The notes below the pieces were generated by a model. It worked only from the letters and a program-made list of their open reading frames with translations. It had not been told where the DNA came from and did no database searches. A DNA stretch of 64,000 nt from an uncultured Actinomycetota bacterium (GTDB taxonomy: Bacteria > Actinomycetota > Actinomycetes > Mycobacteriales > Mycobacteriaceae), in contig CAVWEO010000001.1 in the NCBI GenBank assembly GCA_963753995.1, positions 4,341-68,340 of the forward strand, written 5' to 3'. Shown in pieces: positions 1 to 64,000 of the stretch; position 1 is the first letter of the stretch; every line of letters begins with the position of its first letter. A program made the position numbers and the translations under genes.

Positions 1-857
1 TCGCTGCCGAACAGGCCACGCGGCCGAATGATCAATACCAACAAGAGCGCGAGGTAGGTGAGGACGTCGACGACCTGGCCGCCCAGATACGTGGTGATAA
101 AACCTTGCGCTATGCCGGTGAGCAGTCCACCGACAAGGGCGCCCTCGATGCTGTCCAGACCCCCGAGCAAGATGGCTGGAAACGCCAACAACGCCACGTT
201 GGTCATCGAGGGGCCAGTGACGTTCACGGCTCCGTATGTCAGCCCGGCAATTGCGGCCAGCGCGGCGGCGACCGCCCAAGATATCGCGTGTAGGCGTCGA
301 ACATGGATCCCACCCTGGCTCGCCAGTACCGCGTCCTGCCCCGCCGCACGCAACTGGGTACCGAACTGCGTCCAACGGGTCACCGCGATGACGAGGAACG
401 CGAGACCGAGGGTGAAGGCGGTCAGCACCAAGGAGGTGCTGGTGACGCGCGCTCCGAACACCTTGACGACACCCTTTGGCAGGAACGGGATGGTCAGGTT
501 GTAGTCGGACGATCCATATTTGAGAGCTATCGCGCCGTCGAGTATTGCCGCCAATCCGAGCGTTGCAATTATGCCCATGAAGTGCGGCATGCCAGTGGTT
601 CGCTGGAGGACGAGGTAGTAGAAGGCAACGGCGATGGCCGCGCCGATCACGACGGCGACTAAGACAGACGGACCGAACGACAGCCCATGCGTCGTCTCCA
701 ACTTTGCGACGATCAGCGCGGGCAGCAGCATCAACTCGCCATGGGCAAAATTGAACGTCGCGGTTGCCCGGAAGGCGAGGACGAGGCCAAGCCCGATGAG
801 GGCGTACGTTCCACCCAACGACGCGCCACCCAGCAGCGAGACGATCACGCGAGTCAT
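1..857 (-). CDS. Branched-chain amino acid-type ABC transporter permease (LivH-like), 3' end cut by the window edge
   Basis: Not in the ORF track. My translation of the minus strand from ATG 857 gives MTRVIVSLLGGASLGGTYALIGLGLVLAFRATATFNFAHGELM...IIRPRGLFGS, the LivH N- and C-terminal signatures. ATGA overlap with the upstream ATPase stop. Confidence 0.88.
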   Translation of the reverse strand, partial: MTRVIVSLLGGASLGGTYALIGLGLVLAFRATATFNFAHGELMLLPALIVAKLETTHGLSFGPSVLVAVVIGAAIAVAFYYLVLQRTTGMPHFMGIIATLGLAAILDGAIALKYGSSDYNLTIPFLPKGVVKVFGARVTSTSLVLTAFTLGLAFLVIAVTRWTQFGTQLRAAGQDAVLASQGGIHVRRLHAISWAVAAALAAIAGLTYGAVNVTGPSMTNVALLAFPAILLGGLDSIEGALVGGLLTGIAQGFITTYLGGQVVDVLTYLALLLVLIIRPRGLFGS

Positions 858-1759
858 GCCTGGGCCTGCCCGTTCACCGGCACCCGGCCGTTGGTCGCCG
901 TGGCAAACCCAGGACCGCCCGCCCCGATGACGGCTGCCCGGAACACGCCGGACTCGAGCACGTCGTTGGGACTGCCCGTTGCGAGCACGGCGCCCGCCTG
1001 CAGGCCCACGACGTGAGATGCCACGGCACGCACGACGTCCATGTGGTGCTCGACCACGAACACGGTCGTGCACGCCGCGGACCGCAGCTCAACGAGTAAC
1101 CGCACGATGGCCTCTCGCTCGGCCGAATCGAGGCCGGAGGACGGCTCGTCGAGCAGCAGGAGTCGCGGTCCGGTGACCACGGCACGCGCAATGTCGACGA
1201 GTTTGCGGCGTCCGTACGGCAGCGAGCTCGCCGAGTCCGACGCGCAGTCCCCGAGTCCCACGAATTCCATGGCGTCTCTCGCGTGCGCCCGTAGGCGAGA
1301 CTCAGACCGTTGCACCCGGCGCCATCGCCACAGCTGATCCATGGAGCGATAGCCGGCCACGACGTGACCGCCGCACATGATGTTTTCGAGCACGGTGGCG
1401 TTCTCGATCAACTGTGGATCCTGAAAGCTGCGGCCGACACCAGCTGCGGCGACTCGTGCCGGGCGCAATCCTTTGATCGAGGCGCCGCCGAGCAAGATCT
1501 CGCCGCTGACCCGACCCGGAATCAGGCCGCTGATTGCATTCAGCAGGGTGGTCTTTCCCGCGCCGTTCGGACCAATGACCGCCGTGATGGTGTGCGCGGG
1601 GGCATCGATGTCGACCGCTTCGAGGGCCGCGACACCGCCGAAGTTCACGGCGACGCCGCGCATCGTTACAAAGGACTGATCTTGCTCCGCCTGACCTGAC
1701 CGATCCTCGAAGAGTCGTCGGATGAGCTCTGCCCGCCCGCCGCTATCACCCGCCAACAT
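854..1759 (-). CDS. ABC transporter ATP-binding protein (LivG-like)
   Basis: Walker A GPNGAGKTT, LPYGRRKLVDIARA, Walker B LLLLDEPSSG, VEHHM. Confidence 0.92.
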   Translation of the reverse strand: MLAGDSGGRAELIRRLFEDRSGQAEQDQSFVTMRGVAVNFGGVAALEAVDIDAPAHTITAVIGPNGAGKTTLLNAISGLIPGRVSGEILLGGASIKGLRPARVAAAGVGRSFQDPQLIENATVLENIMCGGHVVAGYRSMDQLWRWRRVQRSESRLRAHARDAMEFVGLGDCASDSASSLPYGRRKLVDIARAVVTGPRLLLLDEPSSGLDSAEREAIVRLLVELRSAACTTVFVVEHHMDVVRAVASHVVGLQAGAVLATGSPNDVLESGVFRAAVIGAGGPGFATATNGRVPVNGQAQA

Positions 1760-2477
1760 ATCCGGCCGCCAGTAGCTCGGTGCCCCTGAACTTCTCGGCT
1801 ACGCCTTCATCTGCCATCCGTCCACCGCGCACCAGATAGCAATAATCTGTGACCTGCAACGCGTAACCGGTGCTCTCGTCAACGACGATGACACCGGTGC
1901 CGTGGGTGGCTATGTCGCGGACCGCTGCAAACAACGGCCCGTGCATCGAGTGATGCAGGCCAAGGGTCATCTCATCGACAATCAGCAGTTTCGGATTGTT
2001 GAGCAGCGCGCGTGCCAAAGCGACCATTTGCTGTTGGCCACCGCTCAACCGGCCAGCCAATTCCTTCCCGCGCTGCGCTACGACGGGAAACAGCTCGTAC
2101 ACCCGATCCAACGCGGCAGCGCGCTGCGAACGAGGCGGTAGCCAGCCCAGCGCAGTCAAATTCTCTCGCACGGTCAGAGTCGGGAAGATCTTGCGCCGCT
2201 CCGGTACGAATGCCAGACCGAGCCGGGCGATTGCATACGGCTCGGCATTGGTGACATCCACGCCGGCGAACGTGACCGTCCCGTCGATGACACGGGCTCC
2301 TTCGCCTCTGAGGAAGCCGCTCATGGCTCTCACCGTGGTGGTCTTGCCGGCGCCGTTGGCTCCGAACAGAGCTACGACTTGCTCAGCCCGTACGTCGACG
2401 GAGACATCGAGCACCCCGAGCGCGCCATTGCGGTAACGCACCCGCACGTTGTGGGCACTGAGTAGCGGCGTTGCCAT
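1746..2477 (-). CDS. ABC transporter ATP-binding protein (LivF-like)
   Basis: GANGAGKTT, LSGGQQQM, LLIVDEMTLGL. Confidence 0.92.
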   Translation of the reverse strand: MATPLLSAHNVRVRYRNGALGVLDVSVDVRAEQVVALFGANGAGKTTTVRAMSGFLRGEGARVIDGTVTFAGVDVTNAEPYAIARLGLAFVPERRKIFPTLTVRENLTALGWLPPRSQRAAALDRVYELFPVVAQRGKELAGRLSGGQQQMVALARALLNNPKLLIVDEMTLGLHHSMHGPLFAAVRDIATHGTGVIVVDESTGYALQVTDYCYLVRGGRMADEGVAEKFRGTELLAAGYVGG

Positions 2478-2490
2478 GGGGTGCGGTGGG

Positions 2491-3729
2491 TTAACCGAGG
2501 TTGCCTGCGTCTATCGATCCGCCGCTCGGCACAGCGCTCTGGGTAGTGGGATCCCAGCGGAACAGTTCGGCCGCAGTTACCGGGTCGTGTCGATCGGGGC
2601 CGAATGTCAACGGCCCGACCGTCTCCTGACCGGGAATGGTCACGGCACCGAGAGATTCGATCGCCGAGCTAAAGGACGAGCAGGTACCGGCGCACTTCGC
2701 CGCCGCCAACTCCGCGGTGTAGGCAGCGATCCAACCCTGCTCGAAGTACGAATTGCCGAGGTACTGGGCTGTGCCGTATTTCTGGGCGGCGACGGACTGC
2801 ATGTCACCGGGCTTTGCCTCGATCAAAGTTCGCAGCGCGTAGAAGTTCGGCAGGCTCAACGACTTGAACACGCTCGTGTCGTCCGCACCCAGGCCCGTGA
2901 TCACCGGCGCATTCACTCCCGCCGCAACCAGTGCCTTGGCGATAATCTCGACGTTTTGGCTTGGCTCCGCGATCAGGGTCGCATCGGGCTTCTTCGCCGC
3001 GATGTTCGCTGCCTGGCTCGTGAACGAGGCGAGGCTCGCCGCATCATGATTTGCGACTACGACTTGACCACCCTGTGCCTCAAATCCTTTCGCAAACGCG
3101 TCTATCTCAGCTATTGCGGTCGGGTTGGTCGTAGCGTCCAATGCGAATTTCTTGCCCTGGAGCGACCCGAGCAGCGCCTTGGTCGCGGCCACATGCAAGG
3201 TCGCGGTCTGCGCGGACGTCGGGGCAAGCGCGAAGAACCAGGATGCCGGCTTCGGCACCAGCAACGAGTCGATCACCGTCGTGGTGATCAGTGGAATCTT
3301 CGCGGCGGCGAACAATGACTCGGTAGTCGACATGGCAACGCCACTCCAGCCGGCGATCACCAGATCGGGCTTCGCGGCGAGGGCCTGTTGGGCAGCCGCC
3401 TGGGCACCCGTCGTGGTCGACAGTGAATCGATTGTCGTCACGTTCAGCTTCAAACCAGAGCCGCCGGCATTGATCGCCTTTGCCGCTGTTTGAACGCCGG
3501 CCGCGACGCCGTTGCCGAGCTGGCTGTACGGCCCGGATTGGTCCGCAACAACCTCGATCCGAACCTCTTTTGCGCCTCCGGTGCCTGCAGAGCCATTGTT
3601 GCTGCTCGAACTGCTCGAACAGGCAGCGGCGAGAACCGCGGCTGACAGAATTATGAAGGCGAGTGTGAGTCGACTGCGTCTTGGCGTTAGTCGGGAAAAC
3701 GTCACCGGTCGATAGCTGGAAGCAGACAT
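2491..3729 (-). CDS. ABC transporter substrate-binding lipoprotein (Liv/type I PBP family)
   Basis: Lipobox LAAAC plus Ser-rich linker, DQSGPY motif, first gene of the liv operon. Start moved from 3945 to ATG 3729, downstream of the predicted promoter. Confidence 0.85.
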   Translation of the reverse strand: MSASSYRPVTFSRLTPRRSRLTLAFIILSAAVLAAACSSSSSSNNGSAGTGGAKEVRIEVVADQSGPYSQLGNGVAAGVQTAAKAINAGGSGLKLNVTTIDSLSTTTGAQAAAQQALAAKPDLVIAGWSGVAMSTTESLFAAAKIPLITTTVIDSLLVPKPASWFFALAPTSAQTATLHVAATKALLGSLQGKKFALDATTNPTAIAEIDAFAKGFEAQGGQVVVANHDAASLASFTSQAANIAAKKPDATLIAEPSQNVEIIAKALVAAGVNAPVITGLGADDTSVFKSLSLPNFYALRTLIEAKPGDMQSVAAQKYGTAQYLGNSYFEQGWIAAYTAELAAAKCAGTCSSFSSAIESLGAVTIPGQETVGPLTFGPDRHDPVTAAELFRWDPTTQSAVPSGGSIDAGNLG

Positions 3730-3816
3730 GTCAGCCGTCCCTCTACAGTGCCACAGTGCGGTGGATGGTCCACGGCGATCCCCATTGGTCGCCTCCACCT
3801 GCGCGTTCCGCCCACG

Positions 3817-3864
3817 ACGGTAGGGCCTTCGAGCGTCCACGTCAACGTCAACGTCGACGTAGAC
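3817..3864 (-). promoter_or_regulatory. Promoter TTGACG-N17-TACCGT with overlapping operator copies (GTCAAC-GTCGAC-GTAGAC at 3847-3864, within a 5x hexamer run at 3835-3864)
   Basis: Plus strand reads GTCCAC GTCAAC GTCAAC GTCGAC GTAGAC. On the minus strand, -35 is at 3845-3840 and -10 at 3822-3817. Confidence 0.65.
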
Positions 3865-4097
3865 AGATTGCGCGTCCGGGCCGCTTTCGCGCTGCGATTC
3901 GGCCGACCCGAGCAGGCACCCAGCCGACCGGAGCCAGCCGTGCACGAACAGGCTGTCCGGCTAATGTCGTCGTCATCGGCCCGCGGTAAATCGGCGTCAT
4001 CCGATCCCGTGTGGCCACTATCTACATACGTCGACCGGTGCGCACGCTGTGAGATCGGCCCGAAATTTGCAGAGACGATGTCGGCGAAAGGGTAATC

Positions 4098-5051
4098 GTG
4101 ACCAGCACAGATGACCCCGAGGGTTGGTTCGCGAAGGCGACCAGTGACTGGCGCGACTGGGACGTGACGCGGCTCGTCGACGCCAAGGACGGGCAGCGAA
4201 TCAGTGTGGTCATCCCGGCCCGGAACGAGGCTGCGACCATCGGCGGCATCGTCGCCGCAATCCGCGACGCGCTTGTCGAGCACACACCGCTGGTCGACGA
4301 GCTGCTGGTGATCGACTCCGACTCGACCGACGACACCGCGGCAATCGCTGCCAAAGCCGGAGCACAGGTGTACTCGGCGGCAGACATTCGTCCGGATCTG
4401 TGCCGGTACGCAGGCAAGGGCGAGGCGCTGTGGAAGGCGCAATTTGTCACGACAGGCGACATCGTCGTATTCATCGACGCGGACCTGACCGAGTGGGGGC
4501 CGCACTTCGTGACCGGGCTGCTCGGTCCGCTGCTGACGGATCCGGGCACCCTGATGGTGAAAGGCTTCTACGATCGCATCCTGGACGACGGCACCGGCCA
4601 GCGCAGCACGCAGGGCGGTCGCGTCACCGAGCTGGTTGCCCGGCCGCTGATCAGCCTTTACTGGCCACATTTACGGCACGTCGTGCAGCCGCTGGCGGGC
4701 GAGTGGGCGATCCGGCGCGCGACGTTCGCAAGCCTGCCGGTACCCGTCGGGTACGGCGTCGAGATGTCCACCCTGCTCGACACTTTCCGCGAACACGGAT
4801 ACGCGGCGATCGCGCAGGTGGACCTCGGCGCCCGAGGCCACTCACACCAGTCCGTGCACGACCTGGCAATCATGGCGGGAGAGATTCTCGCCGTCGCGCT
4901 ACGCCGTGTCGGCCAACCGTTGCCAGAGCACGCCGAGCTTCAGCATTTCGAGCGCAGCCTCCCGCCCACCTGGCGCACCCGCCCGATCCCGCTTGCCGAA
5001 CGACCACCGGCGCGCACCGTCGTCGAATATCAGCCGACGAGACTCTCGTGA
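4098..5051 (+). CDS. gpgS: Glucosyl-3-phosphoglycerate synthase-like GT-A glycosyltransferase
   Basis: SVVIPARNEAATIG, DSDSTD, GKGEALW, FIDAD (DxD), GGRVTELVARP, QPLAGE, GYGVE motifs. Confidence 0.82.
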   Translation: MTSTDDPEGWFAKATSDWRDWDVTRLVDAKDGQRISVVIPARNEAATIGGIVAAIRDALVEHTPLVDELLVIDSDSTDDTAAIAAKAGAQVYSAADIRPDLCRYAGKGEALWKAQFVTTGDIVVFIDADLTEWGPHFVTGLLGPLLTDPGTLMVKGFYDRILDDGTGQRSTQGGRVTELVARPLISLYWPHLRHVVQPLAGEWAIRRATFASLPVPVGYGVEMSTLLDTFREHGYAAIAQVDLGARGHSHQSVHDLAIMAGEILAVALRRVGQPLPEHAELQHFERSLPPTWRTRPIPLAERPPARTVVEYQPTRLS

Positions 5052-5998
5052 ATCCGGACATGGCGGGCAGCCTTCGCCGATCACCCGCGCCACCCGAACT
5101 GCAGATACATGGCCGGCGGGTAGCGCTGGACCACACGCTGATCATGGGCGTCGTCAACGCCAGCCCCGAGTCGTTCTCCGACGGGCTGCCACACGCCTCT
5201 ACGGCCGATCGCGTTACACACGCCCAGGACTTGATCGCCGCTGGCGCCGACATCATCGACGTCGGTGGTCAATCATCAGTGACGAACCAGCCCGAGCTGG
5301 ACGCCGCCGCCGAGCTAGAGCGTGTCCTGCCGATCGTCGAACGGCTGGTGCACGACCATCCCGACGTACTCGTGAGCGTAGACACCTACAAGCCGGCCGT
5401 TGCCGCCGAATGTCTGCGGGCCGGTGCCGCGATCATCAACGACGTCAGTGGGCTTGCCTACCCCGATGTCGCTGATTCCTGTGCCCAGTACGGGGCGGCG
5501 CTGGTGATCATGCACACCAAAGCCGCACCCAAGCAACGCCTGCAGGCCGCCGATCTCTACGACGACATCGTCGGCGAAGTCGTCGACTTCCTGGCGGCCA
5601 AGATCGATCTATCCGTCGCCGCGGGGCTTCAACGCGAATCGCTGATCGTCGACCCTGGCCCCGATTTCACCAAGACCCCGCATCAGACGATCGCGCTGCT
5701 ACGTGAACTGGATCGAGTGCGGGCTCTGGGTCGGCCGTTGCTGCTTGCCCTGTCCCGCAAGGATTTCCTCGGCGCGATCCTGCAGAAGAAGCCCAGGGGA
5801 CGCGACGCCGGAACGCTCGCCGCGGTCGCGTACCTGGCCGGCTCGACACCGGGCAACATCGTCCGGGTTCATGACGTGGCCGCGACCCGCGACGCGCTGC
5901 TGACGATCGATGTGCTCACCGGCAGGACCGACGTCGATCCGACCTACACGCTGCCCGACGCCCTGCGCTACGAAACACCGCGCCAGGTCCCAACCTGA
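5048..5998 (+). CDS. folP: Dihydropteroate synthase-family protein (FolP2-like)
   Basis: IMGVVNASPESFSDG, SVDTYK, INDVSG, DPGPDFTK, LSRKDF, RVHDV. GTG 5048 overlaps the gpgS stop (GTGA); ATG 5060 is an alternative start. Confidence 0.85.
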   Translation: MNPDMAGSLRRSPAPPELQIHGRRVALDHTLIMGVVNASPESFSDGLPHASTADRVTHAQDLIAAGADIIDVGGQSSVTNQPELDAAAELERVLPIVERLVHDHPDVLVSVDTYKPAVAAECLRAGAAIINDVSGLAYPDVADSCAQYGAALVIMHTKAAPKQRLQAADLYDDIVGEVVDFLAAKIDLSVAAGLQRESLIVDPGPDFTKTPHQTIALLRELDRVRALGRPLLLALSRKDFLGAILQKKPRGRDAGTLAAVAYLAGSTPGNIVRVHDVAATRDALLTIDVLTGRTDVDPTYTLPDALRYETPRQVPT

Positions 5999-6028
5999 CG
6001 GCACTGCCAGCGCTGCGCAGCTGCTCGC

Positions 6029-8785
6029 CTAGCTCTGCCGCGACCCCTCCTGCTCCAGCTGCCGTGCTTCGAGCGGATCGCCGACATCGCTGACGCCCAG
6101 GTATGCGGCACGAACCTCCGCGCTGCCCTGAACCTCGGTGGCGTTGCCGTGGAAGAGCAGGGTGCCGTAGTCCATCACGTAGATGTCGTCGCAGATCGAC
6201 ATGACCAGAGACATGTCGTGCTCGACCAACAGCAGGCCGAGGCCGTCCTCGGTCACCACGCTGCGCAGGAGTTCGCCGAGTCGGGCGGTCGCCGCGGCGT
6301 CGAGCCCGGACGACGGTTCATCGAGCAGCAGCATTCGGTACGGCCCGGCCAGGCAGCGGGCGATCTCGACGAAGCGCCGCTCCGAACTCGACAGCGCGCC
6401 GACCTGGGAGTCCGCAACCGAGGCCAGACCGCACCGTCGTATCGCCCGCTCGGTGGATTCCAACACGAACGCCCAGTCGCCGCGCCGACCGGAGACCTGC
6501 CGCACGACGTTGCCACGCGCCACCGCGCTCTCCGCGCCGACCGCGACGTTGTCCCACACGGACAGCGAATCGCAGAGTTCGAGGTGCTGGAAGCTACGTC
6601 CGATTCCGAGCCGTGCCCGCCCGGCCGTGCCGAGCCGGGAAACGTTCGTGCCGTTGATGAGCACTCGCCCGTGGACCGCGTTCACGATGCCCGAGCATGC
6701 ATTCAGCATCGTCGACTTACCGGCGCCATTGGGTCCGATCAAGCCGGTGATCAGTCCGCTTCGGGCCACAATGTCCATCTCCCGCACCGCGACGAGGCCG
6801 CCGAAGCGCACGGAGATCGACTCGGCTTTCAGCTCGAACGGCTCCCGCGCCCCGCCGGCTGGCACCGGCTTGGCGGCGACGTCGTGCTCGGGCGGACCTG
6901 GCGACATGGCTATTCGCGCGGCGGCCGACTGTCGACCGAATCGGTCCAGGAACCGGCGCAACGAGTGGACGCCTGGCAGTTCGGGTTGACCACCGAGGGC
7001 GATGCCGACGGCGATGACGCCGAAGGCAAGCTGCAGATAACTCGTCGTCTGCGAGGAGGTGACATACAGCGGGATGAGCAGAAGGCTGGCGCCTCCCACC
7101 AGCGCGTACCACGGTTCCGAGCCGATCGAGATCAGCACCACGGTCAGGTAGATCAGGGATTGGAACGGGTCGAAGTTTGCGCCGGACACCTGCTCGTACA
7201 CCATGCCGTGTAGCGCACCCGCGACTCCGGCGACGAACGCGGACAGGCAGAACACGAGAACCAGCGGCACTCTGACCCCGTTGCCGGTCGCCACCATCAC
7301 CGTCGGCGAGTCCGCGATCCCGCGCAGCAACCGGCCGAGCCGAGTGCGACTGAGCACCACGGTGCCGATACCGATGACGACGGTGATCACGAGGACGACG
7401 TAGTAGAAGCCACGCTCGCTGTCCAGATGCAGCGAGCTGAGGTGCGGCCTCGGCATCGCGATGGCTTCCCCGCTGAGCCCGAACATGACGCTCGAGGAAT
7501 AGAACATGTCCTGCAGCAGCAACCCGAACCCGAGCGTGGCCAGGGCGAGATAGAGGCCCGAGAACCGGACCGCGGGTGTGGCGAGCAAAGCACCGATCGG
7601 AACGGTAACCAGGCCGGCCAGGATCAGTGCGATCAACCACGGGACGTGGTGCTCCACCGCGAACTTCGAGAATGCGGCCGCACCGATGGCGGCGAAGCTG
7701 ACCTGGCACAGTGAGATCTGGCCGGCGATCCGGACGAGCAGACCCAGCGACATCATCAGCAGGACAGCGGTCAGCATGAGCGTGTATGACGCCAGGCGAT
7801 ATCCGACGAGGTCGGGAACCAGAGCCAGCGCGGCCACCACCGCCACGGCGAAGACCAGTTGGAGCCTGCCCGGAGCCTGCCAGGCAATCGGGCGAATCGA
7901 GCGTGCCGGTTGGCGAATCCCCAGTCGCGACAGGGGCGAGAGCAGCAGCACCAGGAACAAGATGATGAAGGGCAGGCTGGGTGGCAGCCCGGAGATGATC
8001 TGGTGGTTCTCGCCGTACTTCGTGGCGATCGAACCGGCGAGACCGATGCCGATCCCGCCCACCCAGGTCATCGGAAGACTGGAGAAGTTCCCGATCGCGG
8101 CGGCGCCGAAGGCCTGCAACACCAGCAGCGTCAGCGCGTACGGGTCGAGCGAGACGCTCGGCGCAATCAGAATTCCGGACAGGGTTGCGAACGAGCACCC
8201 GATCACCCACGCCGACCGGCGGACGGCACGCGGATTCGTGCCCGCCATCGCCAGGAGTTCGGGTGACTCCACGACCGCGCGCATCGCGATGCCCACCCGG
8301 CTCAGCCGGAAGACCGCGTACAGGCCGCCGGTCGCCAGGAACGAGACCAGCACGATGATCAGTTCCTCGTAGGTGACGAACACACCGCCTACTCGGAACT
8401 CCGACGTCGGCAGGAACGACGGAAAGCTGCGACTCGAGGAGCCGTAGATGATGATGCACAGACCCTGGATCGACAGCAGGATTCCAACCGTCGAGGCGAT
8501 CCGCCAAGCGATGCTGACCTGGGACAACCCTCGTGCGAAGGTCTCGAATCCGAATCCGCAGACAGTGCCCAGCCCGACGAAACAGATCAACGCGGCGATG
8601 GGCCACGGCATCCCGTGGGTGACGTGCAGCGTGTAGAAGAGAAATGCCGAGACGGTCGCCAGGGCACCGTGCGCGAAGTTGAAGACACCGGAGGTCTTGA
8701 ACGTGAGCACGAGCCCGACACCCGCTAGGGCGTACACGGATCCTGCCGTCACACCGGCGACGATGAACGGCAGCAACGAGTTCAT
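6029..8785 (-). CDS. Fused ABC transporter: LivH permease + LivM permease + LivG ATPase
   Basis: FKTSGVFNFAHG, GQISLCQ, GLYLALATLGFG, then GPNGAGKST and LLLDEPSSG in one 918-aa ORF. Confidence 0.92.
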   Translation of the reverse strand: MNSLLPFIVAGVTAGSVYALAGVGLVLTFKTSGVFNFAHGALATVSAFLFYTLHVTHGMPWPIAALICFVGLGTVCGFGFETFARGLSQVSIAWRIASTVGILLSIQGLCIIIYGSSSRSFPSFLPTSEFRVGGVFVTYEELIIVLVSFLATGGLYAVFRLSRVGIAMRAVVESPELLAMAGTNPRAVRRSAWVIGCSFATLSGILIAPSVSLDPYALTLLVLQAFGAAAIGNFSSLPMTWVGGIGIGLAGSIATKYGENHQIISGLPPSLPFIILFLVLLLSPLSRLGIRQPARSIRPIAWQAPGRLQLVFAVAVVAALALVPDLVGYRLASYTLMLTAVLLMMSLGLLVRIAGQISLCQVSFAAIGAAAFSKFAVEHHVPWLIALILAGLVTVPIGALLATPAVRFSGLYLALATLGFGLLLQDMFYSSSVMFGLSGEAIAMPRPHLSSLHLDSERGFYYVVLVITVVIGIGTVVLSRTRLGRLLRGIADSPTVMVATGNGVRVPLVLVFCLSAFVAGVAGALHGMVYEQVSGANFDPFQSLIYLTVVLISIGSEPWYALVGGASLLLIPLYVTSSQTTSYLQLAFGVIAVGIALGGQPELPGVHSLRRFLDRFGRQSAAARIAMSPGPPEHDVAAKPVPAGGAREPFELKAESISVRFGGLVAVREMDIVARSGLITGLIGPNGAGKSTMLNACSGIVNAVHGRVLINGTNVSRLGTAGRARLGIGRSFQHLELCDSLSVWDNVAVGAESAVARGNVVRQVSGRRGDWAFVLESTERAIRRCGLASVADSQVGALSSSERRFVEIARCLAGPYRMLLLDEPSSGLDAAATARLGELLRSVVTEDGLGLLLVEHDMSLVMSICDDIYVMDYGTLLFHGNATEVQGSAEVRAAYLGVSDVGDPLEARQLEQEGSRQS

Positions 8786-8844
8786 CCAAACCCAATCTCA
8801 ATCCGGCGGTGCAAGCACCGGACGGGCCTAACCGACATGGCGAC

Positions 8845-10080
8845 TTACTGCGCGCATGCGATCTTGCCGTCGTTCAGCAGATGGAAGGCCCCGTTCTCGA
8901 CGTCGACCTCGTACGCGCACCCGACGGTGCGATCGTTGTCGGTGTAGGTGATCGGCGGCGTCAGCCCGTCGAACGTGTCGTTGGAGATGGTGTTGAGCCC
9001 GTCGGCGAGCTGCTGAGGCGTCGGGTTGTTGCCGAGGTTGGCTGCCTTGGCGCCCGCCTCGAACACCATGCCGGACGCCCACACCTCTGCGGCCACGGCC
9101 GGGTTCGACTTGAGCACGTCGGGGGCATCCTGCTGCATCACCTGGTTGAAGGTGGCGATCGCAGGGTTGGACGTGTCCCACCACGGGAACTCGTTGGCGA
9201 TGCCGGCGGCGTTCTTGAATGCCGGGTCGGTCAGCCAGTCCGGGATGACGCTCTCCGGCCCGGCCAGATACGTCGGGTAGTAGCCCTGTTTGGCGCACGA
9301 CTCGGCTACCAGCTTGACCTCGGCAGTAGGCACCGCGGTCGCGACGGCAGTCGTGCCCGCGTCCTGGAGGGCAAGGCAGGGTGCCAGATAGCTGGGCGCG
9401 TTCGCGGCAATCTTCACGGCCTTGGTGAAGGTCAGGCCGAGCGCCTGGATCTGGCTCGTGTTGATGCCTACCGCCTTCAGGCAGGACGGGTCCTCGGCGC
9501 AATAGATGGTGCCGACCTTCGACAGACCTTTCGCCTTCGCTACCGCGAACGTCAGCGGCTTCTGCTGCTTGTAGGAGGTCCCGCTCGGATAGAAGTAGAG
9601 ATCCGACGTGTCGAAGTCGGACCCGACCGCACCCATGGTTCCGATCACCGGGATCTTCGAGCTCATGACGTAGGACTTCCAGCCCGGGGCACTGCTGTCC
9701 GCACTGCCGACCAGAGCGAGCACGTGATCGCCCTGGACCAACGTGTGTGCCGCGGCCAGTCCGTTGGCCGCCGTCGCCTGATCGTCCAGGGTCTCCACCT
9801 TGATGTGGTGGCCGTTGATCCCACCGTTGGCGTTCACGTACTTGGCCCACGCCGCCAGCGCGTCCTTCGCGCCGGCGAACAGTGAAGACGACCCGCCGGT
9901 AGAGCTGACGATGCTTCCGATCGTCCAGGTCGACAGACCGTTGCTTCCACCGCCGCTGCCATCGCTCGAACTGCCCGAGGAACTGCACGACGCCAAGGCG
10001 ACGGTGGCCACTATGGCTGCGACGAGCGCGAGGTACCTGCGCACGGACAACTTCGTTGATATCCGCATGTCGAGACTCAT
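8845..10080 (-). CDS. ABC transporter substrate-binding lipoprotein (Liv family)
   Basis: Lipobox LASC, VNANGGINGHHIK motif. Start at ATG 10080 or 10068 after AAGGAA. Confidence 0.88.
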   Translation of the reverse strand: MSLDMRISTKLSVRRYLALVAAIVATVALASCSSSGSSSDGSGGGSNGLSTWTIGSIVSSTGGSSSLFAGAKDALAAWAKYVNANGGINGHHIKVETLDDQATAANGLAAAHTLVQGDHVLALVGSADSSAPGWKSYVMSSKIPVIGTMGAVGSDFDTSDLYFYPSGTSYKQQKPLTFAVAKAKGLSKVGTIYCAEDPSCLKAVGINTSQIQALGLTFTKAVKIAANAPSYLAPCLALQDAGTTAVATAVPTAEVKLVAESCAKQGYYPTYLAGPESVIPDWLTDPAFKNAAGIANEFPWWDTSNPAIATFNQVMQQDAPDVLKSNPAVAAEVWASGMVFEAGAKAANLGNNPTPQQLADGLNTISNDTFDGLTPPITYTDNDRTVGCAYEVDVENGAFHLLNDGKIACAQ

Positions 10081-10102
10081 TTCCTTCGGTAGCGAGCGAA
10101 GC

Positions 10103-10140
10103 GGTGCGGAGCGTGCGGTGGGGTGCGGTGGGGTGCGGTC
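10103..10140 (+). repeat. Short G-rich tandem repeat (about 4 x GTGCGG core at roughly 10-bp period)
   Basis: ggtgcgga gcgtgcggtg gggtgcggtg gggtgcggtc, between the cupin-like gene and the SBP gene. Confidence 0.5.
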
Positions 10141-10163
10141 CGTCGGATTCGCGGTGCCGGCGG

Positions 10164-11042
10164 TCAGGGCTTGCTGCCGGCCAGTTTCGGCATGAATGAG
10201 ATAAGTACCTCGGCGGACTCCGCGGCGCCCGGGGCGCACGCGATCTCGACGTCCGCCTCGTCGGCGTGCACGGCGAATGCGGAGTGGTTCGCGAGGCGCG
10301 TTCCCCCGACCGTCAACTCACCCTTTGCCACGAAGCAGAGCCGGATCCGCGGATCCGGCGGGACCGCGTAGCTGCTGCCCGGCGCGAGCTGCACCTCCGA
10401 TACGCAGGTGCCGCATTCGTTGAACGTCGCCAGGCGGCGCTCCGACACGCCCTCGGCGCCCTCGACCGGCAGCCACTCGTACGCCTGCGGGTTGAGCACC
10501 ACGGGCTCGAGGTAGCGGCCCTCCGGATAAACCACGGGCCGCGAGCGGGCCTCCTCCAGAATTGCCTCGAGGGCATCTTGGTTATGGGTTTTGCCATCGC
10601 CATCCTCGTATCGGAAGATGCCCTTTTCGAATCGACCACGCTCAGCAAGCCGGTCACCGATCTCACGCCATTGCTGGTATGGCAGGAAGCCGTTTCCGCT
10701 GGGCCCGCCGAACTGAATCAGCATGTATTCGGTATCGGCGTGCTGATTGAACGGCCCGTACCGCACACCCTCCGGAAAGTATCCGACCCAGCCCTCGGGC
10801 ACGTCCCGCTGTGGCGCGTAGCTGTGTGAGCCGTGCAGCGGAAATCGGATCTGCTCGAAGTCATGCCGATGCCGTGGCGAGAAACCCAACTTCTCGCCCG
10901 ATCGAGAAATGATCATCACGTAGTTGTTCGGGCTGCCAGGGTCACCTTCGAGTAGCACCGTCGCAGTCCCGCCCTGGCCCCGGTGTCCTCCGGTGAGGCC
11001 CTGGCGCCATTCCGCTTCTGCGAGATTCGCGAGTGTAGGCAA
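10164..11042 (-). CDS. Uncharacterised cupin-like protein
   Basis: SPRHRHDFEQIRF and YFPEGVRYGP resemble cupin motifs 1 and 2. TTG start at 11042 follows GGAGG. Confidence 0.65.
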   Translation of the reverse strand: MPTLANLAEAEWRQGLTGGHRGQGGTATVLLEGDPGSPNNYVMIISRSGEKLGFSPRHRHDFEQIRFPLHGSHSYAPQRDVPEGWVGYFPEGVRYGPFNQHADTEYMLIQFGGPSGNGFLPYQQWREIGDRLAERGRFEKGIFRYEDGDGKTHNQDALEAILEEARSRPVVYPEGRYLEPVVLNPQAYEWLPVEGAEGVSERRLATFNECGTCVSEVQLAPGSSYAVPPDPRIRLCFVAKGELTVGGTRLANHSAFAVHADEADVEIACAPGAAESAEVLISFMPKLAGSKP

Positions 11043-11106
11043 GAAAACCTCCGTGATGGCTTGCGTCGTCCAGCACAACTGAGACGGGATCCCCGTAACG
11101 CGGCCG

Positions 11107-11148
11107 ACGCTAGACCCGGAGGTGAAAAGTGTCAACGCTGGCGTTAAC
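11107..11148 (-). promoter_or_regulatory. Promoter TTGACA-N17-TAGCGT with operator GTCAAC-GCTGGC-GTTAAC (11131-11148) over the -35
   Basis: Read directly from the sequence; upstream of the cupin-SBP-ABC unit. Confidence 0.72.
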
Positions 11149-11356
11149 AACTCTTATCGTGTTGTTAGGACACCCCGACTGAGGCGGAATTAGTGAATTT
11201 GCAAATACCAGCATTACGACGCGGCTCGTCGAGCCGGTCACATGAGCGGCGGAACATAAAGTCCAGCGCGTTATCGATTAGTCATCCAAATGAACGGGCC
11301 GACGCCATCCATCAGCTCGACGGCGTTAACCCGCCTCGGCGAACCTCTTCCCCCGG

Positions 11357-11373
11357 ACTCCACAGTGCGGAGT
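11357..11373. promoter_or_regulatory. Palindrome ACTCC-ACAGTGC-GGAGT, possible IclR autoregulatory box
   Basis: Inverted repeat 12 bp upstream of the IclR ATG. Function is inferred. Confidence 0.35.
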
Positions 11374-11384
11374 ACTCTTTTCGT

Positions 11385-12176
11385 ATGGCGAAATCTACAC
11401 CGACGTTGACACAGGGTCAAGGCTCGGCCCTGCAGGTCAAGTCGGTCGGTCGGGTCTTTGCGGTCCTCGAGGCAATGGCGGCAGCACAGGACGAGATCGG
11501 TCTGGTCGAACTGGCCGACACCTGTGCGCTCCCGGTGCCCACCATCCACCGGCTGCTTCGCACCCTTGTCGCGCTGGGGTACGTACGTCAAGAAACGTCC
11601 AGGAAGTACTCACTCGGTCCGGGCCTGATACGACTCGGCGAAGGGTCACACCACCGGCTCGGCGCCTGGGCGCGCCCCCATCTGGCCGCGGTGGTGGCCG
11701 CAACCGGCGAGACGACCAACCTCGCGAAGATGGACGGCGATCTCGTCGCGTATGTCGCGCAGGCACCGTCGCCGCATCTGATGCGCATGTTCACCGGAGT
11801 GGGCCGCCGCGTGCTTCCGCATTGCACCGGCGTGGGCAAGGCCTTGGTCGCACAGCTTCCCGACGACGAGATCATTTCCCTGCTCGACCGCCTCGGCATG
11901 CCGGCGCAGACTGCCCGGACCATCACCAAGAAGTCCGCGTTCCTCGACGAGGTCGCTCGGGTCCGAGAACGCGGCTATGCGGTGGACGAGGGCGAGCAAG
12001 AGGTCGGCGTTCGTTGCGTCGCCGTGCCGATGTCGCCCGGTTCGGCCACCTTCGCCCTGTCCATCTCCGGTCCGGACGGTCGGATGACGGATGAGCTCAT
12101 CGCCAAGGCAGTTCCGATGCTGCGCACGACCGCGGCTGGACTGGCCGCGGAATTCGGGCGAGCGCTGATCCCCTAG
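11385..12176 (+). CDS. IclR-family transcriptional regulator (AllR/IclR-like)
   Basis: HTH LPVPTIHRLLRTL, HCTGVGKA, GYAVDEGEQEVGVRCVA. Start set at ATG 11385. Confidence 0.92.
   Translation: MAKSTPTLTQGQGSALQVKSVGRVFAVLEAMAAAQDEIGLVELADTCALPVPTIHRLLRTLVALGYVRQETSRKYSLGPGLIRLGEGSHHRLGAWARPHLAAVVAATGETTNLAKMDGDLVAYVAQAPSPHLMRMFTGVGRRVLPHCTGVGKALVAQLPDDEIISLLDRLGMPAQTARTITKKSAFLDEVARVRERGYAVDEGEQEVGVRCVAVPMSPGSATFALSISGPDGRMTDELIAKAVPMLRTTAAGLAAEFGRALIP
11393..11410. promoter_or_regulatory. Operator-like ATCTAC-ACCGAC-GTTGAC in the first codons of iclR
   Basis: Two mismatches to GTCAAC-N6-GTTGAC; same variant half-site as at 12234. Confidence 0.45.
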
Positions 12177-12233
12177 GTCCGACGCCTGCCTCCCGACCAC
12201 CAGGCAAGAGGCGTTCCCGCGCATTTGCGCTGA

Positions 12234-12251
12234 ATCTACATTGCCGTTGAC
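12234..12251. promoter_or_regulatory. Operator ATCTAC-ATTGCC-GTTGAC upstream of SDR, overlapping TTGACA
   Basis: Intergenic; the right half-site forms the -35 TTGACA (12247-12252). Confidence 0.6.
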
Positions 12252-12355
12252 AGCCATCGAGCGCTTGGCGAGACTCGACCCGGACTCCCCCGCGAGCCGA
12301 ACGAACCGCGGGGCGTACCGCCTCCGCAGCCGATCTACCGCCAGAAGGAGCGCGA

Positions 12356-13135
12356 ATGACACCTCGGTTGGCCCAGCGGGTCGCGATCGTGACCGGCGGG
12401 GCCTCCGGCTTCGGACGGGCCACCGCCTTGCTCTTCGCCGAACAGGGCGCGCGTGTGGTGCTCGGCGACCTCGACACCGAGCACGGTGCGCAGGTCGTCG
12501 CCGAAATCGTTGCCGCCGGCGGCCAAGCGGAGTTCGTGCACGGCGACGTGAGCGATGCCGCCGTTGCCGAGCGACTGGTGAACACCGCCGTGTCGCGCTT
12601 CGGCGCAGTGGACGTGCTGGTCAACAATGCCGGCATCGCACAAGACCCGCGCGAGGAGTCCTGGAACGCCGCCGAGGACATGTGGGACCGCATCATCCGG
12701 GTCAATCTCCGAAGCGTGTACGTCTGCACTCGGGCCGCGGTGCCGACCATGCAATCGGCCGGCCGCGGCGCCATCGTGAACATCGCGTCGATCGCGGCGA
12801 CCGTCAGCACCGGTGGCTCGGCCTACGCGGCCTCGAAAGGGGGCATGCTCAGCTACAGCCGGCACATCGCCGTCGAGCTGGCACCGGTCGTTCGGGTCAA
12901 CTGCGTGTCCCCCGGCTTCATGCGCACACCGATGTCGACCGGAGAACGACGCGGCGTCCCCCAAGACGCCCAGGAACGGCGCATGGCGGATTTCGCCACC
13001 TGGAATCCGATGCGGCGCGCGGGGGCGGCCGCCGACATAGCCAACGCAGCGCTGTACCTCGCCAGCGACGAGTCAGCGTTCGTCACCGGCCAGCAGATCG
13101 TCGTGGACGGCGGGCACCTGGTCTTCTCGCACTAG
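12356..13135 (+). CDS. SDR family oxidoreductase
   Basis: TGGASGFG, NNAG, YAASK. Confidence 0.93.
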   Translation: MTPRLAQRVAIVTGGASGFGRATALLFAEQGARVVLGDLDTEHGAQVVAEIVAAGGQAEFVHGDVSDAAVAERLVNTAVSRFGAVDVLVNNAGIAQDPREESWNAAEDMWDRIIRVNLRSVYVCTRAAVPTMQSAGRGAIVNIASIAATVSTGGSAYAASKGGMLSYSRHIAVELAPVVRVNCVSPGFMRTPMSTGERRGVPQDAQERRMADFATWNPMRRAGAAADIANAALYLASDESAFVTGQQIVVDGGHLVFSH

Positions 13136-13164
13136 TGGACTGTGCTCGCGACGGGCCCGAGCGA

Positions 13165-13216
13165 ACGGCCCGACCTGACGGCCCGACCTGACGGCCCGAC
13201 CTGATGGCCCGACCTA
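13165..13216 (+). repeat. 13-bp tandem repeat ACGGCCCGACCTG x4 between convergent genes
   Basis: Exact units at 13165, 13178 and 13191; variant ATGGCCCGACCTA at 13204 contains the BVMO stop; degenerate copy at 13151. Confidence 0.9.
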
Positions 13217-14827
13217 GCGGCACAGGGCGAACCCCTCGTACCCGCGGCGCGCGACGCCATCGCAGAGCTCTCGATACGGTCCCACGCCACCGACGTAAGC
13301 CATGAACGTCGCCGGCTTGCCCGGGATGTTCGCGCCCAGATACCAGGAGTTGGCACGTGGGAACAGTGTCTGGGCAGCAGCATCGGCGACGTGTCGACCC
13401 CAGGCCTGCTCGGCGGCGGGACGGGCCTCGGCGGTAGCGACATTGTGCCGGCGCATGAAGGTGAGCAGGTCCGCGATCCAGTCGACGTGCTGCTCGATCG
13501 AGACAATCATGTTCGACAGCACCGACGGGCTGCCCGGCCCGGTGATGGTGAACATGTTCGGGAAACCGCTGATCGCCAGGCCGAGATACGCGCGCGGACC
13601 GTGTGCCCACGCCTCGCGCAGGCTGTAGCCGCCGCAGCCGGTGATGTCCATCCGAAGCAGCGGTCCGGTAACAGCGTCGAACCCGGTCGCGAAGATCAGC
13701 ACGTCGAGGTCGTAGTCGTCTCTACTCGTGCGGATGCCGCGGCCGGTGATCTGCACCAGCGGCTCGCTGCGCAGGTCGACCACGCGCACGTGCGGCAGGT
13801 TGAACGTCTCGTAGAAACCGGAGTCCAGGCAGATTCGCTTGGCCCCGATGGGGTAGTCGAGCGGCGTCAACCGTTCTCGCACGGCCGGGTCGCGCACGGC
13901 GGCGCCGATCTTCCCGCGCACGAAGTCGGCCACGATCACATTCGCCGCCTCGTCGGTCATGGTGTCGCTGAACTCGCGCAACACTCCGGCGCCACCGCGT
14001 CGCCAGGCGGCCTCGAGTATCGCGGTGCGCTGCTCGGCCGGTAGCTCGAACGCCGATCGGGGCGTCACCCCCGGCTCGGACAGCCCGATCCTGGATTGCC
14101 GTTGTACCGAACGATGATGCGCGTATTCGCGTTTCCAGCCTGCCTCGTAATCCGGTGGCATCGGGGTGTTCCGGGCCGGCACGCTGAATTGCGGGGTGCG
14201 CTGGAAGACGTGCAGCCGGGCCGCCAACGGCGCGACGGCCGTGATGACCTGCACACCGGTCGAACCGGTGCCGATCACACCGACCCGCTTGCCGGCCAGT
14301 TCCACCTGGTCGGCCGGCCACGATGCGGTGTGGTAGCTCGCGCCTTCGAATGAATCGCCGCCGTCGATGTCCGGCACGTTGACCGCAGACAGGCAGCCGG
14401 CCGCAGTGACCAGAAACCGTGCCGACACGCTTTCGTTGCGCTGCGTCGTGACGTGCCAGCACCGGCGACGTTCGTCGAAGCGCGCAGCCACCACCCGAGT
14501 GTCGAACTCGATGTCAGGGCGCAGGTTGAATCGGTCTGCCACATGGCGGATGTAGTCGAGAAGCTCCGGCTGGGCCGCGTACCGCTCGCTCCAATGCCAG
14601 CGCTGCTCGAGATCGGATGAGAAGGAATACGAATACTGCATGCTCTCCACGTCGACGCGAGCCCCCGGGTACCGGTTCCAATACCACGTACCGCCTACGT
14701 CGCCACCGGCCTCGAAAACCCGCACCCGGAACCCTGCCGTTCGCAGGCGATGCAGCGCATACATGCCGGCGAACCCGGCACCGACAACGATCACGTCCAG
14801 ACCGTCGGGATCTGAGTCCGACCTCAC
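13214..14827 (-). CDS. Type I Baeyer-Villiger monooxygenase (CHMO/PAMO-like)
   Basis: GAGFAG, GGTWYWNRYPGARVD, fingerprint FEGASYHTASWP, GTGSTG, KRICLD, ATGFD. Confidence 0.93.
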   Translation of the reverse strand: MRSDSDPDGLDVIVVGAGFAGMYALHRLRTAGFRVRVFEAGGDVGGTWYWNRYPGARVDVESMQYSYSFSSDLEQRWHWSERYAAQPELLDYIRHVADRFNLRPDIEFDTRVVAARFDERRRCWHVTTQRNESVSARFLVTAAGCLSAVNVPDIDGGDSFEGASYHTASWPADQVELAGKRVGVIGTGSTGVQVITAVAPLAARLHVFQRTPQFSVPARNTPMPPDYEAGWKREYAHHRSVQRQSRIGLSEPGVTPRSAFELPAEQRTAILEAAWRRGGAGVLREFSDTMTDEAANVIVADFVRGKIGAAVRDPAVRERLTPLDYPIGAKRICLDSGFYETFNLPHVRVVDLRSEPLVQITGRGIRTSRDDYDLDVLIFATGFDAVTGPLLRMDITGCGGYSLREAWAHGPRAYLGLAISGFPNMFTITGPGSPSVLSNMIVSIEQHVDWIADLLTFMRRHNVATAEARPAAEQAWGRHVADAAAQTLFPRANSWYLGANIPGKPATFMAYVGGVGPYRELCDGVARRGYEGFALCR

Positions 14828-14887
14828 CTTGGCCAGAGTACTTCCGGACGAGGTCGTCTCCGATCGTGGTCGGGCGCGCGGTGCCGC

Positions 14888-15481
14888 TCATCGACGGGGA
14901 CGCCTGAGCCAACCATCGCTAGTCCCGGACCAGTGGTAGTGGCACGGCTGCCACCAGAGGCACCTCGAGAACGCAAAGGCAGCACCACATGCACATCGGC
15001 GGCACGCCATCGTGGTTGCACCGAACGCTGCGCAACAGCGACTCGACCCGCATTCGGTACCAACGAGATCGAATGACTTCCAGCGGGCCTTGGTGAACCA
15101 GGACCGTGCGTCGGCTATACACGATGCAACTTCCTCGTCCGCGCCAGCGCAAGAGCCCTGCCGGGCATATTCGAGCGGCCCGGTGCCCGCGCGAGTGCAG
15201 ACAACCGTCAGTCCGCTCTCGGTGTCGGTCAACCAGTCGCCGACGCTAACACCCACATCCGAGGCCTCGTTGTCAGCGAAAGGCGCGCTACACGGAACGG
15301 GAGGTACTTCGACCATGAGGTGACCCGCACAGGTCAGTCGTCCCGGCGCACATGGTGTTTGGATCACGGTGACGCGAACGGTGTCGTCACCAGTACCCAG
15401 GGTCTGAAAGCGATGCAACGTCGCCGCGCTGTGGTGCGACGCACCAGATGTTTCGACCCCGGCATATATCACTGCAGCCAT
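14888..15481 (-). CDS. Small uncharacterised Cys-containing protein
   Basis: Core VTVIQTP..LTCAGHLM..DTESGLTVVCTRAGTGPL resembles a roughly 100-aa hypothetical family I recall from actinobacterial lipid-catabolic clusters. It has its own promoter and operator. The C-terminal part is doubtful. Confidence 0.5.
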   Translation of the reverse strand: MAAVIYAGVETSGASHHSAATLHRFQTLGTGDDTVRVTVIQTPCAPGRLTCAGHLMVEVPPVPCSAPFADNEASDVGVSVGDWLTDTESGLTVVCTRAGTGPLEYARQGSCAGADEEVASCIADARSWFTKARWKSFDLVGTECGSSRCCAAFGATTMACRRCACGAAFAFSRCLWWQPCHYHWSGTSDGWLRRPRR

Positions 15482-15514
15482 CCGCACTCTCCGAGCATCA
15501 CGACCCTCAAGTCA

Positions 15515-15557
15515 AGCCTAAGTTGCCACCAACACGAGCGTCAACATGAAAGTTGAC
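15515..15557 (-). promoter_or_regulatory. Promoter TTGACG-N18-TAGGCT with perfect operator GTCAAC-ATGAAA-GTTGAC (15540-15557)
   Basis: Read directly from the sequence. Confidence 0.75.
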
Positions 15558-15561
15558 ATGA

Positions 15562-16878
15562 CTACCCGGCGGCCGTGAACAGCTGAATGAGCAGGGTGAG
15601 GTTGAGCGCGGTAATGGCAACGGTGACGACGACCATCGCGGCTTTGGTCATTGGGCCGTTCGTCATCTCGGCCATCACCCTGCGATCGTTCGAGACGATC
15701 GCCAATGGCACCAGCGCAAACGGAATCCCGAACGACAGGACGATCTGGGAGACGACGAGGGCCTGACTCGTGTTCGATGTCGTCGCGAGCACCACAAGGG
15801 CAGGCACGATCGTGATCAGACGGCGGGCGAAGATGCTGAATCGCCAACCCGTAAAGCCGCTCATGACCACCTGGCCGGAGTAGGTGCCGACGCTCGCCGA
15901 GGCAAGCCCGGATGCGATCAAGGACACCGCAAACGCGAGGGCCGCGCCGCCGCCGACCAGCTGACCGATCCTGCTGTGGATTTGATCGAGGCCAACCGAA
16001 CCATTCGTGCGCGCGCCCGCGAAGACCGACGCTCCGATGCACAGCATGGCCAGGTTGATGGCCCCAGCCGCTCCGAGGCCGATGACACAGTCCCAGCGAT
16101 TCGCACGCAGCAGCGTCCGGCGCTCGCCGCGGCCAACGGCCGTGATGCGGGCTTGGTGCAATGCAGAATGTGCATAGATCGCGTGCGGCATGACGGTTGC
16201 ACCCACGATGCCGACCGCAAGCTGCAAGGCGCCGGCGTCAGAAATGTGCGGAACGAGCCCGTTACCCAGATGCGCGAAATCCTTGTGGTCGACAGAGGCA
16301 AAATCGTAGACGATTCCGGCGGCCAACAACATCAACAGCGCGACAATTGCCAATTCGAATGGGCGATAGCCTCGCTGGCGCAAACTCAGCACGCTGAACG
16401 CCGCGGCGGCGGAGACGACACCGGCTGCAAACAGCGGCATGCCGAACAGCAAATGTAGGCCGATCGCAGCGCCCACGATCTCGGCAAGGTCGGTCGCCAT
16501 AGCGACAATCTCGGCCTGTCCCCACAACAGGAGATTGGCGCGCCGATCGAACCGGGTTCGGCAGAGTTCGGGCAACGTGCGGCCGGTGGCAAGGCCGACC
16601 TTGCCTGAGACGTACTGCACCAGCATGCCAACGATGTTGGCCAAGACGATCACCCAGGCCAGCTCGTACCCGTATCGGGCACCCCCGGTGAAGTTGGTTG
16701 CGAAGTTGCCCGGGTCCACGTAAGCGACTGCGGCCACAAATGCCGGACCGAGCAGGCCGACGGCGAAACGCACTCGGCCACGCCGCCGCAGCTCGAGGAG
16801 ATCGGTGCTCAGCAGGGGGATGACAGGTCCCAGCAAAGCCGAGCTCTCTGCAGAACCTCCCTCCGGAGCGTCATCCAA
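15562..16878 (-). CDS. mntH: Nramp-family divalent metal (Mn/Fe) transporter
   Basis: YVDPGNF (TM1), GATVMPH (TM6), GTYSGQVVMSGF, SQIVLSFGIPF. Confidence 0.93.
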   Translation of the reverse strand: MDDAPEGGSAESSALLGPVIPLLSTDLLELRRRGRVRFAVGLLGPAFVAAVAYVDPGNFATNFTGGARYGYELAWVIVLANIVGMLVQYVSGKVGLATGRTLPELCRTRFDRRANLLLWGQAEIVAMATDLAEIVGAAIGLHLLFGMPLFAAGVVSAAAAFSVLSLRQRGYRPFELAIVALLMLLAAGIVYDFASVDHKDFAHLGNGLVPHISDAGALQLAVGIVGATVMPHAIYAHSALHQARITAVGRGERRTLLRANRWDCVIGLGAAGAINLAMLCIGASVFAGARTNGSVGLDQIHSRIGQLVGGGAALAFAVSLIASGLASASVGTYSGQVVMSGFTGWRFSIFARRLITIVPALVVLATTSNTSQALVVSQIVLSFGIPFALVPLAIVSNDRRVMAEMTNGPMTKAAMVVVTVAITALNLTLLIQLFTAAG

Positions 16879-16964
16879 TCAAGACCCTTTCAACACGATG
16901 CCGTGTTGGCTGGCGCCAACGATGAACCGAGGTGAGCGGCGACCGTGTTCGCCGACCGACCAGG

Positions 16965-17324
16965 TCAGGACGAGCCTCGGGGCCCCACCAGCACGCGGTC
17001 GCCTTCGACGGAGACGTCGTAACTGGCGACACGGAACCGAGGATCGCTGGTGCACTGACCGTCCCGGAGCGAATACCCCCAGGTGTGCCAGGGACACAGC
17101 AGCGCAGGGTTGCCCGGATCGACCGTGACCGGCCCGTCCGGATCGGCGCAACTGAGCTGAGGGCGGACCACGCCGGACATGAAGGACTGGCCTTGATGCG
17201 GGCAGATGTTGCGCAGCGCGAAGATCTCGTCACCGGTCTGGACCAGAACGATTTCGCGACCGTCGACGGTCACGACAATAGGTTCGTCCGGCCGGAGATC
17301 GGACGTCGAGCACGCGAACTGCAT
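16965..17324 (-). CDS. Rieske [2Fe-2S] ferredoxin with a long inter-motif loop
   Basis: CPH-x33-CPWH; start ATG 17324. Confidence 0.9.
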   Translation of the reverse strand: MQFACSTSDLRPDEPIVVTVDGREIVLVQTGDEIFALRNICPHQGQSFMSGVVRPQLSCADPDGPVTVDPGNPALLCPWHTWGYSLRDGQCTSDPRFRVASYDVSVEGDRVLVGPRGSS

Positions 17325-17329
17325 TCCCC

Positions 17330-18475
17330 TCACCCAGCCGCAGCCACTGGCGTCGCATTCCGTCCCGCGGCCGGGGCCGTCGGCGGGGTCCAGCCGTACC
17401 ACTCGCACGCGTTGTCGCACAGGACCTTGCTCGTCCACGACTTGGGCAGCATCCGCGCTACGTATGAAGGGTCGTCGAAGGAGATGTGCGGATAGTCGCT
17501 GGAGTAGCACAGCAAGTCCTCCATGCCGTCGACAGCGGCAAAGAAGTCCGGCACTTCGCGCGGCGTGCGGCCCACCTCGATCGGCTGGGTCGAGAACTTG
17601 ATGTGGTCACGGACGTACTCGCTCGGCCACTTCTTGACCCACGTCGATTCGAGGCGGAAGGAGTCGTAGTACTGGTCCATCCGCCACAGCATCGACGGTA
17701 TCCACGCGACGCCGTACTCCTTGATGATGATCCGCAGGTCAGGATACTTCTCGAACACGCCGTTGACGATGAAGCTGCTGACGAAGTGCTGGGCCTGCTG
17801 CGTCTGCAGCGAAATCGTCTCTGAGGTGGTCATCATCGGCGACGGCGTGGTACGGGCGGTCACCTTCGGCCGCTCGGCGGCGGCCTGGTGGATGCTCAGG
17901 ACCAGACCCATCTCCACGGCCGCTTCGTAGATCTTGTGATAGACGGGGTGGCCGAAGGGCTTTCCGAGCGGGCTCCCCACCAGGAGCACGCCGTCCATCT
18001 GCGGATGGCCGCCGACGCGCCTGATCTCGGCCGCCGCCTCATCGGGCGTCGCCATCGGGGACACGATCAGGCCCCGCAACCGCTCGTCGCGTGCCAGCCA
18101 GTAGTCGATGGTCCAGTTGTTCGCGGCCGTGCAGACCGCAGCCGACAGCTCGGGATTGGACAGCAGTGCATATTCGCCGATGTCGTGCGTCAGCACTGCC
18201 CGGAAGTAGTTGCACGGGTCGAGAAGCTTGTCACGCAGCATCTCGTAACTTGATCCTGGGAAGTACCCGTCATCGCCGAAGGTGTCAGCACGCCGGGCCG
18301 CATTGTTGAGAACCGGCGAAGCAAGCACATTCGGTGGATCCAGCACCGGACTCGAGTGCGGATCAGCGGTCACCAGTTCCCGGGCGAAGCTCGGCAGGTA
18401 GTCGATGATCTCCCACACCGATTTCGGGCGGTTGTGGACATCGACGTCGACGACCGGTCCGGTGTAAGCGGCCAT
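17330..18475 (-). CDS. Amidohydrolase-fold protein with intact metal ligands; probable catalytic subunit of a dinuclear monooxygenase
   Basis: DVDVH, SIHQ, KEYG, STQPIE, YSSDYPH..DDP; lies just before the Rieske gene. The fold call is firm, the function is inferred. Confidence 0.85.
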   Translation of the reverse strand: MAAYTGPVVDVDVHNRPKSVWEIIDYLPSFARELVTADPHSSPVLDPPNVLASPVLNNAARRADTFGDDGYFPGSSYEMLRDKLLDPCNYFRAVLTHDIGEYALLSNPELSAAVCTAANNWTIDYWLARDERLRGLIVSPMATPDEAAAEIRRVGGHPQMDGVLLVGSPLGKPFGHPVYHKIYEAAVEMGLVLSIHQAAAERPKVTARTTPSPMMTTSETISLQTQQAQHFVSSFIVNGVFEKYPDLRIIIKEYGVAWIPSMLWRMDQYYDSFRLESTWVKKWPSEYVRDHIKFSTQPIEVGRTPREVPDFFAAVDGMEDLLCYSSDYPHISFDDPSYVARMLPKSWTSKVLCDNACEWYGWTPPTAPAAGRNATPVAAAG

Positions 18476-18524
18476 GTTGTGCTCCCTAGGGTGAGCGGTG
18501 ATACCTCTATTAGTGTGTTCCCAC

Positions 18525-19643
18525 TTAGAGCGAGAACAAAGCTTTTGCGTTGTCGTAGAAGACGCGGGTGTGCCAATCCGCCGGGATCCGGGCGCTGAGG
18601 GTGTCGACATCCTCGGCATCACGAAGCGGGTAGCCGCTGGTGAAGGTGATCATGTCGCCGAGCTCGGGGTATGAGGCGAACATGGCGGTCAGCTCACCGG
18701 GGTTGCGCGGGCTCTCCATGGCTCCGGTACTGAGCCGCACATGATCGTGCATGTACTCGCTCGGCAGTCTCGTCATCCAAGGCACCTCGTGCGGGTTCAT
18801 CCGGTACCAATAGTCGAGCCGCCAGGAGTAGGCCGGCAGCCACGCCACGCCTCCGCCGACACACAGCACGCGCAGGTTCGGGTGGCGGTCGAAGACGCCT
18901 TCCATGATGAGGCTGGCCACGTGCGCCATGAGTGTGTGCCCGGCGTGCGATGCGTATTCGGCGTACGTCGCCGGCAGCCCACCCGCGGTCGGGCTGCTGT
19001 CCAGCGAGGAGATCGCGTCGCTGCCCACTTGGATCACGATCGGCAGGTTCAGCTCTGCCGCGGCCTCGTATATCTCGTGATACGCAGAATGACCAAAAGC
19101 TCTGCCCAGCCCGTTCGCTCCCATCGCCACGCCGACCATCCGCGGATTCCTACCGAACTCCCTGATGTCAGCTGCGGCCGTACGTGGCGCGGCGCTGGTG
19201 ACCAGAACGAGTGCCCGCAACCGGTCATCGCGCGGCAACCACTGCTCGATGGTCCAACGGTTCGCCGCCCGGGTGACCGCGCGGGCCATGACGTAGTGGT
19301 TGACTCCAGTCGTCCGCAGCGCTTCGGAGTAACCCAGCACCGCATACTCGCGGCCCTCGACCGCCTGACGCACCACGACATCCACGTCCGACGCCGGCGG
19401 CGCCCCGCCTTCATAAGAGGCCTCTGAGGCGTAGCCCTTCGGATCCTTGTACAACCAGCCGGCCTTCATGGTCAGCGGTCCGGCCTTGTCGCCCGGACGC
19501 AGGATGACCTCGCGCCACCCCGGCTCGAGGTAGTCTGCTAGCGCCGTCGTGGACGGCCATTCGTGGAACAGGCACGCGTCGATGGTTGGGCCCGCATAGG
19601 CCTTACCGACTTCACCGACCTTGGCTACCGACAGGGTTGCCAT
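18525..19643 (-). CDS. Amidohydrolase-fold protein with degenerate metal site; probable partner subunit
   Basis: Collinear with its neighbour, but DACLFH, IQVG, VGGG and TSGYPL replace the ligand motifs. ATG 19643 follows AGGAGG. Confidence 0.85.
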   Translation of the reverse strand: MATLSVAKVGEVGKAYAGPTIDACLFHEWPSTTALADYLEPGWREVILRPGDKAGPLTMKAGWLYKDPKGYASEASYEGGAPPASDVDVVVRQAVEGREYAVLGYSEALRTTGVNHYVMARAVTRAANRWTIEQWLPRDDRLRALVLVTSAAPRTAAADIREFGRNPRMVGVAMGANGLGRAFGHSAYHEIYEAAAELNLPIVIQVGSDAISSLDSSPTAGGLPATYAEYASHAGHTLMAHVASLIMEGVFDRHPNLRVLCVGGGVAWLPAYSWRLDYWYRMNPHEVPWMTRLPSEYMHDHVRLSTGAMESPRNPGELTAMFASYPELGDMITFTSGYPLRDAEDVDTLSARIPADWHTRVFYDNAKALFSL

Positions 19644-19677
19644 AGCTGTACCTCCTGGTTTCCGACTAGCACCATGA

Positions 19678-20862
19678 TCAGCCCCGCGCGGCTTCGGACG
19701 CGAGCACGATCGCGGCGTGCGATTTGAGCGGGCTGCCGGAGTTGGCCATCGTGACCTCGACCGGGCGACGCAACTGCCGTTCGCCGCACACACCCTGGAT
19801 CTGCCGAACGGCCTCGATCACCTGCGGAGTCCCGTGCAGCCGCCCCATCCCGAGCATGCCACCGGACGTGTTGACCGGCACCGCGCCGTCACGCGCCGTC
19901 TCGCCGTCCGCGACGAATCTGAAAGCCTCGCCCTGCTTGCAGAATCCGAAGGCCTCCAGCCAGATGTAGACGAAGTAGCTGAAACCGTCGTAGATATTGA
20001 CTTGATCCACATCAGCCGGCCCGAGTCCGGCGGAGCGCCAGAGCTCGTCGGCGATGTAGCGCGAGCTGCGTTCCATGCTCTCCAACGTCATGACGGACGC
20101 GTTTTCCAGGTTCATCCCGATCGACGCGCCCCCGCGCACGTACGCCGCCGGGTGCGGGGCATCGGCCGCCCGCGCCGCCGACGTGACGATCACCGCACCG
20201 GCTCCGTCGACCGGCATGTCGCAGTCGAGCATCGACAACGGATCGGCGATGGGACGGGTGTTCAGGTAGTCCTCGACGGTCAGCGGCTTGCCGCGGAACA
20301 CCGCCTCCGGATTCAGCTGGGTGTTCGCGCGGTTGCGCACCACGTATTCGGCCATGTGCTCGCGCCGTGCGCCGTAGCGCGCCATGTACCGCGAGTAGGG
20401 CAATGCGTAGTCCATCACCGTGTTCGCCAGCCCGAACGGTGCGCGGAACTGCTCCGGACCGGCTGCTTGCGTCAGTTCGTAACGTCCGTACTTGCCGGCC
20501 GGATTGTGCATGGCCCGCCAGACCACGACGGTCGAGCAGGCGCCGGCTGCTACCGCGTGTGCCGCCTCCAACACCGCGCCGACGTAGGACCCCGGCTGCA
20601 GCTGAGCACACCAACGCAACCCGTCCAGACGCAGCGCGCGAGCCACGTAGCCCGCACCGACGAAGTCCATGCCGTCTTGATCGCCGGCGCCCAACCTCGA
20701 CGGTGCGGGATAGACGCACAGGCCGTCGACGTCGGAAACGCGCAGCCCGGCGTCGTCCAGAGCCCGCGTGATTGCCTGGGTGGCGAGGGCACCAAGCCCA
20801 ACGTTGCCGCGCCGGGAAATGTCGGAGAACGCGGCACCGACGATGGCGGCGGCCGCGGTCAT
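19678..20862 (-). CDS. Thiolase-superfamily protein (Ltp2/SCP2-like, no evident catalytic Cys)
   Basis: LDCDMPVDGAGA, IYDGFS, NTSGGMLGMGRLHG; overlaps the DUF35 gene. Confidence 0.87.
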   Translation of the reverse strand: MTAAAAIVGAAFSDISRRGNVGLGALATQAITRALDDAGLRVSDVDGLCVYPAPSRLGAGDQDGMDFVGAGYVARALRLDGLRWCAQLQPGSYVGAVLEAAHAVAAGACSTVVVWRAMHNPAGKYGRYELTQAAGPEQFRAPFGLANTVMDYALPYSRYMARYGARREHMAEYVVRNRANTQLNPEAVFRGKPLTVEDYLNTRPIADPLSMLDCDMPVDGAGAVIVTSAARAADAPHPAAYVRGGASIGMNLENASVMTLESMERSSRYIADELWRSAGLGPADVDQVNIYDGFSYFVYIWLEAFGFCKQGEAFRFVADGETARDGAVPVNTSGGMLGMGRLHGTPQVIEAVRQIQGVCGERQLRRPVEVTMANSGSPLKSHAAIVLASEAARG

Positions 20863-21296
20863 CGCGCGCCGTCGGCGGGAGTGAACTGCGCGAGCGTGAT
20901 GTCGCCGGTGAGCGGTTCGAACGCGACCTCGACCGCCACGCCGACCAAGGCCTGGCCAGTACGGCCGGGTGCGCCGACTAGGTTGCCGAGCAGGTAGATA
21001 CCCGGCGCGTCATCGAGTTCGACGGACACGCAGGTATACGGCGTCCGGTCCTCGAAGCCATACACCCTGGCCTCGTGCATCGTCGTTGCCTCATGCACCA
21101 CGCCGCGGCCGGACACGGCAAGCCATCCCAGCTCGAGCGAGAGGCAGCTCAGGCACTGCGGGGCCGGCGGGTGCTGCACCGATCCGCACGACGAGCAGCG
21201 TTGCACCACGAGTTCGCCGCGCCGCGTCGCGGCCCAGAACGGCGCGGTCAGCTCGTCGATCACGGGCATTGGACGGGTGGGCTTTGTGTCAATCAT
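20859..21296 (-). CDS. DUF35 Zn-ribbon/OB-fold protein (ChsH2-like)
   Basis: PFW..GELVVQRCSSCG..HPP..CLSC, SGRG, VEVAFE. Confidence 0.9.
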   Translation of the reverse strand: MIDTKPTRPMPVIDELTAPFWAATRRGELVVQRCSSCGSVQHPPAPQCLSCLSLELGWLAVSGRGVVHEATTMHEARVYGFEDRTPYTCVSVELDDAPGIYLLGNLVGAPGRTGQALVGVAVEVAFEPLTGDITLAQFTPADGAR

Positions 21297-22527
21297 GCAG
21301 ACCCGCCGCAACACCCGAGTCCGCCGTGACATCAGCGGACGAGGAAGCGCCGCTGTCCTGGCCCAGCCAGTCGTGCAGAACCGACTCTCGGTCCGCGTCG
21401 ACGGCGTGCCCGGCGTTGCGGACGGCGCCGGGCGTACGGGAGAACTTCGGAATCACCGACTGCATGCGCAGCGGCCCGAGGTCGTCGTCCTCGACGGTGA
21501 CGATGTTCCGCCGGGCCTGGTACTGCGGATGCTCGAAGATGTCGGCGATGCTCATCACCGGCGAGAACGGCACGTCGTGCTCGGCGAACCGGCGCACGAC
21601 GTCGTCCATGGTCTGAGCCAGCAGCCAGCCGGAGAGGATGGTGTTGAGTTCGTCCCGATTGCGGATGCGAGCCTGATTGGTCTCGAACCGAAGGTCGTCG
21701 ATCAAGTCCGCCATGCCGATCGCCCGGAACAACCGCTCGACCACGACCTGCGTGCTTCCGGTGAACGACAGCCATTTTCCGTCGGCGGTTTTCCAGGTGC
21801 CGACCGGCGACACGTACGGGACCTCGGTGCCTGTTCGCTCGATCACGGTGCCGAGTTGGTCGTAGGCGACCACCAAAAATTCCATCAGCCGGAAAGGCGT
21901 CTCGTACAGGCCCAGATCCAGGTGCTGACCGACGTGTCGTGGGTTGCGGTCACGTTCGTAGATCGCGGCAAGGATGCCGGCGGCGCCGAGCACGCCGGTG
22001 ACCTCGTCCGCGATCGGGAAGCCGCTGTGCAATGGCGCGCGGTCCGGGAACCCGGTGATGTAGGCCATGCCGCTGAACGCCTCAGCCGTGCGACCGAAGC
22101 CGCGGCCGGCGCTGAGCGGGCCGTCCGACCCGTATGCCGACACGCTGAGCATGATGAGTCCCGGATTGGCGGCCGACAACGTCTCGTAGGAAAGCCCGAG
22201 CCGAGCCATGGTGCCGGGGACGAAGTTCTCGACCACGACGTCGGCCGTCGCGACGAGACCGAGGAAGGTGTCGCGGTCCGCGTCGGTCTTGAGGTCCAGC
22301 GCAATGGTGCGCTTATTCCGGCCGTTCACCTTGTACCAGAGCGGGACGCCGTCCTTGTGCGGGGCGAGCTTGCGAATCGGATCGCCCCGCGGGTGTTCGA
22401 CCTTGACCACGTCGGCGCCGTAGTCGGCGAGCAGGGTGGCTGCCGCCGACGCGGACACCATCTGCCCAAGGTCAATCACGCGCAGTCCCACCAGGGCTCC
22501 GGTGCGTGCCTGCGCTTGGCCGTTCAT
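21289..22527 (-). CDS. Family III (CaiB/BaiF) CoA-transferase
   Basis: LADYGADVVKVEHP, GRNKR, DVVVENFVPG, IADEVTG. Confidence 0.92.
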   Translation of the reverse strand: MNGQAQARTGALVGLRVIDLGQMVSASAAATLLADYGADVVKVEHPRGDPIRKLAPHKDGVPLWYKVNGRNKRTIALDLKTDADRDTFLGLVATADVVVENFVPGTMARLGLSYETLSAANPGLIMLSVSAYGSDGPLSAGRGFGRTAEAFSGMAYITGFPDRAPLHSGFPIADEVTGVLGAAGILAAIYERDRNPRHVGQHLDLGLYETPFRLMEFLVVAYDQLGTVIERTGTEVPYVSPVGTWKTADGKWLSFTGSTQVVVERLFRAIGMADLIDDLRFETNQARIRNRDELNTILSGWLLAQTMDDVVRRFAEHDVPFSPVMSIADIFEHPQYQARRNIVTVEDDDLGPLRMQSVIPKFSRTPGAVRNAGHAVDADRESVLHDWLGQDSGASSSADVTADSGVAAGLHD

Positions 22528-22686
22528 CCGAACCACCGGTACTGCTGGAGTGCGTACCCAGGCATCGGGCTCGCGGCGCTGTCCGGTCCGCGCGACGCGC
22601 TCGTCCGGCCCTTCACAGCAGCGATTCTCCTCGTTGTTTCGGGCGCGTGAGCCGCTACCCCGATCGTCGCACAGGCCACGGCGGGA

Positions 22687-22704
22687 GTCAACACATCAGT
22701 TGAC
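22687..22704. promoter_or_regulatory. Perfect operator GTCAAC-ACATCA-GTTGAC upstream of the CoA-transferase to Nramp operon
   Basis: Intergenic, read directly. Confidence 0.78.
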
Positions 22705-22731
22705 AACGATTTCCCGCAGCCGCCACGCAGC

Positions 22732-24579
22732 TCACGATGTCGGCTGCGATGGATCACCCTGCTGGCCAGGCGCAGCATTCGCGGTTGCCAAATCACGCGA
22801 CTTCGACGGCGTCGGCCGCGCCTGACGCAGATCGGCGGTGATCTGCAGAGCGAGATAGCGGGAATACAACCGAGAGTCGATCAGCGAGCCCCCCATCAGC
22901 CACAGCCCTTCCTGGGCTGTGCGCTGCCACATGTTGCGCATAATGTGGTTCTCGTCGAATCCCCAGATCGGCCCGACCTTGTTCGCGATCTCGTCGCCGA
23001 GCAGACGACGGATCCCCTCCTGCTGGTTCTCGAAGCCGGTGGCCAGCACCACGAGATCGGCGGCAATCAGCCTGCCGTCGCGCATGCGCAGCCCATCCGC
23101 CGTAAAGGCCTTCATGTCCCGGGCCTGAACCAGGCCGATCTTGCCGTCGGCAATCAGGTCGGAGCAGCCGACATTGATGTAGTACCCGCCGCCCCGGCGC
23201 AGATATTTCATGTAAAAGCCGGTTGCGTCCGGCTCGAAGTCCGTCTCGAAACCAACCGCGTTGAGCTGGTCCAGCAGCGGTTTGTCCAGTTCGCACGTCC
23301 GCTTCGTGACCCATTGGCTGGATTCGACGAACAACGGATACGGGGCCGATGTCATGATCAGATCCGAGTCGTCGGCCGAGCGGCCCTCCGAATAGAGCGC
23401 GTACACCATCGTGCCGCTGGGCACGAGGCTCACCACGCATGTCGGGCTGCGTTGCACCATGGTCACCGTCGCGCCGTTCGCGTGGAGCTCTTGGGCAACG
23501 TCATGGGCGCTGTTGCCGGTCCCCACCACGATGGCCGTGCGCCCTCGGTAGGCCTCACCACTTCGGAACTCGCTCGAATGAACGACGTCCCCACTGAAAT
23601 CCCGCAAGCCGGCCAGCGCGGGGATGTTAGGCACGCCGCTGACCCCACCGGTTGCCAACACCAGGTGCGGCGCCGCCAGGTGCGACATCGTACCCTCGCG
23701 GACGATCTCCACCTGCCAGGTGCGCGACTGACTGTCGTAGCGCGCACCGGTCATCTCGGTATCGGTCCACACGTTGAGTTCCATGAACTCGACGTAGGAC
23801 TCGAGCCAGCCGGCCAGCTTGTCCTTCGGCATGAAGGTTGGCCAGGTCTCCGGGAACGGGAGATAGGGCATGTGATTGGCCCACACCTCGTTGTGCAGGG
23901 TTAGCGAGTGATACCGGTGGCGCCAGTTGTCGCCGACCCTGTGGTTCCTCTCGATGACGAGGCAGTCGACGCCCATGTGCCGCAGCCGGGCGGCCAGGAC
24001 GAGGCCGCTGTGCCCCCCGCCGACGATCAGCACCTCGGGCTGCCGGTCGATGAACTCTGCCTCACGCCGTCGTTCGTCGAGCCAGTTGTCACCCGCGAAG
24101 CGATTCGAATACTCCTCGCCCGTCGGCCGTCGAGGCCCGATCCGCTCCTCAGCTCCGTATAGCTCCTGCAGCGTGGTGAGCATGATCCACCCGCGCGGTC
24201 GATCCCAATCGCCGTCCTCAGACACCAGCCGTACGAACGCGGTGCATCGTCCGATCTTGATGTCGAAGTCGAAGAATGCTTCGACAACGTCACGGGCCGA
24301 GCGTCGCGTCAGCCGCGGCTCTGATCGCCCCTGACTCGGGCGAACCGAGGAGGGCAGCACATCGCCCTGAAGCTCCGCCCACCTCCGCTGCAACTCGGCA
24401 CGACCGTGGAACGTTCGATACGACCACGTGAACGCCAGGACGTCCTTCCAGTAGCAGTCCTCGACGAAGAGTCCGCCGAGCGCGACTTGATCTCCCGACT
24501 CGATGGCATCGTGCAGCGCCGCCAGCCACGTGGCGAACACCTCCGACGCCGTATGCGTCCGATCGAACCTCGCAGTCAC
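22732..24579 (-). CDS. Flavin-containing monooxygenase with N-terminal NTF2/SnoaL-like extension (type II FMO-like)
   Basis: YWKDVLAFTW N-terminal domain, GGGHSG, GDNWRHRY, FSGDVVHSSEF, GTGNSAHD, ATGF. Probable GTG start at 24579. Confidence 0.88.
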   Translation of the reverse strand: MTARFDRTHTASEVFATWLAALHDAIESGDQVALGGLFVEDCYWKDVLAFTWSYRTFHGRAELQRRWAELQGDVLPSSVRPSQGRSEPRLTRRSARDVVEAFFDFDIKIGRCTAFVRLVSEDGDWDRPRGWIMLTTLQELYGAEERIGPRRPTGEEYSNRFAGDNWLDERRREAEFIDRQPEVLIVGGGHSGLVLAARLRHMGVDCLVIERNHRVGDNWRHRYHSLTLHNEVWANHMPYLPFPETWPTFMPKDKLAGWLESYVEFMELNVWTDTEMTGARYDSQSRTWQVEIVREGTMSHLAAPHLVLATGGVSGVPNIPALAGLRDFSGDVVHSSEFRSGEAYRGRTAIVVGTGNSAHDVAQELHANGATVTMVQRSPTCVVSLVPSGTMVYALYSEGRSADDSDLIMTSAPYPLFVESSQWVTKRTCELDKPLLDQLNAVGFETDFEPDATGFYMKYLRRGGGYYINVGCSDLIADGKIGLVQARDMKAFTADGLRMRDGRLIAADLVVLATGFENQQEGIRRLLGDEIANKVGPIWGFDENHIMRNMWQRTAQEGLWLMGGSLIDSRLYSRYLALQITADLRQARPTPSKSRDLATANAAPGQQGDPSQPTS

Positions 24580-24657
24580 TCCGACCCTTTTCCAGAGCAC
24601 CGATGGCCTGACGACTGGTCAGGCACAGCAGAAGTGAACACGAAAATGATGTAGTGT

Positions 24658-24675
24658 GTCAACGTCAATGTTGAT
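24658..24675. promoter_or_regulatory. Operator GTCAAC-GTCAAT-GTTGAT upstream of the FMO
   Basis: Intergenic, one mismatch. Confidence 0.7.
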
Positions 24676-24696
24676 GCCCGGACGGTGATCGCCGCC

Positions 24697-25368
24697 TCAG
24701 TTCGAGCGCTTCAGCCAGCCGGGCTGCGGCACCTGTAGACCATCGAGGATGAGGTTGGCAAGGCCCTGGCCGATCGTCTCGGCCGAAAGCGGACCACCAG
24801 GGTGATACCAGAGGCGGGTCGAAACCAGCATCCCGATGATGCTGTTGGCCACCACACTGGGCGGAAGCTCGCTCGCCAGCTCGCCCTCCGCGAACGCCTG
24901 CGCGACGATCGCCCGAAACACCGCGAAGTACTGCTCGGACTGATGCAGCGTCTTGGCCCAGGCGTCGGACGAGCTGCGCCGCCGGCGCAGCCGATCCAGG
25001 TCCTCCTGCACGAACACGTAGAGGAACGGGTAGTGGCGCTCGAAGGAGAGCATCAGCCGGCTGATCAACTGCGACAACCGCTCCCGGGCAGCTAGATCCG
25101 CCGCGCTCAACTCCTCCGCGTCCGCGAGGTTCGCACCGACCGCGGTGGCGACAACGTCGCGGAAAAGATCGTCCTTGGAGCCGACGTAGTAGTACAGAGA
25201 GGCTCGGTCGAGCCCGACGCGTTCCGCGACATCACTGAGCTTGGTCGCGTGGAAACCTTGCTCCTGAAACACCTCGCCGGCCGCCTTGTGGATTTCCCGC
25301 TGGCGCTCCAGGTACACCGGGCTGTCGGTCTTCGCAGCGGCTGCCCGCCTCGCTCGGATGTTGCTCAT
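24697..25368 (-). CDS. TetR-family regulator (copy A)
   Basis: GFHATKLSDVAERVGLDRASLYYYVGSKDDL HTH, WYHPGGPLS C-terminus. ATG 25368 (or 25374) follows GGAGGAGG. Confidence 0.92.
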   Translation of the reverse strand: MSNIRARRAAAAKTDSPVYLERQREIHKAAGEVFQEQGFHATKLSDVAERVGLDRASLYYYVGSKDDLFRDVVATAVGANLADAEELSAADLAARERLSQLISRLMLSFERHYPFLYVFVQEDLDRLRRRRSSSDAWAKTLHQSEQYFAVFRAIVAQAFAEGELASELPPSVVANSIIGMLVSTRLWYHPGGPLSAETIGQGLANLILDGLQVPQPGWLKRSN

Positions 25369-25467
25369 CGACATCCTCCTCCTCCGCTCGGCGGGCACGC
25401 CACCGCAGATGCTGAAGCAGCAGTATCGCTGCCGGCGGGGCGACTTGCCCACATCTGCGTTGATTCG

Positions 25468-25485
25468 ATCAACAACGTCGTTGAG
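25468..25485. promoter_or_regulatory. Operator ATCAAC-AACGTC-GTTGAG in the tetR/MFS divergent region
   Basis: TCAAC-N6-GTTGA core intact, outer bases differ. Confidence 0.62.
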
Positions 25486-25559
25486 ACAATAGGCGCCCAG
25501 AGTTATCGACTCAACTATTTGCTTGTACGCAATCAACTGCTTGCCCTACGCTCGCTGCG

Positions 25560-26957
25560 ATGTCCGCACCGGGGCAACCCGCACCTTCGACGACGCTGAC
25601 GCTGACCGCGCGCCAGCGCTGGCTCGTCCTCGGCGTGGCCGGTGCCGCGCTGATGATGACGGCGATCGACCAGACGATCGTTGCCACGGCCCTGCCCAAC
25701 ATCCAGCACCAGTTGCATGCCCGTCTCAACATCGTCGGCTGGACCATCACCATCTACGCACTCGGCTGCGCGACGACGTATCCGGTCATCGGCAGGGTGG
25801 TCGATCGGGTCGGCAGCCGATTGGTCTTTCTCGTCGCAATCACGGTCTTCGCGATCGCCTCCGTGTGTTGCGGGATGTCGACGAACATTTACGAGCTGAT
25901 CGCGTTCCGGGCGCTGCAGGCCATCGGCGGCGCCGCGGTGATGCCGTCATCGACGAAGATCGTCGCCTTGACGTTCGGCACCAGCCGGGACCGAGCCCTC
26001 GGCTCCTTCATCGCGATCTTCTCGGTCGGCTCGGTGTCAGGTCCGATCATCGGCGGCCTGCTCATCGACTATGGCTCGTGGCGCGACATATTCTTCGTGA
26101 ACATTCCGATCGCGGTGGCGCTCTTCGCCGCGGCATGGTTCGTTCTGCCCGCGACGCCGATCGGCCCGCGCCGACCGTTCGACATTCGCGGGCTGTGGCT
26201 ACTCGCACTGGCAGTGCTCGCGGCGATGTTCGGGGTCGCCCACCTCGGCGAACCAGGCGCCCAGCTGTGGGACCCGCTGACGATCGGGCCGTTCCTCATC
26301 GCGGCGGTCGCCGTCCCTACCCTGACCCGGCACATCCGTCGGGTGCCTGAACCGTTCGTCCCCCCGCAGATGCTGTTCGGGCGCGATTTCCGCACCATGA
26401 ACTTCCTCAATTTGGTCTACGGCGCCTCGACGTCGGGTTTCGGCGCACTGGTTCCGCTCTACGCGATCACCCGGTTCCACATCGCCTATCTGGCGGCGGG
26501 CACGCTGCTTACGGCGCGCGCCGTGGGCAGCATCGTGGTCGGGGCGGCGGCGGTCGCGCTGCTTCGCCGCACCGGTTACCGCAAGCCCATCGTCGTCGGC
26601 TTGCTGATCATCGCCGTCGGGCAGGCCGGGATCGCCCTGTGCCCGTCGGCCGGCGTCGCCTACGTCTGGCTCAGCGTCGCGGCAGGCCTGTCCGGAATCG
26701 GCATGGGCGCCGCGAACCCGGCGGTGAACAACGCCTGCCTGCACCTGATGCCGGACGACACGGCATCGGTTGCCGCGTTGCGCGCCATGTTTCGCCAGAT
26801 CGGCGCAATCTCCGCGGTTTCCCTCGCGACCGCGATCGCCGCGCCCAGCAGCGACCCGGGCCGCGCCCAGGCATTCGTGTTCATGGCCTTCGCGGTTTCC
26901 CTGCTCGCGCTGATCCCGCTAGTGCGCCGGGTGCCGGAGCATCGCGGGGCATGGTGA
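25560..26957 (+). CDS. MFS transporter, DHA2/EmrB-like
   Basis: DQTIVATALP, GRVVDRVGSR, RALQAIGG, WRDIFFVNIP. Confidence 0.9.
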   Translation: MSAPGQPAPSTTLTLTARQRWLVLGVAGAALMMTAIDQTIVATALPNIQHQLHARLNIVGWTITIYALGCATTYPVIGRVVDRVGSRLVFLVAITVFAIASVCCGMSTNIYELIAFRALQAIGGAAVMPSSTKIVALTFGTSRDRALGSFIAIFSVGSVSGPIIGGLLIDYGSWRDIFFVNIPIAVALFAAAWFVLPATPIGPRRPFDIRGLWLLALAVLAAMFGVAHLGEPGAQLWDPLTIGPFLIAAVAVPTLTRHIRRVPEPFVPPQMLFGRDFRTMNFLNLVYGASTSGFGALVPLYAITRFHIAYLAAGTLLTARAVGSIVVGAAAVALLRRTGYRKPIVVGLLIIAVGQAGIALCPSAGVAYVWLSVAAGLSGIGMGAANPAVNNACLHLMPDDTASVAALRAMFRQIGAISAVSLATAIAAPSSDPGRAQAFVFMAFAVSLLALIPLVRRVPEHRGAW

Positions 26958-26983
26958 CGAGACGTGTTTGGGATGATTCTGAG

Positions 26984-27415
26984 ATGACGGCGATGGGCGC
27001 GGAGGAGGCGGTCACGCTGCGCCGCGCGGTGAGCCGCCTCGCGCGCAAGCTCAACGCAGCCGCGACGGACGAGGGGCTCACCCCGAGCCAGGCATCGGTC
27101 CTCGCCTTGATCGGCGCCCGCGGTCCGATCGGAGTGCCCGAGCTCGTCCAGCTCGAGCACCTGCACCCCACCATGCTGTCGCGGGTGATCGGCGCGCTGG
27201 ATCAAGCCGGTTACCTGATCCGGCGCTCCAATCCGAACGATCTGCGCGCTGCGTCTCTCGAACTCACCGATGAGGGGCACCAGGTCGATGACCGAATTCG
27301 CGAACAGCGGGCAGGCCTGGTGCTGAAAGGCCTGTCGATGCTGCCGATCAAGGAGCAGCGAGCGGTCCGCTCGGCATTGACGGCATTGAGCTCGCTCGCC
27401 GACGTCCTGCCCTGA
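26984..27415 (+). CDS. MarR-family regulator
   Basis: GLTPSQASVL, MLSRVIGAL, RRSNPNDLRA..LTDEG. Start could be GTG 26954. Confidence 0.88.
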   Translation: MTAMGAEEAVTLRRAVSRLARKLNAAATDEGLTPSQASVLALIGARGPIGVPELVQLEHLHPTMLSRVIGALDQAGYLIRRSNPNDLRAASLELTDEGHQVDDRIREQRAGLVLKGLSMLPIKEQRAVRSALTALSSLADVLP

Positions 27416-27506
27416 CGCTGTCCTGCACCCGCGAGCGCCGATCGTCGACGCCTTCGATGTCGGCGAAGCCCCGCTAGGCTGGGCGCCGCGAACGGAAAGG
27501 CAGCCG

Positions 27507-28172
27507 ATGGGGTCCGACGAGCAGGCGGAGAAGCTTCCGCTCACCACTTACGCCACGTTGGGCTTGTTGACGCCGTCCGAGGAATTCACCGCGGTCGAGA
27601 TCCAGGCGCGGGCCCAGAATCTGCTGCGCTACTTCTATTGGACGCCCGCACTAAGCCACATCCGCCGCGAACTCAACCGGCTGGAGGAGTTCGGTCTGGT
27701 CGAGGTTCGCGAGGCGCGGCAGAGTCGCGTGCGACGCACGCTGAAATACCGCATCTCGGAGGCGGGCAGCGAAGTGCTGCGCACCTGGGTGGAGACGTCG
27801 ACGATCGACCCGGTGGTCACCAAGAATCCCGCGATCCTCCGGGTCTGGCTCGGCCGGCGGGCTGGCGACGGCACGCTGGTCCTGGCCGCGCTGCGGGCCC
27901 ACCTCAACGCGGTCCGCGCAGATCTGGCCGACCTGCGGGCGAACGTCGATCGGGTCGACGCCGTCATCGCCGCCCGTGCGGACAGTATCGGCAAGGCCGG
28001 TGCGCCCCCGGGCCGCGATCTACCGGTGCTGGTGTCCCGGCCGATGTGGAGCAACGCAGTGTTCCGCTACTGCTTGCGCAGCCTGGAGTTCGACGCCGCC
28101 AACCTCGAACAGCTGCACGAGGAGTTGGCGGCCCTGGTCGGTCCGCGCTACGCCGAGGACCCCGGCGCCTAG
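27507..28172 (+). CDS. PadR-family regulator
   Basis: YATLGLL, YFYWTPALSHIRRELNRLE, YRISEAG..LRTW. Confidence 0.82.
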   Translation: MGSDEQAEKLPLTTYATLGLLTPSEEFTAVEIQARAQNLLRYFYWTPALSHIRRELNRLEEFGLVEVREARQSRVRRTLKYRISEAGSEVLRTWVETSTIDPVVTKNPAILRVWLGRRAGDGTLVLAALRAHLNAVRADLADLRANVDRVDAVIAARADSIGKAGAPPGRDLPVLVSRPMWSNAVFRYCLRSLEFDAANLEQLHEELAALVGPRYAEDPGA

Positions 28173-28229
28173 CGCCAACCGATCGACCGCCGCGCTGCCA
28201 GACGCGGATGGCGCCACCGTTTCCGGGTC

Positions 28230-28272
28230 GTAAACAGTAGTGTTGACAGTGGCTGAGAGCGGCGTCTACAGT
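28230..28272 (+). promoter_or_regulatory. Operator GTAAAC-AGTAGT-GTTGAC (28230-28247) overlapping promoter TTGACA-N18-TACAGT
   Basis: -35 at 28243-28248, -10 at 28267-28272. Confidence 0.75.
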
Positions 28273-28425
28273 CCGAACCTGTTGGCGGAGCGACCGGCGT
28301 CGTCCTCAAGGCGCGTACCGGTTCCAAGCCGGCGATCGCATAGGAAGACAGCGCCAAATCAAGAATTTCCACTAGCTCTTTTTCCAGCACACGCTCCGGT
28401 CACGGTGCGGCCTTAGGAGAGTCCG

Positions 28426-29637
28426 ATGACGCGTTCCAAGGCGACTCGTTTGCGTATATTCGCTGCGGTCGCGACGGTACTTCTGGTCGCCGCTTGCAGT
28501 TCGTCCAAGTCCTCGGGGGGCTCAGGCGGATCGTCCGGCGGGGCGACTAAGAGCACCTGGACCATCGGCTCGATCATCACGCAGACGGGGTCGAGTTCGG
28601 CGATCTTCGGCGCAGCCAAGAACGTGATGCAGGCGTGGGTCAGCTACACCAATTCCCACGGCGGCATCAACGGACACCCGATCAAGCTCGTCGTGATGGA
28701 CGACCAGAACACGCCCTCGGTCGGCCTGGCCGACGCGCACACGCTGGTCAATCGGGACCACATCCTTGCGCTGGTGGGCAGCGAGGACAACAGCGCACCC
28801 GGCTGGAAGGACTACCTGATCAGCCAGGGCGTCCCGATCGTCGGCACCGCCGGCGCTGTCGGACTCGCCTTCAAGCCGAGCGACAAACTCTTCTACCCGA
28901 CCGGCACCGACCTCGCGATCCAGAAGAAGCTCGGCCTGGTGTTGGCCAAGCAACAGAACGCCACCAAAATCGGTGCGGTCTACTGCTCAGAGTCCGTAGC
29001 CTGCCTGCAGGGCGCAAACGCCACCCAAGCGGCCGTTCAGGCTGCCGGTTACACGTTCACAAAGGCGATCAAGGTCGCCACCACGGCGCCCAGCTACGTG
29101 GCACCCTGCATCGCCCTGCGTGATGCCGGCACAACGACGATCCAGCTTTCCGTCGTCACCACGACCGTGCAGGCCATCGCCGACGCGTGTGCACAGCAGG
29201 GCTACTACCCGCTGTATCTGGCCACCGCGGCGGCCATCACCAATAACTGGACCACCGACCCAGCGTTCCGCAACGCCGGCGGCGCGATCGACTCGTTCCC
29301 CTGGTGGCACACCACGGTGCCGGCCATCGCCCTGTTCAACAGCGTGATGGCGCAGTATTACCCCGACTCGCAGGCCCACATCACCACGGCCGCCCAGGTG
29401 TGGTCTTCGGCGATGGCTTTCGAAGAGGGAGCCAAGGCGGGCAACCTCGGTGACAACCCGACGAACAAGCAGCTCGCCGACGGTATGGACACGATATCCA
29501 ACGACACGCTGGGCGGGCTGGTGCCGGCACTTACCTTCACCAACGGCAACCGCTCGGTGAAATGCGGTTACGTGTTCCTCATCAAGAACAACCAGTTCAC
29601 GCTGGCGAACAACAACCAGCAAGCCTGCGCTAGCTAA
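28426..29637 (+). CDS. ABC transporter substrate-binding lipoprotein (paralog of 8845-10080)
   Basis: Lipobox VAAC, GGINGHPIK; shares STWTIGSI, SAPGWK, FPWW and TISNDT blocks with the paralog. Confidence 0.9.
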   Translation: MTRSKATRLRIFAAVATVLLVAACSSSKSSGGSGGSSGGATKSTWTIGSIITQTGSSSAIFGAAKNVMQAWVSYTNSHGGINGHPIKLVVMDDQNTPSVGLADAHTLVNRDHILALVGSEDNSAPGWKDYLISQGVPIVGTAGAVGLAFKPSDKLFYPTGTDLAIQKKLGLVLAKQQNATKIGAVYCSESVACLQGANATQAAVQAAGYTFTKAIKVATTAPSYVAPCIALRDAGTTTIQLSVVTTTVQAIADACAQQGYYPLYLATAAAITNNWTTDPAFRNAGGAIDSFPWWHTTVPAIALFNSVMAQYYPDSQAHITTAAQVWSSAMAFEEGAKAGNLGDNPTNKQLADGMDTISNDTLGGLVPALTFTNGNRSVKCGYVFLIKNNQFTLANNNQQACAS

Positions 29638-29698
29638 CGCCCATAGACGGACCAGCGACGGATCAGAGAACGCAATGCCTGCAGAAGGAGTCGGTGAC

Positions 29699-30883
29699 GT
29701 GAGTCCTGACATCAAGATCGTTTCCCCCGATGATCACCTGATGGAGCCGCCGCATCTGTGGGTGTCCCGCCTGCCGGCGCGCTACCACGACGTGGGGCCA
29801 CGCGTCGTACGTACCCGAGGACGGACGGACACCGATTCGACGGAGTTCAAGTTCGTCGAGGACGACGAGGGAAAACCGGCAGACCTGTGGTTGTACGAAG
29901 ACGTCAAGATGGCGATACCGCTGATCAGCGCGGCTGCTGGATACGACCTCGACGACCTCAACACGGATCCGATCACTTTCGACGAGATGCGACCGGGCTG
30001 CTACGAACCAAAGGCGCGGGTCCAGGATATGGAGGCTGCAGGTATTGAGGCCTCCGCCTGTTTTCCGAACAACTTCGTGCGGTTCTGTGGGCAGCGCTTC
30101 CTGTTCGGCAAGGACAAGGACCTCGCGAAGCTCTGCGTCGAGGCGTACAACGACTTCCAGATCGACGAGTGGTGCGGCGATTCGGACGGCCGGCTGATTC
30201 CGCTCGGCATCATCCCGTTGTGGGACGTCGAGCTGGCCGTGCAGGAGGTCCACCGCACCGCGAATCGCGGCATGCACGCGATGTGCTTCTCCGAGTTGCC
30301 CGCGCGACTGAAGTTGCCGTCTATCCATAGCGGTTACTGGGACCCGTTCTTCGCCGCGTGTGAGGAAACCCAGACCGCCATTCAGATGCACATCGGGTCG
30401 AGTTCGTCCTTCACCAAGTCCTCCGAGGATGCGCCGCACGTCGTCACCAGCACGACGATGGCGGTGAACTGCACCATTGCTATGGTCGACTGGCTCTTCT
30501 CCGGCAAGCTGATGGAGTTTCCGCGCCTCAAGATCGCCTTCGCCGAAGCTCAGGCCGGTTGGATCCCCTACTACTTGCAGCGGGCAGACGAGGTGTGGGA
30601 AAGCCGGCGCTCCTGGGGCGGCATCCACCCGCTGATCAAGGAGCCACCGAGCACGCAGGTTCCCGGCCGGGTCTTCTACTCCACCTTCGGCGATCCCGTC
30701 GCGTTCCGCCTTCTTGACCTGGTCGGCGAGGATCAGCTCATGTTCGAAACCGACTACCCGCACAACGACACCAACTGGCCGAACAGCCTCGAGGTCGCGA
30801 ACAAGGCCACGGCGGGCCTAGACGAAGAAACGAAGCGCAAGGTCCTGTCGACGAATGCCAAGGTGCTGTTCGGCATCGCCTGA
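29699..30883 (+). CDS. Amidohydrolase-fold protein (Amidohydro_2, PtmU3-like)
   Basis: SPDDHLMEPPHLW, MHIGS, FAEAQAGWIP, FETDYPHND. GTG 29699 follows AGGAG. Confidence 0.88.
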   Translation: MSPDIKIVSPDDHLMEPPHLWVSRLPARYHDVGPRVVRTRGRTDTDSTEFKFVEDDEGKPADLWLYEDVKMAIPLISAAAGYDLDDLNTDPITFDEMRPGCYEPKARVQDMEAAGIEASACFPNNFVRFCGQRFLFGKDKDLAKLCVEAYNDFQIDEWCGDSDGRLIPLGIIPLWDVELAVQEVHRTANRGMHAMCFSELPARLKLPSIHSGYWDPFFAACEETQTAIQMHIGSSSSFTKSSEDAPHVVTSTTMAVNCTIAMVDWLFSGKLMEFPRLKIAFAEAQAGWIPYYLQRADEVWESRRSWGGIHPLIKEPPSTQVPGRVFYSTFGDPVAFRLLDLVGEDQLMFETDYPHNDTNWPNSLEVANKATAGLDEETKRKVLSTNAKVLFGIA

Positions 30884-30918
30884 CCGGGTACCACCTCTAG
30901 CCAAAGGAGCCACAGCAG

Positions 30919-31449
30919 ATGCACCTCGACCGCGGCAGAAGGGCGCCTGCGCTCGGCGCGCCCAACCCTGATTTCATGGAGGAGTTCCCCGCTGGTGCGG
31001 TGAAGTTCGGCGTCGAGTATCGGGACATCAGCGGGTACAAGATCCCCGATTTCTGGGAGGCGGAGAAAGGCGCGCAGTTCGCCGATGCAGGCGTGACACT
31101 GCATGTCTTCGACGCCGACAGCGGGGTCGAACACATCCGCATCGACTGCTTCTCCGACGATCCGCACTATCACTACAGCTGCCAGGACACCGAGGAATAC
31201 CTCGTCGTTCGCTACGACGCGCCCGCCAACGGTGACGACATGCTCGGATGGGCACTGAATTGCTTCCGCGGCCGGCTAGGGCCGATGCTCGCCAGCAGCC
31301 GGGGCGGCAAGGAGCTGGCGGACAAGGTCGACGACACGCTCGTCGCCGATGCGCTGGACCGTGTTGAGGATGCGGCGCGCCGGATCCAGAAGAGCCCGCC
31401 TCCGATCCCGCGGTCCCCCGAGGTGCCGGGACTCTCCTCGGTGAGCTGA
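30919..31449 (+). CDS. Hypothetical protein with GVTLHV...RIDCF..DPHYHY motif
   Basis: AAGGAG RBS, coding-like codon usage, followed by a terminator. Confidence 0.7.
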   Translation: MHLDRGRRAPALGAPNPDFMEEFPAGAVKFGVEYRDISGYKIPDFWEAEKGAQFADAGVTLHVFDADSGVEHIRIDCFSDDPHYHYSCQDTEEYLVVRYDAPANGDDMLGWALNCFRGRLGPMLASSRGGKELADKVDDTLVADALDRVEDAARRIQKSPPPIPRSPEVPGLSSVS

Positions 31450-31463
31450 TCGGAGTGTCCGGC

Positions 31464-31511
31464 GCGGGTGTTCGGGTCGCGATCCGACTCGGACACCCGC
31501 TTTCAGCTTTT
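31464..31511 (+). terminator. Intrinsic terminator
   Basis: 16-bp stem GCGGGTGTTCGGGTCG / CGACTCGGACACCCGC (two G-U pairs), 5-nt loop, then TTTCAGCTTTT. Confidence 0.8.
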
Positions 31512-31588
31512 CGGCGGGCGGCATGCCGCGCGCGTGACAGGCGGCCTACACGGCATCGCGGTGTGGTGTGCGCTGCGCTGCGCACGTC

Positions 31589-31631
31589 GTAAACATAAGT
31601 GTTGACGGACATCGAACGCCGCCTCTACAGT
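31589..31631 (+). promoter_or_regulatory. Operator GTAAAC-ATAAGT-GTTGAC (31589-31606) overlapping promoter TTGACG-N18-TACAGT
   Basis: -35 at 31602-31607, -10 at 31626-31631; near copy of the 28230 promoter. Confidence 0.75.
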
Positions 31632-31711
31632 CGCGGTGACACGGGACACATCAACGAGACACTGGCGCGCCGTGTATCCGCTAGCGCCGGGCGTGTGGAG
31701 GTCTTGGCGTA

Positions 31712-34465
31712 ATGAGTTCAGTGCTCCCGTTCCTCGTCGTCGGGGTCACCGTCGGGTCGGTGTACTCCCTGGCGGGCGTCGGCTTGGTGCTGACATACAA
31801 GACGTCCGGGATCTTCAACTTCGGCCATGGCGCGTTGGCGACCCTGTCCGCGTACCTGTTCTACACACTGCACTTCACCCATCACCTGGCCTGGCCGTTG
31901 GCCGCCCTGATCAGCGTCGGGGCGCTCGGGGTGGTGCTCGGAATCGGCTTCGAACGATTCGCACGCCAGCTGTCGCAGGTCAGCGTCGCCTGGCAGATTG
32001 CATCTACCATCGGTGTGCTGCTCTCCGTTCAGGCGCTGTGCGCGATTTTCTACAGCACCGACGAGCGCACATTCCCGAACTTCTTGCCAACCTCGACCTT
32101 CCGCGTCGCAGGCACGAACGTCGGGTACAACCAGCTCATCATCGTCGCGATCTCGTTGTTCGCGACCGCCGCGCTGTACATCGCTTTCCGAGTCACCAGG
32201 GTCGGCATCGCGACCCGCGCGGTTGTCGAAGCCGCCGACCTGCTGGCGATGGCCGGCACCAATCCCCGACTGGTACGCCGCTGGGCGTGGGTAGTGGGGT
32301 GCTGGTTCGCGGCGCTGTCCGGACTGCTCATCGCGCCCAGCCTCCCGCTCGACCCGTTCGCACTGACGTTGCTCATCGTCCAGGCGTTCGGAGCCGCGGC
32401 CATCGGCAACTTCGCCAGCCTGCCGATGACCTGGGTCGGCGGCATGATCATCGGCGTCGTCGGGTCCCTCGCCACGCGTTACGGCGGACAGCATCAGATC
32501 ATCAATGGCCTGTCACCCGGCCTGCCGTTCATCGCGTTGTTCCTGGTACTGCTGCTCTATCCGAAAACGCGGTTGCGGATTCGGCAACGCGTGATGCGCG
32601 TGCAGCCCACCAGTTGGCGCGCGCCGAACCGGATACAGATCGCCCTCGGTGTCGTCTTCATCGCCCTGCTCGCACTGTTGCCCGATCTGGTGGGGTACCG
32701 GCTCGATTCCTTCACACTGCTGCTGACCAGCCTGCTGCTGTTCCTCTCGCTGGGGTTGCTCGTCCGCGTGGCCGGCCAGGTCTCCCTATGCCAGCTGAGC
32801 TTCGCCGCCATCGGCGCAGTCGTATGCTCGCAACTGAGCGTCGAGCACCACGTGCCATGGCCGCTCGCCCTTGTGATCGGCGGACTCGCGACGGTGCCGA
32901 TCGGCGCCCTGCTCGCCATCCCCGCCATCCGGCTCTCCGGCCTCTACCTGGCACTCGCGACATTCGGTTTCGGACTGCTCCTGCAACAGATGTTCTATCC
33001 GTCGGGGTTGATGTTCGGCATCACCGGGTTGGGCGTCGAATTACGGCGGCCGCACCTGTCGTGGTTGACGCTCGATTCAGAACGCGGGTTCTACTACGTC
33101 GTCCTGTGCATCACGATCATCGTTGCACTCGGCATGGTGGCGCTGAACCGCTCTCGTCTCGGCCGGCTGCTCCGTGGTGTGGCCGACTCCCCCACGATGA
33201 TGGTCGCCTCCGGCAACGGAATCATGGTCCCGCTCGTCCTCGTCTTCTGTATCTCCGCGTTCGTGGCGGGGATGGCTGGCGCACTGCAGGGGATGGTGTT
33301 CGGCCAGGTCACCGGGGTGAACTTCGACCCGGTGCAATCGCTGGTCTACCTGGCAGTGGTGATGATCGCGCTCGGATCGGAGCCGTGGTACGCACTCGTC
33401 GGCGCGGCCGGTTTGAACCTGTTGCCCATCTACATCACGTCCTCGCTGATCGGCTTCTACCTTCAGCTCGGCTTCGGCGCAATCGCGATCGCCATCGCGC
33501 TCGGCGGACAGCCGCACTCGCGGCTCAAGGCGGTGATCATGGCTCGTCAGTGGCTCGACCGAGTGTTCGGCAAGCCGAGCGTCGCAACCGAGCTTGCACG
33601 CTCGTCTACAACGGGCGCAGCTCTGGTCGGCACGACGGCTCGCGCATCGACCGACGGTGGCAGCCTGTCAGTAGAGGTGCGCGACCTGACAGTGCGGTTC
33701 AGCGGCCTCGTCGCCGTTCAGAATTTGACGCTGACCGCGCGGCCTGGACTCCTGACCGGCCTGATCGGCCCCAACGGAGCCGGCAAGACAACAGTGCTCA
33801 ACGCATGCTCCGGATTCGTCTCTCCGACGAACGGTCAAATCCGCCTCAACGACGTCAACGTTTCGCGCAAGAGCCCCGCTCGGCGGGCCCGAATGGGCCT
33901 GGGCCGCAGCTTCCAACAGATGGAACTGTGCGACTCGCTGTCGGTGTGGGACAACGTTGCCATCGGCAGCGAGGGGGCACTCGCCGGAGCACGTATCAGC
34001 CGACAGATCTTCGGCAGGCGCAGTGATGCCCGCACCATCCGGACGAGCACCGAGTGGGCATTGACGCGCTGCGGTCTAGCCGGCATCGCTGACGTTCAGG
34101 TCGGCGAGTTGTCCAGCGCGGAGCGCCGGTTCGTCGAGCTGGCGCGCTGTTTGGCCGGCCCGTTCAAGGCATTCCTACTCGACGAACCGTCGTCCGGATT
34201 GGATACCGGTGCCACGCAGCGGCTCGGGCGCCTGCTGCGCGACCTGGTCGAGCAGGACGGCGTCACCATCCTGCTCGTCGAGCACGACATGTCACTGGTC
34301 ATGTCAGTGTGCGACGACATCTACGTGATGGACTTCGGCAAGCTGCTGATGCACGGCAGCCCGCGCGAAGTGCAGGCCAGTGAGGCTGTCCGCCTGTCGT
34401 ACCTCGGCGTCGGTTCGCCGTTGCTCGCCGACGAGCTCGACGCCCAAGAGGAGCTCGCAACATGA
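31712..34465 (+). CDS. Fused ABC transporter LivH-LivM-LivG (paralog of 6029-8785)
   Basis: YKTSGIFNFGHG, GQVSLCQ, GPNGAGKTT, LLDEPSSG; collinear with the 918-aa paralog. Confidence 0.92.
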   Translation: MSSVLPFLVVGVTVGSVYSLAGVGLVLTYKTSGIFNFGHGALATLSAYLFYTLHFTHHLAWPLAALISVGALGVVLGIGFERFARQLSQVSVAWQIASTIGVLLSVQALCAIFYSTDERTFPNFLPTSTFRVAGTNVGYNQLIIVAISLFATAALYIAFRVTRVGIATRAVVEAADLLAMAGTNPRLVRRWAWVVGCWFAALSGLLIAPSLPLDPFALTLLIVQAFGAAAIGNFASLPMTWVGGMIIGVVGSLATRYGGQHQIINGLSPGLPFIALFLVLLLYPKTRLRIRQRVMRVQPTSWRAPNRIQIALGVVFIALLALLPDLVGYRLDSFTLLLTSLLLFLSLGLLVRVAGQVSLCQLSFAAIGAVVCSQLSVEHHVPWPLALVIGGLATVPIGALLAIPAIRLSGLYLALATFGFGLLLQQMFYPSGLMFGITGLGVELRRPHLSWLTLDSERGFYYVVLCITIIVALGMVALNRSRLGRLLRGVADSPTMMVASGNGIMVPLVLVFCISAFVAGMAGALQGMVFGQVTGVNFDPVQSLVYLAVVMIALGSEPWYALVGAAGLNLLPIYITSSLIGFYLQLGFGAIAIAIALGGQPHSRLKAVIMARQWLDRVFGKPSVATELARSSTTGAALVGTTARASTDGGSLSVEVRDLTVRFSGLVAVQNLTLTARPGLLTGLIGPNGAGKTTVLNACSGFVSPTNGQIRLNDVNVSRKSPARRARMGLGRSFQQMELCDSLSVWDNVAIGSEGALAGARISRQIFGRRSDARTIRTSTEWALTRCGLAGIADVQVGELSSAERRFVELARCLAGPFKAFLLDEPSSGLDTGATQRLGRLLRDLVEQDGVTILLVEHDMSLVMSVCDDIYVMDFGKLLMHGSPREVQASEAVRLSYLGVGSPLLADELDAQEELAT

Positions 34466-35190
34466 CCGATTCACTTCCCATCGCGGATTCGTCGTTCTTC
34501 GCGCTGCGCTCGGTACGGGCCGGCTACGGCAGCGTCGAAGTGCTGCACGACATCGACTTCTCGGTGCCGCCCGGTTCGGTCGTCGCCCTGATCGGCGCGA
34601 ACGGAGCGGGCAAGACCACTTTGCTCAAGGTCGCGGCGGGAATCATCGGCACCAAATCGGGCTCGATCGTGTTCGACGGGCAGGACACCACCGGCATGCC
34701 GACGTATCGGCGAGCCGAGAAGGGCGTATGTCTCATCCCGGAAGGTCGCGGCATCTTCCGCGGTCTCAGCGTGCGGGAGAACCTGCGCCTGGCCGTCCCG
34801 CCGTGGGCCAGTTCCACCGACTACAGCGAGGCGGTCACCGCCTTCCCGGTGCTCGGGCGGCGGCTCAAGCAGCTGGCCGGGACGCTTTCCGGCGGCGAGC
34901 AGCAGATGCTGGCGATGGCACGCGCGTATCTGTCCAAGCCAAAACTGATCCTGATCGACGAACTGTCACTCGGTCTCGCTCCGGTCATCGTGGACCAGAT
35001 GTTCGAGTCCGTGCAGGCGCTCGCGAACTCGGGCGTATCGATCGTCATCGTCGAGCAATACGTCCACCGCGTGCTGGAACTCGCCGGGCTCGCATACATC
35101 CTCGTGCACGGCAGGATGGCATGGCACGGCGAACCGGATGCCATCGATGACGACCTGCTGATGAGCAGTTACCTCGGCCAGGTCAGCTGA
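34462..35190 (+). CDS. ABC transporter ATP-binding protein (LivF-like)
   Basis: GANGAGKTT, LSGGEQQMLA, IDELSLGLAP. Confidence 0.93.
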   Translation: MTDSLPIADSSFFALRSVRAGYGSVEVLHDIDFSVPPGSVVALIGANGAGKTTLLKVAAGIIGTKSGSIVFDGQDTTGMPTYRRAEKGVCLIPEGRGIFRGLSVRENLRLAVPPWASSTDYSEAVTAFPVLGRRLKQLAGTLSGGEQQMLAMARAYLSKPKLILIDELSLGLAPVIVDQMFESVQALANSGVSIVIVEQYVHRVLELAGLAYILVHGRMAWHGEPDAIDDDLLMSSYLGQVS

Positions 35191-36062
35191 TGGCCGGGCA
35201 ACGCCCGCTCGAGGGCAGAGTCGCGCTCATCACCGGCGGCGGTCGCGGGCTGGGCCGCTGTGCCGCGCTGGAAATGGCACGGGCCGGCGCAGACGTCGTC
35301 GTCGCGGACCTGTTCAAGGACGACGAAGGTTACGCCGCGGACCAGGTCGTCGCCGAGATCGTCGCCCTCGGTGCGAGGGGAGCGGCTACCTACGACGACG
35401 TCTCCGACGCACAAGCCGCGGCGGCGATGGCATCGGTCGCGCTGGACACCTTCGGCCGCCTGGACATCCTTGCCACCTTCGCCGGCAACGCGCGGATGAA
35501 ACCGATACTCGAGGTCACGCCCGAAGAGTTCGACGAGTCGCTCTCGGTGCACCTCAAAGGCACCTTCAACAGCATCAAGGCCGCGCTGCCGTCGATGCTG
35601 GCGCAGGGCTGGGGCCGGATCATCACGGTCAGCTCCCGCGCGGCGCTGCCGCGCGGTCCGATCCAGGCGCCGGTACCCGCGTACTCGGCTGCCAAGGCCG
35701 GCATCATGGGTCTCACCGCGGCGGTCGCCCTGGAGATGGAGCGCACCGCGCCAGGGGTCACCATCAACTGCCTGCTACCCAGCGCGCAGACCCAGCTCTT
35801 TCCGATGGCCGGCCCGCGAGCCTTCGGCGGGCTGCCGGCGGCGATCACGTCCGACCCCGACTACGTCGCGCCCGTCGTCGCCTTTCTCGCGACCGAGGAG
35901 GCGGGCGCCATCAACGGGCGGTTCGTCTACGCGGCCGGCGGTGACATCTGCATCTACACACCGCCCTTCCAGGTCGGCGAGGCGAGCTGCATCGTGCGCA
36001 AGGCGGGTCGGTGGGACGTTGCCGAACTCGGATCGACGCTGCTGCCGGTCGTGACCAGCTGA
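35190..36062 (+). CDS. SDR family oxidoreductase
   Basis: TGGGRGLG, YSAAK. Confidence 0.9.
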   Translation: MAGQRPLEGRVALITGGGRGLGRCAALEMARAGADVVVADLFKDDEGYAADQVVAEIVALGARGAATYDDVSDAQAAAAMASVALDTFGRLDILATFAGNARMKPILEVTPEEFDESLSVHLKGTFNSIKAALPSMLAQGWGRIITVSSRAALPRGPIQAPVPAYSAAKAGIMGLTAAVALEMERTAPGVTINCLLPSAQTQLFPMAGPRAFGGLPAAITSDPDYVAPVVAFLATEEAGAINGRFVYAAGGDICIYTPPFQVGEASCIVRKAGRWDVAELGSTLLPVVTS

Positions 36063-36095
36063 GATGGGCCCTCGAGCCCACGCGGCGGCCCGACC

Positions 36096-37010
36096 GTGAC
36101 CGGACAGCCGGGGACCGCGGACATCCGCGAGCGGCGCGCGGCCTATGACGAGTGGATCCAGGGCCTGTTCACCGCGCAGCGCCACGGGGCGGGCGACGGA
36201 CTGGGCAGCCTGAACTATATCGACGCGGCGGCGCGGCGGCGCGGCTGCGAGGCGATGTCCACCGGGGTCGCGATCAGCCTGGCGCGGGACTTGGCCGGTG
36301 GGCCGACGGTGCGACACGACGGCGGTTCGGCGTTCGAGATGGAGTTGTTCGAGACGAACATCCCCGCCGTCGAACTCGACATTCGATCCGATCGCATCGT
36401 GCTGGACTGCCACGGCCTGGCCAACACGCACATCGATGCGCTCAACCACATGGGCTTCCGCGGATCCTGGTACGTCGATCCGGACGCCGCGGCGGGCAGT
36501 GGATCGATCGGCGAACTGGCCCGCTTCGGCATCTTCACCCGAGCCGTGTATGTCGATGTCGCCGCGGTTCGCGGGCAGCCCTACGTCGCGGTCGAGCACC
36601 CTGTCACAGCTGAGGACATCGAGACGGCGCTCGCCGAGTCCGGCGTGCAATTCCAACCCGGTGACGCGCTGCTCATCGACTGTGGTCGGGACCGGTTCGA
36701 CGAGCTGGTGGCGCCGTGGTCGGAGCAGAGCGCGCGCCCCGGCGTCGGCGAGAGCGCCGGTCGCTGGCTCGCGGACAACCAGCCGGGGCTGCTGTGCTGG
36801 GACATGTTGGACGCGTTCAGCGACGCGCAGGTGAACGGCTCCATCCACCGGCTGCACTGGGCGATCGGGCTGGTGCTCGTCGACAACTGCGACTTCGCCC
36901 GGCTGCGCCCGGCGATGGTGAACCGGCCACCGATCGGCGCGCTGGTGGTCGCGCCGCTGTGCGTGGCCGGCGCGACCGGATCGAACGTGAACCCGCTGCT
37001 GCTCGTCTAG
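36096..37010 (+). CDS. Cyclase-family (kynurenine formamidase-like) metal-dependent hydrolase
   Basis: HGLANTHIDALNH, QPGDALLI, GATGSNVNP. Confidence 0.83.
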   Translation: MTGQPGTADIRERRAAYDEWIQGLFTAQRHGAGDGLGSLNYIDAAARRRGCEAMSTGVAISLARDLAGGPTVRHDGGSAFEMELFETNIPAVELDIRSDRIVLDCHGLANTHIDALNHMGFRGSWYVDPDAAAGSGSIGELARFGIFTRAVYVDVAAVRGQPYVAVEHPVTAEDIETALAESGVQFQPGDALLIDCGRDRFDELVAPWSEQSARPGVGESAGRWLADNQPGLLCWDMLDAFSDAQVNGSIHRLHWAIGLVLVDNCDFARLRPAMVNRPPIGALVVAPLCVAGATGSNVNPLLLV

Positions 37011-37022
37011 CGGCTCTGGTGA

Positions 37023-37040
37023 GTCAACTTTGATGTTGAT
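37023..37040. promoter_or_regulatory. Operator GTCAAC-TTTGAT-GTTGAT upstream of the cupin gene
   Basis: Intergenic, one mismatch. Confidence 0.7.
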
Positions 37041-37103
37041 AGAATGCCGCAGACGATGGGCGCAGGTCGGCGCCCGACCCACGGATTCGTGGAAGGTGCG
37101 GCG

Positions 37104-37544
37104 ATGAGCAGCGAAATTCAGCCGGAAGCCACCAAGCGCAGGCCTCAACTTCATGCCAGCTGGGTCGACCCGGGAACATGGAAGAACCACCCCTTGCACG
37201 ACCTGAAGAGTTGCCGATTCATGATCGGCGATCCGGACAACAGCGACTCGGTCGCGGTCGTGGTAGTCGAGTACGCGCCCGGCGCGGTCGTAGGTGCGCA
37301 CTTCCACCGCACGGACTACACCTCGGTCGTCGTGCGCGGATCGATGAAGGTGACGAACAAGGTCGAGCAGACGGGTTCGATCCGCTTCGTCACCGCAGGC
37401 ACTGGCTACGGCCCGCTCGTCGCGGGCCCCGAAGGATGCACTGTGATCGACATCTTCACGCTCGGGGACAAGACACCGGATTTCATCGGTGCGCAGTACT
37501 TCGAACCGCCGCAGGCACATGAGCAGGCCGCACCCGCGATCTAG
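37104..37544 (+). CDS. Small cupin-domain protein
   Basis: YAPGAVVGAHFH, VVRGSM, AGTGYGPLVAGPEGC. Confidence 0.75.
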   Translation: MSSEIQPEATKRRPQLHASWVDPGTWKNHPLHDLKSCRFMIGDPDNSDSVAVVVVEYAPGAVVGAHFHRTDYTSVVVRGSMKVTNKVEQTGSIRFVTAGTGYGPLVAGPEGCTVIDIFTLGDKTPDFIGAQYFEPPQAHEQAAPAI

Positions 37545-37604
37545 CGCCGGTAACCGGCCCCGCACCCGGCGACGGCCCGACGCCGGCACTGCGATGCGAC
37601 CGGC

Positions 37605-38835
37605 CTACCGCAGCGGAGCCCGGCTGATCATCGCGCCCGAGCCGTGACCCAGTAGACCGGTGGCCACCACGACATGGTCGGCCCGGGCGACCTGGCGCTC
37701 GCGCGCGCGACCCTGAACCTGCAACGTCGCCTCGATCCAGTGGCCGATTCCGTGCAACCGCCCCTCACTGAGGTTCCCGCCGAAGGTGTTCACCGGGAGC
37801 GCACCCTCGAGCTCGACTCGCCCGTCCTGGATGAACTGCCACGCCTCGCCCTCGGCGCAGAAGCCCAGCCCCTCCAGCCAGAAGTAGACATCCGGTCCGA
37901 ACCCGTCGTAGAGCATTGCCGCGTCGACATCGGCGGGGCGCAGACCTGAGCTCGCCCAGATACCGTCGCCGATCGCGCGCGCGGTGTGCCTGGCTGCCGT
38001 CGAACAGCGCCGGACCCAGATCGAGCGGGGTCGCCGTCGGCCGTCCCGGCAGGAAGCTCGCCTGGCCGAGCCCGGTCACGAAAGCCGGGGCGTGCGGCAG
38101 ACTCTCGGCACGATCTGCGCCCGTCAACACGATTGCCCCGGCGCCGTCGACCGGGATGTCGCAGTCGAGCATGTTGAGTGGTTCGGCGATCATCGGCGCC
38201 GCCAGGTAGTCGGCGAGTGTCAGCGGGGTATCGCGGAAGTACGCGCTCGGATTGCGGTTGGCGCCGCGTCGCTGCGCCACCACGAGCGCGCCTAGGGCAT
38301 CCCGGTCCGCGCGGTACTGCTTCAGGTAGCGCATGTACGCGAGCGCGAAGGTCATCGGTGCGCCGGTCAGGCCGTAGGGCAACGAATACGCGTCGGCGTC
38401 CGACACCGCCCCACCGTCGTGGCTGCGCTGGTATGCACCCGAGCGCGGCATGTGCAGCGCGCGCCACACCACGGCGTAGTCGCATCGCCCGAACGCGAGC
38501 GCCATAACCGCCTGCTCGATCGCGGTGCTGACGTTGCCGCTCTGCGTCTCCGCCCACCAGCGCACATTGCGCAACCCGAGCCGGCTCACCAACCAGCCCG
38601 TGGAGACGAAGCTGCGTCCGTCCCCCGATTCGGACCCGGCGTTGCCGCCCGGGAACGCCGGGAACGTGGCCGCGCCGTCGATGTCCTCGAGTTCCAGTCC
38701 GGCGTCGGTCACCGCCGCCCGTACCGCGTCGGCGGCGAGCAGACCCAGCGGGCGCGGCAGGCGCCGTCCGATCTGCGAGTGTCCCACGCCGACGACGGCG
38801 ACGGGACGGTCCGGCTCGAAGCCTTGTCGGATCAC
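37605..38835 (-). CDS. Thiolase-superfamily protein (Ltp2-like), split by a 1-nt frameshift near 37985
   Basis: ORF 37765-38835 (LDCDIPVDGAGA) continues in the frame of 37605-37916 (LYDGF, NTFGGNLSEGRLHG); paralog of 19678-20862. Confidence 0.85.
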
Positions 38836-39239
38836 CGGCGATCCAGCGCGAACTGCAGAATCGTCCGATCGCCTCGTGACTCGAACGCCGCGCGGACGCG
38901 CAGACCGATGTCCAGCTCACCCACTTGGTAGCTGCCGATGAGGTTCGTCGTCAGATACAGGTCGGGCTGCTCATCGAGAGCGACCGAGACCACCACGTAC
39001 GGAAGGTCCTCGTCGAAGCCGGCAACCCATGTTCGGTGCGCGACCGTGTAGGTATAGATCACTCCCAGGCCGGACACCGCCGACCATTCGTAATCTTCGT
39101 TGCCGCACTCGGGACACAGCAGCGGCCACCGCTGCTGGTAGCGATCGCATGCCGTGCACCGCGGCAGCACGACGCGGCCTTCGGCGTGCGCGTTCCAGTA
39201 CGGCCCATCGTCGACGCCGGGAACTGGGACCGGTTTCAC
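38832..39239 (-). CDS. DUF35 Zn-ribbon/OB-fold protein
   Basis: PYW..GRVVLPRCTAC..CPECG, SGLGVIYTYT. GTG start at 39239. Confidence 0.88.
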   Translation of the reverse strand: MKPVPVPGVDDGPYWNAHAEGRVVLPRCTACDRYQQRWPLLCPECGNEDYEWSAVSGLGVIYTYTVAHRTWVAGFDEDLPYVVVSVALDEQPDLYLTTNLIGSYQVGELDIGLRVRAAFESRGDRTILQFALDRR

Positions 39240-39256
39240 GTCACGATGTCCGGCGA

Positions 39257-40513
39257 TCAGTCCAGCGGGATGTCGTAGAGTTTCGCCGCGTTGTCCTGCA
39301 TGATCTTGCGAACGTTCTCCGGCCCGACGTGCCGCAGTGCCTCGGCCGAGCGCCGCACCGCTTCGGGGTGCAGGCACGTCGGGTGCGGGAAGTCCGTCTC
39401 CCAGAGCACGTTGTCGGCCCCGAGATAGTCGAGCAGCAATGACGGGCCGGCCTTCTCGAACCAGAAGCAGGCATAGATGTTGCGCCGGAACATCTCGAGG
39501 GCGGACGGCGCGTCCGGTGCCGGCGAATCGGCGAAATCCTCCAGGTATTCGTAGTCCACCCGTTCGAGCACATACGGGATCCAGCCGATGCCGCTCTCCA
39601 CCGATACCCACTTGACCTCGGGCCAGCGGTGCAGCACGTCACTGACGACGAGGTTGGAGATGAATCGGGAATTGGCCAGCTCGATCTGCACGGAGTTGAC
39701 CGGCTTGTGGGCGCGTGGCGGCAGCGACGCCCACGCCGGTTGCGGCACCTTGCTCTGCGGGCCAGCGACCGGTGTGGATCCGACGTGGATGTTGATCGGC
39801 AGCTTCAGGTCGGTGATGGCCTCGTAGAACGGATCCCACACCGCCTGCCCGAGGTCGGGCAGCCCGGCCAGGTTCGGCTCGCCGGACATGGTGATGCCGT
39901 GGAACCCGAGTTCCTGCTTGCACCGGGTTGCTTCATCGACGCACAGGCCGATGTCCCAGAACGGCATGATGGCCTGCGGGAAGAGTCGGTTCGGTGCCTC
40001 TTGGGCCCACTCGCTGAGTGCCTCGTTGTAGATGCGCACCGTTGCGAATGCCAGATCCTTGTCGGGCAACGTCACCAGTGATCCGCAGGCGAACCCCATG
40101 ATGTTCGGGTACACGATCTGCGCGTGCACGCCCAGGCTGTCCATGAAGCGGACGCGCGCCTTGGCGTCGTAGGACGCCTCGTGGATCTCGTCCCACATGT
40201 TTCCGTGCTCGGTGATGTCCGCACCGAAGAACGGAATCTTGTCGCCCTTCTTGTTCACGTAGCTGACGCCGCCGGCGCGGAAGATCGGGTTGCCGTCCAG
40301 GATCCAGACCAGGGCGCCGGCGTCGTCGCGCACGACCCGCGGCACTCGGTCCTTCAGGCTCGCCGGTGCGCGTGAGGTCCACAGGTCGTACGGCTCGGAG
40401 AAGTGCGTGTCGGTGTCGATGAGTTTCAGGCCGGCCAACAGGTCGGGTTGCTCCTCGCCGCGTTCTTGCGTGCTGGCTTCGCTCGAAACACTGAGGACGG
40501 GACTTGGGCACAT
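39257..40513 (-). CDS. Amidohydrolase-fold protein (Amidohydro_2, PtmU3-like)
   Basis: DTDTHFSEPYDLW, IHVGS, SVESGIGWIP, WETDFPHP. Confidence 0.88.
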   Translation of the reverse strand: MCPSPVLSVSSEASTQERGEEQPDLLAGLKLIDTDTHFSEPYDLWTSRAPASLKDRVPRVVRDDAGALVWILDGNPIFRAGGVSYVNKKGDKIPFFGADITEHGNMWDEIHEASYDAKARVRFMDSLGVHAQIVYPNIMGFACGSLVTLPDKDLAFATVRIYNEALSEWAQEAPNRLFPQAIMPFWDIGLCVDEATRCKQELGFHGITMSGEPNLAGLPDLGQAVWDPFYEAITDLKLPINIHVGSTPVAGPQSKVPQPAWASLPPRAHKPVNSVQIELANSRFISNLVVSDVLHRWPEVKWVSVESGIGWIPYVLERVDYEYLEDFADSPAPDAPSALEMFRRNIYACFWFEKAGPSLLLDYLGADNVLWETDFPHPTCLHPEAVRRSAEALRHVGPENVRKIMQDNAAKLYDIPLD

Positions 40514-40577
40514 GGGCAGGCGACCCTTCGGGGAAGACGTCTGCCGGCGAGCGGGCAGACCCGCGCACGCGAAACAT

Positions 40578-40591
40578 TAGTCTTGAGACTA
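40578..40591. promoter_or_regulatory. Second palindrome type, TAGTC-TTGA-GACTA
   Basis: Intergenic; a related copy lies at 43258. Confidence 0.45.
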
Positions 40592-40637
40592 GTAGTCCGT
40601 CAATGGAACGCGCTCGTCGCCGTCCCCCCGAATCGGC

Positions 40638-43199
40638 TCAGATGACGTGGTCCTCGGCGAACTGTTTGATCTGCCCCGTCGTGTATCCGAGCAAATCACC
40701 GAGCACGTACTCGTTGTCCTCGCCGTAACACGGAGCGCCGCGATCCGTCGGACCGCCGATGTGCGTCGGGGTCTCGCTGAGCTTCACCGGCGTCTCCGCG
40801 ACCGGCCACGTCCCGATCTTCGTTCCGGTCACCTCCGTCAGCCATTCGAGCGCCGCCAGTTGCGGGTCATCGTCGACGCGGTCGGCAGCGTCCTGGCACA
40901 CCCCGGCCGCTACCCCTGCACCCTGCAGCGCGTGCATGAGTTCGTACCCGCCCTGATTCTGCGTCCATTCGGTCACGGCCGCGTCGAGCTCGTCCTGGTG
41001 CAGCAGGCGATCCGCGAGCGTGGCGAAACGCGGGTCTTCGAGCCAGTCCGCCCGCCCGGCCAGACGTGCCAACGCCTGCCACGCCGTCTCGTCGAAACAG
41101 GCGATGGCCAGCCAACGGTCGGTGCCGGCGCAGCGGTACGCGCCGTGCGGCGCGGCAGGTTGGTACGGCGAGCGATTTCCGAACCGCCGCCACGACCGCT
41201 CATTCGCCGAAGCGTCGAGAATCGGCGGCCCGGCAATGAAGATGCCCGTCTCCGTCTGGGACGCGTCGATGTGCTGGCCGCGGCCGGTCCGGTCCCGGTA
41301 GGTCAGTGCGGACAGCATCGCAACGGCAAAGCTGTACGCGCCGATCCAATCCAGATAGGAGTAACCCCACCCGGCGGGCATCGCCGGCTCGGCCAGACCG
41401 GACATCTCCGCGGTACCGGCCAGCGCGGCCGCCACCGGGCCGAGGGCACGGAACCGGCCGTAGCTGCCGAATCCGCCCATGCCGGACTGCTGCGCGTAGA
41501 TGATGTCCGGCTTCAACGACTGCAACGTGGGCCAGCCGAGTCCCCAACTGTCCATCACCCCGGGCGAGAAGCCCTCGGCGACGATGTCGGACAGCCCGAC
41601 CAGCTGCCGCGCAATCGCCAGCCCCTGCGGGTGCCGCACGTTGAGTGAAATACCGCGCTTGCCGGCGTTCTTGTTGTTGAACTGTCCGCCCATGTCCGGA
41701 TCGTTGACTCCGGGCAGCGGCGCCCTCGCGGTACGACGTGCCTCGCGTCCGCCGACCGGCGCCATCACCCCGAGGCGGGTGTCCGGATGCGCCGCCCACT
41801 CCACCTTGATGCACTCCGCGCCGAGGGCGGCCAGGAATCGCGTACCGCCCGCGGAGGCGAGAAACCAGGTGAAGTCGAGAACGCGGATGCCGTCCAGGGC
41901 CATCGGCCGCCCGCGTCGCGACGTGCGCGAACCGTGCCACGTCCGCCGGGCGGCCACCGCCTTCGGCGCGGTGGTCCGCAGTAGTTGCAGGACTTCGGTG
42001 CGGTCCTCGTCGAGGAGTGGGGCACGCCGGCCGGCCACCCATTCGGTCTCGGACGAGAGCCACTTGCTGGTGACGTAGGTGAACGAGCGGTCGTGTTCGG
42101 GATGGTGGATCTCGCTGAACGTGCCGCGCCGGTGCCAGTGTTCGTCGGCGACGTTCTCCTCGGGCTTGCGCAGTGGCACGCAGATGATTCCGGCGTCCTG
42201 CATCTCGCGCCACGGCATCTCGGCGTAGGTGAAGCGGCGGACGAAGCGTTGCAGCACCTCCTGCGCGTGCGCGAGCATCGCCGGCCCGGCCGTGCTGCCC
42301 GGGATGGCGCGCGCGCCGCTGCCGACGACCGGGGCATGGGGCGGCAGGTCGCCGGCCATGCCGTATCGGTCGAGGAAGGCCACCAGGTTCCCGTAGTCTT
42401 TCGGATTGATCAGCATGGTGACGAACCAGCGCCCGTCCTTGGTGTGCGCCAGCGGCGTGCCCATCGATGTCTCGGGCATGGCATGCGTGCACGTCTGGCG
42501 CAGCACCGGTGTGCGCCGCATGACCCAATTCATCACGTCGAGCTCGGTGTTCTTCGACACCGCTTCGTGCACGGCGCAGCAGACGAGCTGACCGACACCG
42601 CGCTGGCCCCTATACAGCAGCGCCGCCAGCGTCATCATCACCAACTGCTCGCCGGCGATGTGGTACGAGTGCCACAACTGCGGAGCAATCGGCGGCAGGT
42701 CGTAGCTACCGTCCGGGCGGGGTGAATAGCCGCAGTTCATCATCGGACCGCCGAGGGCCAGATGGATGAGGTCCGAGGCCTGGTAGTCCCGCCACGGTCC
42801 GACGTCGCCGAACGGCGACATGCGCGCGATGATCAGAGCCGGGAACTGCGCTCGCAACGAGTCCCGCCCCAGCCCGACGGAGTCCAGATAGGTCCGCGGC
42901 GTCGCGTCGAGGAACACATCGGACAGCGCGGTCAGCTGCCGCATCGTGTCGATCCCGTCGGCGGTCTCGAGGTCGAGGACGACCGATCGTTTGAGCCGGT
43001 TGTAGTTCCAGAAGAACAGCGACCGTTCGGGCCCGGGGCGGTCCTCGAAGAATGGTCCGATCCGCCGCGTCGCGCTCCCGCCGGGCGGCTCGATTTTGAT
43101 CACGTCCGCGCCGAGGCCGGCCAGCAGCAGCCCGGCGTACTCCGCCGATGTGTCGGCGAGTTCCAGCACGCGCACGCCGGCCAGCGGTGCAGCGGACAT
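40638..43199 (-). CDS. Tandem-fused double-domain CaiB/BaiF CoA-transferase
   Basis: Two family III domains (LAGLGADVIKIEPP..NRLKRS and LAALGAECIKVE..NAGKRG..YLDW) in 853 aa. Confidence 0.9.
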   Translation of the reverse strand: MSAAPLAGVRVLELADTSAEYAGLLLAGLGADVIKIEPPGGSATRRIGPFFEDRPGPERSLFFWNYNRLKRSVVLDLETADGIDTMRQLTALSDVFLDATPRTYLDSVGLGRDSLRAQFPALIIARMSPFGDVGPWRDYQASDLIHLALGGPMMNCGYSPRPDGSYDLPPIAPQLWHSYHIAGEQLVMMTLAALLYRGQRGVGQLVCCAVHEAVSKNTELDVMNWVMRRTPVLRQTCTHAMPETSMGTPLAHTKDGRWFVTMLINPKDYGNLVAFLDRYGMAGDLPPHAPVVGSGARAIPGSTAGPAMLAHAQEVLQRFVRRFTYAEMPWREMQDAGIICVPLRKPEENVADEHWHRRGTFSEIHHPEHDRSFTYVTSKWLSSETEWVAGRRAPLLDEDRTEVLQLLRTTAPKAVAARRTWHGSRTSRRGRPMALDGIRVLDFTWFLASAGGTRFLAALGAECIKVEWAAHPDTRLGVMAPVGGREARRTARAPLPGVNDPDMGGQFNNKNAGKRGISLNVRHPQGLAIARQLVGLSDIVAEGFSPGVMDSWGLGWPTLQSLKPDIIYAQQSGMGGFGSYGRFRALGPVAAALAGTAEMSGLAEPAMPAGWGYSYLDWIGAYSFAVAMLSALTYRDRTGRGQHIDASQTETGIFIAGPPILDASANERSWRRFGNRSPYQPAAPHGAYRCAGTDRWLAIACFDETAWQALARLAGRADWLEDPRFATLADRLLHQDELDAAVTEWTQNQGGYELMHALQGAGVAAGVCQDAADRVDDDPQLAALEWLTEVTGTKIGTWPVAETPVKLSETPTHIGGPTDRGAPCYGEDNEYVLGDLLGYTTGQIKQFAEDHVI

Positions 43200-43257
43200 C
43201 CGGCTCAGTCCCTTCGCCTCGGTACCGCGGACGATGACCGCTCGCGTCGATGACTTT

Positions 43258-43271
43258 TAGTGTCGGGACTA
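43258..43271. promoter_or_regulatory. Second palindrome type, TAGTG-TCGG-GACTA
   Basis: Shares TTAGT-N5-GACTAGTAG with 40577-40595. Confidence 0.42.
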
Positions 43272-43295
43272 GTAGACTGAAGGTTCTGCCGGATC

Positions 43296-43313
43296 GTCAA
43301 CACATTCATTGAC
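43296..43313. promoter_or_regulatory. Operator GTCAAC-ACATTC-ATTGAC in a divergent promoter region
   Basis: Intergenic, one mismatch. Confidence 0.72.
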
Positions 43314-43387
43314 AGCGTCTCGCGGAGCTGGTGCGAGTCAGCCATGGCCGGCTCGTCGATCTAGGTAGCTGCGAGGTAGGCAGGCGG

Positions 43388-44809
43388 ATGACGCTCACCG
43401 AAGTCGGGGTCGCCGGCGGGGAAACGGCACTGTCCGGACGCACGGGACGCGGCTTCACTGCTCATCTGGTCCGGGAGATCGAGAAGATCTCGGTCGCCGA
43501 CGTCTCCGACCTGGTTATCGAACGGGCTCGGCACGCCCTGCTCGACTGGCTCGGGGTGACCATCGCCGGCGCCGGCGAGCCGTCCGCACGGATCGTCGGG
43601 CACGTCATCGCCGCCGAAGGCGGCACCGCGGTCGCCCGATTGGTGGGCACCGAACAGAGGGCCACCGCCCGCCAGGCCGCGCTGGCGATGGGGGTCGCCG
43701 GCCACTCGATGGATTACGACGACATGGCCGTGGGCGCGCACCCGTCGGTGGTGGTCCTGCCCGGCATCATCGCCGTCGCCGAGGAACTCGACGCCGACGG
43801 GCCGAGCACACTCGAGGCGATGATTCGCGGCTACGAGGCCATGAACATGATCGCCAACGCCTGTGGGCTGGTGTCCTACGCCCGAGGCTTTCACTGCACC
43901 GGCACCTTCGGCGCGTTCGGCGCGGCAGTCGGCGTCGGGCGGCTGCTCGGTCTGGATGCGCAACACCTGCAATGGGCGCTCGGAAGTGCCGGGACGCAGG
44001 CGGCCGGACTCAAAGCGAGCTTCGGGACGATGGGCAAGCACCTCAACGCGGGTAACGCGGCGGCGGTCGGCGTGTTGTCGGCCCGGCTGGCCCAGGCCGG
44101 ATTCACCGGAGCGACGGATGTGATCGAGGCCGGCCAAGGCTTCGCGATCGCGCACAATGAATCGGCCACCGACTTCGACGCCACCAGAGCCGGCACCGCA
44201 CTCGGCGACACCCTGGCCGTCGAGCAGATCAAGTTCAAACCGCATGCGGCCTGCGGCGGCACCCATTCGGCGATCGAAGGCGTACGCGAGATCAAGTCAC
44301 GGCGGCCCTTCCTCAGCGACGAGGTGGACGAGGTCGTCCTGACAGTGTCCGACCAGCTGCCCGACATCTGCGGGATACCGGAGCCGCGCACCGGCCTGGA
44401 GGGCATGTTCAGCGTCCGCCACGCGGTGAGCCTGGTGCTGGACGACCGCACGACCGGACCCAGCTCGTTCACCGACGAGCGGGTCAACGAGCAACGGCTG
44501 GTCGAGCTACGGCAGCGGGTGCGGGTGAATCCCGTTGCGCGCATTCCGAACGTCCGGGAAGCGGCCGAGGTCACCGTCCGGCTCAAGGGCGGCGAGGTGT
44601 TACAGGCAGCGGTGCGGGCACTCATGGTCGTGCCTGACGATCAGCTCGCCGTGCAGCGCGCGCGACTGGAAGCGAAGTTCCGCGACCTGGTCGGGCCGAG
44701 GACGGGCGCGGACCGAGCCGAGGAGTTGATCTCGCTGGTGAACCGCATCGATACGCTGCCTTCGATTCGGGAACTGGTCGAGAAGACCGCCCCGTCCGAC
44801 GCATCCTGA
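43388..44809 (+). CDS. MmgE/PrpD-family protein
   Basis: LLDWLGVTIAG, HSMDYDD, HPS, GFHCTG, FGTMGKHL, FKPHAACGGTH. Confidence 0.9.
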   Translation: MTLTEVGVAGGETALSGRTGRGFTAHLVREIEKISVADVSDLVIERARHALLDWLGVTIAGAGEPSARIVGHVIAAEGGTAVARLVGTEQRATARQAALAMGVAGHSMDYDDMAVGAHPSVVVLPGIIAVAEELDADGPSTLEAMIRGYEAMNMIANACGLVSYARGFHCTGTFGAFGAAVGVGRLLGLDAQHLQWALGSAGTQAAGLKASFGTMGKHLNAGNAAAVGVLSARLAQAGFTGATDVIEAGQGFAIAHNESATDFDATRAGTALGDTLAVEQIKFKPHAACGGTHSAIEGVREIKSRRPFLSDEVDEVVLTVSDQLPDICGIPEPRTGLEGMFSVRHAVSLVLDDRTTGPSSFTDERVNEQRLVELRQRVRVNPVARIPNVREAAEVTVRLKGGEVLQAAVRALMVVPDDQLAVQRARLEAKFRDLVGPRTGADRAEELISLVNRIDTLPSIRELVEKTAPSDAS

Positions 44810-44839
44810 CCACGTCGAGCTGGTGACCTGGAGCCGCCG

Positions 44840-45700
44840 ATGCTGATCATCGATGCGCAGGTGCACGTCTGGCCCGCGGAGACGGCCGATCATCCGTGGC
44901 TGCCCGGCCCGGCGGCCGATGACCACCGCGGTCGTCAGTTCACCGGCGAGATGCTCATTGCCGAGATGGATCGGGCCGGCGTACACGCGGCGGTGATCAT
45001 TCCGCCGGCGTTCACCGGCGCCCGCAACGACGTCGCGCTGCAGGCCGCGACGGATCATCCGGGGCGCATCGGCGTGATGGGTCGAGTCGATCTCGACGAC
45101 CCGATCCGCGGCACCGCATCGGTGCGGTCGTGGCGCAGCCATCCGGGCGCGCTGGGCTTTCGCCTCACCTTCGCGCCCCGCGGTCAGAATGGGACGCGCT
45201 CGCAGCTGACCGACGGCAGCGCCGACTGGTTCTGGCCGGTGGCGGACCAAGCATCGCTGCCGGTGATGATCCACTGCCCAGGCCTGCTGGACGAGCTCGG
45301 CGTGATCGCCGGCGAATTCCCGAGCATTGCCTTCGTCGTCGACCACCTCGGCCTGCCGCCGGCACAACTGCTCGACGAGGGCGCGCTGCACGCGCGACTC
45401 GGCGGGCTCGAGCCACTGGCGCGTCTGGACAACGTCGCGGTGAAGATCGGTCCCATCCCGTGCTACACGGCCGAGCCATATCCGTATCCGGCATTCCAGC
45501 GTCACCTGCAGCGGATCATCGACTGGTTCGGCGCCGCACGAGTGTTCTGGGCGAGCGATCTCACCCGGTTGCCGTGCCCGTATGCCGACCTGGTCCGGTT
45601 CTACCTCGACGAGTTGGATTTCCTCGACGACGACGCGCGCGAGTTGATCCTCGGCCGTGGCGTGCTGCAGTGGCTCCGCTGGACCGACGCCGAGCGTTAG
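44840..45700 (+). CDS. Amidohydrolase-fold lactonase-like protein (LigI/L-fuconolactonase type)
   Basis: IIDAQVHVW, VVDHLG, FGAARVFWASD. Confidence 0.83.
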   Translation: MLIIDAQVHVWPAETADHPWLPGPAADDHRGRQFTGEMLIAEMDRAGVHAAVIIPPAFTGARNDVALQAATDHPGRIGVMGRVDLDDPIRGTASVRSWRSHPGALGFRLTFAPRGQNGTRSQLTDGSADWFWPVADQASLPVMIHCPGLLDELGVIAGEFPSIAFVVDHLGLPPAQLLDEGALHARLGGLEPLARLDNVAVKIGPIPCYTAEPYPYPAFQRHLQRIIDWFGAARVFWASDLTRLPCPYADLVRFYLDELDFLDDDARELILGRGVLQWLRWTDAER

Positions 45701-46047
45701 CCGGGATCGGCGGACAGCCAGATGCGATCGAAGGCGACCGTCACCCCGAATCGACGCATTCGTCCGACGAGGCACGACGCCTGACCCGCCGGCCGCCCCG
45801 ACGCGAGGTCGAAACGACGCTTGTGGCCCGCGCACACCAGCGTGCCGCCCGCGATCCGGGCATCGGCGAGCGAGCGGCCCATGTGCGGGCAGCGATTCTC
45901 CACCGCGAAGATATGGCGACCGCTCAGCACGACCAGCACGTCGGTCGAACCGAAGGTGACGATTGTGCGGCCTTCGGTGAACAGGCGGTCGGCCGACCCG
46001 CAGTCCACGGGGTCGGTCACCAACGTCGCCGCCAGGACCATCGGCAT
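45697..46047 (-). CDS. Rieske [2Fe-2S] ferredoxin
   Basis: ENRCPH-x16-CAGH..FDLASG. Confidence 0.8.
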   Translation of the reverse strand: MPMVLAATLVTDPVDCGSADRLFTEGRTIVTFGSTDVLVVLSGRHIFAVENRCPHMGRSLADARIAGGTLVCAGHKRRFDLASGRPAGQASCLVGRMRRFGVTVAFDRIWLSADPG

Positions 46048-46080
46048 CCCCTCACCGGGACCACTGCTTGTGCGAATGCC

Positions 46081-46122
46081 ACGGTAAGCCATGCCTTAGC
46101 AGTTGTCAACACATTAGTTGAC
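46081..46122 (-). promoter_or_regulatory. Perfect operator GTCAAC-ACATTA-GTTGAC (46105-46122) over promoter TTGACA-N17-TACCGT
   Basis: -35 at 46109-46104, -10 at 46086-46081; the operator contains the TAA stop of the upstream gene. Confidence 0.78.
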
Positions 46123-47289
46123 GTTTGGTGACGGCGGCACCGCCCCGGACGAACGCAACTGCGCCACCTCATCGGCCCCCAGTCCGAGCTCAGCGAGAAT
46201 CTCGTCGCTGTGCGCGCCGGGTTCCGCGATGGCCGTGGACAGCGGCGGCCTACGCCCGTCCATGACCGGGACCGGTGCGGGCTGGACGAGCCCGGCAGCG
46301 GACACCGTCGTGCCTCGTGTCGCGTCGTGCGCCTGCGCGCTCACATCAGCCAGGGGCACGACGGCGCTCACACACGCGTCGGCACCGGCGAACACGCGCA
46401 GCCAGTGCTCCTGCGTCTCCTGCCTAAAGGTCTGCGCCAACGTCCGGGCCAGCCGCTCGTTGACCTCCGGGTCCTCCCGGGGCCACTCCTCGGGCGTCAT
46501 GCCGAGCCGTTCGAGCAGCGCCCGGTAGAAGTTTGGCTCCAGCGCTCCCACCGCAACGAATCGAGCATCACGCGTTTCATACGTCCGGTACCAGGCGCGG
46601 CTGCCGTCGAAGGCGTTCGCGCCGCGCGGGTGCCAGTCCCCCGCCGCAAGCAGGGCGTAGTTCGCGGCCGACAGGGCCGCAAGCCCGTCCACGATGGCGA
46701 TGTCGAGTACCCGCCCAACGCCGGTCCGTGCTCGCTCGATCACCGCGGCGAGCACCGACATAACGAGGTACATGCTGCCCGCGCCGTAGTCGCCGAGCAG
46801 GTTCAGCGGCGGCACCGGCGGCCGGTCCGCGGCTCCGATCGCATCCAGTGCGCCGGAGGCGGACAGGTAGTTGATGTCGTGTCCGGCGCTCTGCGCGAGC
46901 GGACCCGTCTGGCCCCAGCCGGTCATCCGTGCGTACACGAGGCCGGGGTTGAGCTCGTGACAGCGCGACGGTCCGAGGCCGAGACGCTCGGTGACACCCG
47001 GGCGCATCCCCTCGATGAACACGTCCGCGCGCGCCACCAGGCGCTCGGCCACGTCACGCGCCTCCGGTCGCTTGAGATCGAGTGCGATGCTGCGCTGGCC
47101 CCGACGGCGCGGGTCGCAATCGGTACGCACCACACTCACCTGTGGCCGCGGACGGTCGATCAGCACGACGTCGCAGCCGAGATCGGCCAGCAGCATCGCC
47201 GCGAGCGGCCCCGGACCGACCGAGACCAGTTGCAGCACGCGAGTGCCCAGCAGCGGACGGACGTCCTCGCCCGCCGACGGTCCGCTCAT
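46114..47289 (-). CDS. Family III CoA-transferase, alpha-methylacyl-CoA racemase (Mcr)-like
   Basis: GPGPLAAMLLADLG, RMTGWGQTGP, GHDINY, NLLGDYG. ATG 47289. Confidence 0.87.
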   Translation of the reverse strand: MSGPSAGEDVRPLLGTRVLQLVSVGPGPLAAMLLADLGCDVVLIDRPRPQVSVVRTDCDPRRRGQRSIALDLKRPEARDVAERLVARADVFIEGMRPGVTERLGLGPSRCHELNPGLVYARMTGWGQTGPLAQSAGHDINYLSASGALDAIGAADRPPVPPLNLLGDYGAGSMYLVMSVLAAVIERARTGVGRVLDIAIVDGLAALSAANYALLAAGDWHPRGANAFDGSRAWYRTYETRDARFVAVGALEPNFYRALLERLGMTPEEWPREDPEVNERLARTLAQTFRQETQEHWLRVFAGADACVSAVVPLADVSAQAHDATRGTTVSAAGLVQPAPVPVMDGRRPPLSTAIAEPGAHSDEILAELGLGADEVAQLRSSGAVPPSPNVN

Positions 47290-48299
47290 GTGTCGCGGGG
47301 CGCCGCGGCCCCCTGCTGCTCGGCGATGTGTGTCGGCCCGGACCGGCCGGTCACCGCCTGGCTGACGAACCGTGCCTGGTCGTCGAAGGCGCGCCGACCG
47401 GCGACTGTTCCCGGGCAGATCTTGTCGAACGCGTGGAAGGCCCCCATCGCGCAATGCAGTTCGACGGACACGCCGGCGGCGAGCAGCCGCGTCGCGAATG
47501 CGAGACCCTCGTCACGGAAAGGATCGTGCTCCGCGACGAGCAGGTATGTCGGTGCCAGCCCGGACACGTCCTCGGCCCGGCCGGGAGACGCGTGCGCCCA
47601 GGCCGGTGCGTCCGGCGCCGCGCCTGCCAGGTAGTTCCGCCACATCGTCGGCACGCAGGTCGAGTTCCACACCGGAGCGTCGGCGTAGCGCGGGTCGCGT
47701 GCGGAACTGGCATCCTCGTCGAACGCCGCGCAGTCGAGAATCATGAAGGCCAACTCGGCGAAGCCGAGGTCTCTGGCGGCAAGGGCGGTCGCCGCGGCGA
47801 GGTTGCCACCGGCACTGATGCCACCGATGCCGACCTGCGCTGGATCGACACCGAGCCGGACGGCATTCGTGACCAGCCAGCGCAACGCGCTCACCGTGTC
47901 CTGCAGACCGGCCGGGAACGGGTGCTCCGGGCTCAGGCGATAGTCCACGACGAACACCCGGCAGCCGGTTGCCCGCACCAGGGCGACGGCCCGCAGGCTG
48001 TCACTGTCGATCCCGCCTGTCATGAAGGCGCCACCGTGCACATGCAAATACGCCGGCCGGGTCTGTTCGCCCGCCGAGGCCGGCGCATAGGTCCGTATCC
48101 GCAATATCGCGTCGTGCTCGCCCGCGCGATCGATCTCGGTGTCGACGGTGACCACGTCCGTGGCGTCCCGCATGGTGTCGGCGAACTCGACGGCGTCCAG
48201 TCTGGCGATCACGGCGCGCCGCCCCGCCGGATCGCTGAAGTCCGGCCGAGGCAGATCGCGCACGACCGCGGCCAACTCGGGATCGATCCGCATCGTCAT
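47286..48299 (-). CDS. Alpha/beta hydrolase, HSL-family esterase
   Basis: HGGAF, DYRLSPEHPFPA, GISAGG, DPFRDEG, HAF; only the 3' part of the 730-aa ORF is real. Confidence 0.9.
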   Translation of the reverse strand: MTMRIDPELAAVVRDLPRPDFSDPAGRRAVIARLDAVEFADTMRDATDVVTVDTEIDRAGEHDAILRIRTYAPASAGEQTRPAYLHVHGGAFMTGGIDSDSLRAVALVRATGCRVFVVDYRLSPEHPFPAGLQDTVSALRWLVTNAVRLGVDPAQVGIGGISAGGNLAAATALAARDLGFAELAFMILDCAAFDEDASSARDPRYADAPVWNSTCVPTMWRNYLAGAAPDAPAWAHASPGRAEDVSGLAPTYLLVAEHDPFRDEGLAFATRLLAAGVSVELHCAMGAFHAFDKICPGTVAGRRAFDDQARFVSQAVTGRSGPTHIAEQQGAAAPRDT

Positions 48300-48314
48300 C
48301 GCATCGCCGCTATC

Positions 48315-48375
48315 GTGATCGACTTCGCCATCGACTGTGTCATCGACCGTGTCATCGACTTTCGTCATCGACTTC
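48315..48375 (+). repeat. Five imperfect copies of an approximately 12-bp unit, consensus GTCATCGACNNN
   Basis: gtgatcgacttc, gccatcgactgt, gtcatcgaccgt, gtcatcgactttc, gtcatcgacttc. Confidence 0.8.
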
Positions 48376-48409
48376 GCCACCGCATCACCGTCATCGTCGT
48401 GCGCGCGCG

Positions 48410-49657
48410 TCAGACGGCGGCCGCCATCGGCTGCACGACGCGACCGATCTCGTCGCGCTCGGCGAGCGACGGTAGGTAGACCTCCCCGTGGAAGCGCGGC
48501 AGCACCTCCCGGCTGAGCAGTTCCATGCTGCGGGTGGCGACCTGGTTGGACATGAACTCCGACTGGACCGCACCGATCAGGTGGCCGAATCCGCCCACCG
48601 CGTAGTAGAACGCCCGCAGCTGCTCGAAGACCGTGTCGGGATTGCCGGCGAAGAAGAACCCGTCCCGCGCGAGGTTGGGCACCGTGTCGAAGCACAGCCG
48701 CTGCCGAATGCCGTCGTAACTCAGCTTCAGCTCGCGGCCGGCGGCCAGCTCGGCGAACTCGCGCGCCATGATCTTCGCTCGCACCGGGGTCGGCATGTAG
48801 CCGGGAACGTCGAAGAACTGATTCGGCTGCACGATGTCGTGATAGTGCCACTGAAGTTTCTTCGACTCCTCGTATGCAATCTCGTCGGAGTCCGCGACCA
48901 GGACCGAGGCGGTGTAGGCAAAGCGGTCCAGTTCCGCCGGCACGCCGTGCACCTCCAAGTGGCGCGCACGATAGGTGTCGAAGATCTCGCGGCACGGCCC
49001 CATGCCGTTCATGATCGTGGCGACCACGTAGCCCCGGTCGGCGATCTGCGGCGCCGACGGCGCGGTCAGCGTCGTGATCCACACCGGCGGGTGCGGCTGG
49101 GTGTACGGCCGCGGCCAGATATTGACCTCGCGGTGCTGGAAGTACTTGCCCTCCCAGCTGAACGGGCCGTCGTGCGTCGTCCACGCCTTGACGATCAGAT
49201 CGATGGCCTCCCAGTAGCGCTCGCGCTGGAAGATCGGATGTGCGTTGGTGGTGATGCATTCCTCGGGTGAGCCGCGGACCAGTCCGGCCTCGAGCCGGCC
49301 CCGCGACATCATGTCGATCGCGGCCATTTCCTCGGCCACCCGGATCGGTTCGGTGCGGTTGCCCACCGGGTTGCCCAGCGCGAGCAGTCGAGCGTTCTTG
49401 GTGCTGTGCGCGATGACCGCCAGGTACAACGGCAGGGTGGAGTTGGTGCACGAGGCCGACCCGTGGTGTTCGTTGCACATGATGTTCAGACCGAGCTCGT
49501 CCGCGGCCTGGAAGATGTCGAGGTACTTGCTCACCAGCATCGCTCCGAGTTCGGGCTCCAGCAGCGCGTTCGGCACACCGAACTTGGCGCTGTCCAGCTC
49601 GCGGCCCAGCCGGGCATACGGGTAGGGCATCTCCGTGAACGCATAGGTCTGGAACAT
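48410..49657 (-). CDS. LLM-class (luciferase-like) flavin-dependent monooxygenase
   Basis: NEHH, PIRVAEEMAAIDMMSRGRLEAG, WPRPYTQPHPPVW, GNPDTV. Confidence 0.9.
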   Translation of the reverse strand: MFQTYAFTEMPYPYARLGRELDSAKFGVPNALLEPELGAMLVSKYLDIFQAADELGLNIMCNEHHGSASCTNSTLPLYLAVIAHSTKNARLLALGNPVGNRTEPIRVAEEMAAIDMMSRGRLEAGLVRGSPEECITTNAHPIFQRERYWEAIDLIVKAWTTHDGPFSWEGKYFQHREVNIWPRPYTQPHPPVWITTLTAPSAPQIADRGYVVATIMNGMGPCREIFDTYRARHLEVHGVPAELDRFAYTASVLVADSDEIAYEESKKLQWHYHDIVQPNQFFDVPGYMPTPVRAKIMAREFAELAAGRELKLSYDGIRQRLCFDTVPNLARDGFFFAGNPDTVFEQLRAFYYAVGGFGHLIGAVQSEFMSNQVATRSMELLSREVLPRFHGEVYLPSLAERDEIGRVVQPMAAAV

Positions 49658-49658
49658 G

Positions 49659-50450
49659 TCACACCCCGATCGCTACGCGGCTGTCGATGAACTCGGTGAC
49701 GAGCTTGGCGACCACCGCAGGCTGCTCTTCCTCGACCCGATGTCCGGCACCGGAGACCGATGAGGTGGTCGCGTTGTCGCCGATGCACGCGGCGAACTGC
49801 GGGTAGTAGTCCGGCACGAGAACGAGGCCGTCGCGCTCGCCGTGCAAAATCATGGTCGGCGCGTCGACGCGGCGCAGGTCATAACGCATGGTGGGGTCGT
49901 GCAGGTACGGCTGCCAGCAATACCTGGCCAGCGCCTCCTCCGAACGCGCGATCTCCACGAAGTCCTCCTCCGACAGGCGCGCCATCTCGACCGCGGTCGG
50001 TGGGCTCGCGTACAGCGCGGCCAGCCGCACCATCCTGCTCATCGTGTAGATGTCGGCGAAGTCGCGGTCCTCGCGCCCGCGCAGCTTGAGTCCGGTCGGC
50101 GAGATGAGGACCAGCGCCGGCGGTTGCCGGTGCAGCACGGAGGTGACCCGGGCCGCCACCCAGCCGCCGACGGAAGCTCCGATGAGCGTCGGCACCGTGT
50201 CGAAGTGGCGCAGGTACTCCCCGACGATGTCCGCGACGTCCTTCACCGAGATCACGTGCGCGGGCGCGCTGGTCCCGCCCCACCCGGGTAGGTGCGGCAC
50301 ATGCACGGTGTGCCGCGCGGCGAGTTCCTCGACCAACGGTCGCGCCGGCCGCGGGCCCGCATCGCCATGCAGGAACACCACCTCCGGGCCCGTCCCGATG
50401 CTGTCGACCTCGATCGAGATCGCGCTGAGCTCGATTCGCTCAGTCGCCAT
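49659..50450 (-). CDS. Alpha/beta hydrolase
   Basis: FLHG, PGWG, GASVGG, GERD, GAGH. Confidence 0.87.
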   Translation of the reverse strand: MATERIELSAISIEVDSIGTGPEVVFLHGDAGPRPARPLVEELAARHTVHVPHLPGWGGTSAPAHVISVKDVADIVGEYLRHFDTVPTLIGASVGGWVAARVTSVLHRQPPALVLISPTGLKLRGREDRDFADIYTMSRMVRLAALYASPPTAVEMARLSEEDFVEIARSEEALARYCWQPYLHDPTMRYDLRRVDAPTMILHGERDGLVLVPDYYPQFAACIGDNATTSSVSGAGHRVEEEQPAVVAKLVTEFIDSRVAIGV

Positions 50451-50504
50451 GGCGCTGCTCCTTCTGCTGAGCCGGGCCCACGTGCGAGCGGGCCGGTCGG
50501 CGGG

Positions 50505-51296
50505 TCATTGACCGGCGACGCGCGCCGCCGACAGTGCGGATCCGATGTTGTCGGCGGCCCGCCGCAGGAAACGGGCTATCTCGCTGTCCCGGTCGAGCGC
50601 GGCCCCCATGTCGAGTCCGGAGATGGCCAGCGCGGCGACCGGTTGCTGGCTTCGTCCGGCGAACAAGGTGACGGCGACACCCTCGACGCCGGGCAGGATC
50701 TCGTCCCGGGTGAGATCGATCCCGCCGGCTTCGCGGACGACGGCCAACCGATCGGACAGCGCGGCGAATCGTTGCGGGCCGACGAGCGACTCGGCGTACG
50801 GCTGCGGCAGGTAGGCCAGGATGCACCGGCCGGCGGCACTGTCCGCAATGGGGAACGCGGTGCCGATGTCCAGGATCACAGTGAGCGGTGTCGTCGGTGT
50901 CCATACCCGGTCGATGACCGTCACGTTCGCGCCCACGCGTAACGCGATGGTGGCAATCCACGGGCGGCCCTGCAGCACTTCGCGCTGGATCTCCGCGGCA
51001 TATGGCAACGCGGCACGGCGCACCGCGATCCGGTCGAGGTAGCGATTGGCGTACAGCACGTGCTGCGAGCCGAGCTGGTAGCGGCCGCCGTCGTCGTCGA
51101 CGAGGTTGGCCCGGGCCAGCGTCTTGGCGATGCGGTACACCACTGTGCGTTCGAGCGTGCTGGCATCAGCGAGCTCGGCCACGCTCATCGGGTGACTCGC
51201 CTCGGCGAGTGCCTCGAGGATGGCAACGGCTCGTGCCACCGACTGCACGTGGTCATTGGGCCGGCGCGCCGCCGGAGCGGCGCCGCTACTGAGCAT
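50505..51296 (-). CDS. IclR-family transcriptional regulator
   Basis: VQSVARAVAILE, LERTVVYRI, SAAGRCILA. Confidence 0.88.
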   Translation of the reverse strand: MLSSGAAPAARRPNDHVQSVARAVAILEALAEASHPMSVAELADASTLERTVVYRIAKTLARANLVDDDGGRYQLGSQHVLYANRYLDRIAVRRAALPYAAEIQREVLQGRPWIATIALRVGANVTVIDRVWTPTTPLTVILDIGTAFPIADSAAGRCILAYLPQPYAESLVGPQRFAALSDRLAVVREAGGIDLTRDEILPGVEGVAVTLFAGRSQQPVAALAISGLDMGAALDRDSEIARFLRRAADNIGSALSAARVAGQ

Positions 51297-51327
51297 CGGT
51301 GCGGCTGTGCGTCACTCGGAGCTCCTA

Positions 51328-51362
51328 TGCGCAATGCGCGCAGTACGTGCGCTTCACGCGCG
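51328..51362. promoter_or_regulatory. Two tandem TGCGC-N5-GCGC(A/G) boxes, possible IclR operators
   Basis: 51328-51342 and 51348-51362, 20-bp period, upstream of iclR. Confidence 0.4.
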
Positions 51363-51409
51363 AGTATTGCTCCGGCGATCGGCCGATGTCAAGATCCACG
51401 CTGTGGCAC

Positions 51410-51427
51410 GTCAACGTATACGTTGAT
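51410..51427. promoter_or_regulatory. Operator GTCAAC-GTATAC-GTTGAT upstream of the acyl-CoA dehydrogenase operon
   Basis: Inner 16 bp TCAACGTATACGTTGA are a perfect palindrome. Confidence 0.75.
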
Positions 51428-51466
51428 AGTATCCGCAGCTGTGTGGATCCGCGGCGAAGGATGCTG

Positions 51467-52621
51467 ATGGACGGCCTGATCGACCTGCGCCCGGCGCCAC
51501 CGCACGCCGAGGCCGAGCGCGTCCGGACCGACGTCCGGGCATTCCTGGCCGAAGAGATCGCCGCCGGCCACATCGTCCCGCGCGTCGACACCTGGCTGTC
51601 CGGAGTCGACCCCCCCTTCTCCCGCGAACTCGGCCGCCGCGGTTGGCTCGGCATGACATGGCCGACGAGCTACGGCGGCGGCGCGCGGCCGGCGGTCGAG
51701 CGTTACGCGGTGATCGAAGAGTTGCTCGCCGTCGGTGCGCCGGTCGCCGCGCACTGGATCGCCGAGCGACAGGTCGGACCGAGCCTGCTCAAGTACGGCA
51801 CCGAGTCCCAGCGCGAGCTGCTACTGCCTCGCATCGCCGCCGGCACCTGCTTCGTCGCGATCGGCATGAGTGAGCCGGACAGCGGCTCGGACCTGGCCTC
51901 GGTCCGCACCGCCTGCCGGCGCGACGTGGACGGCAATTGGGTACTCAACGGCGTCAAGCTCTGGACCTCGAACGCCCACATCAGTCACTACGTCGTGGTG
52001 CTGGCCCGCACCGCGCCACTGACCGAAGACCGGCATGCCGGCCTGAGCCAATTCATCGTCGACCTGTGCCTGCCCGGCATCACGGTGAATCCGGTCCGCA
52101 TCCTCGACGGCGGGCATCCCTTTAACGAAGTCGTCTTCACCGACGTCGTGGTGCCGGCCGACATGCTGCTCGGCGAACCGGGAGCCGGCTGGCGCCAGGT
52201 CACCTCGGAACTGGCGTACGAGCGCTCCGGTCCCGAGCGGATCCTGTCCACGTTCCCGCTGCTGGACGCGTATGCCGCACACGTGTCCCGGTCCGGAAAC
52301 GCCGCGGCGCACGCCAGCCTCGGTCGCCTTGCCGCCCGGTTGACCGCACTGCGGCAGATGTCGCTGCGCGTCGCGGCGACGATCGACACGGGTTCGCCGC
52401 CGGAGCTGGCGGCCGCGATGGTGAAGGAGCTGGGGACTCGGTTCGAGAGCGAGGTCATCGACGAGGTCCGGGCCACCGTCGACACCTCCGCCGGCGAGCT
52501 GACCGGCCCTCTGGCGGCAATGCTGCACGAGGCCCAACTGCACGCGCCCGGTTACACGCTGCGGGGCGGCACCAACGAGATCCTGCGCGGGGTCATCGCG
52601 CGTGGGCTTGGGGTGCGATGA
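51467..52621 (+). CDS. Acyl-CoA dehydrogenase (first gene of a tandem pair)
   Basis: GMSEPDSGSDLAS, GVKLWTS, FNEVVF, LAYERSGPER, LRGGTNEILR. Start ATG 51467 or 51461. Confidence 0.92.
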   Translation: MDGLIDLRPAPPHAEAERVRTDVRAFLAEEIAAGHIVPRVDTWLSGVDPPFSRELGRRGWLGMTWPTSYGGGARPAVERYAVIEELLAVGAPVAAHWIAERQVGPSLLKYGTESQRELLLPRIAAGTCFVAIGMSEPDSGSDLASVRTACRRDVDGNWVLNGVKLWTSNAHISHYVVVLARTAPLTEDRHAGLSQFIVDLCLPGITVNPVRILDGGHPFNEVVFTDVVVPADMLLGEPGAGWRQVTSELAYERSGPERILSTFPLLDAYAAHVSRSGNAAAHASLGRLAARLTALRQMSLRVAATIDTGSPPELAAAMVKELGTRFESEVIDEVRATVDTSAGELTGPLAAMLHEAQLHAPGYTLRGGTNEILRGVIARGLGVR

Positions 52622-53652
52622 GCGAGGAACTCGCGATGGTCAGCGCCCTGGCCCGCACGCTGGTCGAGGCACACCCGCCGTTCGTCAGCACCGCGGACCG
52701 CGTCTGGGACGCCGAGCTGTGGGCCGATCTGGACCGCACCGGGCTGACCGCGATCGGCGACGAACCGGGCACCGTCGAGCACTCCAGCGCGGTGGTCGGC
52801 ATCCTGGCCGGAGCGGCTGCCGCGGTCCCGTACGCCGAGCACGTCGTGCTCGCCCGGCCAGCCATCGTCGGGGCCGGACTCAGCCTGCCGCCGGCCGCGC
52901 AGCCCACCTCCTTCGCGGCGGGCGAACTGGTCGCGCGGCCCGTGGGTGAGCGGCGCTGGCTCGTCTCCGGCACCGCACCGGCACCCTGGCTGTCGGTCTG
53001 CGACCACGTCGCCGTGCTCGCCCGCAGCGAGGACGGCCCGGTACTTGCGGTGGCTGGGGTGGGGCAGGTCAGCGTTCGACCCGGGACGAACCTCGCCGGT
53101 GAACCGCGGGACACGATCGTCGTCGATGCGCTCGAGCTGACCGGATGCCACATCGCCCGCGACGCTGTCCCCGACCTGCACCGCCGGCACACGCTCGTGC
53201 GCGCAGTGCAGATCGCGGGCGCCCTGCACCAGATCGTGCTCATGTCGATTCGCTACGCCACCGAGCGGCGCCAGTTCGGCCGCCCGATCGCCGCGTTCCA
53301 GGCCGTGCAATTCATGCTGGCGGACATGGCCGAGGAAGCCACGCTCGTCACCACGTCGGTGCAGGCCGCGATCGACGGGCTGGCAGCTGGCTCACCGAAC
53401 GCGGATCCGCTGATCTGGACCGCCAAGGTGTGCGCCGGGCAGGGCGCGACGCGGGTGGCGCGGCAGGCGCACCAGATCCACGGCGCCATCGGATTCACGC
53501 AGGAGCACGGCTTGCACCACCTGACGCGCCGGTGCTGGAGCTGGCGCGAGGAGGCCGGTTCGGAACTCGTGCATTCCCGCGCGCTTGGGGCATCGCTGGC
53601 GCACGACCGTGGTCCGGGGGGGCTGTGGGCCCAGCTCGCCCCGCTGGTGTGA
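52618..53652 (+). CDS. Acyl-CoA dehydrogenase (short partner subunit)
   Basis: RRQFGRPIAAFQAVQ, HQIHGAIGFTQE; ATGA overlap with the previous gene. Confidence 0.9.
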   Translation: MSEELAMVSALARTLVEAHPPFVSTADRVWDAELWADLDRTGLTAIGDEPGTVEHSSAVVGILAGAAAAVPYAEHVVLARPAIVGAGLSLPPAAQPTSFAAGELVARPVGERRWLVSGTAPAPWLSVCDHVAVLARSEDGPVLAVAGVGQVSVRPGTNLAGEPRDTIVVDALELTGCHIARDAVPDLHRRHTLVRAVQIAGALHQIVLMSIRYATERRQFGRPIAAFQAVQFMLADMAEEATLVTTSVQAAIDGLAAGSPNADPLIWTAKVCAGQGATRVARQAHQIHGAIGFTQEHGLHHLTRRCWSWREEAGSELVHSRALGASLAHDRGPGGLWAQLAPLV

Positions 53653-53681
53653 CGCAAGCCCCATTCCGGACACGTGAAGTT

Positions 53682-53723
53682 GTCAACGGACGTGTTGACG
53701 CTCGTGCTGGGTTCACCTACGAT
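53682..53723 (+). promoter_or_regulatory. Perfect operator GTCAAC-GGACGT-GTTGAC (53682-53699) over promoter TTGACG-N17-TACGAT; likely leaderless transcript
   Basis: -35 at 53695-53700, -10 at 53718-53723; GTG start 7 nt downstream with no RBS. Confidence 0.78.
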
Positions 53724-53729
53724 TGGCCG

Positions 53730-54919
53730 GTGCAGCCGAACCAGCCCCTGGCCGGAATTCGGGTCGTCGCCCTCGAGGAATACGGCGTCGGACCGTTCGC
53801 GACACAGTTGTTCGCCGACCTCGGCGCCGACGTCATAAAGATCGAGAACCCGGATCGCGGCGGGGACAGCTCGCGGCACATCCCGCCGCACCAGGTGGGC
53901 ACCGACAGTCTCTACTTCGAGTCACTGAACCGAGGCAAGCGCAGCATCGTCCTGGACCTGAAGACCGAGGACGGCATGACCTGGTTCCACCGGCTCGTCG
54001 CGACCGCGGACGCCGTGCTGAACAACCTGCGCAGCACCACGGCCGCCACCCTCGGGCTGCGCTACCAGGACCTGGCCGCCATAAACCCGCGGGTGGTGTG
54101 CTGCGCCGCGTCCGGCTGGGGCAGCACCGGTCCCCGGGCCGGCAAGCCCGCCTACGACTACCTGCTCCAGTCCTACATCGGGAACATGGCGTTGACCGGC
54201 GAGCCCGGCCAGCCACCGGCGCGCGCCGCGGTGCCGTGGGTGGACACCTCGTCGGGCTTCGCAGCCGCTTTCGCGATGCTGGCCGGGATCTGGTCCGCCC
54301 GTGCTACTGGCCGAGGCGGCGACGTATCGGTCAGCATGGTCGACGTCGGCATGAGCCAGTGGATGTACCTGGCGACCTGGTACCTCTCGGCTGGCACGCG
54401 CCCGGACCGCCAGCCGATGTCCGGCCACCCGTCCGTCGTCCCGTCGCAGCTGTTCGAAACGGCCGACGGCTACGTGGTGGTGATGCCGCAGACCCAGCCG
54501 TTCTGGATTGCGCTGTGTGCGGGCCTCGGCCGGCCGAACTGGCCGACGATGGTCGCTTCCGCACGATGACCGATCGACGCGAACACCGCGCGGAGCTGCT
54601 CGAGATCGTCACGCCGATCTTCCGCCAGCGCACCAGCGACGACTGGATCGCCCGGCTCTCCGCGACGGTTCCGGTCGGCAAGGTGAACTCGTTCGCCGAG
54701 GCGATGGACGCCTACGCCACCGAGTACCCCGACCAGGTCCTCAGCTGGCAGCACGAGACCCTCGGCAGGGTCCGCACGGTCGGCAGCCCCATCCACGTCG
54801 GCGATTCGACGCCGCAGGCCCGGCGCGCACCGCGGCTGGGCGAGCACACCGACGAGGTCCTGCGCGAACTTTCGCAGAGCCCGCAAGCCGGTGAGCCAAT
54901 GACGAAGGAGAACGCGTAA
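53730..54919 (+). CDS. Family III CoA-transferase, split by a 1-nt frameshift near 54535
   Basis: FADLGADVIKIENP, NRGKRS, WVD in the first frame; ELADDGRF..APRLGEHTDEVL in the second. Confidence 0.85.
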
Positions 54920-56091
54920 TGGATCGCGCAGTCATCAGCGGGGTCGGCATGACCCAGTTCACTCGGCACCCGGATCGGTCCATGAAGGATCTGTCCCGCG
55001 AAGCCATCGACGGGGCACTCGCCGACGCCGGCGTCGATTTCGGAGCGGTCGAGGCGGTGTTCTTCGGCAACGCACTGGCCGGCGCCACCTCGGGACAACA
55101 CTGCATCCGCGGCGAGACCGTGGTGCACGCCATGGGTCAGGGCTCGCTGCCGGTCACCAACGTCGAGAACGCGTGTGCATCCAGCGGCAACGCGCTGCAC
55201 CTTGCCTGGAGCGCGGTGGCCGGTGGGCAGTATGAGACCGCGCTCGCGGTCGGCGCGGAGAAGATGTTCTTCCCCGGTCAGCGCAGCCTGGCCTTCGAGG
55301 CACTGGGTGGCGCCCTCGACGTCGATCAGCCGCATGAACTCGGCGCCGGCGCGGGCTCGGACCGCAGCCCGTTCATGGACCTCTACGCACTGCGGGCACG
55401 TCGGCTGATGGATCGTGGCGTCACCGTGGACGGGCTGGCGCGGCTGGCCGTGAAGGCTCGATACAACGGCTCGCTCAATCCACTGGCCCAGAAGCGCACC
55501 CCGGTCACCCTCGAGGAGGTGCTGGAGTCGCGCATGATCGTCGAGCCGCTGACGCTGCTGATGTGCGCGCCGGTGGGCGACGGCGCAGCCGCCGCGGTGG
55601 TCACCCGGCGCAGTACCCCCAACCCGGGCGATATCGAGATCCTCGCCTCGCAGCTGCGCTCGCTGCCCAGCGCCGCGGCCGGTTCGCCGTCGGCGGCCAC
55701 CTCGGCCTCGGATGCCGCGTACCAGCAGGCCGGGCTCGGGCTGGCCGACATCGATGTCGTCGAGGTACACGACGCGACGACTGCCGGCGAGATGGTGTCC
55801 TGGGTCGACACCGGGCTGTGCCCGGCCGGCGACGAGGAGAAGTGGGCGCAGACCGGGCACACCGAGCTCGGCGGCCCGCTGCCGGTGAACCCGTCCGGTG
55901 GCCTGATCGCGCGCGGTCACCCGATCGGCGCGTCCGGGCTCGGCCAGATCTTCGAGCTGGTCACCCAGCTGCGCGGCGACGCCGGAGCGCGTCAGGTCGC
56001 CAACGCTCGGGTGGCGTTCGTCCAAGTGGGCGGTGGTTCGATCGGCACGCTCACGGCCGCGGCCGCCGTGCACATCCTGCGTCGTGTCTGA
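54919..56091 (+). CDS. Thiolase (SCP2-type) with catalytic Cys
   Basis: VENACASSG, VEVHDAT, NPSGGLIARGHPIGASG. Confidence 0.92.
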   Translation: MDRAVISGVGMTQFTRHPDRSMKDLSREAIDGALADAGVDFGAVEAVFFGNALAGATSGQHCIRGETVVHAMGQGSLPVTNVENACASSGNALHLAWSAVAGGQYETALAVGAEKMFFPGQRSLAFEALGGALDVDQPHELGAGAGSDRSPFMDLYALRARRLMDRGVTVDGLARLAVKARYNGSLNPLAQKRTPVTLEEVLESRMIVEPLTLLMCAPVGDGAAAAVVTRRSTPNPGDIEILASQLRSLPSAAAGSPSAATSASDAAYQQAGLGLADIDVVEVHDATTAGEMVSWVDTGLCPAGDEEKWAQTGHTELGGPLPVNPSGGLIARGHPIGASGLGQIFELVTQLRGDAGARQVANARVAFVQVGGGSIGTLTAAAAVHILRRV

Positions 56092-56644
56092 GCCGGCGGC
56101 CCGAGCGTGGGCACCGGTAGCGCGCCCGACGCGCATCGCACCGGTGACCACGCCGACCGCCGAGCAGCAAGCCCTGCTGGAGCCGATGCGCCTGCCCGGC
56201 AGTGATCAGCCACTGAACCTGTTCCGGACGCTGGTCAAGCACCCGGCGCTGATGAAGCGAACCAACGTGCTGGCCGGTTTGTTCATGGCCAAGGGCCAGT
56301 TGCCGGCGCGCACCCGCGAGCTGGTGATCCTGCGCGTGGCCGGCCGGACGCATTGCGACTACGAGTACGTTCAGCACGTGCCGATTGCGGGGGCCGCCGG
56401 TCTCAGCACGGCCGAGATCGAGGCGTGCGCGGGACTGGCCGAAGCCAGCTGGTCCGAGCAGGACGGGCGAGTCATCGCCGTCACTGACAGTGTGCTCGAC
56501 AACGGCGCCGTCACCGACGCCGCGTGGGACGCGCTGGCCCAGGACTACACCGAACCGGAGCTGCTCGAGCTGATCATGCTCATCGGGTTCTACCGAATGC
56601 TCGCCGACGTCATGAACTGCGCCGGCATCCCGCCGGACGGGTGA
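56084..56644 (+). CDS. Carboxymuconolactone decarboxylase/AhpD-like protein
   Basis: LNLFRTL, RELVILRVA..CDYEYVQH, IGFYRM. Confidence 0.83.
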   Translation: MSEPAARAWAPVARPTRIAPVTTPTAEQQALLEPMRLPGSDQPLNLFRTLVKHPALMKRTNVLAGLFMAKGQLPARTRELVILRVAGRTHCDYEYVQHVPIAGAAGLSTAEIEACAGLAEASWSEQDGRVIAVTDSVLDNGAVTDAAWDALAQDYTEPELLELIMLIGFYRMLADVMNCAGIPPDG

Positions 56645-56707
56645 TCCGAGCCGGTGACGCGAACAGCGGTGGACGAGCCGAACGAGGCGAGATTTCGAGG
56701 GGACACG

Positions 56708-57475
56708 ATGTCGCTAGCCGGCCAGGTCGCGATCATCACCGGCGGTGGCGCCGGCATCGGAGCCGCTGCCGGTCGCGCATTCGCCGCGGCCGGCGCGCGG
56801 GTCGTGCTGGTGGACGTGGCCGCGGATGAGGTCGAAAGCGCCGCACAGGCGCTGCGCGACACCGGCACCGAGGCGCTGGCGCTGGTCGCCGATGTCGCCG
56901 ATCCGGACGCGGTGAGCACCGCGGTCGAAGCCGTGATGGAGCGCTTCGGGCGCATAGATGCGCTGTACAACAACGCCTGCGGTCCGCTGGCCGCCGACGG
57001 CGACATCACCGAAATCGACGCGGCCGGCTGGGAGGCCGCGCTGCGCGTCGACCTGTTCGGCACGATCATCTGCGCACGTACCGTCATCGCACACATGAAG
57101 GCGGCCGGACGCGGCTCGATCGTCAACACCAGTTCGATGGTCGCCCTGCGCGGCGTCGCCGGCCGGGACGCCTACGTCGCGGCAAAGGGCGCGGTGGTGG
57201 CGCTGACCAGGTCGATGGCGGCCGAGTTCGGGCCATTCGGCATCACCGTCAACGCGGTCGCCCCGGGTGTTACCCGCTCCGATCGGGTCATCCAGGCCTT
57301 GGCCGAGGACAACCGCACCAAGGCGCTCGTCGAACGACACGTGGTCGGACTGGTGGAACCCGAGGACATCGCCGCGGCGGCAGTGTTCCTGTGCAGCGAT
57401 GCGGCCCGCAAGATCACCGGACAGGTCATCTCGGTCGACAGCGGCGCGACCCAGATCCTGACCTCGCAGCGGTAG
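56708..57475 (+). CDS. SDR family oxidoreductase
   Basis: TGGGAGIG, YVAAK, NAVAPG. ATG 56708 follows GAGGGG. Confidence 0.9.
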   Translation: MSLAGQVAIITGGGAGIGAAAGRAFAAAGARVVLVDVAADEVESAAQALRDTGTEALALVADVADPDAVSTAVEAVMERFGRIDALYNNACGPLAADGDITEIDAAGWEAALRVDLFGTIICARTVIAHMKAAGRGSIVNTSSMVALRGVAGRDAYVAAKGAVVALTRSMAAEFGPFGITVNAVAPGVTRSDRVIQALAEDNRTKALVERHVVGLVEPEDIAAAAVFLCSDAARKITGQVISVDSGATQILTSQR

Positions 57476-57479
57476 TTCG

Positions 57480-58286
57480 ATGACCGCTGCGGCCGAGTTG
57501 GTGCACACCGAGCTACACGGTGGCGTCGGCGTCCTGACCCTCGACGATCCAGAGCACCGCAACGCGCTGTCGGCGCACCTGGTCGCAGCCATCGCCTCGG
57601 CGCTGGACACGCTGGAGTCGGACGAGCGAACGCGCTGCATCGTGATCACCGGCCGAGGTAAGGCGTTCTGCGCCGGCGCTGATCTCGGCGTCCTCACCTC
57701 AGCGGTGGACGGTGACTTCGATTCGGTGAAGCTGGTCTACGACGGTTTCCTGCGCGTGCTGGCCTCACCGTTGCCCACCATCGCAGCGGTGAACGGGCCG
57801 GCGGTGGGAGCCGGGTTCAACCTCGCGCTGGCCTGCGACGTGCGCTTCGCCGGTAGCAGCGCGCGCTTCGACACGCGCTTCGCCCAGCTGCGCATCCATC
57901 CCGGCGGCGGTCACACCTGGCTGCTGACTAGGGCCGTCGGCGCAGAGCAGGCGACGCGCGCCAGCCTGTTCGGAGAGATCTGGTCGGCGGCTGACGCGCT
58001 GCGGGTCGGTCTGGTCAGCGAGGTCGTCGAGGACGACGAGCTGATCACTCGCGCGGTCCGTTTCGGCGCCGCACTCGAGCACCAGTCGGCCGAGTTCGTA
58101 CGCCGACTCATCGCGAGCCTGCGGATGTCGGCGACGCCGGTCTCGCACGCCGACGCGCTGTCGTACGAGACGGACGCCCAGCTGTGGTCCACCCAGCAGC
58201 CCGAGTTCGCCGCTGGGCTCGCCGCATTGCTTTCACGCCTGGGCCAGGACGGTCCGGCTCGCGACTCCGGCCGGGCCGCGCAATGA
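57480..58286 (+). CDS. Enoyl-CoA hydratase/isomerase (crotonase) family protein
   Basis: AFCAGADL, AAVNGPAVGAG, LACD. Confidence 0.9.
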   Translation: MTAAAELVHTELHGGVGVLTLDDPEHRNALSAHLVAAIASALDTLESDERTRCIVITGRGKAFCAGADLGVLTSAVDGDFDSVKLVYDGFLRVLASPLPTIAAVNGPAVGAGFNLALACDVRFAGSSARFDTRFAQLRIHPGGGHTWLLTRAVGAEQATRASLFGEIWSAADALRVGLVSEVVEDDELITRAVRFGAALEHQSAEFVRRLIASLRMSATPVSHADALSYETDAQLWSTQQPEFAAGLAALLSRLGQDGPARDSGRAAQ

Positions 58287-59186
58287 CTGATCGGTCCGAC
58301 CTGGCCTGGACGGTGGTCGTGGTGACCGGCGCCGGACAGGGGCTCGGCCGCGCCGAGGCGCTGGAACTTGCCCGGCAGGGCGCGAGCGTGGTGATCGGCG
58401 AACTCGATGCCAGCGCCGCCGAGGAAACCGCCGAGGCCATCCGCGGCGCCGGCGGGCAGGCGGCGGTCGAGATCGGCGACTGCGCCGAGGTTGAGATGGC
58501 CGATCGATTGGTCGACGCCGCGACGACACGGTTCGGCAGGCTGGACGCGCTGGTCAACAACGCCGGTCTGCTGCGGGACCGGACGCTGGCGAAGATGTCC
58601 GACGAGGAGTGGGACGTCGTAATCCGGGTGAACCTGCGCAGCCACTTCGTGATGACCCGCCGGGCCTTCGTGCACTGGCGCGCGGCGGCGCGGCCCGGCC
58701 GCGTCGTCTGCACGTCCAGCACCAGCGGACTGCTCGGCGGCTTCGGGCAGACCAACTACGGCGCCGCCAAAGCCGGGGTGGCCGCATTCGCCGGTATCGC
58801 CGCGCAGGAGGGCTGGCGGGACGGCATCACCGTCAATGCGATCTGTCCGGCCGCCCGCACCCGCCTGTCCGAAGGAGCGTTCGGCGCGATCCGGGCGCGC
58901 GAGGACTTCGACTTCTGGCATCCGGACAACGTGGCGCCGTTCGTGGCCTTCCTGTGCAGCGAGGCCGCGGCACACATCAGCGGCAAGGTCTTCGGCGTCC
59001 AGGGCGATGCGGTGGAGATCTACCGCCCGTGGACCAGCGTCGGGGTGGTCATCAACGACGGGGCCCGCTGGCGGCCGGAGCAGTTCGGTACCGCGGTGGA
59101 GCGGCTACTCGAGCAGGGCGACATGAATGCCGGTCCCGAGGACGCCATGCGCCTGCTGGCGCTATTCGATGCGCGCCTGCGACTGA
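58283..59186 (+). CDS. SDR family oxidoreductase (3' end probably frameshifted)
   Basis: TGAGQGLG, NNAGLLRD, GQTNYGAAK. The ORF runs on to 59416 into tetR; a 1-nt shift near 59160 would give a stop at 59186. Confidence 0.83.
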
Positions 59187-59187
59187 C

Positions 59188-59882
59188 TCAGCGCCGCGCG
59201 GTGCGGCGTCCCTTCACCTGCAGCCCGTCCAGCACCAGCTTCGCCAGCCCGGCGCCGACCTCATCGGCCGACAGCGGGCCGTTCGGGTGGTACCAAAGCC
59301 GGGTCGAGTTGAGCATGCCGATGATGCTGTTGGCGATGACGCTCGGCGGAAGATCGCTGGCGAGCTCACCCTCTTCGAGCGCCTGCGCGACGATCGAGCC
59401 GAAGACCGCGAAGTAGCGCTCGGACTGCTTGAGCGTCTTGTTCCACGGGTCGGCTCCGGTGGCCCGCTTCCTGCGAAGCCGGCGACGTCCTCCTGGACGA
59501 AGACGTACAGGAACGGGTAATGCCGGTCGAAGGACAGCATCAGCAACTTGATGAGCTGTTCCAAGCGGTGTCGAGCGGGCAGGTCGGAGGCACTGATCGC
59601 CTCGGCGTCGGCGACGTTCGCGGCGACTGCGGTGGAGACCACGTCGCGGAACAGGTCGTCCTTGGATCCGACGTAGTAATACAGCGAAGCGCGGTCGATG
59701 CCGACCCGCTCGGCGACGTCGTTCAGCTTGGCGGCATGGAAACCCTTCTCGCTGAACACTTCGCCCGCCGCGTGACGGATCTCGCGTTGCCGTTCGAGAT
59801 AGACGGGGTTGTCCGACTCGGCCGCGGCGATCCGTCGCTTCCGGATATTGCTCGATCTACCAGCCTCCTGACCCCGGCGCAT
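59188..59882 (-). CDS. TetR-family regulator (copy B), frameshifted near 59445
   Basis: PVYLERQREI, KLNDVAERVGIDRASLYYYVGSKDDL; the C-terminal WYHPNGPLS..LVLDGLQ lies in another frame ending at TGA 59188. Confidence 0.85.
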
Positions 59883-59977
59883 CGCTGCGGCCTCGCAGGC
59901 AGCCACGGTCACGAGCGATCGTAAAGCACGCGGTGCCAACTACTCGGTCGATCGGCCGTCCCGGTAGCGCAGCGTCG

Positions 59978-61093
59978 TCAGGCTTCGATGTCCTCGACGA
60001 AGTGCGCGAGGGTTCGCCCGTACTCCTCGAGCATGTCGGCGATGACGCGCCGAACTGAGCGCACCGCCGTCATCTGCCCGACGACCTGGCCCACCGGATA
60101 GGTCGCCAGTTCACGCGCGCCCGGCTCGTTGGCGTGCCGTTCGATCCGGTCCAGGGCGTCCTGGATCAGCGGGCGGTGGTACGGGAACGGCAACGGGTCG
60201 GGGTTGGCCTCGCTCTCCCACTCCTCGGTCCACGCACTCTTGAGCAAGCGGCACGGCTTGCCGCTCCAGGCCCGAGTGCGGATCGTGCTGGCCGAGTCGG
60301 CCGTCAACATCTTCTCCACGACGACGGGGTGGGTCTCGGCCTCCTCGGTGGTCAGCCACACCGAGCCGCACCAGACGCCGGCCGCCCCGAGTGCGAGCGC
60401 GGCGGTGAGTTGCCGCCCTCGGCCGACGCCGCCGGCGGTCAGCACCGGCAGCGGCGCGACGGCGTCGACGACCTCGGGCGTGAGAATCATCGACGAGATC
60501 TCGCCGGTATGGCCGCCGGCCTCCCAACCCTGAGCCACCACCAGGTCGAGACCGCCGGCCTTGTGCTTGAGCGCGTGCTTGACGCTGCCGGCCAGCGCAC
60601 CGACCTTCACCCCGGCCGCGTGCGCCCGCTCGACCTGCTCCGCCGGCGGCGTGCCCAGCGCGCTGACGATCAGCTTGATCGGGAATTCGTAGGCCACGTC
60701 CAGCAACGACACCGGATCAAGTCGGGGCCGCCCGGCCACCGCCTGGTCACGCAATTCCGTGGGCACGTCGCCGACGTGATAGCGGTCCATCATGTTGTCG
60801 ACGAAGGCGCGCTCGCGGTCGGGCACCTTCGTCTTCAGCGCGTCGAAGTCGAAGCCGTCCTTGCCCGGTACCGAGGTCTTGGCCGGCATCAGGACGTCGA
60901 CGCCGAACGGCCGGCCGTCGACATGGTCGGTGATCCACTTGAGGTTGGCATGCAGCGACTCGGCCGTCTCCCGGGTCGCGCCGAGGACACCGAAGCCGCC
61001 CGCGTTGCACACCGCCACCACCACATCGCGGCAGTGGGTGAACGCGAAAATCGGATACTTGATCCCGAACATGTCGGTCAGCGGGGTGCGCAT
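59978..61093 (-). CDS. Nitronate monooxygenase/enoyl-reductase-like FMN enzyme
   Basis: FAFTHCRDVV, AQGWEAGGHTG, AGGVGRG, GVWCGSVWL, GQVVG. Confidence 0.88.
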   Translation of the reverse strand: MRTPLTDMFGIKYPIFAFTHCRDVVVAVCNAGGFGVLGATRETAESLHANLKWITDHVDGRPFGVDVLMPAKTSVPGKDGFDFDALKTKVPDRERAFVDNMMDRYHVGDVPTELRDQAVAGRPRLDPVSLLDVAYEFPIKLIVSALGTPPAEQVERAHAAGVKVGALAGSVKHALKHKAGGLDLVVAQGWEAGGHTGEISSMILTPEVVDAVAPLPVLTAGGVGRGRQLTAALALGAAGVWCGSVWLTTEEAETHPVVVEKMLTADSASTIRTRAWSGKPCRLLKSAWTEEWESEANPDPLPFPYHRPLIQDALDRIERHANEPGARELATYPVGQVVGQMTAVRSVRRVIADMLEEYGRTLAHFVEDIEA

Positions 61094-61127
61094 CGTTCTC
61101 CTTGGTCGCGGTCGGCAGATGTCGAGG

Positions 61128-62261
61128 TCATGCGAGGTCCAACGCCGACTGCAACCAGCTCGCCGCGACGTCCGCGGTGCCGCCCTGCAGCTCGGTCACC
61201 TTGGCGCGCTCGGACCACAGATGCAGGTCGGTCTCGCGCACGAACCCCATGCCACCGTGTAACTGGTGGGCGGTGAGGGTGATGAATTTGTACGCCTCGC
61301 TGGCGTGCATCTTCGCGATCGCGGCCGCTCGCAGCGGAGTCTGCCCACGACCGGCCGACCACACTGCGTGGGCCGCGGTCAGACGTGCCGTCTCCAGCGC
61401 GATACGCATGTTTGCGATGTGATGTTGCGCCGCCTGGAATTGGCCGATCGGGCGATTGAACTGCTCCCGGGTCTTGATGTATGCGACGGTCCGGTCCAGC
61501 ACCGCTGCCGCGCCGCCGGCCATCTCCATGCACTGCAACGCCACCGCCGCAGTCGCGAACCAGCGCAGGTCGTCGGCGTTCGCCGGCGCCGGCAGCGCCA
61601 GCCGCGCCGAATCGGGCACCACGTAGCCATCGAGGGTGATCCAGGCCTGCCGCTCCCCCGCGATGGTGCGTCGGTCGACTGCCGACCAGCCGGCCCGGCC
61701 CGGTTCGACGATGAACCCGGCAACTGCCGGCTTGTCGTCATGTCCGCTCACGTCGGCCGAGACGAGTATCGCGTCGGCCACCGAGGCGTGCCGGGACGAA
61801 CTCAGCACGCCGGTCAGGCGCAGCCGCCGCCGGCGCGCTCGGCGACCACGCTCGGCGCCAGATTCAGCGCGTTCGGAGGGGTTCCACATCGCCGTCGTCG
61901 CGTGCAGGTCGCCGGCAGCCAGGCGCGGCAGGTACGCGGCCTGCTGCGCGTCGGTCCCCAACCGGGTCAACCCGACCGCGAACAACAGCGTGCTGTAGAC
62001 GGCGGTCGGGCACAGCACCCGGCCGCCCTCCTGGAACGCCAGGCCCAGCTCGTAGAGCGATGCGCCTTGGCCGCCGTACTCGGCGGCCAGCGCCAGGCCG
62101 AACACACCGCTCTTGGTCAGCGCGCGCCACAGTTCGGGCGGCGGTGCCGTCGGAGTCCGGCTCCTTCATTCGCGCACGACCGCGGGCGGGCAGGCGTCGC
62201 GGAACATGTCCCGCAGCGATTCCTGCAATGCCCGCTGTTCTGCGGTCAGCGTGAGATCCAT
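61128..62261 (-). CDS. Acyl-CoA dehydrogenase partner subunit (several frameshifts)
   Basis: MDLTLTAEQRALQESLR at 62261; REQFNRPIGQFQA and HQLHGGMGF in ORF 61128-62105. Confidence 0.8.
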
Positions 62262-62305
62262 CGGCCGCCCTTCCGATGGTGCGAACGGGTGGCGCAGCTG
62301 TGTCG

Positions 62306-63495
62306 TCATCGGCCGTAGCTCGGCAAGCCGTGCCCGCGCTGGGCGATGACGTCGCGCAGTACCTCGTTGGCGCCGCCGCCGAAGCGCAGCAGCGGCGCCT
62401 CGCGATAGAGCTGCTCGAAGTCGCCCGCCGGTACGCGTGCGGACCGTCACCTTCGGCGAGCGCGCCGTACATGCCGAGCATCTGGGTGCCGACGTCGGCG
62501 ATCCGCTGCCGCAGCTCGCTGGTGAAGATCTTCTCTGCGGTCACGGTGATCGTCGGGATCTGCGCCGCTGGCCAGCAACGACGCCGCTTCGAGCCCCATC
62601 AGCTCGGCCGCCTCGACATCGGCGTCGAGCTGGGCGATCTTGCGCCGCAGGTCGGGGTTGTCGATCGGCCGGAGCCGTCCGATCAGCGCGGTCGCGGGCG
62701 ACCTCGATCAGTCGTCGACCGCGCGGCGCAGGTCGCCGGCGTTGGTCGAGCGCACCGCGCTCGAGGTCCAGGGCGCCGGTGATGTACTGCCAGCCGCGGT
62801 TGACCTCGCCGATCAGGTTGCGTCCGGGGCACCCGGACGTCGGTGAAGAACGTCTCGTTGGTGCGGAAGTCGCCCCACGTGATCAGCGGCCGGATCTCGA
62901 TGCCCGGCGAGTCGATCGGCACCATGATCACCGAGATGCCGCGGTGCTTGGGCGCCTCGCGGGTCGGTGCGCACGCACAGCCACTCATGCGTGGCCGAGT
63001 GCGCGCGTGCTGTTCCAGATCTTCTGGCCGTTGATGACCCACTCGTCGCCGTCGAGCTCGGCCCGCGTCTTGCAGGCTGGCCAGGTCGGTGCCGGAGTTC
63101 GGCTCGGAGTAGCCGACCGCGATGGTGAGCTCGCCGCGCGCGATCGGCGGCAGGAACTCGCGCACTGTTCTCGTCCGTGCCGTGCCGCATGATCATCGGC
63201 GCGATCGAGGTGACCTCGATTCCGAGTGACGGGTGCGCCGCTGTACTCGATCTCGTGCACGAGGATGTGCTGCTAGACCGGGTCCATGCCGAGGCCGCCG
63301 TATTCGACCGGCCACGTCAGTCCCGGCCCAGCCCTTGGCGAACACCTTGCGCATGAACGCGGCACTGGCCGGGCCGGCCTCCTCGGAGCCGCGGGTCCGC
63401 TGCTCCTGCCGCACCTCCTCGGTCACGTTCTCGTGCAGGAACTCACGCACCTCGTCGCGCCAGGCGCGTTGCGCATCATCGAACTCGAAGTCCAT
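62306..63495 (-). CDS. Acyl-CoA dehydrogenase (many frameshifts)
   Basis: Fragments MDFEFDDAQRAWRDEVREFL, GYSEPNSGTDLASL, NGQKIWNS, KHRGIS, TNETFF, KIFTSELRQ spread across frames. Confidence 0.8.
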
Positions 63496-63502
63496 CGGGT
63501 GT

Positions 63503-64000
63503 CTATTCGTCCCGGAAATTCGGACGGCGCTTCTCCGCGAACGCGGTCGGCCCCTCGACGCTGTCCTTCATGCCCTCGAGGTTCTGCTCGAGGAACTCGC
63601 CGACGGACATGGACCATACCGGATCCATGTTGAAGCCGCGGTAGAGCATCCGCTTGATGTTCGCCACGGCGCGCGGCGCCATATCGAGCATGCGGTCGGC
63701 GTAGGCGAGTGCGGTGGACATGAGCTCGTCGGAGGGGACGACGCGCTGCGCCCACCCGATCTCATGGGCCCGCTGCGCCGTCAGTTGGGTGTCGCCCCAC
63801 AGCGCGAGTTCGAGCGCGCTACCCAGACCGATCTGCCGCGTCAATGGGGCCATCCAGGACGCGCCGGCCATGTTCCAGCGAGTCTCGGCGATACCCGCTT
63901 TGGCGTGCTCGGCCATGATCCGGATGTCGCATTGCATGGCCAGCATGAAACCGCCGGCGATCGCGTAGCCGTTGATCGCCGCGATCGTGGGCTTCCACAG
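63503..64000 (-). CDS. Enoyl-CoA hydratase/isomerase family protein, 5' end cut by the window edge
   Basis: WKPTIAAINGYAIAGG, QCDIRI, EGPTAFAEKRRPNF. Confidence 0.88.
   Translation of the reverse strand: MWKPTIAAINGYAIAGGFMLAMQCDIRIMAEHAKAGIAETRWNMAGASWMAPLTRQIGLGSALELALWGDTQLTAQRAHEIGWAQRVVPSDELMSTALAYADRMLDMAPRAVANIKRMLYRGFNMDPVWSMSVGEFLEQNLEGMKDSVEGPTAFAEKRRPNFRDE

Follow-up and report, generated by a model that had tools for sequence, protein, structure and literature searches.

Our results indicate that a predicted seven-gene operon on the minus strand of a 64,000-nucleotide stretch of DNA, all of which was analysed and is here called the window, probably codes for an ARO-type C-H hydroxylase that depends on O2 and has several components, as judged from its genes, the predicted fold, the ligand pattern and the conserved linkage. 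The enzyme is likely to be an unusual form, combining a ligand-free subunit with a catalytic subunit that does not have the Asp thought necessary for activity. The AROs, or amidohydrolase-related dinuclear oxygenases, have been described as a family of about 17,000 members with known Rieske linkage, and their mis-annotation as amidohydrolases has also been published (PMC10811679, PMC13154177). With the family, the Rieske partner and the Mn/Fe chemistry already in the literature, the headline of a preliminary description of this DNA, a Mn/Fe monooxygenase system that pipelines would label as two amidohydrolases, is not new. Pfam gives only Amidohydro_2.

Organization and regulation of the operon

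The genes follow each other in the order CoA-transferase, DUF35, thiolase-like, AmhA, AmhB, Rieske and Nramp, and coordinates and family matches agree with the order claimed before. In that order, the junctions computed from the coordinates are overlaps of 8 and 4 bp followed by gaps of 34, 49, 5 and 86 bp. Between positions 13000 and 26000, a simple scan revealed no minus-strand terminator, and no sigma-70-type promoter was seen on the minus strand.

A predicted palindromic operator, GTCAAC-N6-GTTGAC (22687..22704), is located 160 bp upstream of the CoA-transferase gene. The window contains 13 such sites with at most one mismatch versus 0.13 expected, well over chance, and a second perfect copy (15540..15557), 5 bp beyond the Nramp stop, faces the unit of a Baeyer-Villiger-type flavin monooxygenase. 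On this distribution, the predicted operator is the mark of an island-wide regulon and not private to the seven genes; the site described earlier as the single operator of the run was found, but it is shared. None of the 135 loci searched contained the exact operator, and the literature matches listed for its sequence included nothing relevant. The Baeyer-Villiger-type enzyme (13214..14827, minus strand; PtlE-like, E 2.6e-80, under the cut-off) is likely to be co-regulated with the operon. Upstream of the operon, an FMO-like flavoprotein (22732..24600, minus strand) has its own operator at 24658, and a TetR regulator with TetR_N and TetR_C_24 domains (24697..25374, minus strand) is a candidate for acting on the operator. 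An ORF at 14888-15487, with no family and a GC3 of 0.66, was rejected as a credible gene.

The catalytic subunit, its partner and the Rieske protein

AmhB (17330..18475, minus strand; PF04909), the predicted catalytic ARO-type subunit, has all six metal ligands (D12, H14, H196, E253, D327 and H330), and the set is complete in 114 of 120 AmhB-family proteins, the remaining six being N-terminally truncated. Its N-terminal D-x-H motif is D12-V13-H14, a motif that according to the ARO paper is missing from characterised decarboxylases and hydrolases (PMC13154177). At the C-terminus, AmhB reads D-Y-P-H-I-S, with Ser332 where the family motif D-x-P-H-x-[D/E] has Asp or Glu; all 119 homologues scored carry Ser (61), Thr (50) or Ala (8) at this position, and none of the 120 AmhB-family proteins matches the motif. 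Having the six ligands and D-x-H without the C-terminal motif, AmhB would thus work like an ARO but falls outside the family as defined in 2026. That His330 is conserved has no diagnostic value, since degenerate partners in the host genus keep this residue too. The preliminary description had mentioned neither this C-terminal deviation nor the ligand loss of AmhA, nor the fact that the family was already published.

Among solved structures, those closest to AmhB in sequence were 8SM7, 8SM8, 8SM9, SfbO and AibH2 (E 6e-58 to 7e-44), followed by PtmU3 (E 7e-20) and decarboxylases (1e-11 or weaker). The predicted model (pLDDT 92) matched 8SM7 with a Z of 45.5 and an rmsd of 1.9 over 342 aligned residues; Z was 44.0 for SfbO, 43.4 for AibH2, 32.8 for PtmU3 and about 30 for the ACMSD/LigW decarboxylases, to which identity was 15-19%. 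The comparison proposed earlier bears out the view that the genes encode an ARO-type pair with a Rieske protein, as opposed to a hydrolase or a decarboxylase of the ACMSD/LigW type (Z 43-46 versus about 30).

AmhA (18525..19643, minus strand; PF04909), the ARO-fold partner, keeps none of the six ligands (C24, F26, Q205, G263, G337 and L340 occupy their positions) and has C-L-F in place of D-x-H; from these substitutions it is predicted to be a non-catalytic, metal-free structural subunit. AmhA and AmhB are connected by gene linkage and by a shared W-R-x-D...E-x-P-W helix motif, and they may form a heteromer. Tyr278 of AmhA corresponds to AibH1 Lys282, which contacts AibH2 Asp342, and an aromatic residue occupies this site in 14 of 18 Asp-less pairs but in 3 of 26 pairs with Asp, a covariation at the interface that may reflect a single evolutionary event.

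The gene for the 119-residue Rieske [2Fe-2S] ferredoxin (16965..17324, minus strand; PF00355, E 4.3e-16), whose motif is intact (C41-x-H43, C77-x2-H80), begins 5 bp downstream of AmhB. A Rieske gene was found within 1.8 kb of clade AmhB homologues at 19 of 19 loci, so that this part of the linkage claimed earlier is conserved, and a ligand-poor partner was present at all 17 loci with enough flank. Cultured carriers include Rhodococcus sp. T2V, whose orthologues have consecutive accessions, and Conexibacter sp. CPCC 206217. One further locus, L080, carries the whole set of DUF35, CoA-transferase, YDGF thiolase-like protein, AmhA, AmhB and Rieske protein. No AibF-like reductase was present among the operon genes, and the nine Fer2 matches were all on other contigs.

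In the phylogenetic tree, the Asp-less catalytic clade (SH-aLRT 100) was nested within a group (99) of canonical AROs with D-Y-P-H-[W/F/Y]-D, whose partners are ligand-poor as well. Close relatives of AibH1 and AibH2 at locus L133 (E 1e-211 and 5e-230) branched outside the AmhA/AmhB group, so the pair likely arose from a separate duplication, and orthology to AibH1H2 was rejected. A single-sequence search of the genome contigs with AmhB gave no relative, whereas an alignment-based search found relatives. The AmhB clade was not found in 399 genomes of the genus, 400 of the family and 400 of the order to which the window belongs, nor in 400 from the class that includes the Conexibacter host, in surveys that scored four candidates per genome and left one genus genome unscored. 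A plasmid search yielded 66 records, all below 60% identity, with the best among the matches listed at about 37%.

Taken together, AmhB with its six ligands would hold a two-metal site, AmhA would support it structurally without binding metal, and electrons from a reductase encoded elsewhere would arrive through the Rieske protein. That a dinuclear site works here without the usual second-sphere Asp appears quite probable to us; the bulky aromatic Tyr278 of AmhA, at the AibH1 Lys282 position, could compensate for the missing residue.

CoA chemistry and a possible route

The first gene of the operon encodes a family III CoA-transferase of 412 residues (21289..22527, minus strand; PF02515, E 1.7e-109), in which we take the Asp of PIADEVTG to be the likely catalytic residue. 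It is followed by a stand-alone DUF35/ChsH2 protein with a zinc-ribbon, an OB-fold and two CxxC (20859..21296, minus strand; PF12172 and PF01796), likely the partner of the thiolase-like protein, with whose gene its own overlaps. The latter, an Ltp2/Sal-like thiolase-fold protein (19678..20862, minus strand; PF22691; best match 6OK1, E 4e-50), lacks a Cys where thiolases have their nucleophile; a classical thiolase was rejected. Its Y291-D-G-F keeps the aldolase base Tyr; both known general acids are missing, Ltp2 Tyr344 being replaced by Arg and Sal Cys304 by Gly. The retro-aldol cleavage suggested earlier is thus backed by the base but not by the acids, and both substrate and cleavage are what we infer from these genes.

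Of 12 clade loci, 7 have co-directional CoA-chemistry genes within 5.5 kb, compared with 2 of 41 canonical ones, in a count whose ligase and class I transferase queries were drawn from the clade loci and in which kin are not independent. The CoA link made earlier is therefore an enrichment but not a universal trait, as the other 5 of the 12 clade loci have no such gene in this range. The thiolase-like and DUF35 genes occur together in only 2 of 13 clade loci, and the window is generally dense in CoA-transferase and thiolase-like genes.

A route can be proposed in which the CoA-transferase would activate a branched or cyclic acid, the oxygenase would add a beta-hydroxyl in place of the dehydrogenase and hydratase steps missing from the operon, the Ltp2-like/DUF35 pair would cleave the product by retro-aldol chemistry to acyl-CoA and a carbonyl compound, and the co-regulated Baeyer-Villiger enzyme would take on the carbonyl. 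It is possible that this enzyme accepts a ketone product. As a whole, the sequence from CoA activation through beta-hydroxylation and retro-aldol cleavage to Baeyer-Villiger oxidation remains tentative, with somewhat less than an even chance of being correct. Should the CoA model prove right, it would bring in a Mn-type ARO that works on thioesters, as well as a detour where beta-oxidation is blocked.

A further-reaching reading, which we consider improbable, is that the clade forms a distinct TIM-barrel oxygenase class, whose metal site is either completed across subunits, the metal-free twin replacing the 'essential' Asp of the Mn/Fe site, or mononuclear; it would hydroxylate CoA thioesters at a carbon out of reach of beta-oxidation, for a new YDGF-type aldolase to take over, as an oxygenase bypass of beta-oxidation. 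If this were true, the MntH recruited here would give the first genetic indication that such an enzyme is supplied with Mn.

Metal choice, alternative readings and related systems

The published rule for Mn-type AROs asks for a hydrophobic gamma1, a hydrophilic gamma2 and an aromatic gamma4 (PMC13154177). In AmhB, gamma1 is V13 and gamma2 is T96, aligned to Val and Thr of SfbO, and both conform; the rule is not fully satisfied because gamma4 is I331. The gamma5 residue, F333, is compatible with ferredoxin docking (PMC13154177). Of the high-potential diiron pattern known from PtmU3 and DitZ (gamma1 hydrophilic, gamma2 hydrophobic, gamma4 non-aromatic), AmhB fits gamma4 only. Scored with an approximate hydrophobicity set, 21 of 119 homologues agree with the Mn rule at all three positions and 1 of 119 with the diiron pattern. 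With two of the three published criteria in its favour, the Mn/Fe cofactor put forward earlier is evenly balanced against Fe2; the Nramp would then serve as an additional Mn importer recruited at this locus, not as a fixed part of the system.

The Nramp/MntH gene (15562..16878, minus strand; NCBIfam MntH NF001923, 444 bits, cut-off 430) encodes intact DPGN and MPH motifs. It is the second copy in the genome, sharing no more than 44-45% identity with the genus-type MntH, which itself is 73-79% identical to its relatives; because the host already has that protein, the window Nramp is a local, extra MntH copy. It had no match in 115 related loci. Of 11 close-clade contigs of at least 8 kb, none agrees in length with any of the 119 best Nramp hits, while 9 do so with AmhA hits; for the closest group, linkage rests on this indirect length comparison because L079 (66%, 1.7 kb) and L001 (59%) are the only loci to sample the identity range of the 17 closest AmhB relatives (58-66%). 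The Nramp was therefore rejected as a conserved module part, and the claim of a dedicated Mn importer falls with it.

A diiron enzyme of the same architecture, with the Nramp as a hitch-hiker or general divalent-metal importer, overlaps with the explanation favoured here except for the metal, and we regard it as rather unlikely. The non-aromatic gamma4 speaks for it, as does SfbO, whose potential rises by about 40 mV when gamma4 is lost (PMC13154177), together with the absence of Nramp from the 115 loci and its last place in the operon after the largest gap. Against it, 111 of the 113 homologues that could be scored have Mn-type residues at gamma1 and gamma2, the four solved structures nearest to AmhB belong to Mn-capable AROs, and the window Nramp is additional to a genus-type MntH.

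That AmhB binds one metal like AibH1, as a mononuclear Fe or Mn oxygenase fed by free Rieske ferredoxin, is unlikely. Hibi et al. argue that a binuclear site needs the acidic residue of the C-terminal motif, and AibH1, which keeps the six ligand positions without the Asp, is mononuclear (PMC7782822); the residue is missing in 119 of 119 homologues, and AmhA offers no metal site, yet the Rieske gene is kept. However, AibH2 D342A still loads all metals, with lowered activity (PMC10401708), the six ligands are invariant where present, and the clade is nested among canonical AROs.

The full model of the preliminary description, in which a Mn/Fe hydroxylase with its own Nramp is conserved as one module together with CoA activation and retro-aldol cleavage, is very unlikely, and as a conserved module it is already refuted. 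Gene order, tight spacing, intact Nramp motifs and CoA-gene enrichment agree with it; the 115 loci, the indirect contig comparison and the aib cluster do not. Joint conservation of Rieske and Nramp held for the former (19/19) and failed for the latter (0/115), which is part of what the preliminary description had named as refuting, and the Nramp suggested for the aib cluster is absent from its gene table (PMC7782822 Table 1). An ACMSD/LigW-type decarboxylase or hydrolase with an incidental Rieske gene, to which the sole Pfam match and the deviating ARO C-terminal motif would be suited, was rejected as highly improbable on account of the D-x-H motif, the gap in Z and the Rieske linkage.

The 2026 family rule D-x-P-H-x-[D/E] leaves out at least two Rieske-linked clades with all six ligands, namely the AmhB clade and a second one that occurs commonly in the genus of the host. 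Of the best 150 representatives at 50% identity, selected with a query profile that favours the AmhB clade, 11 lack the Asp but have six ligands, the Asp is present in 73, and 43 have three ligands or fewer. This exclusion makes the locus a natural test of whether a dinuclear active site needs the Asp, to which Hibi 2021 answers yes and the D342A mutant partly, and, as an AmhA-type partner can have no metal role, of the function that the auxiliary subunit has in AibH1H2-like enzymes.

The low-potential Mn-type AROs (SfbO, 8SM6; D3EI84, W7L2Y2 and B6JH23, 8SM7-8SM9; PMC10811679, PMC13154177) share with AmhB the fold, the six ligands, D-V-H, gamma2 Thr, an aromatic gamma5, an adjacent Rieske ferredoxin and the 'amidohydrolase' label. 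They are homo-oligomers with D-x-P-H-aromatic-D, whereas AmhB, about 30-34% identical to them, has D-Y-P-H-I-S and adjoins a ligand-free paralogue. The 2-aminoisobutyrate monooxygenase AibH1H2GF (PMC7782822, PMC10401708) likewise has two paralogous barrels, one catalytic and one auxiliary, and a Rieske protein in the same gene order; unlike AmhA with none of the six ligands, AibH1 has a mononuclear site (five ligands: D, H, H, E, D), AibH2 has Asp342, and the aib cluster includes a reductase and an amino-acid permease but not Nramp, CoA-transferase or DUF35. PtmU3 (6OMP), a diiron beta-hydroxylase of CoA-ligated diterpenoids, offers a precedent for a CoA-thioester substrate on the ARO fold (PMC7782822); it is a high-potential diiron enzyme, 22% identical to AmhB (Z 32.8), and is not known to have an auxiliary subunit. 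The Ltp2-ChsH2(DUF35) and Sal-Shy(DUF35) aldolases (6OK1; PMC12329534) differ in having YDHF or YDCY instead of YDGF and a general acid, and in that DUF35 here is stand-alone and no MaoC hydratase accompanies it in the operon, but they have in common with the present pair a thiolase fold without the nucleophilic Cys, the Y-D-x-F base Tyr and an overlapping DUF35 gene.

Assignment of the AmhA and AmhB subunits

In sequence searches, both amidohydrolase-like proteins of the operon, AmhA (18525..19643, minus strand) and AmhB (17330..18475, minus strand), are nearest to solved amidohydrolase-related dinuclear oxygenases (AROs). The predicted fold of AmhB is consistent with an ARO: Z-scores reach 45.5 for 8SM7, 44.0 for SfbO and 43.4 for AibH2, compared with 32.8 for PtmU3 and about 30 for ACMSD/LigW. 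These scores uphold the amidohydrolase-fold oxygenase of the preliminary description over an ACMSD/LigW type; AmhA, whose model has a pLDDT of 94, is a predicted ARO-fold protein by sequence. AROs, of which about 17,000 were counted, are defined by D-x-H and D-x-P-H-x-[D/E], and their metal is predicted from three residues (Liu et al. 2026, PMC13154177). AmhB keeps all six ligands (D12, within D12-V13-H14, H14, H196, E253, D327 and H330), and its C-terminal motif, D-Y-P-H-I-S, departs from D-x-P-H-x-[D/E]. At the acidic position its 119 best homologues carry Ser (61), Thr (50) or Ala (8), and none of 120 AmhB-family proteins matches the published motif. AmhA lacks all six ligands. Among its best 120 matches, itself included, 102 likewise lack every one (a count that takes in N-terminally incomplete rows, the first two positions being gapped in 17 rows), another 17 retain between one and three, and one is a canonical ARO.

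With no ligands in AmhA to hold a metal, and with the ferredoxin retained throughout, the working subunit must be AmhB. Its site is probably dinuclear, on evidence that is split. In the consulted portion of Hibi et al. (PMC7782822), the acidic residue is kept in binuclear enzymes only, and AibH1, which keeps the His and lacks the Asp, binds one metal; in that of Powell et al. (PMC10401708), AibH2 D342A loads all metals with lower activity. According to the part of a review used here (PMC12141560), AibH2 Asp342 bonds to AibH1 Lys282, a position that maps by alignment to AmhA Tyr278 (385-residue numbering). An aromatic residue stands there in 14 of 18 Asp-less pairs (Ser, Thr or Ala replacing the acidic residue) versus 3 of 26 Asp-bearing ones, a pairing with Asp loss that is suggestive but may reflect a single event.

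Related loci and phylogenetic distribution

Scans yielded 115 related loci, with a near-complete catalytic gene in 103. After removal of 12 fragments and 4 near-duplicates, the comparison covered 22 Asp-less loci and 77 canonical ones, the latter retaining the acidic residue. The expected Rieske linkage proved conserved: where flanks sufficed, the Rieske gene adjoins the catalytic gene in 19/19 Asp-less and 67/74 canonical loci. A partner retaining three ligands or fewer occurs in 17/17 Asp-less versus 21/66 canonical loci with enough flank. In 16 of 18 pairs with an Asp-less subunit, versus 3 of 26 Asp-bearing pairs, the partner has no ligand at all.

Main points agree between an IQ-TREE phylogeny of 71 hand-picked rows (quick mode, SH-aLRT only, long-branch outgroup) and a FastTree phylogeny of 446 rows. 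The catalytic proteins without the Asp group as a single clade (SH-aLRT 100 in IQ-TREE, weakly supported in FastTree), nested within canonical AROs having ligand-poor partners (support 99, IQ-TREE), and the ligand-poor partners of both kinds of subunit in that group form one clade (support 100). Near-orthologues of AibH1/H2 (locus L133) fall outside the group containing AmhA and AmhB. We infer that the AmhA/AmhB pair arose from a separate duplication, and that the partner's site was lost stepwise, followed by the catalytic Asp. The clade has a patchy distribution, with members in Thermoleophilia, Chloroflexota, Dormibacterota, Rhodococcus sp. T2V and metagenomes; searches of genome samples at genus, family, order and class level did not find it.

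Other AROs were observed alongside. L133 (G001:C3:17576-21649), from a genome of the same genus as the host, is an aibH1-aibH2 near-orthologous pair. A second, independent Asp-less clade (L117-L135 and L138:3716-6290 on G000 contig C60; D-x-P-H-W-[S/T], gamma2 Glu) is common in that genus, mostly has a partly degenerate partner (17/19 rows paired) and likewise fails the published motif; its C60 copy has a Rieske gene. In L002, L003 and L082-L085, two sets of ARO, partner and Rieske genes, one Asp-less and one canonical, face each other and adjoin paired ODP-family metallo-beta-lactamase-fold genes. Elsewhere in the window lie three further PF04909 genes (29675-30883, 39260-40438 and 44840-45697), the first of which, with D-Y-P-H-N-D, may encode a diiron-type ARO, and a lone second Rieske ferredoxin gene (45700-46047) with its own operator at 46105.

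Regulon and CoA chemistry

All seven minus-strand genes previously described were found, including the Rieske gene (17324-16965); neighbouring genes overlap or are separated by no more than 86 bp. The palindrome at 22687, proposed as a single operator, is real and is not private: it is one of 13 window sites with at most one mismatch, against 0.13 expected, and the operon therefore belongs, as one unit among several, to an island-wide regulon. The GTCAAC-N6-GTTGAC sites span window positions 3841-53699 and also occur on C1 outside the window and on C2; they are intergenic, mostly preceding transporter (ABC) and CoA-catabolic units, and five of the genome's six perfect copies lie on the operon's own contig. 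A TetR gene (24697-25374) encodes a candidate regulator; an apparently frameshifted paralogue, about 80% identical, lies at about 59215-59852. The housekeeping-type genes gpgS and folP (4098-5995) sit amid transporter genes at the regulon's left end, and about 700 bp (14830-15540), between the second operator and a Baeyer-Villiger gene, hold no convincing gene and are a possible remnant. Two genes, one thiolase-like and one for a CoA-transferase (37608-38800 and 53730-54916), each appear split in two, suggesting partial island decay or assembly errors. The host genome is 66% GC and 67% complete.

The predicted co-occurrence with CoA genes holds as an enrichment and does not extend to every clade locus. 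A co-directional CoA-transferase, ligase, thiolase-like or DUF35 gene lies within 5.5 kb in 7/12 long clade loci versus 2/41 canonical loci (1/15 when partnered); the Fisher p of 1.5e-4 exaggerates this contrast, since the lists were chosen by hand, clade loci supplied some of the queries and related loci are not independent. Window queries alone gave 4/13 versus 0/47. L080 has the same module, with a YDGF thiolase-like protein 52% identical; L004 has a looser version, and in L079 a thiolase-like gene directly follows the Rieske gene. Other clade loci carry oxoprolinase-like, P450 or isochorismatase genes instead, so substrates vary. The operon's thiolase-like protein is nearest to Ltp2: the base Tyr is retained and the nucleophilic Cys is missing, but neither general acid known from the consulted part of PMC12329534 is present. 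Retro-aldol cleavage is a plausible, putative activity. The operon contains no reductase. It also contains no acyl-CoA dehydrogenase or hydratase, which fits an oxygenase that would supply the beta-hydroxyl, but enzymes of these two kinds are encoded elsewhere in the regulon.

Metal choice, the Nramp gene and comparison with known AROs

The proposed Mn/Fe cofactor is favoured by gamma1 (Val) and gamma2 (Thr) of AmhB, which are Mn-type, but not by gamma4 (Ile), so AmhB is unassigned under the published rule. Within the clade (n=119), 21 members have all three Mn criteria, 90 the first two only and one the diiron set; one fits neither set and six are without the N-terminus.

The operon Nramp is an intact MntH and an extra copy in the genome: the other MntH shares 73-79% identity with its counterparts in three genus relatives, the operon protein 44-47%. 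Blastp and tblastn found Nramp in 0/115 related loci (60 with flanks of 4.5 kb or more on each side), Pfam found none among clade-locus neighbour ORFs (190 scanned of 218 called), the aib cluster table of PMC7782822 lists none, although the preliminary description had suggested one, and the word is absent from the main texts of four ARO papers and from two term-searched supplements. Nramp is therefore not a standing part of the oxygenase system, and the dedicated Mn importer that gave the preliminary description its hook falls away; local recruitment for Mn supply is a possible, putative role.

The headline of that description, the ARO family, is already published. In the text of the papers returned by literature searches, and in a term search of PMC13154177, neither ARO partners without ligands nor Asp-less catalytic AROs were found described. 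As far as the consulted parts describe them, earlier screens by six ligands or Rieske neighbourhood (PMC10401708, PMC10811679) would still admit AmhB, and the clade is therefore outside the 2026 motif census, not wholly invisible. The locus makes two open questions testable and exposes a gap in the definition of the ARO family.
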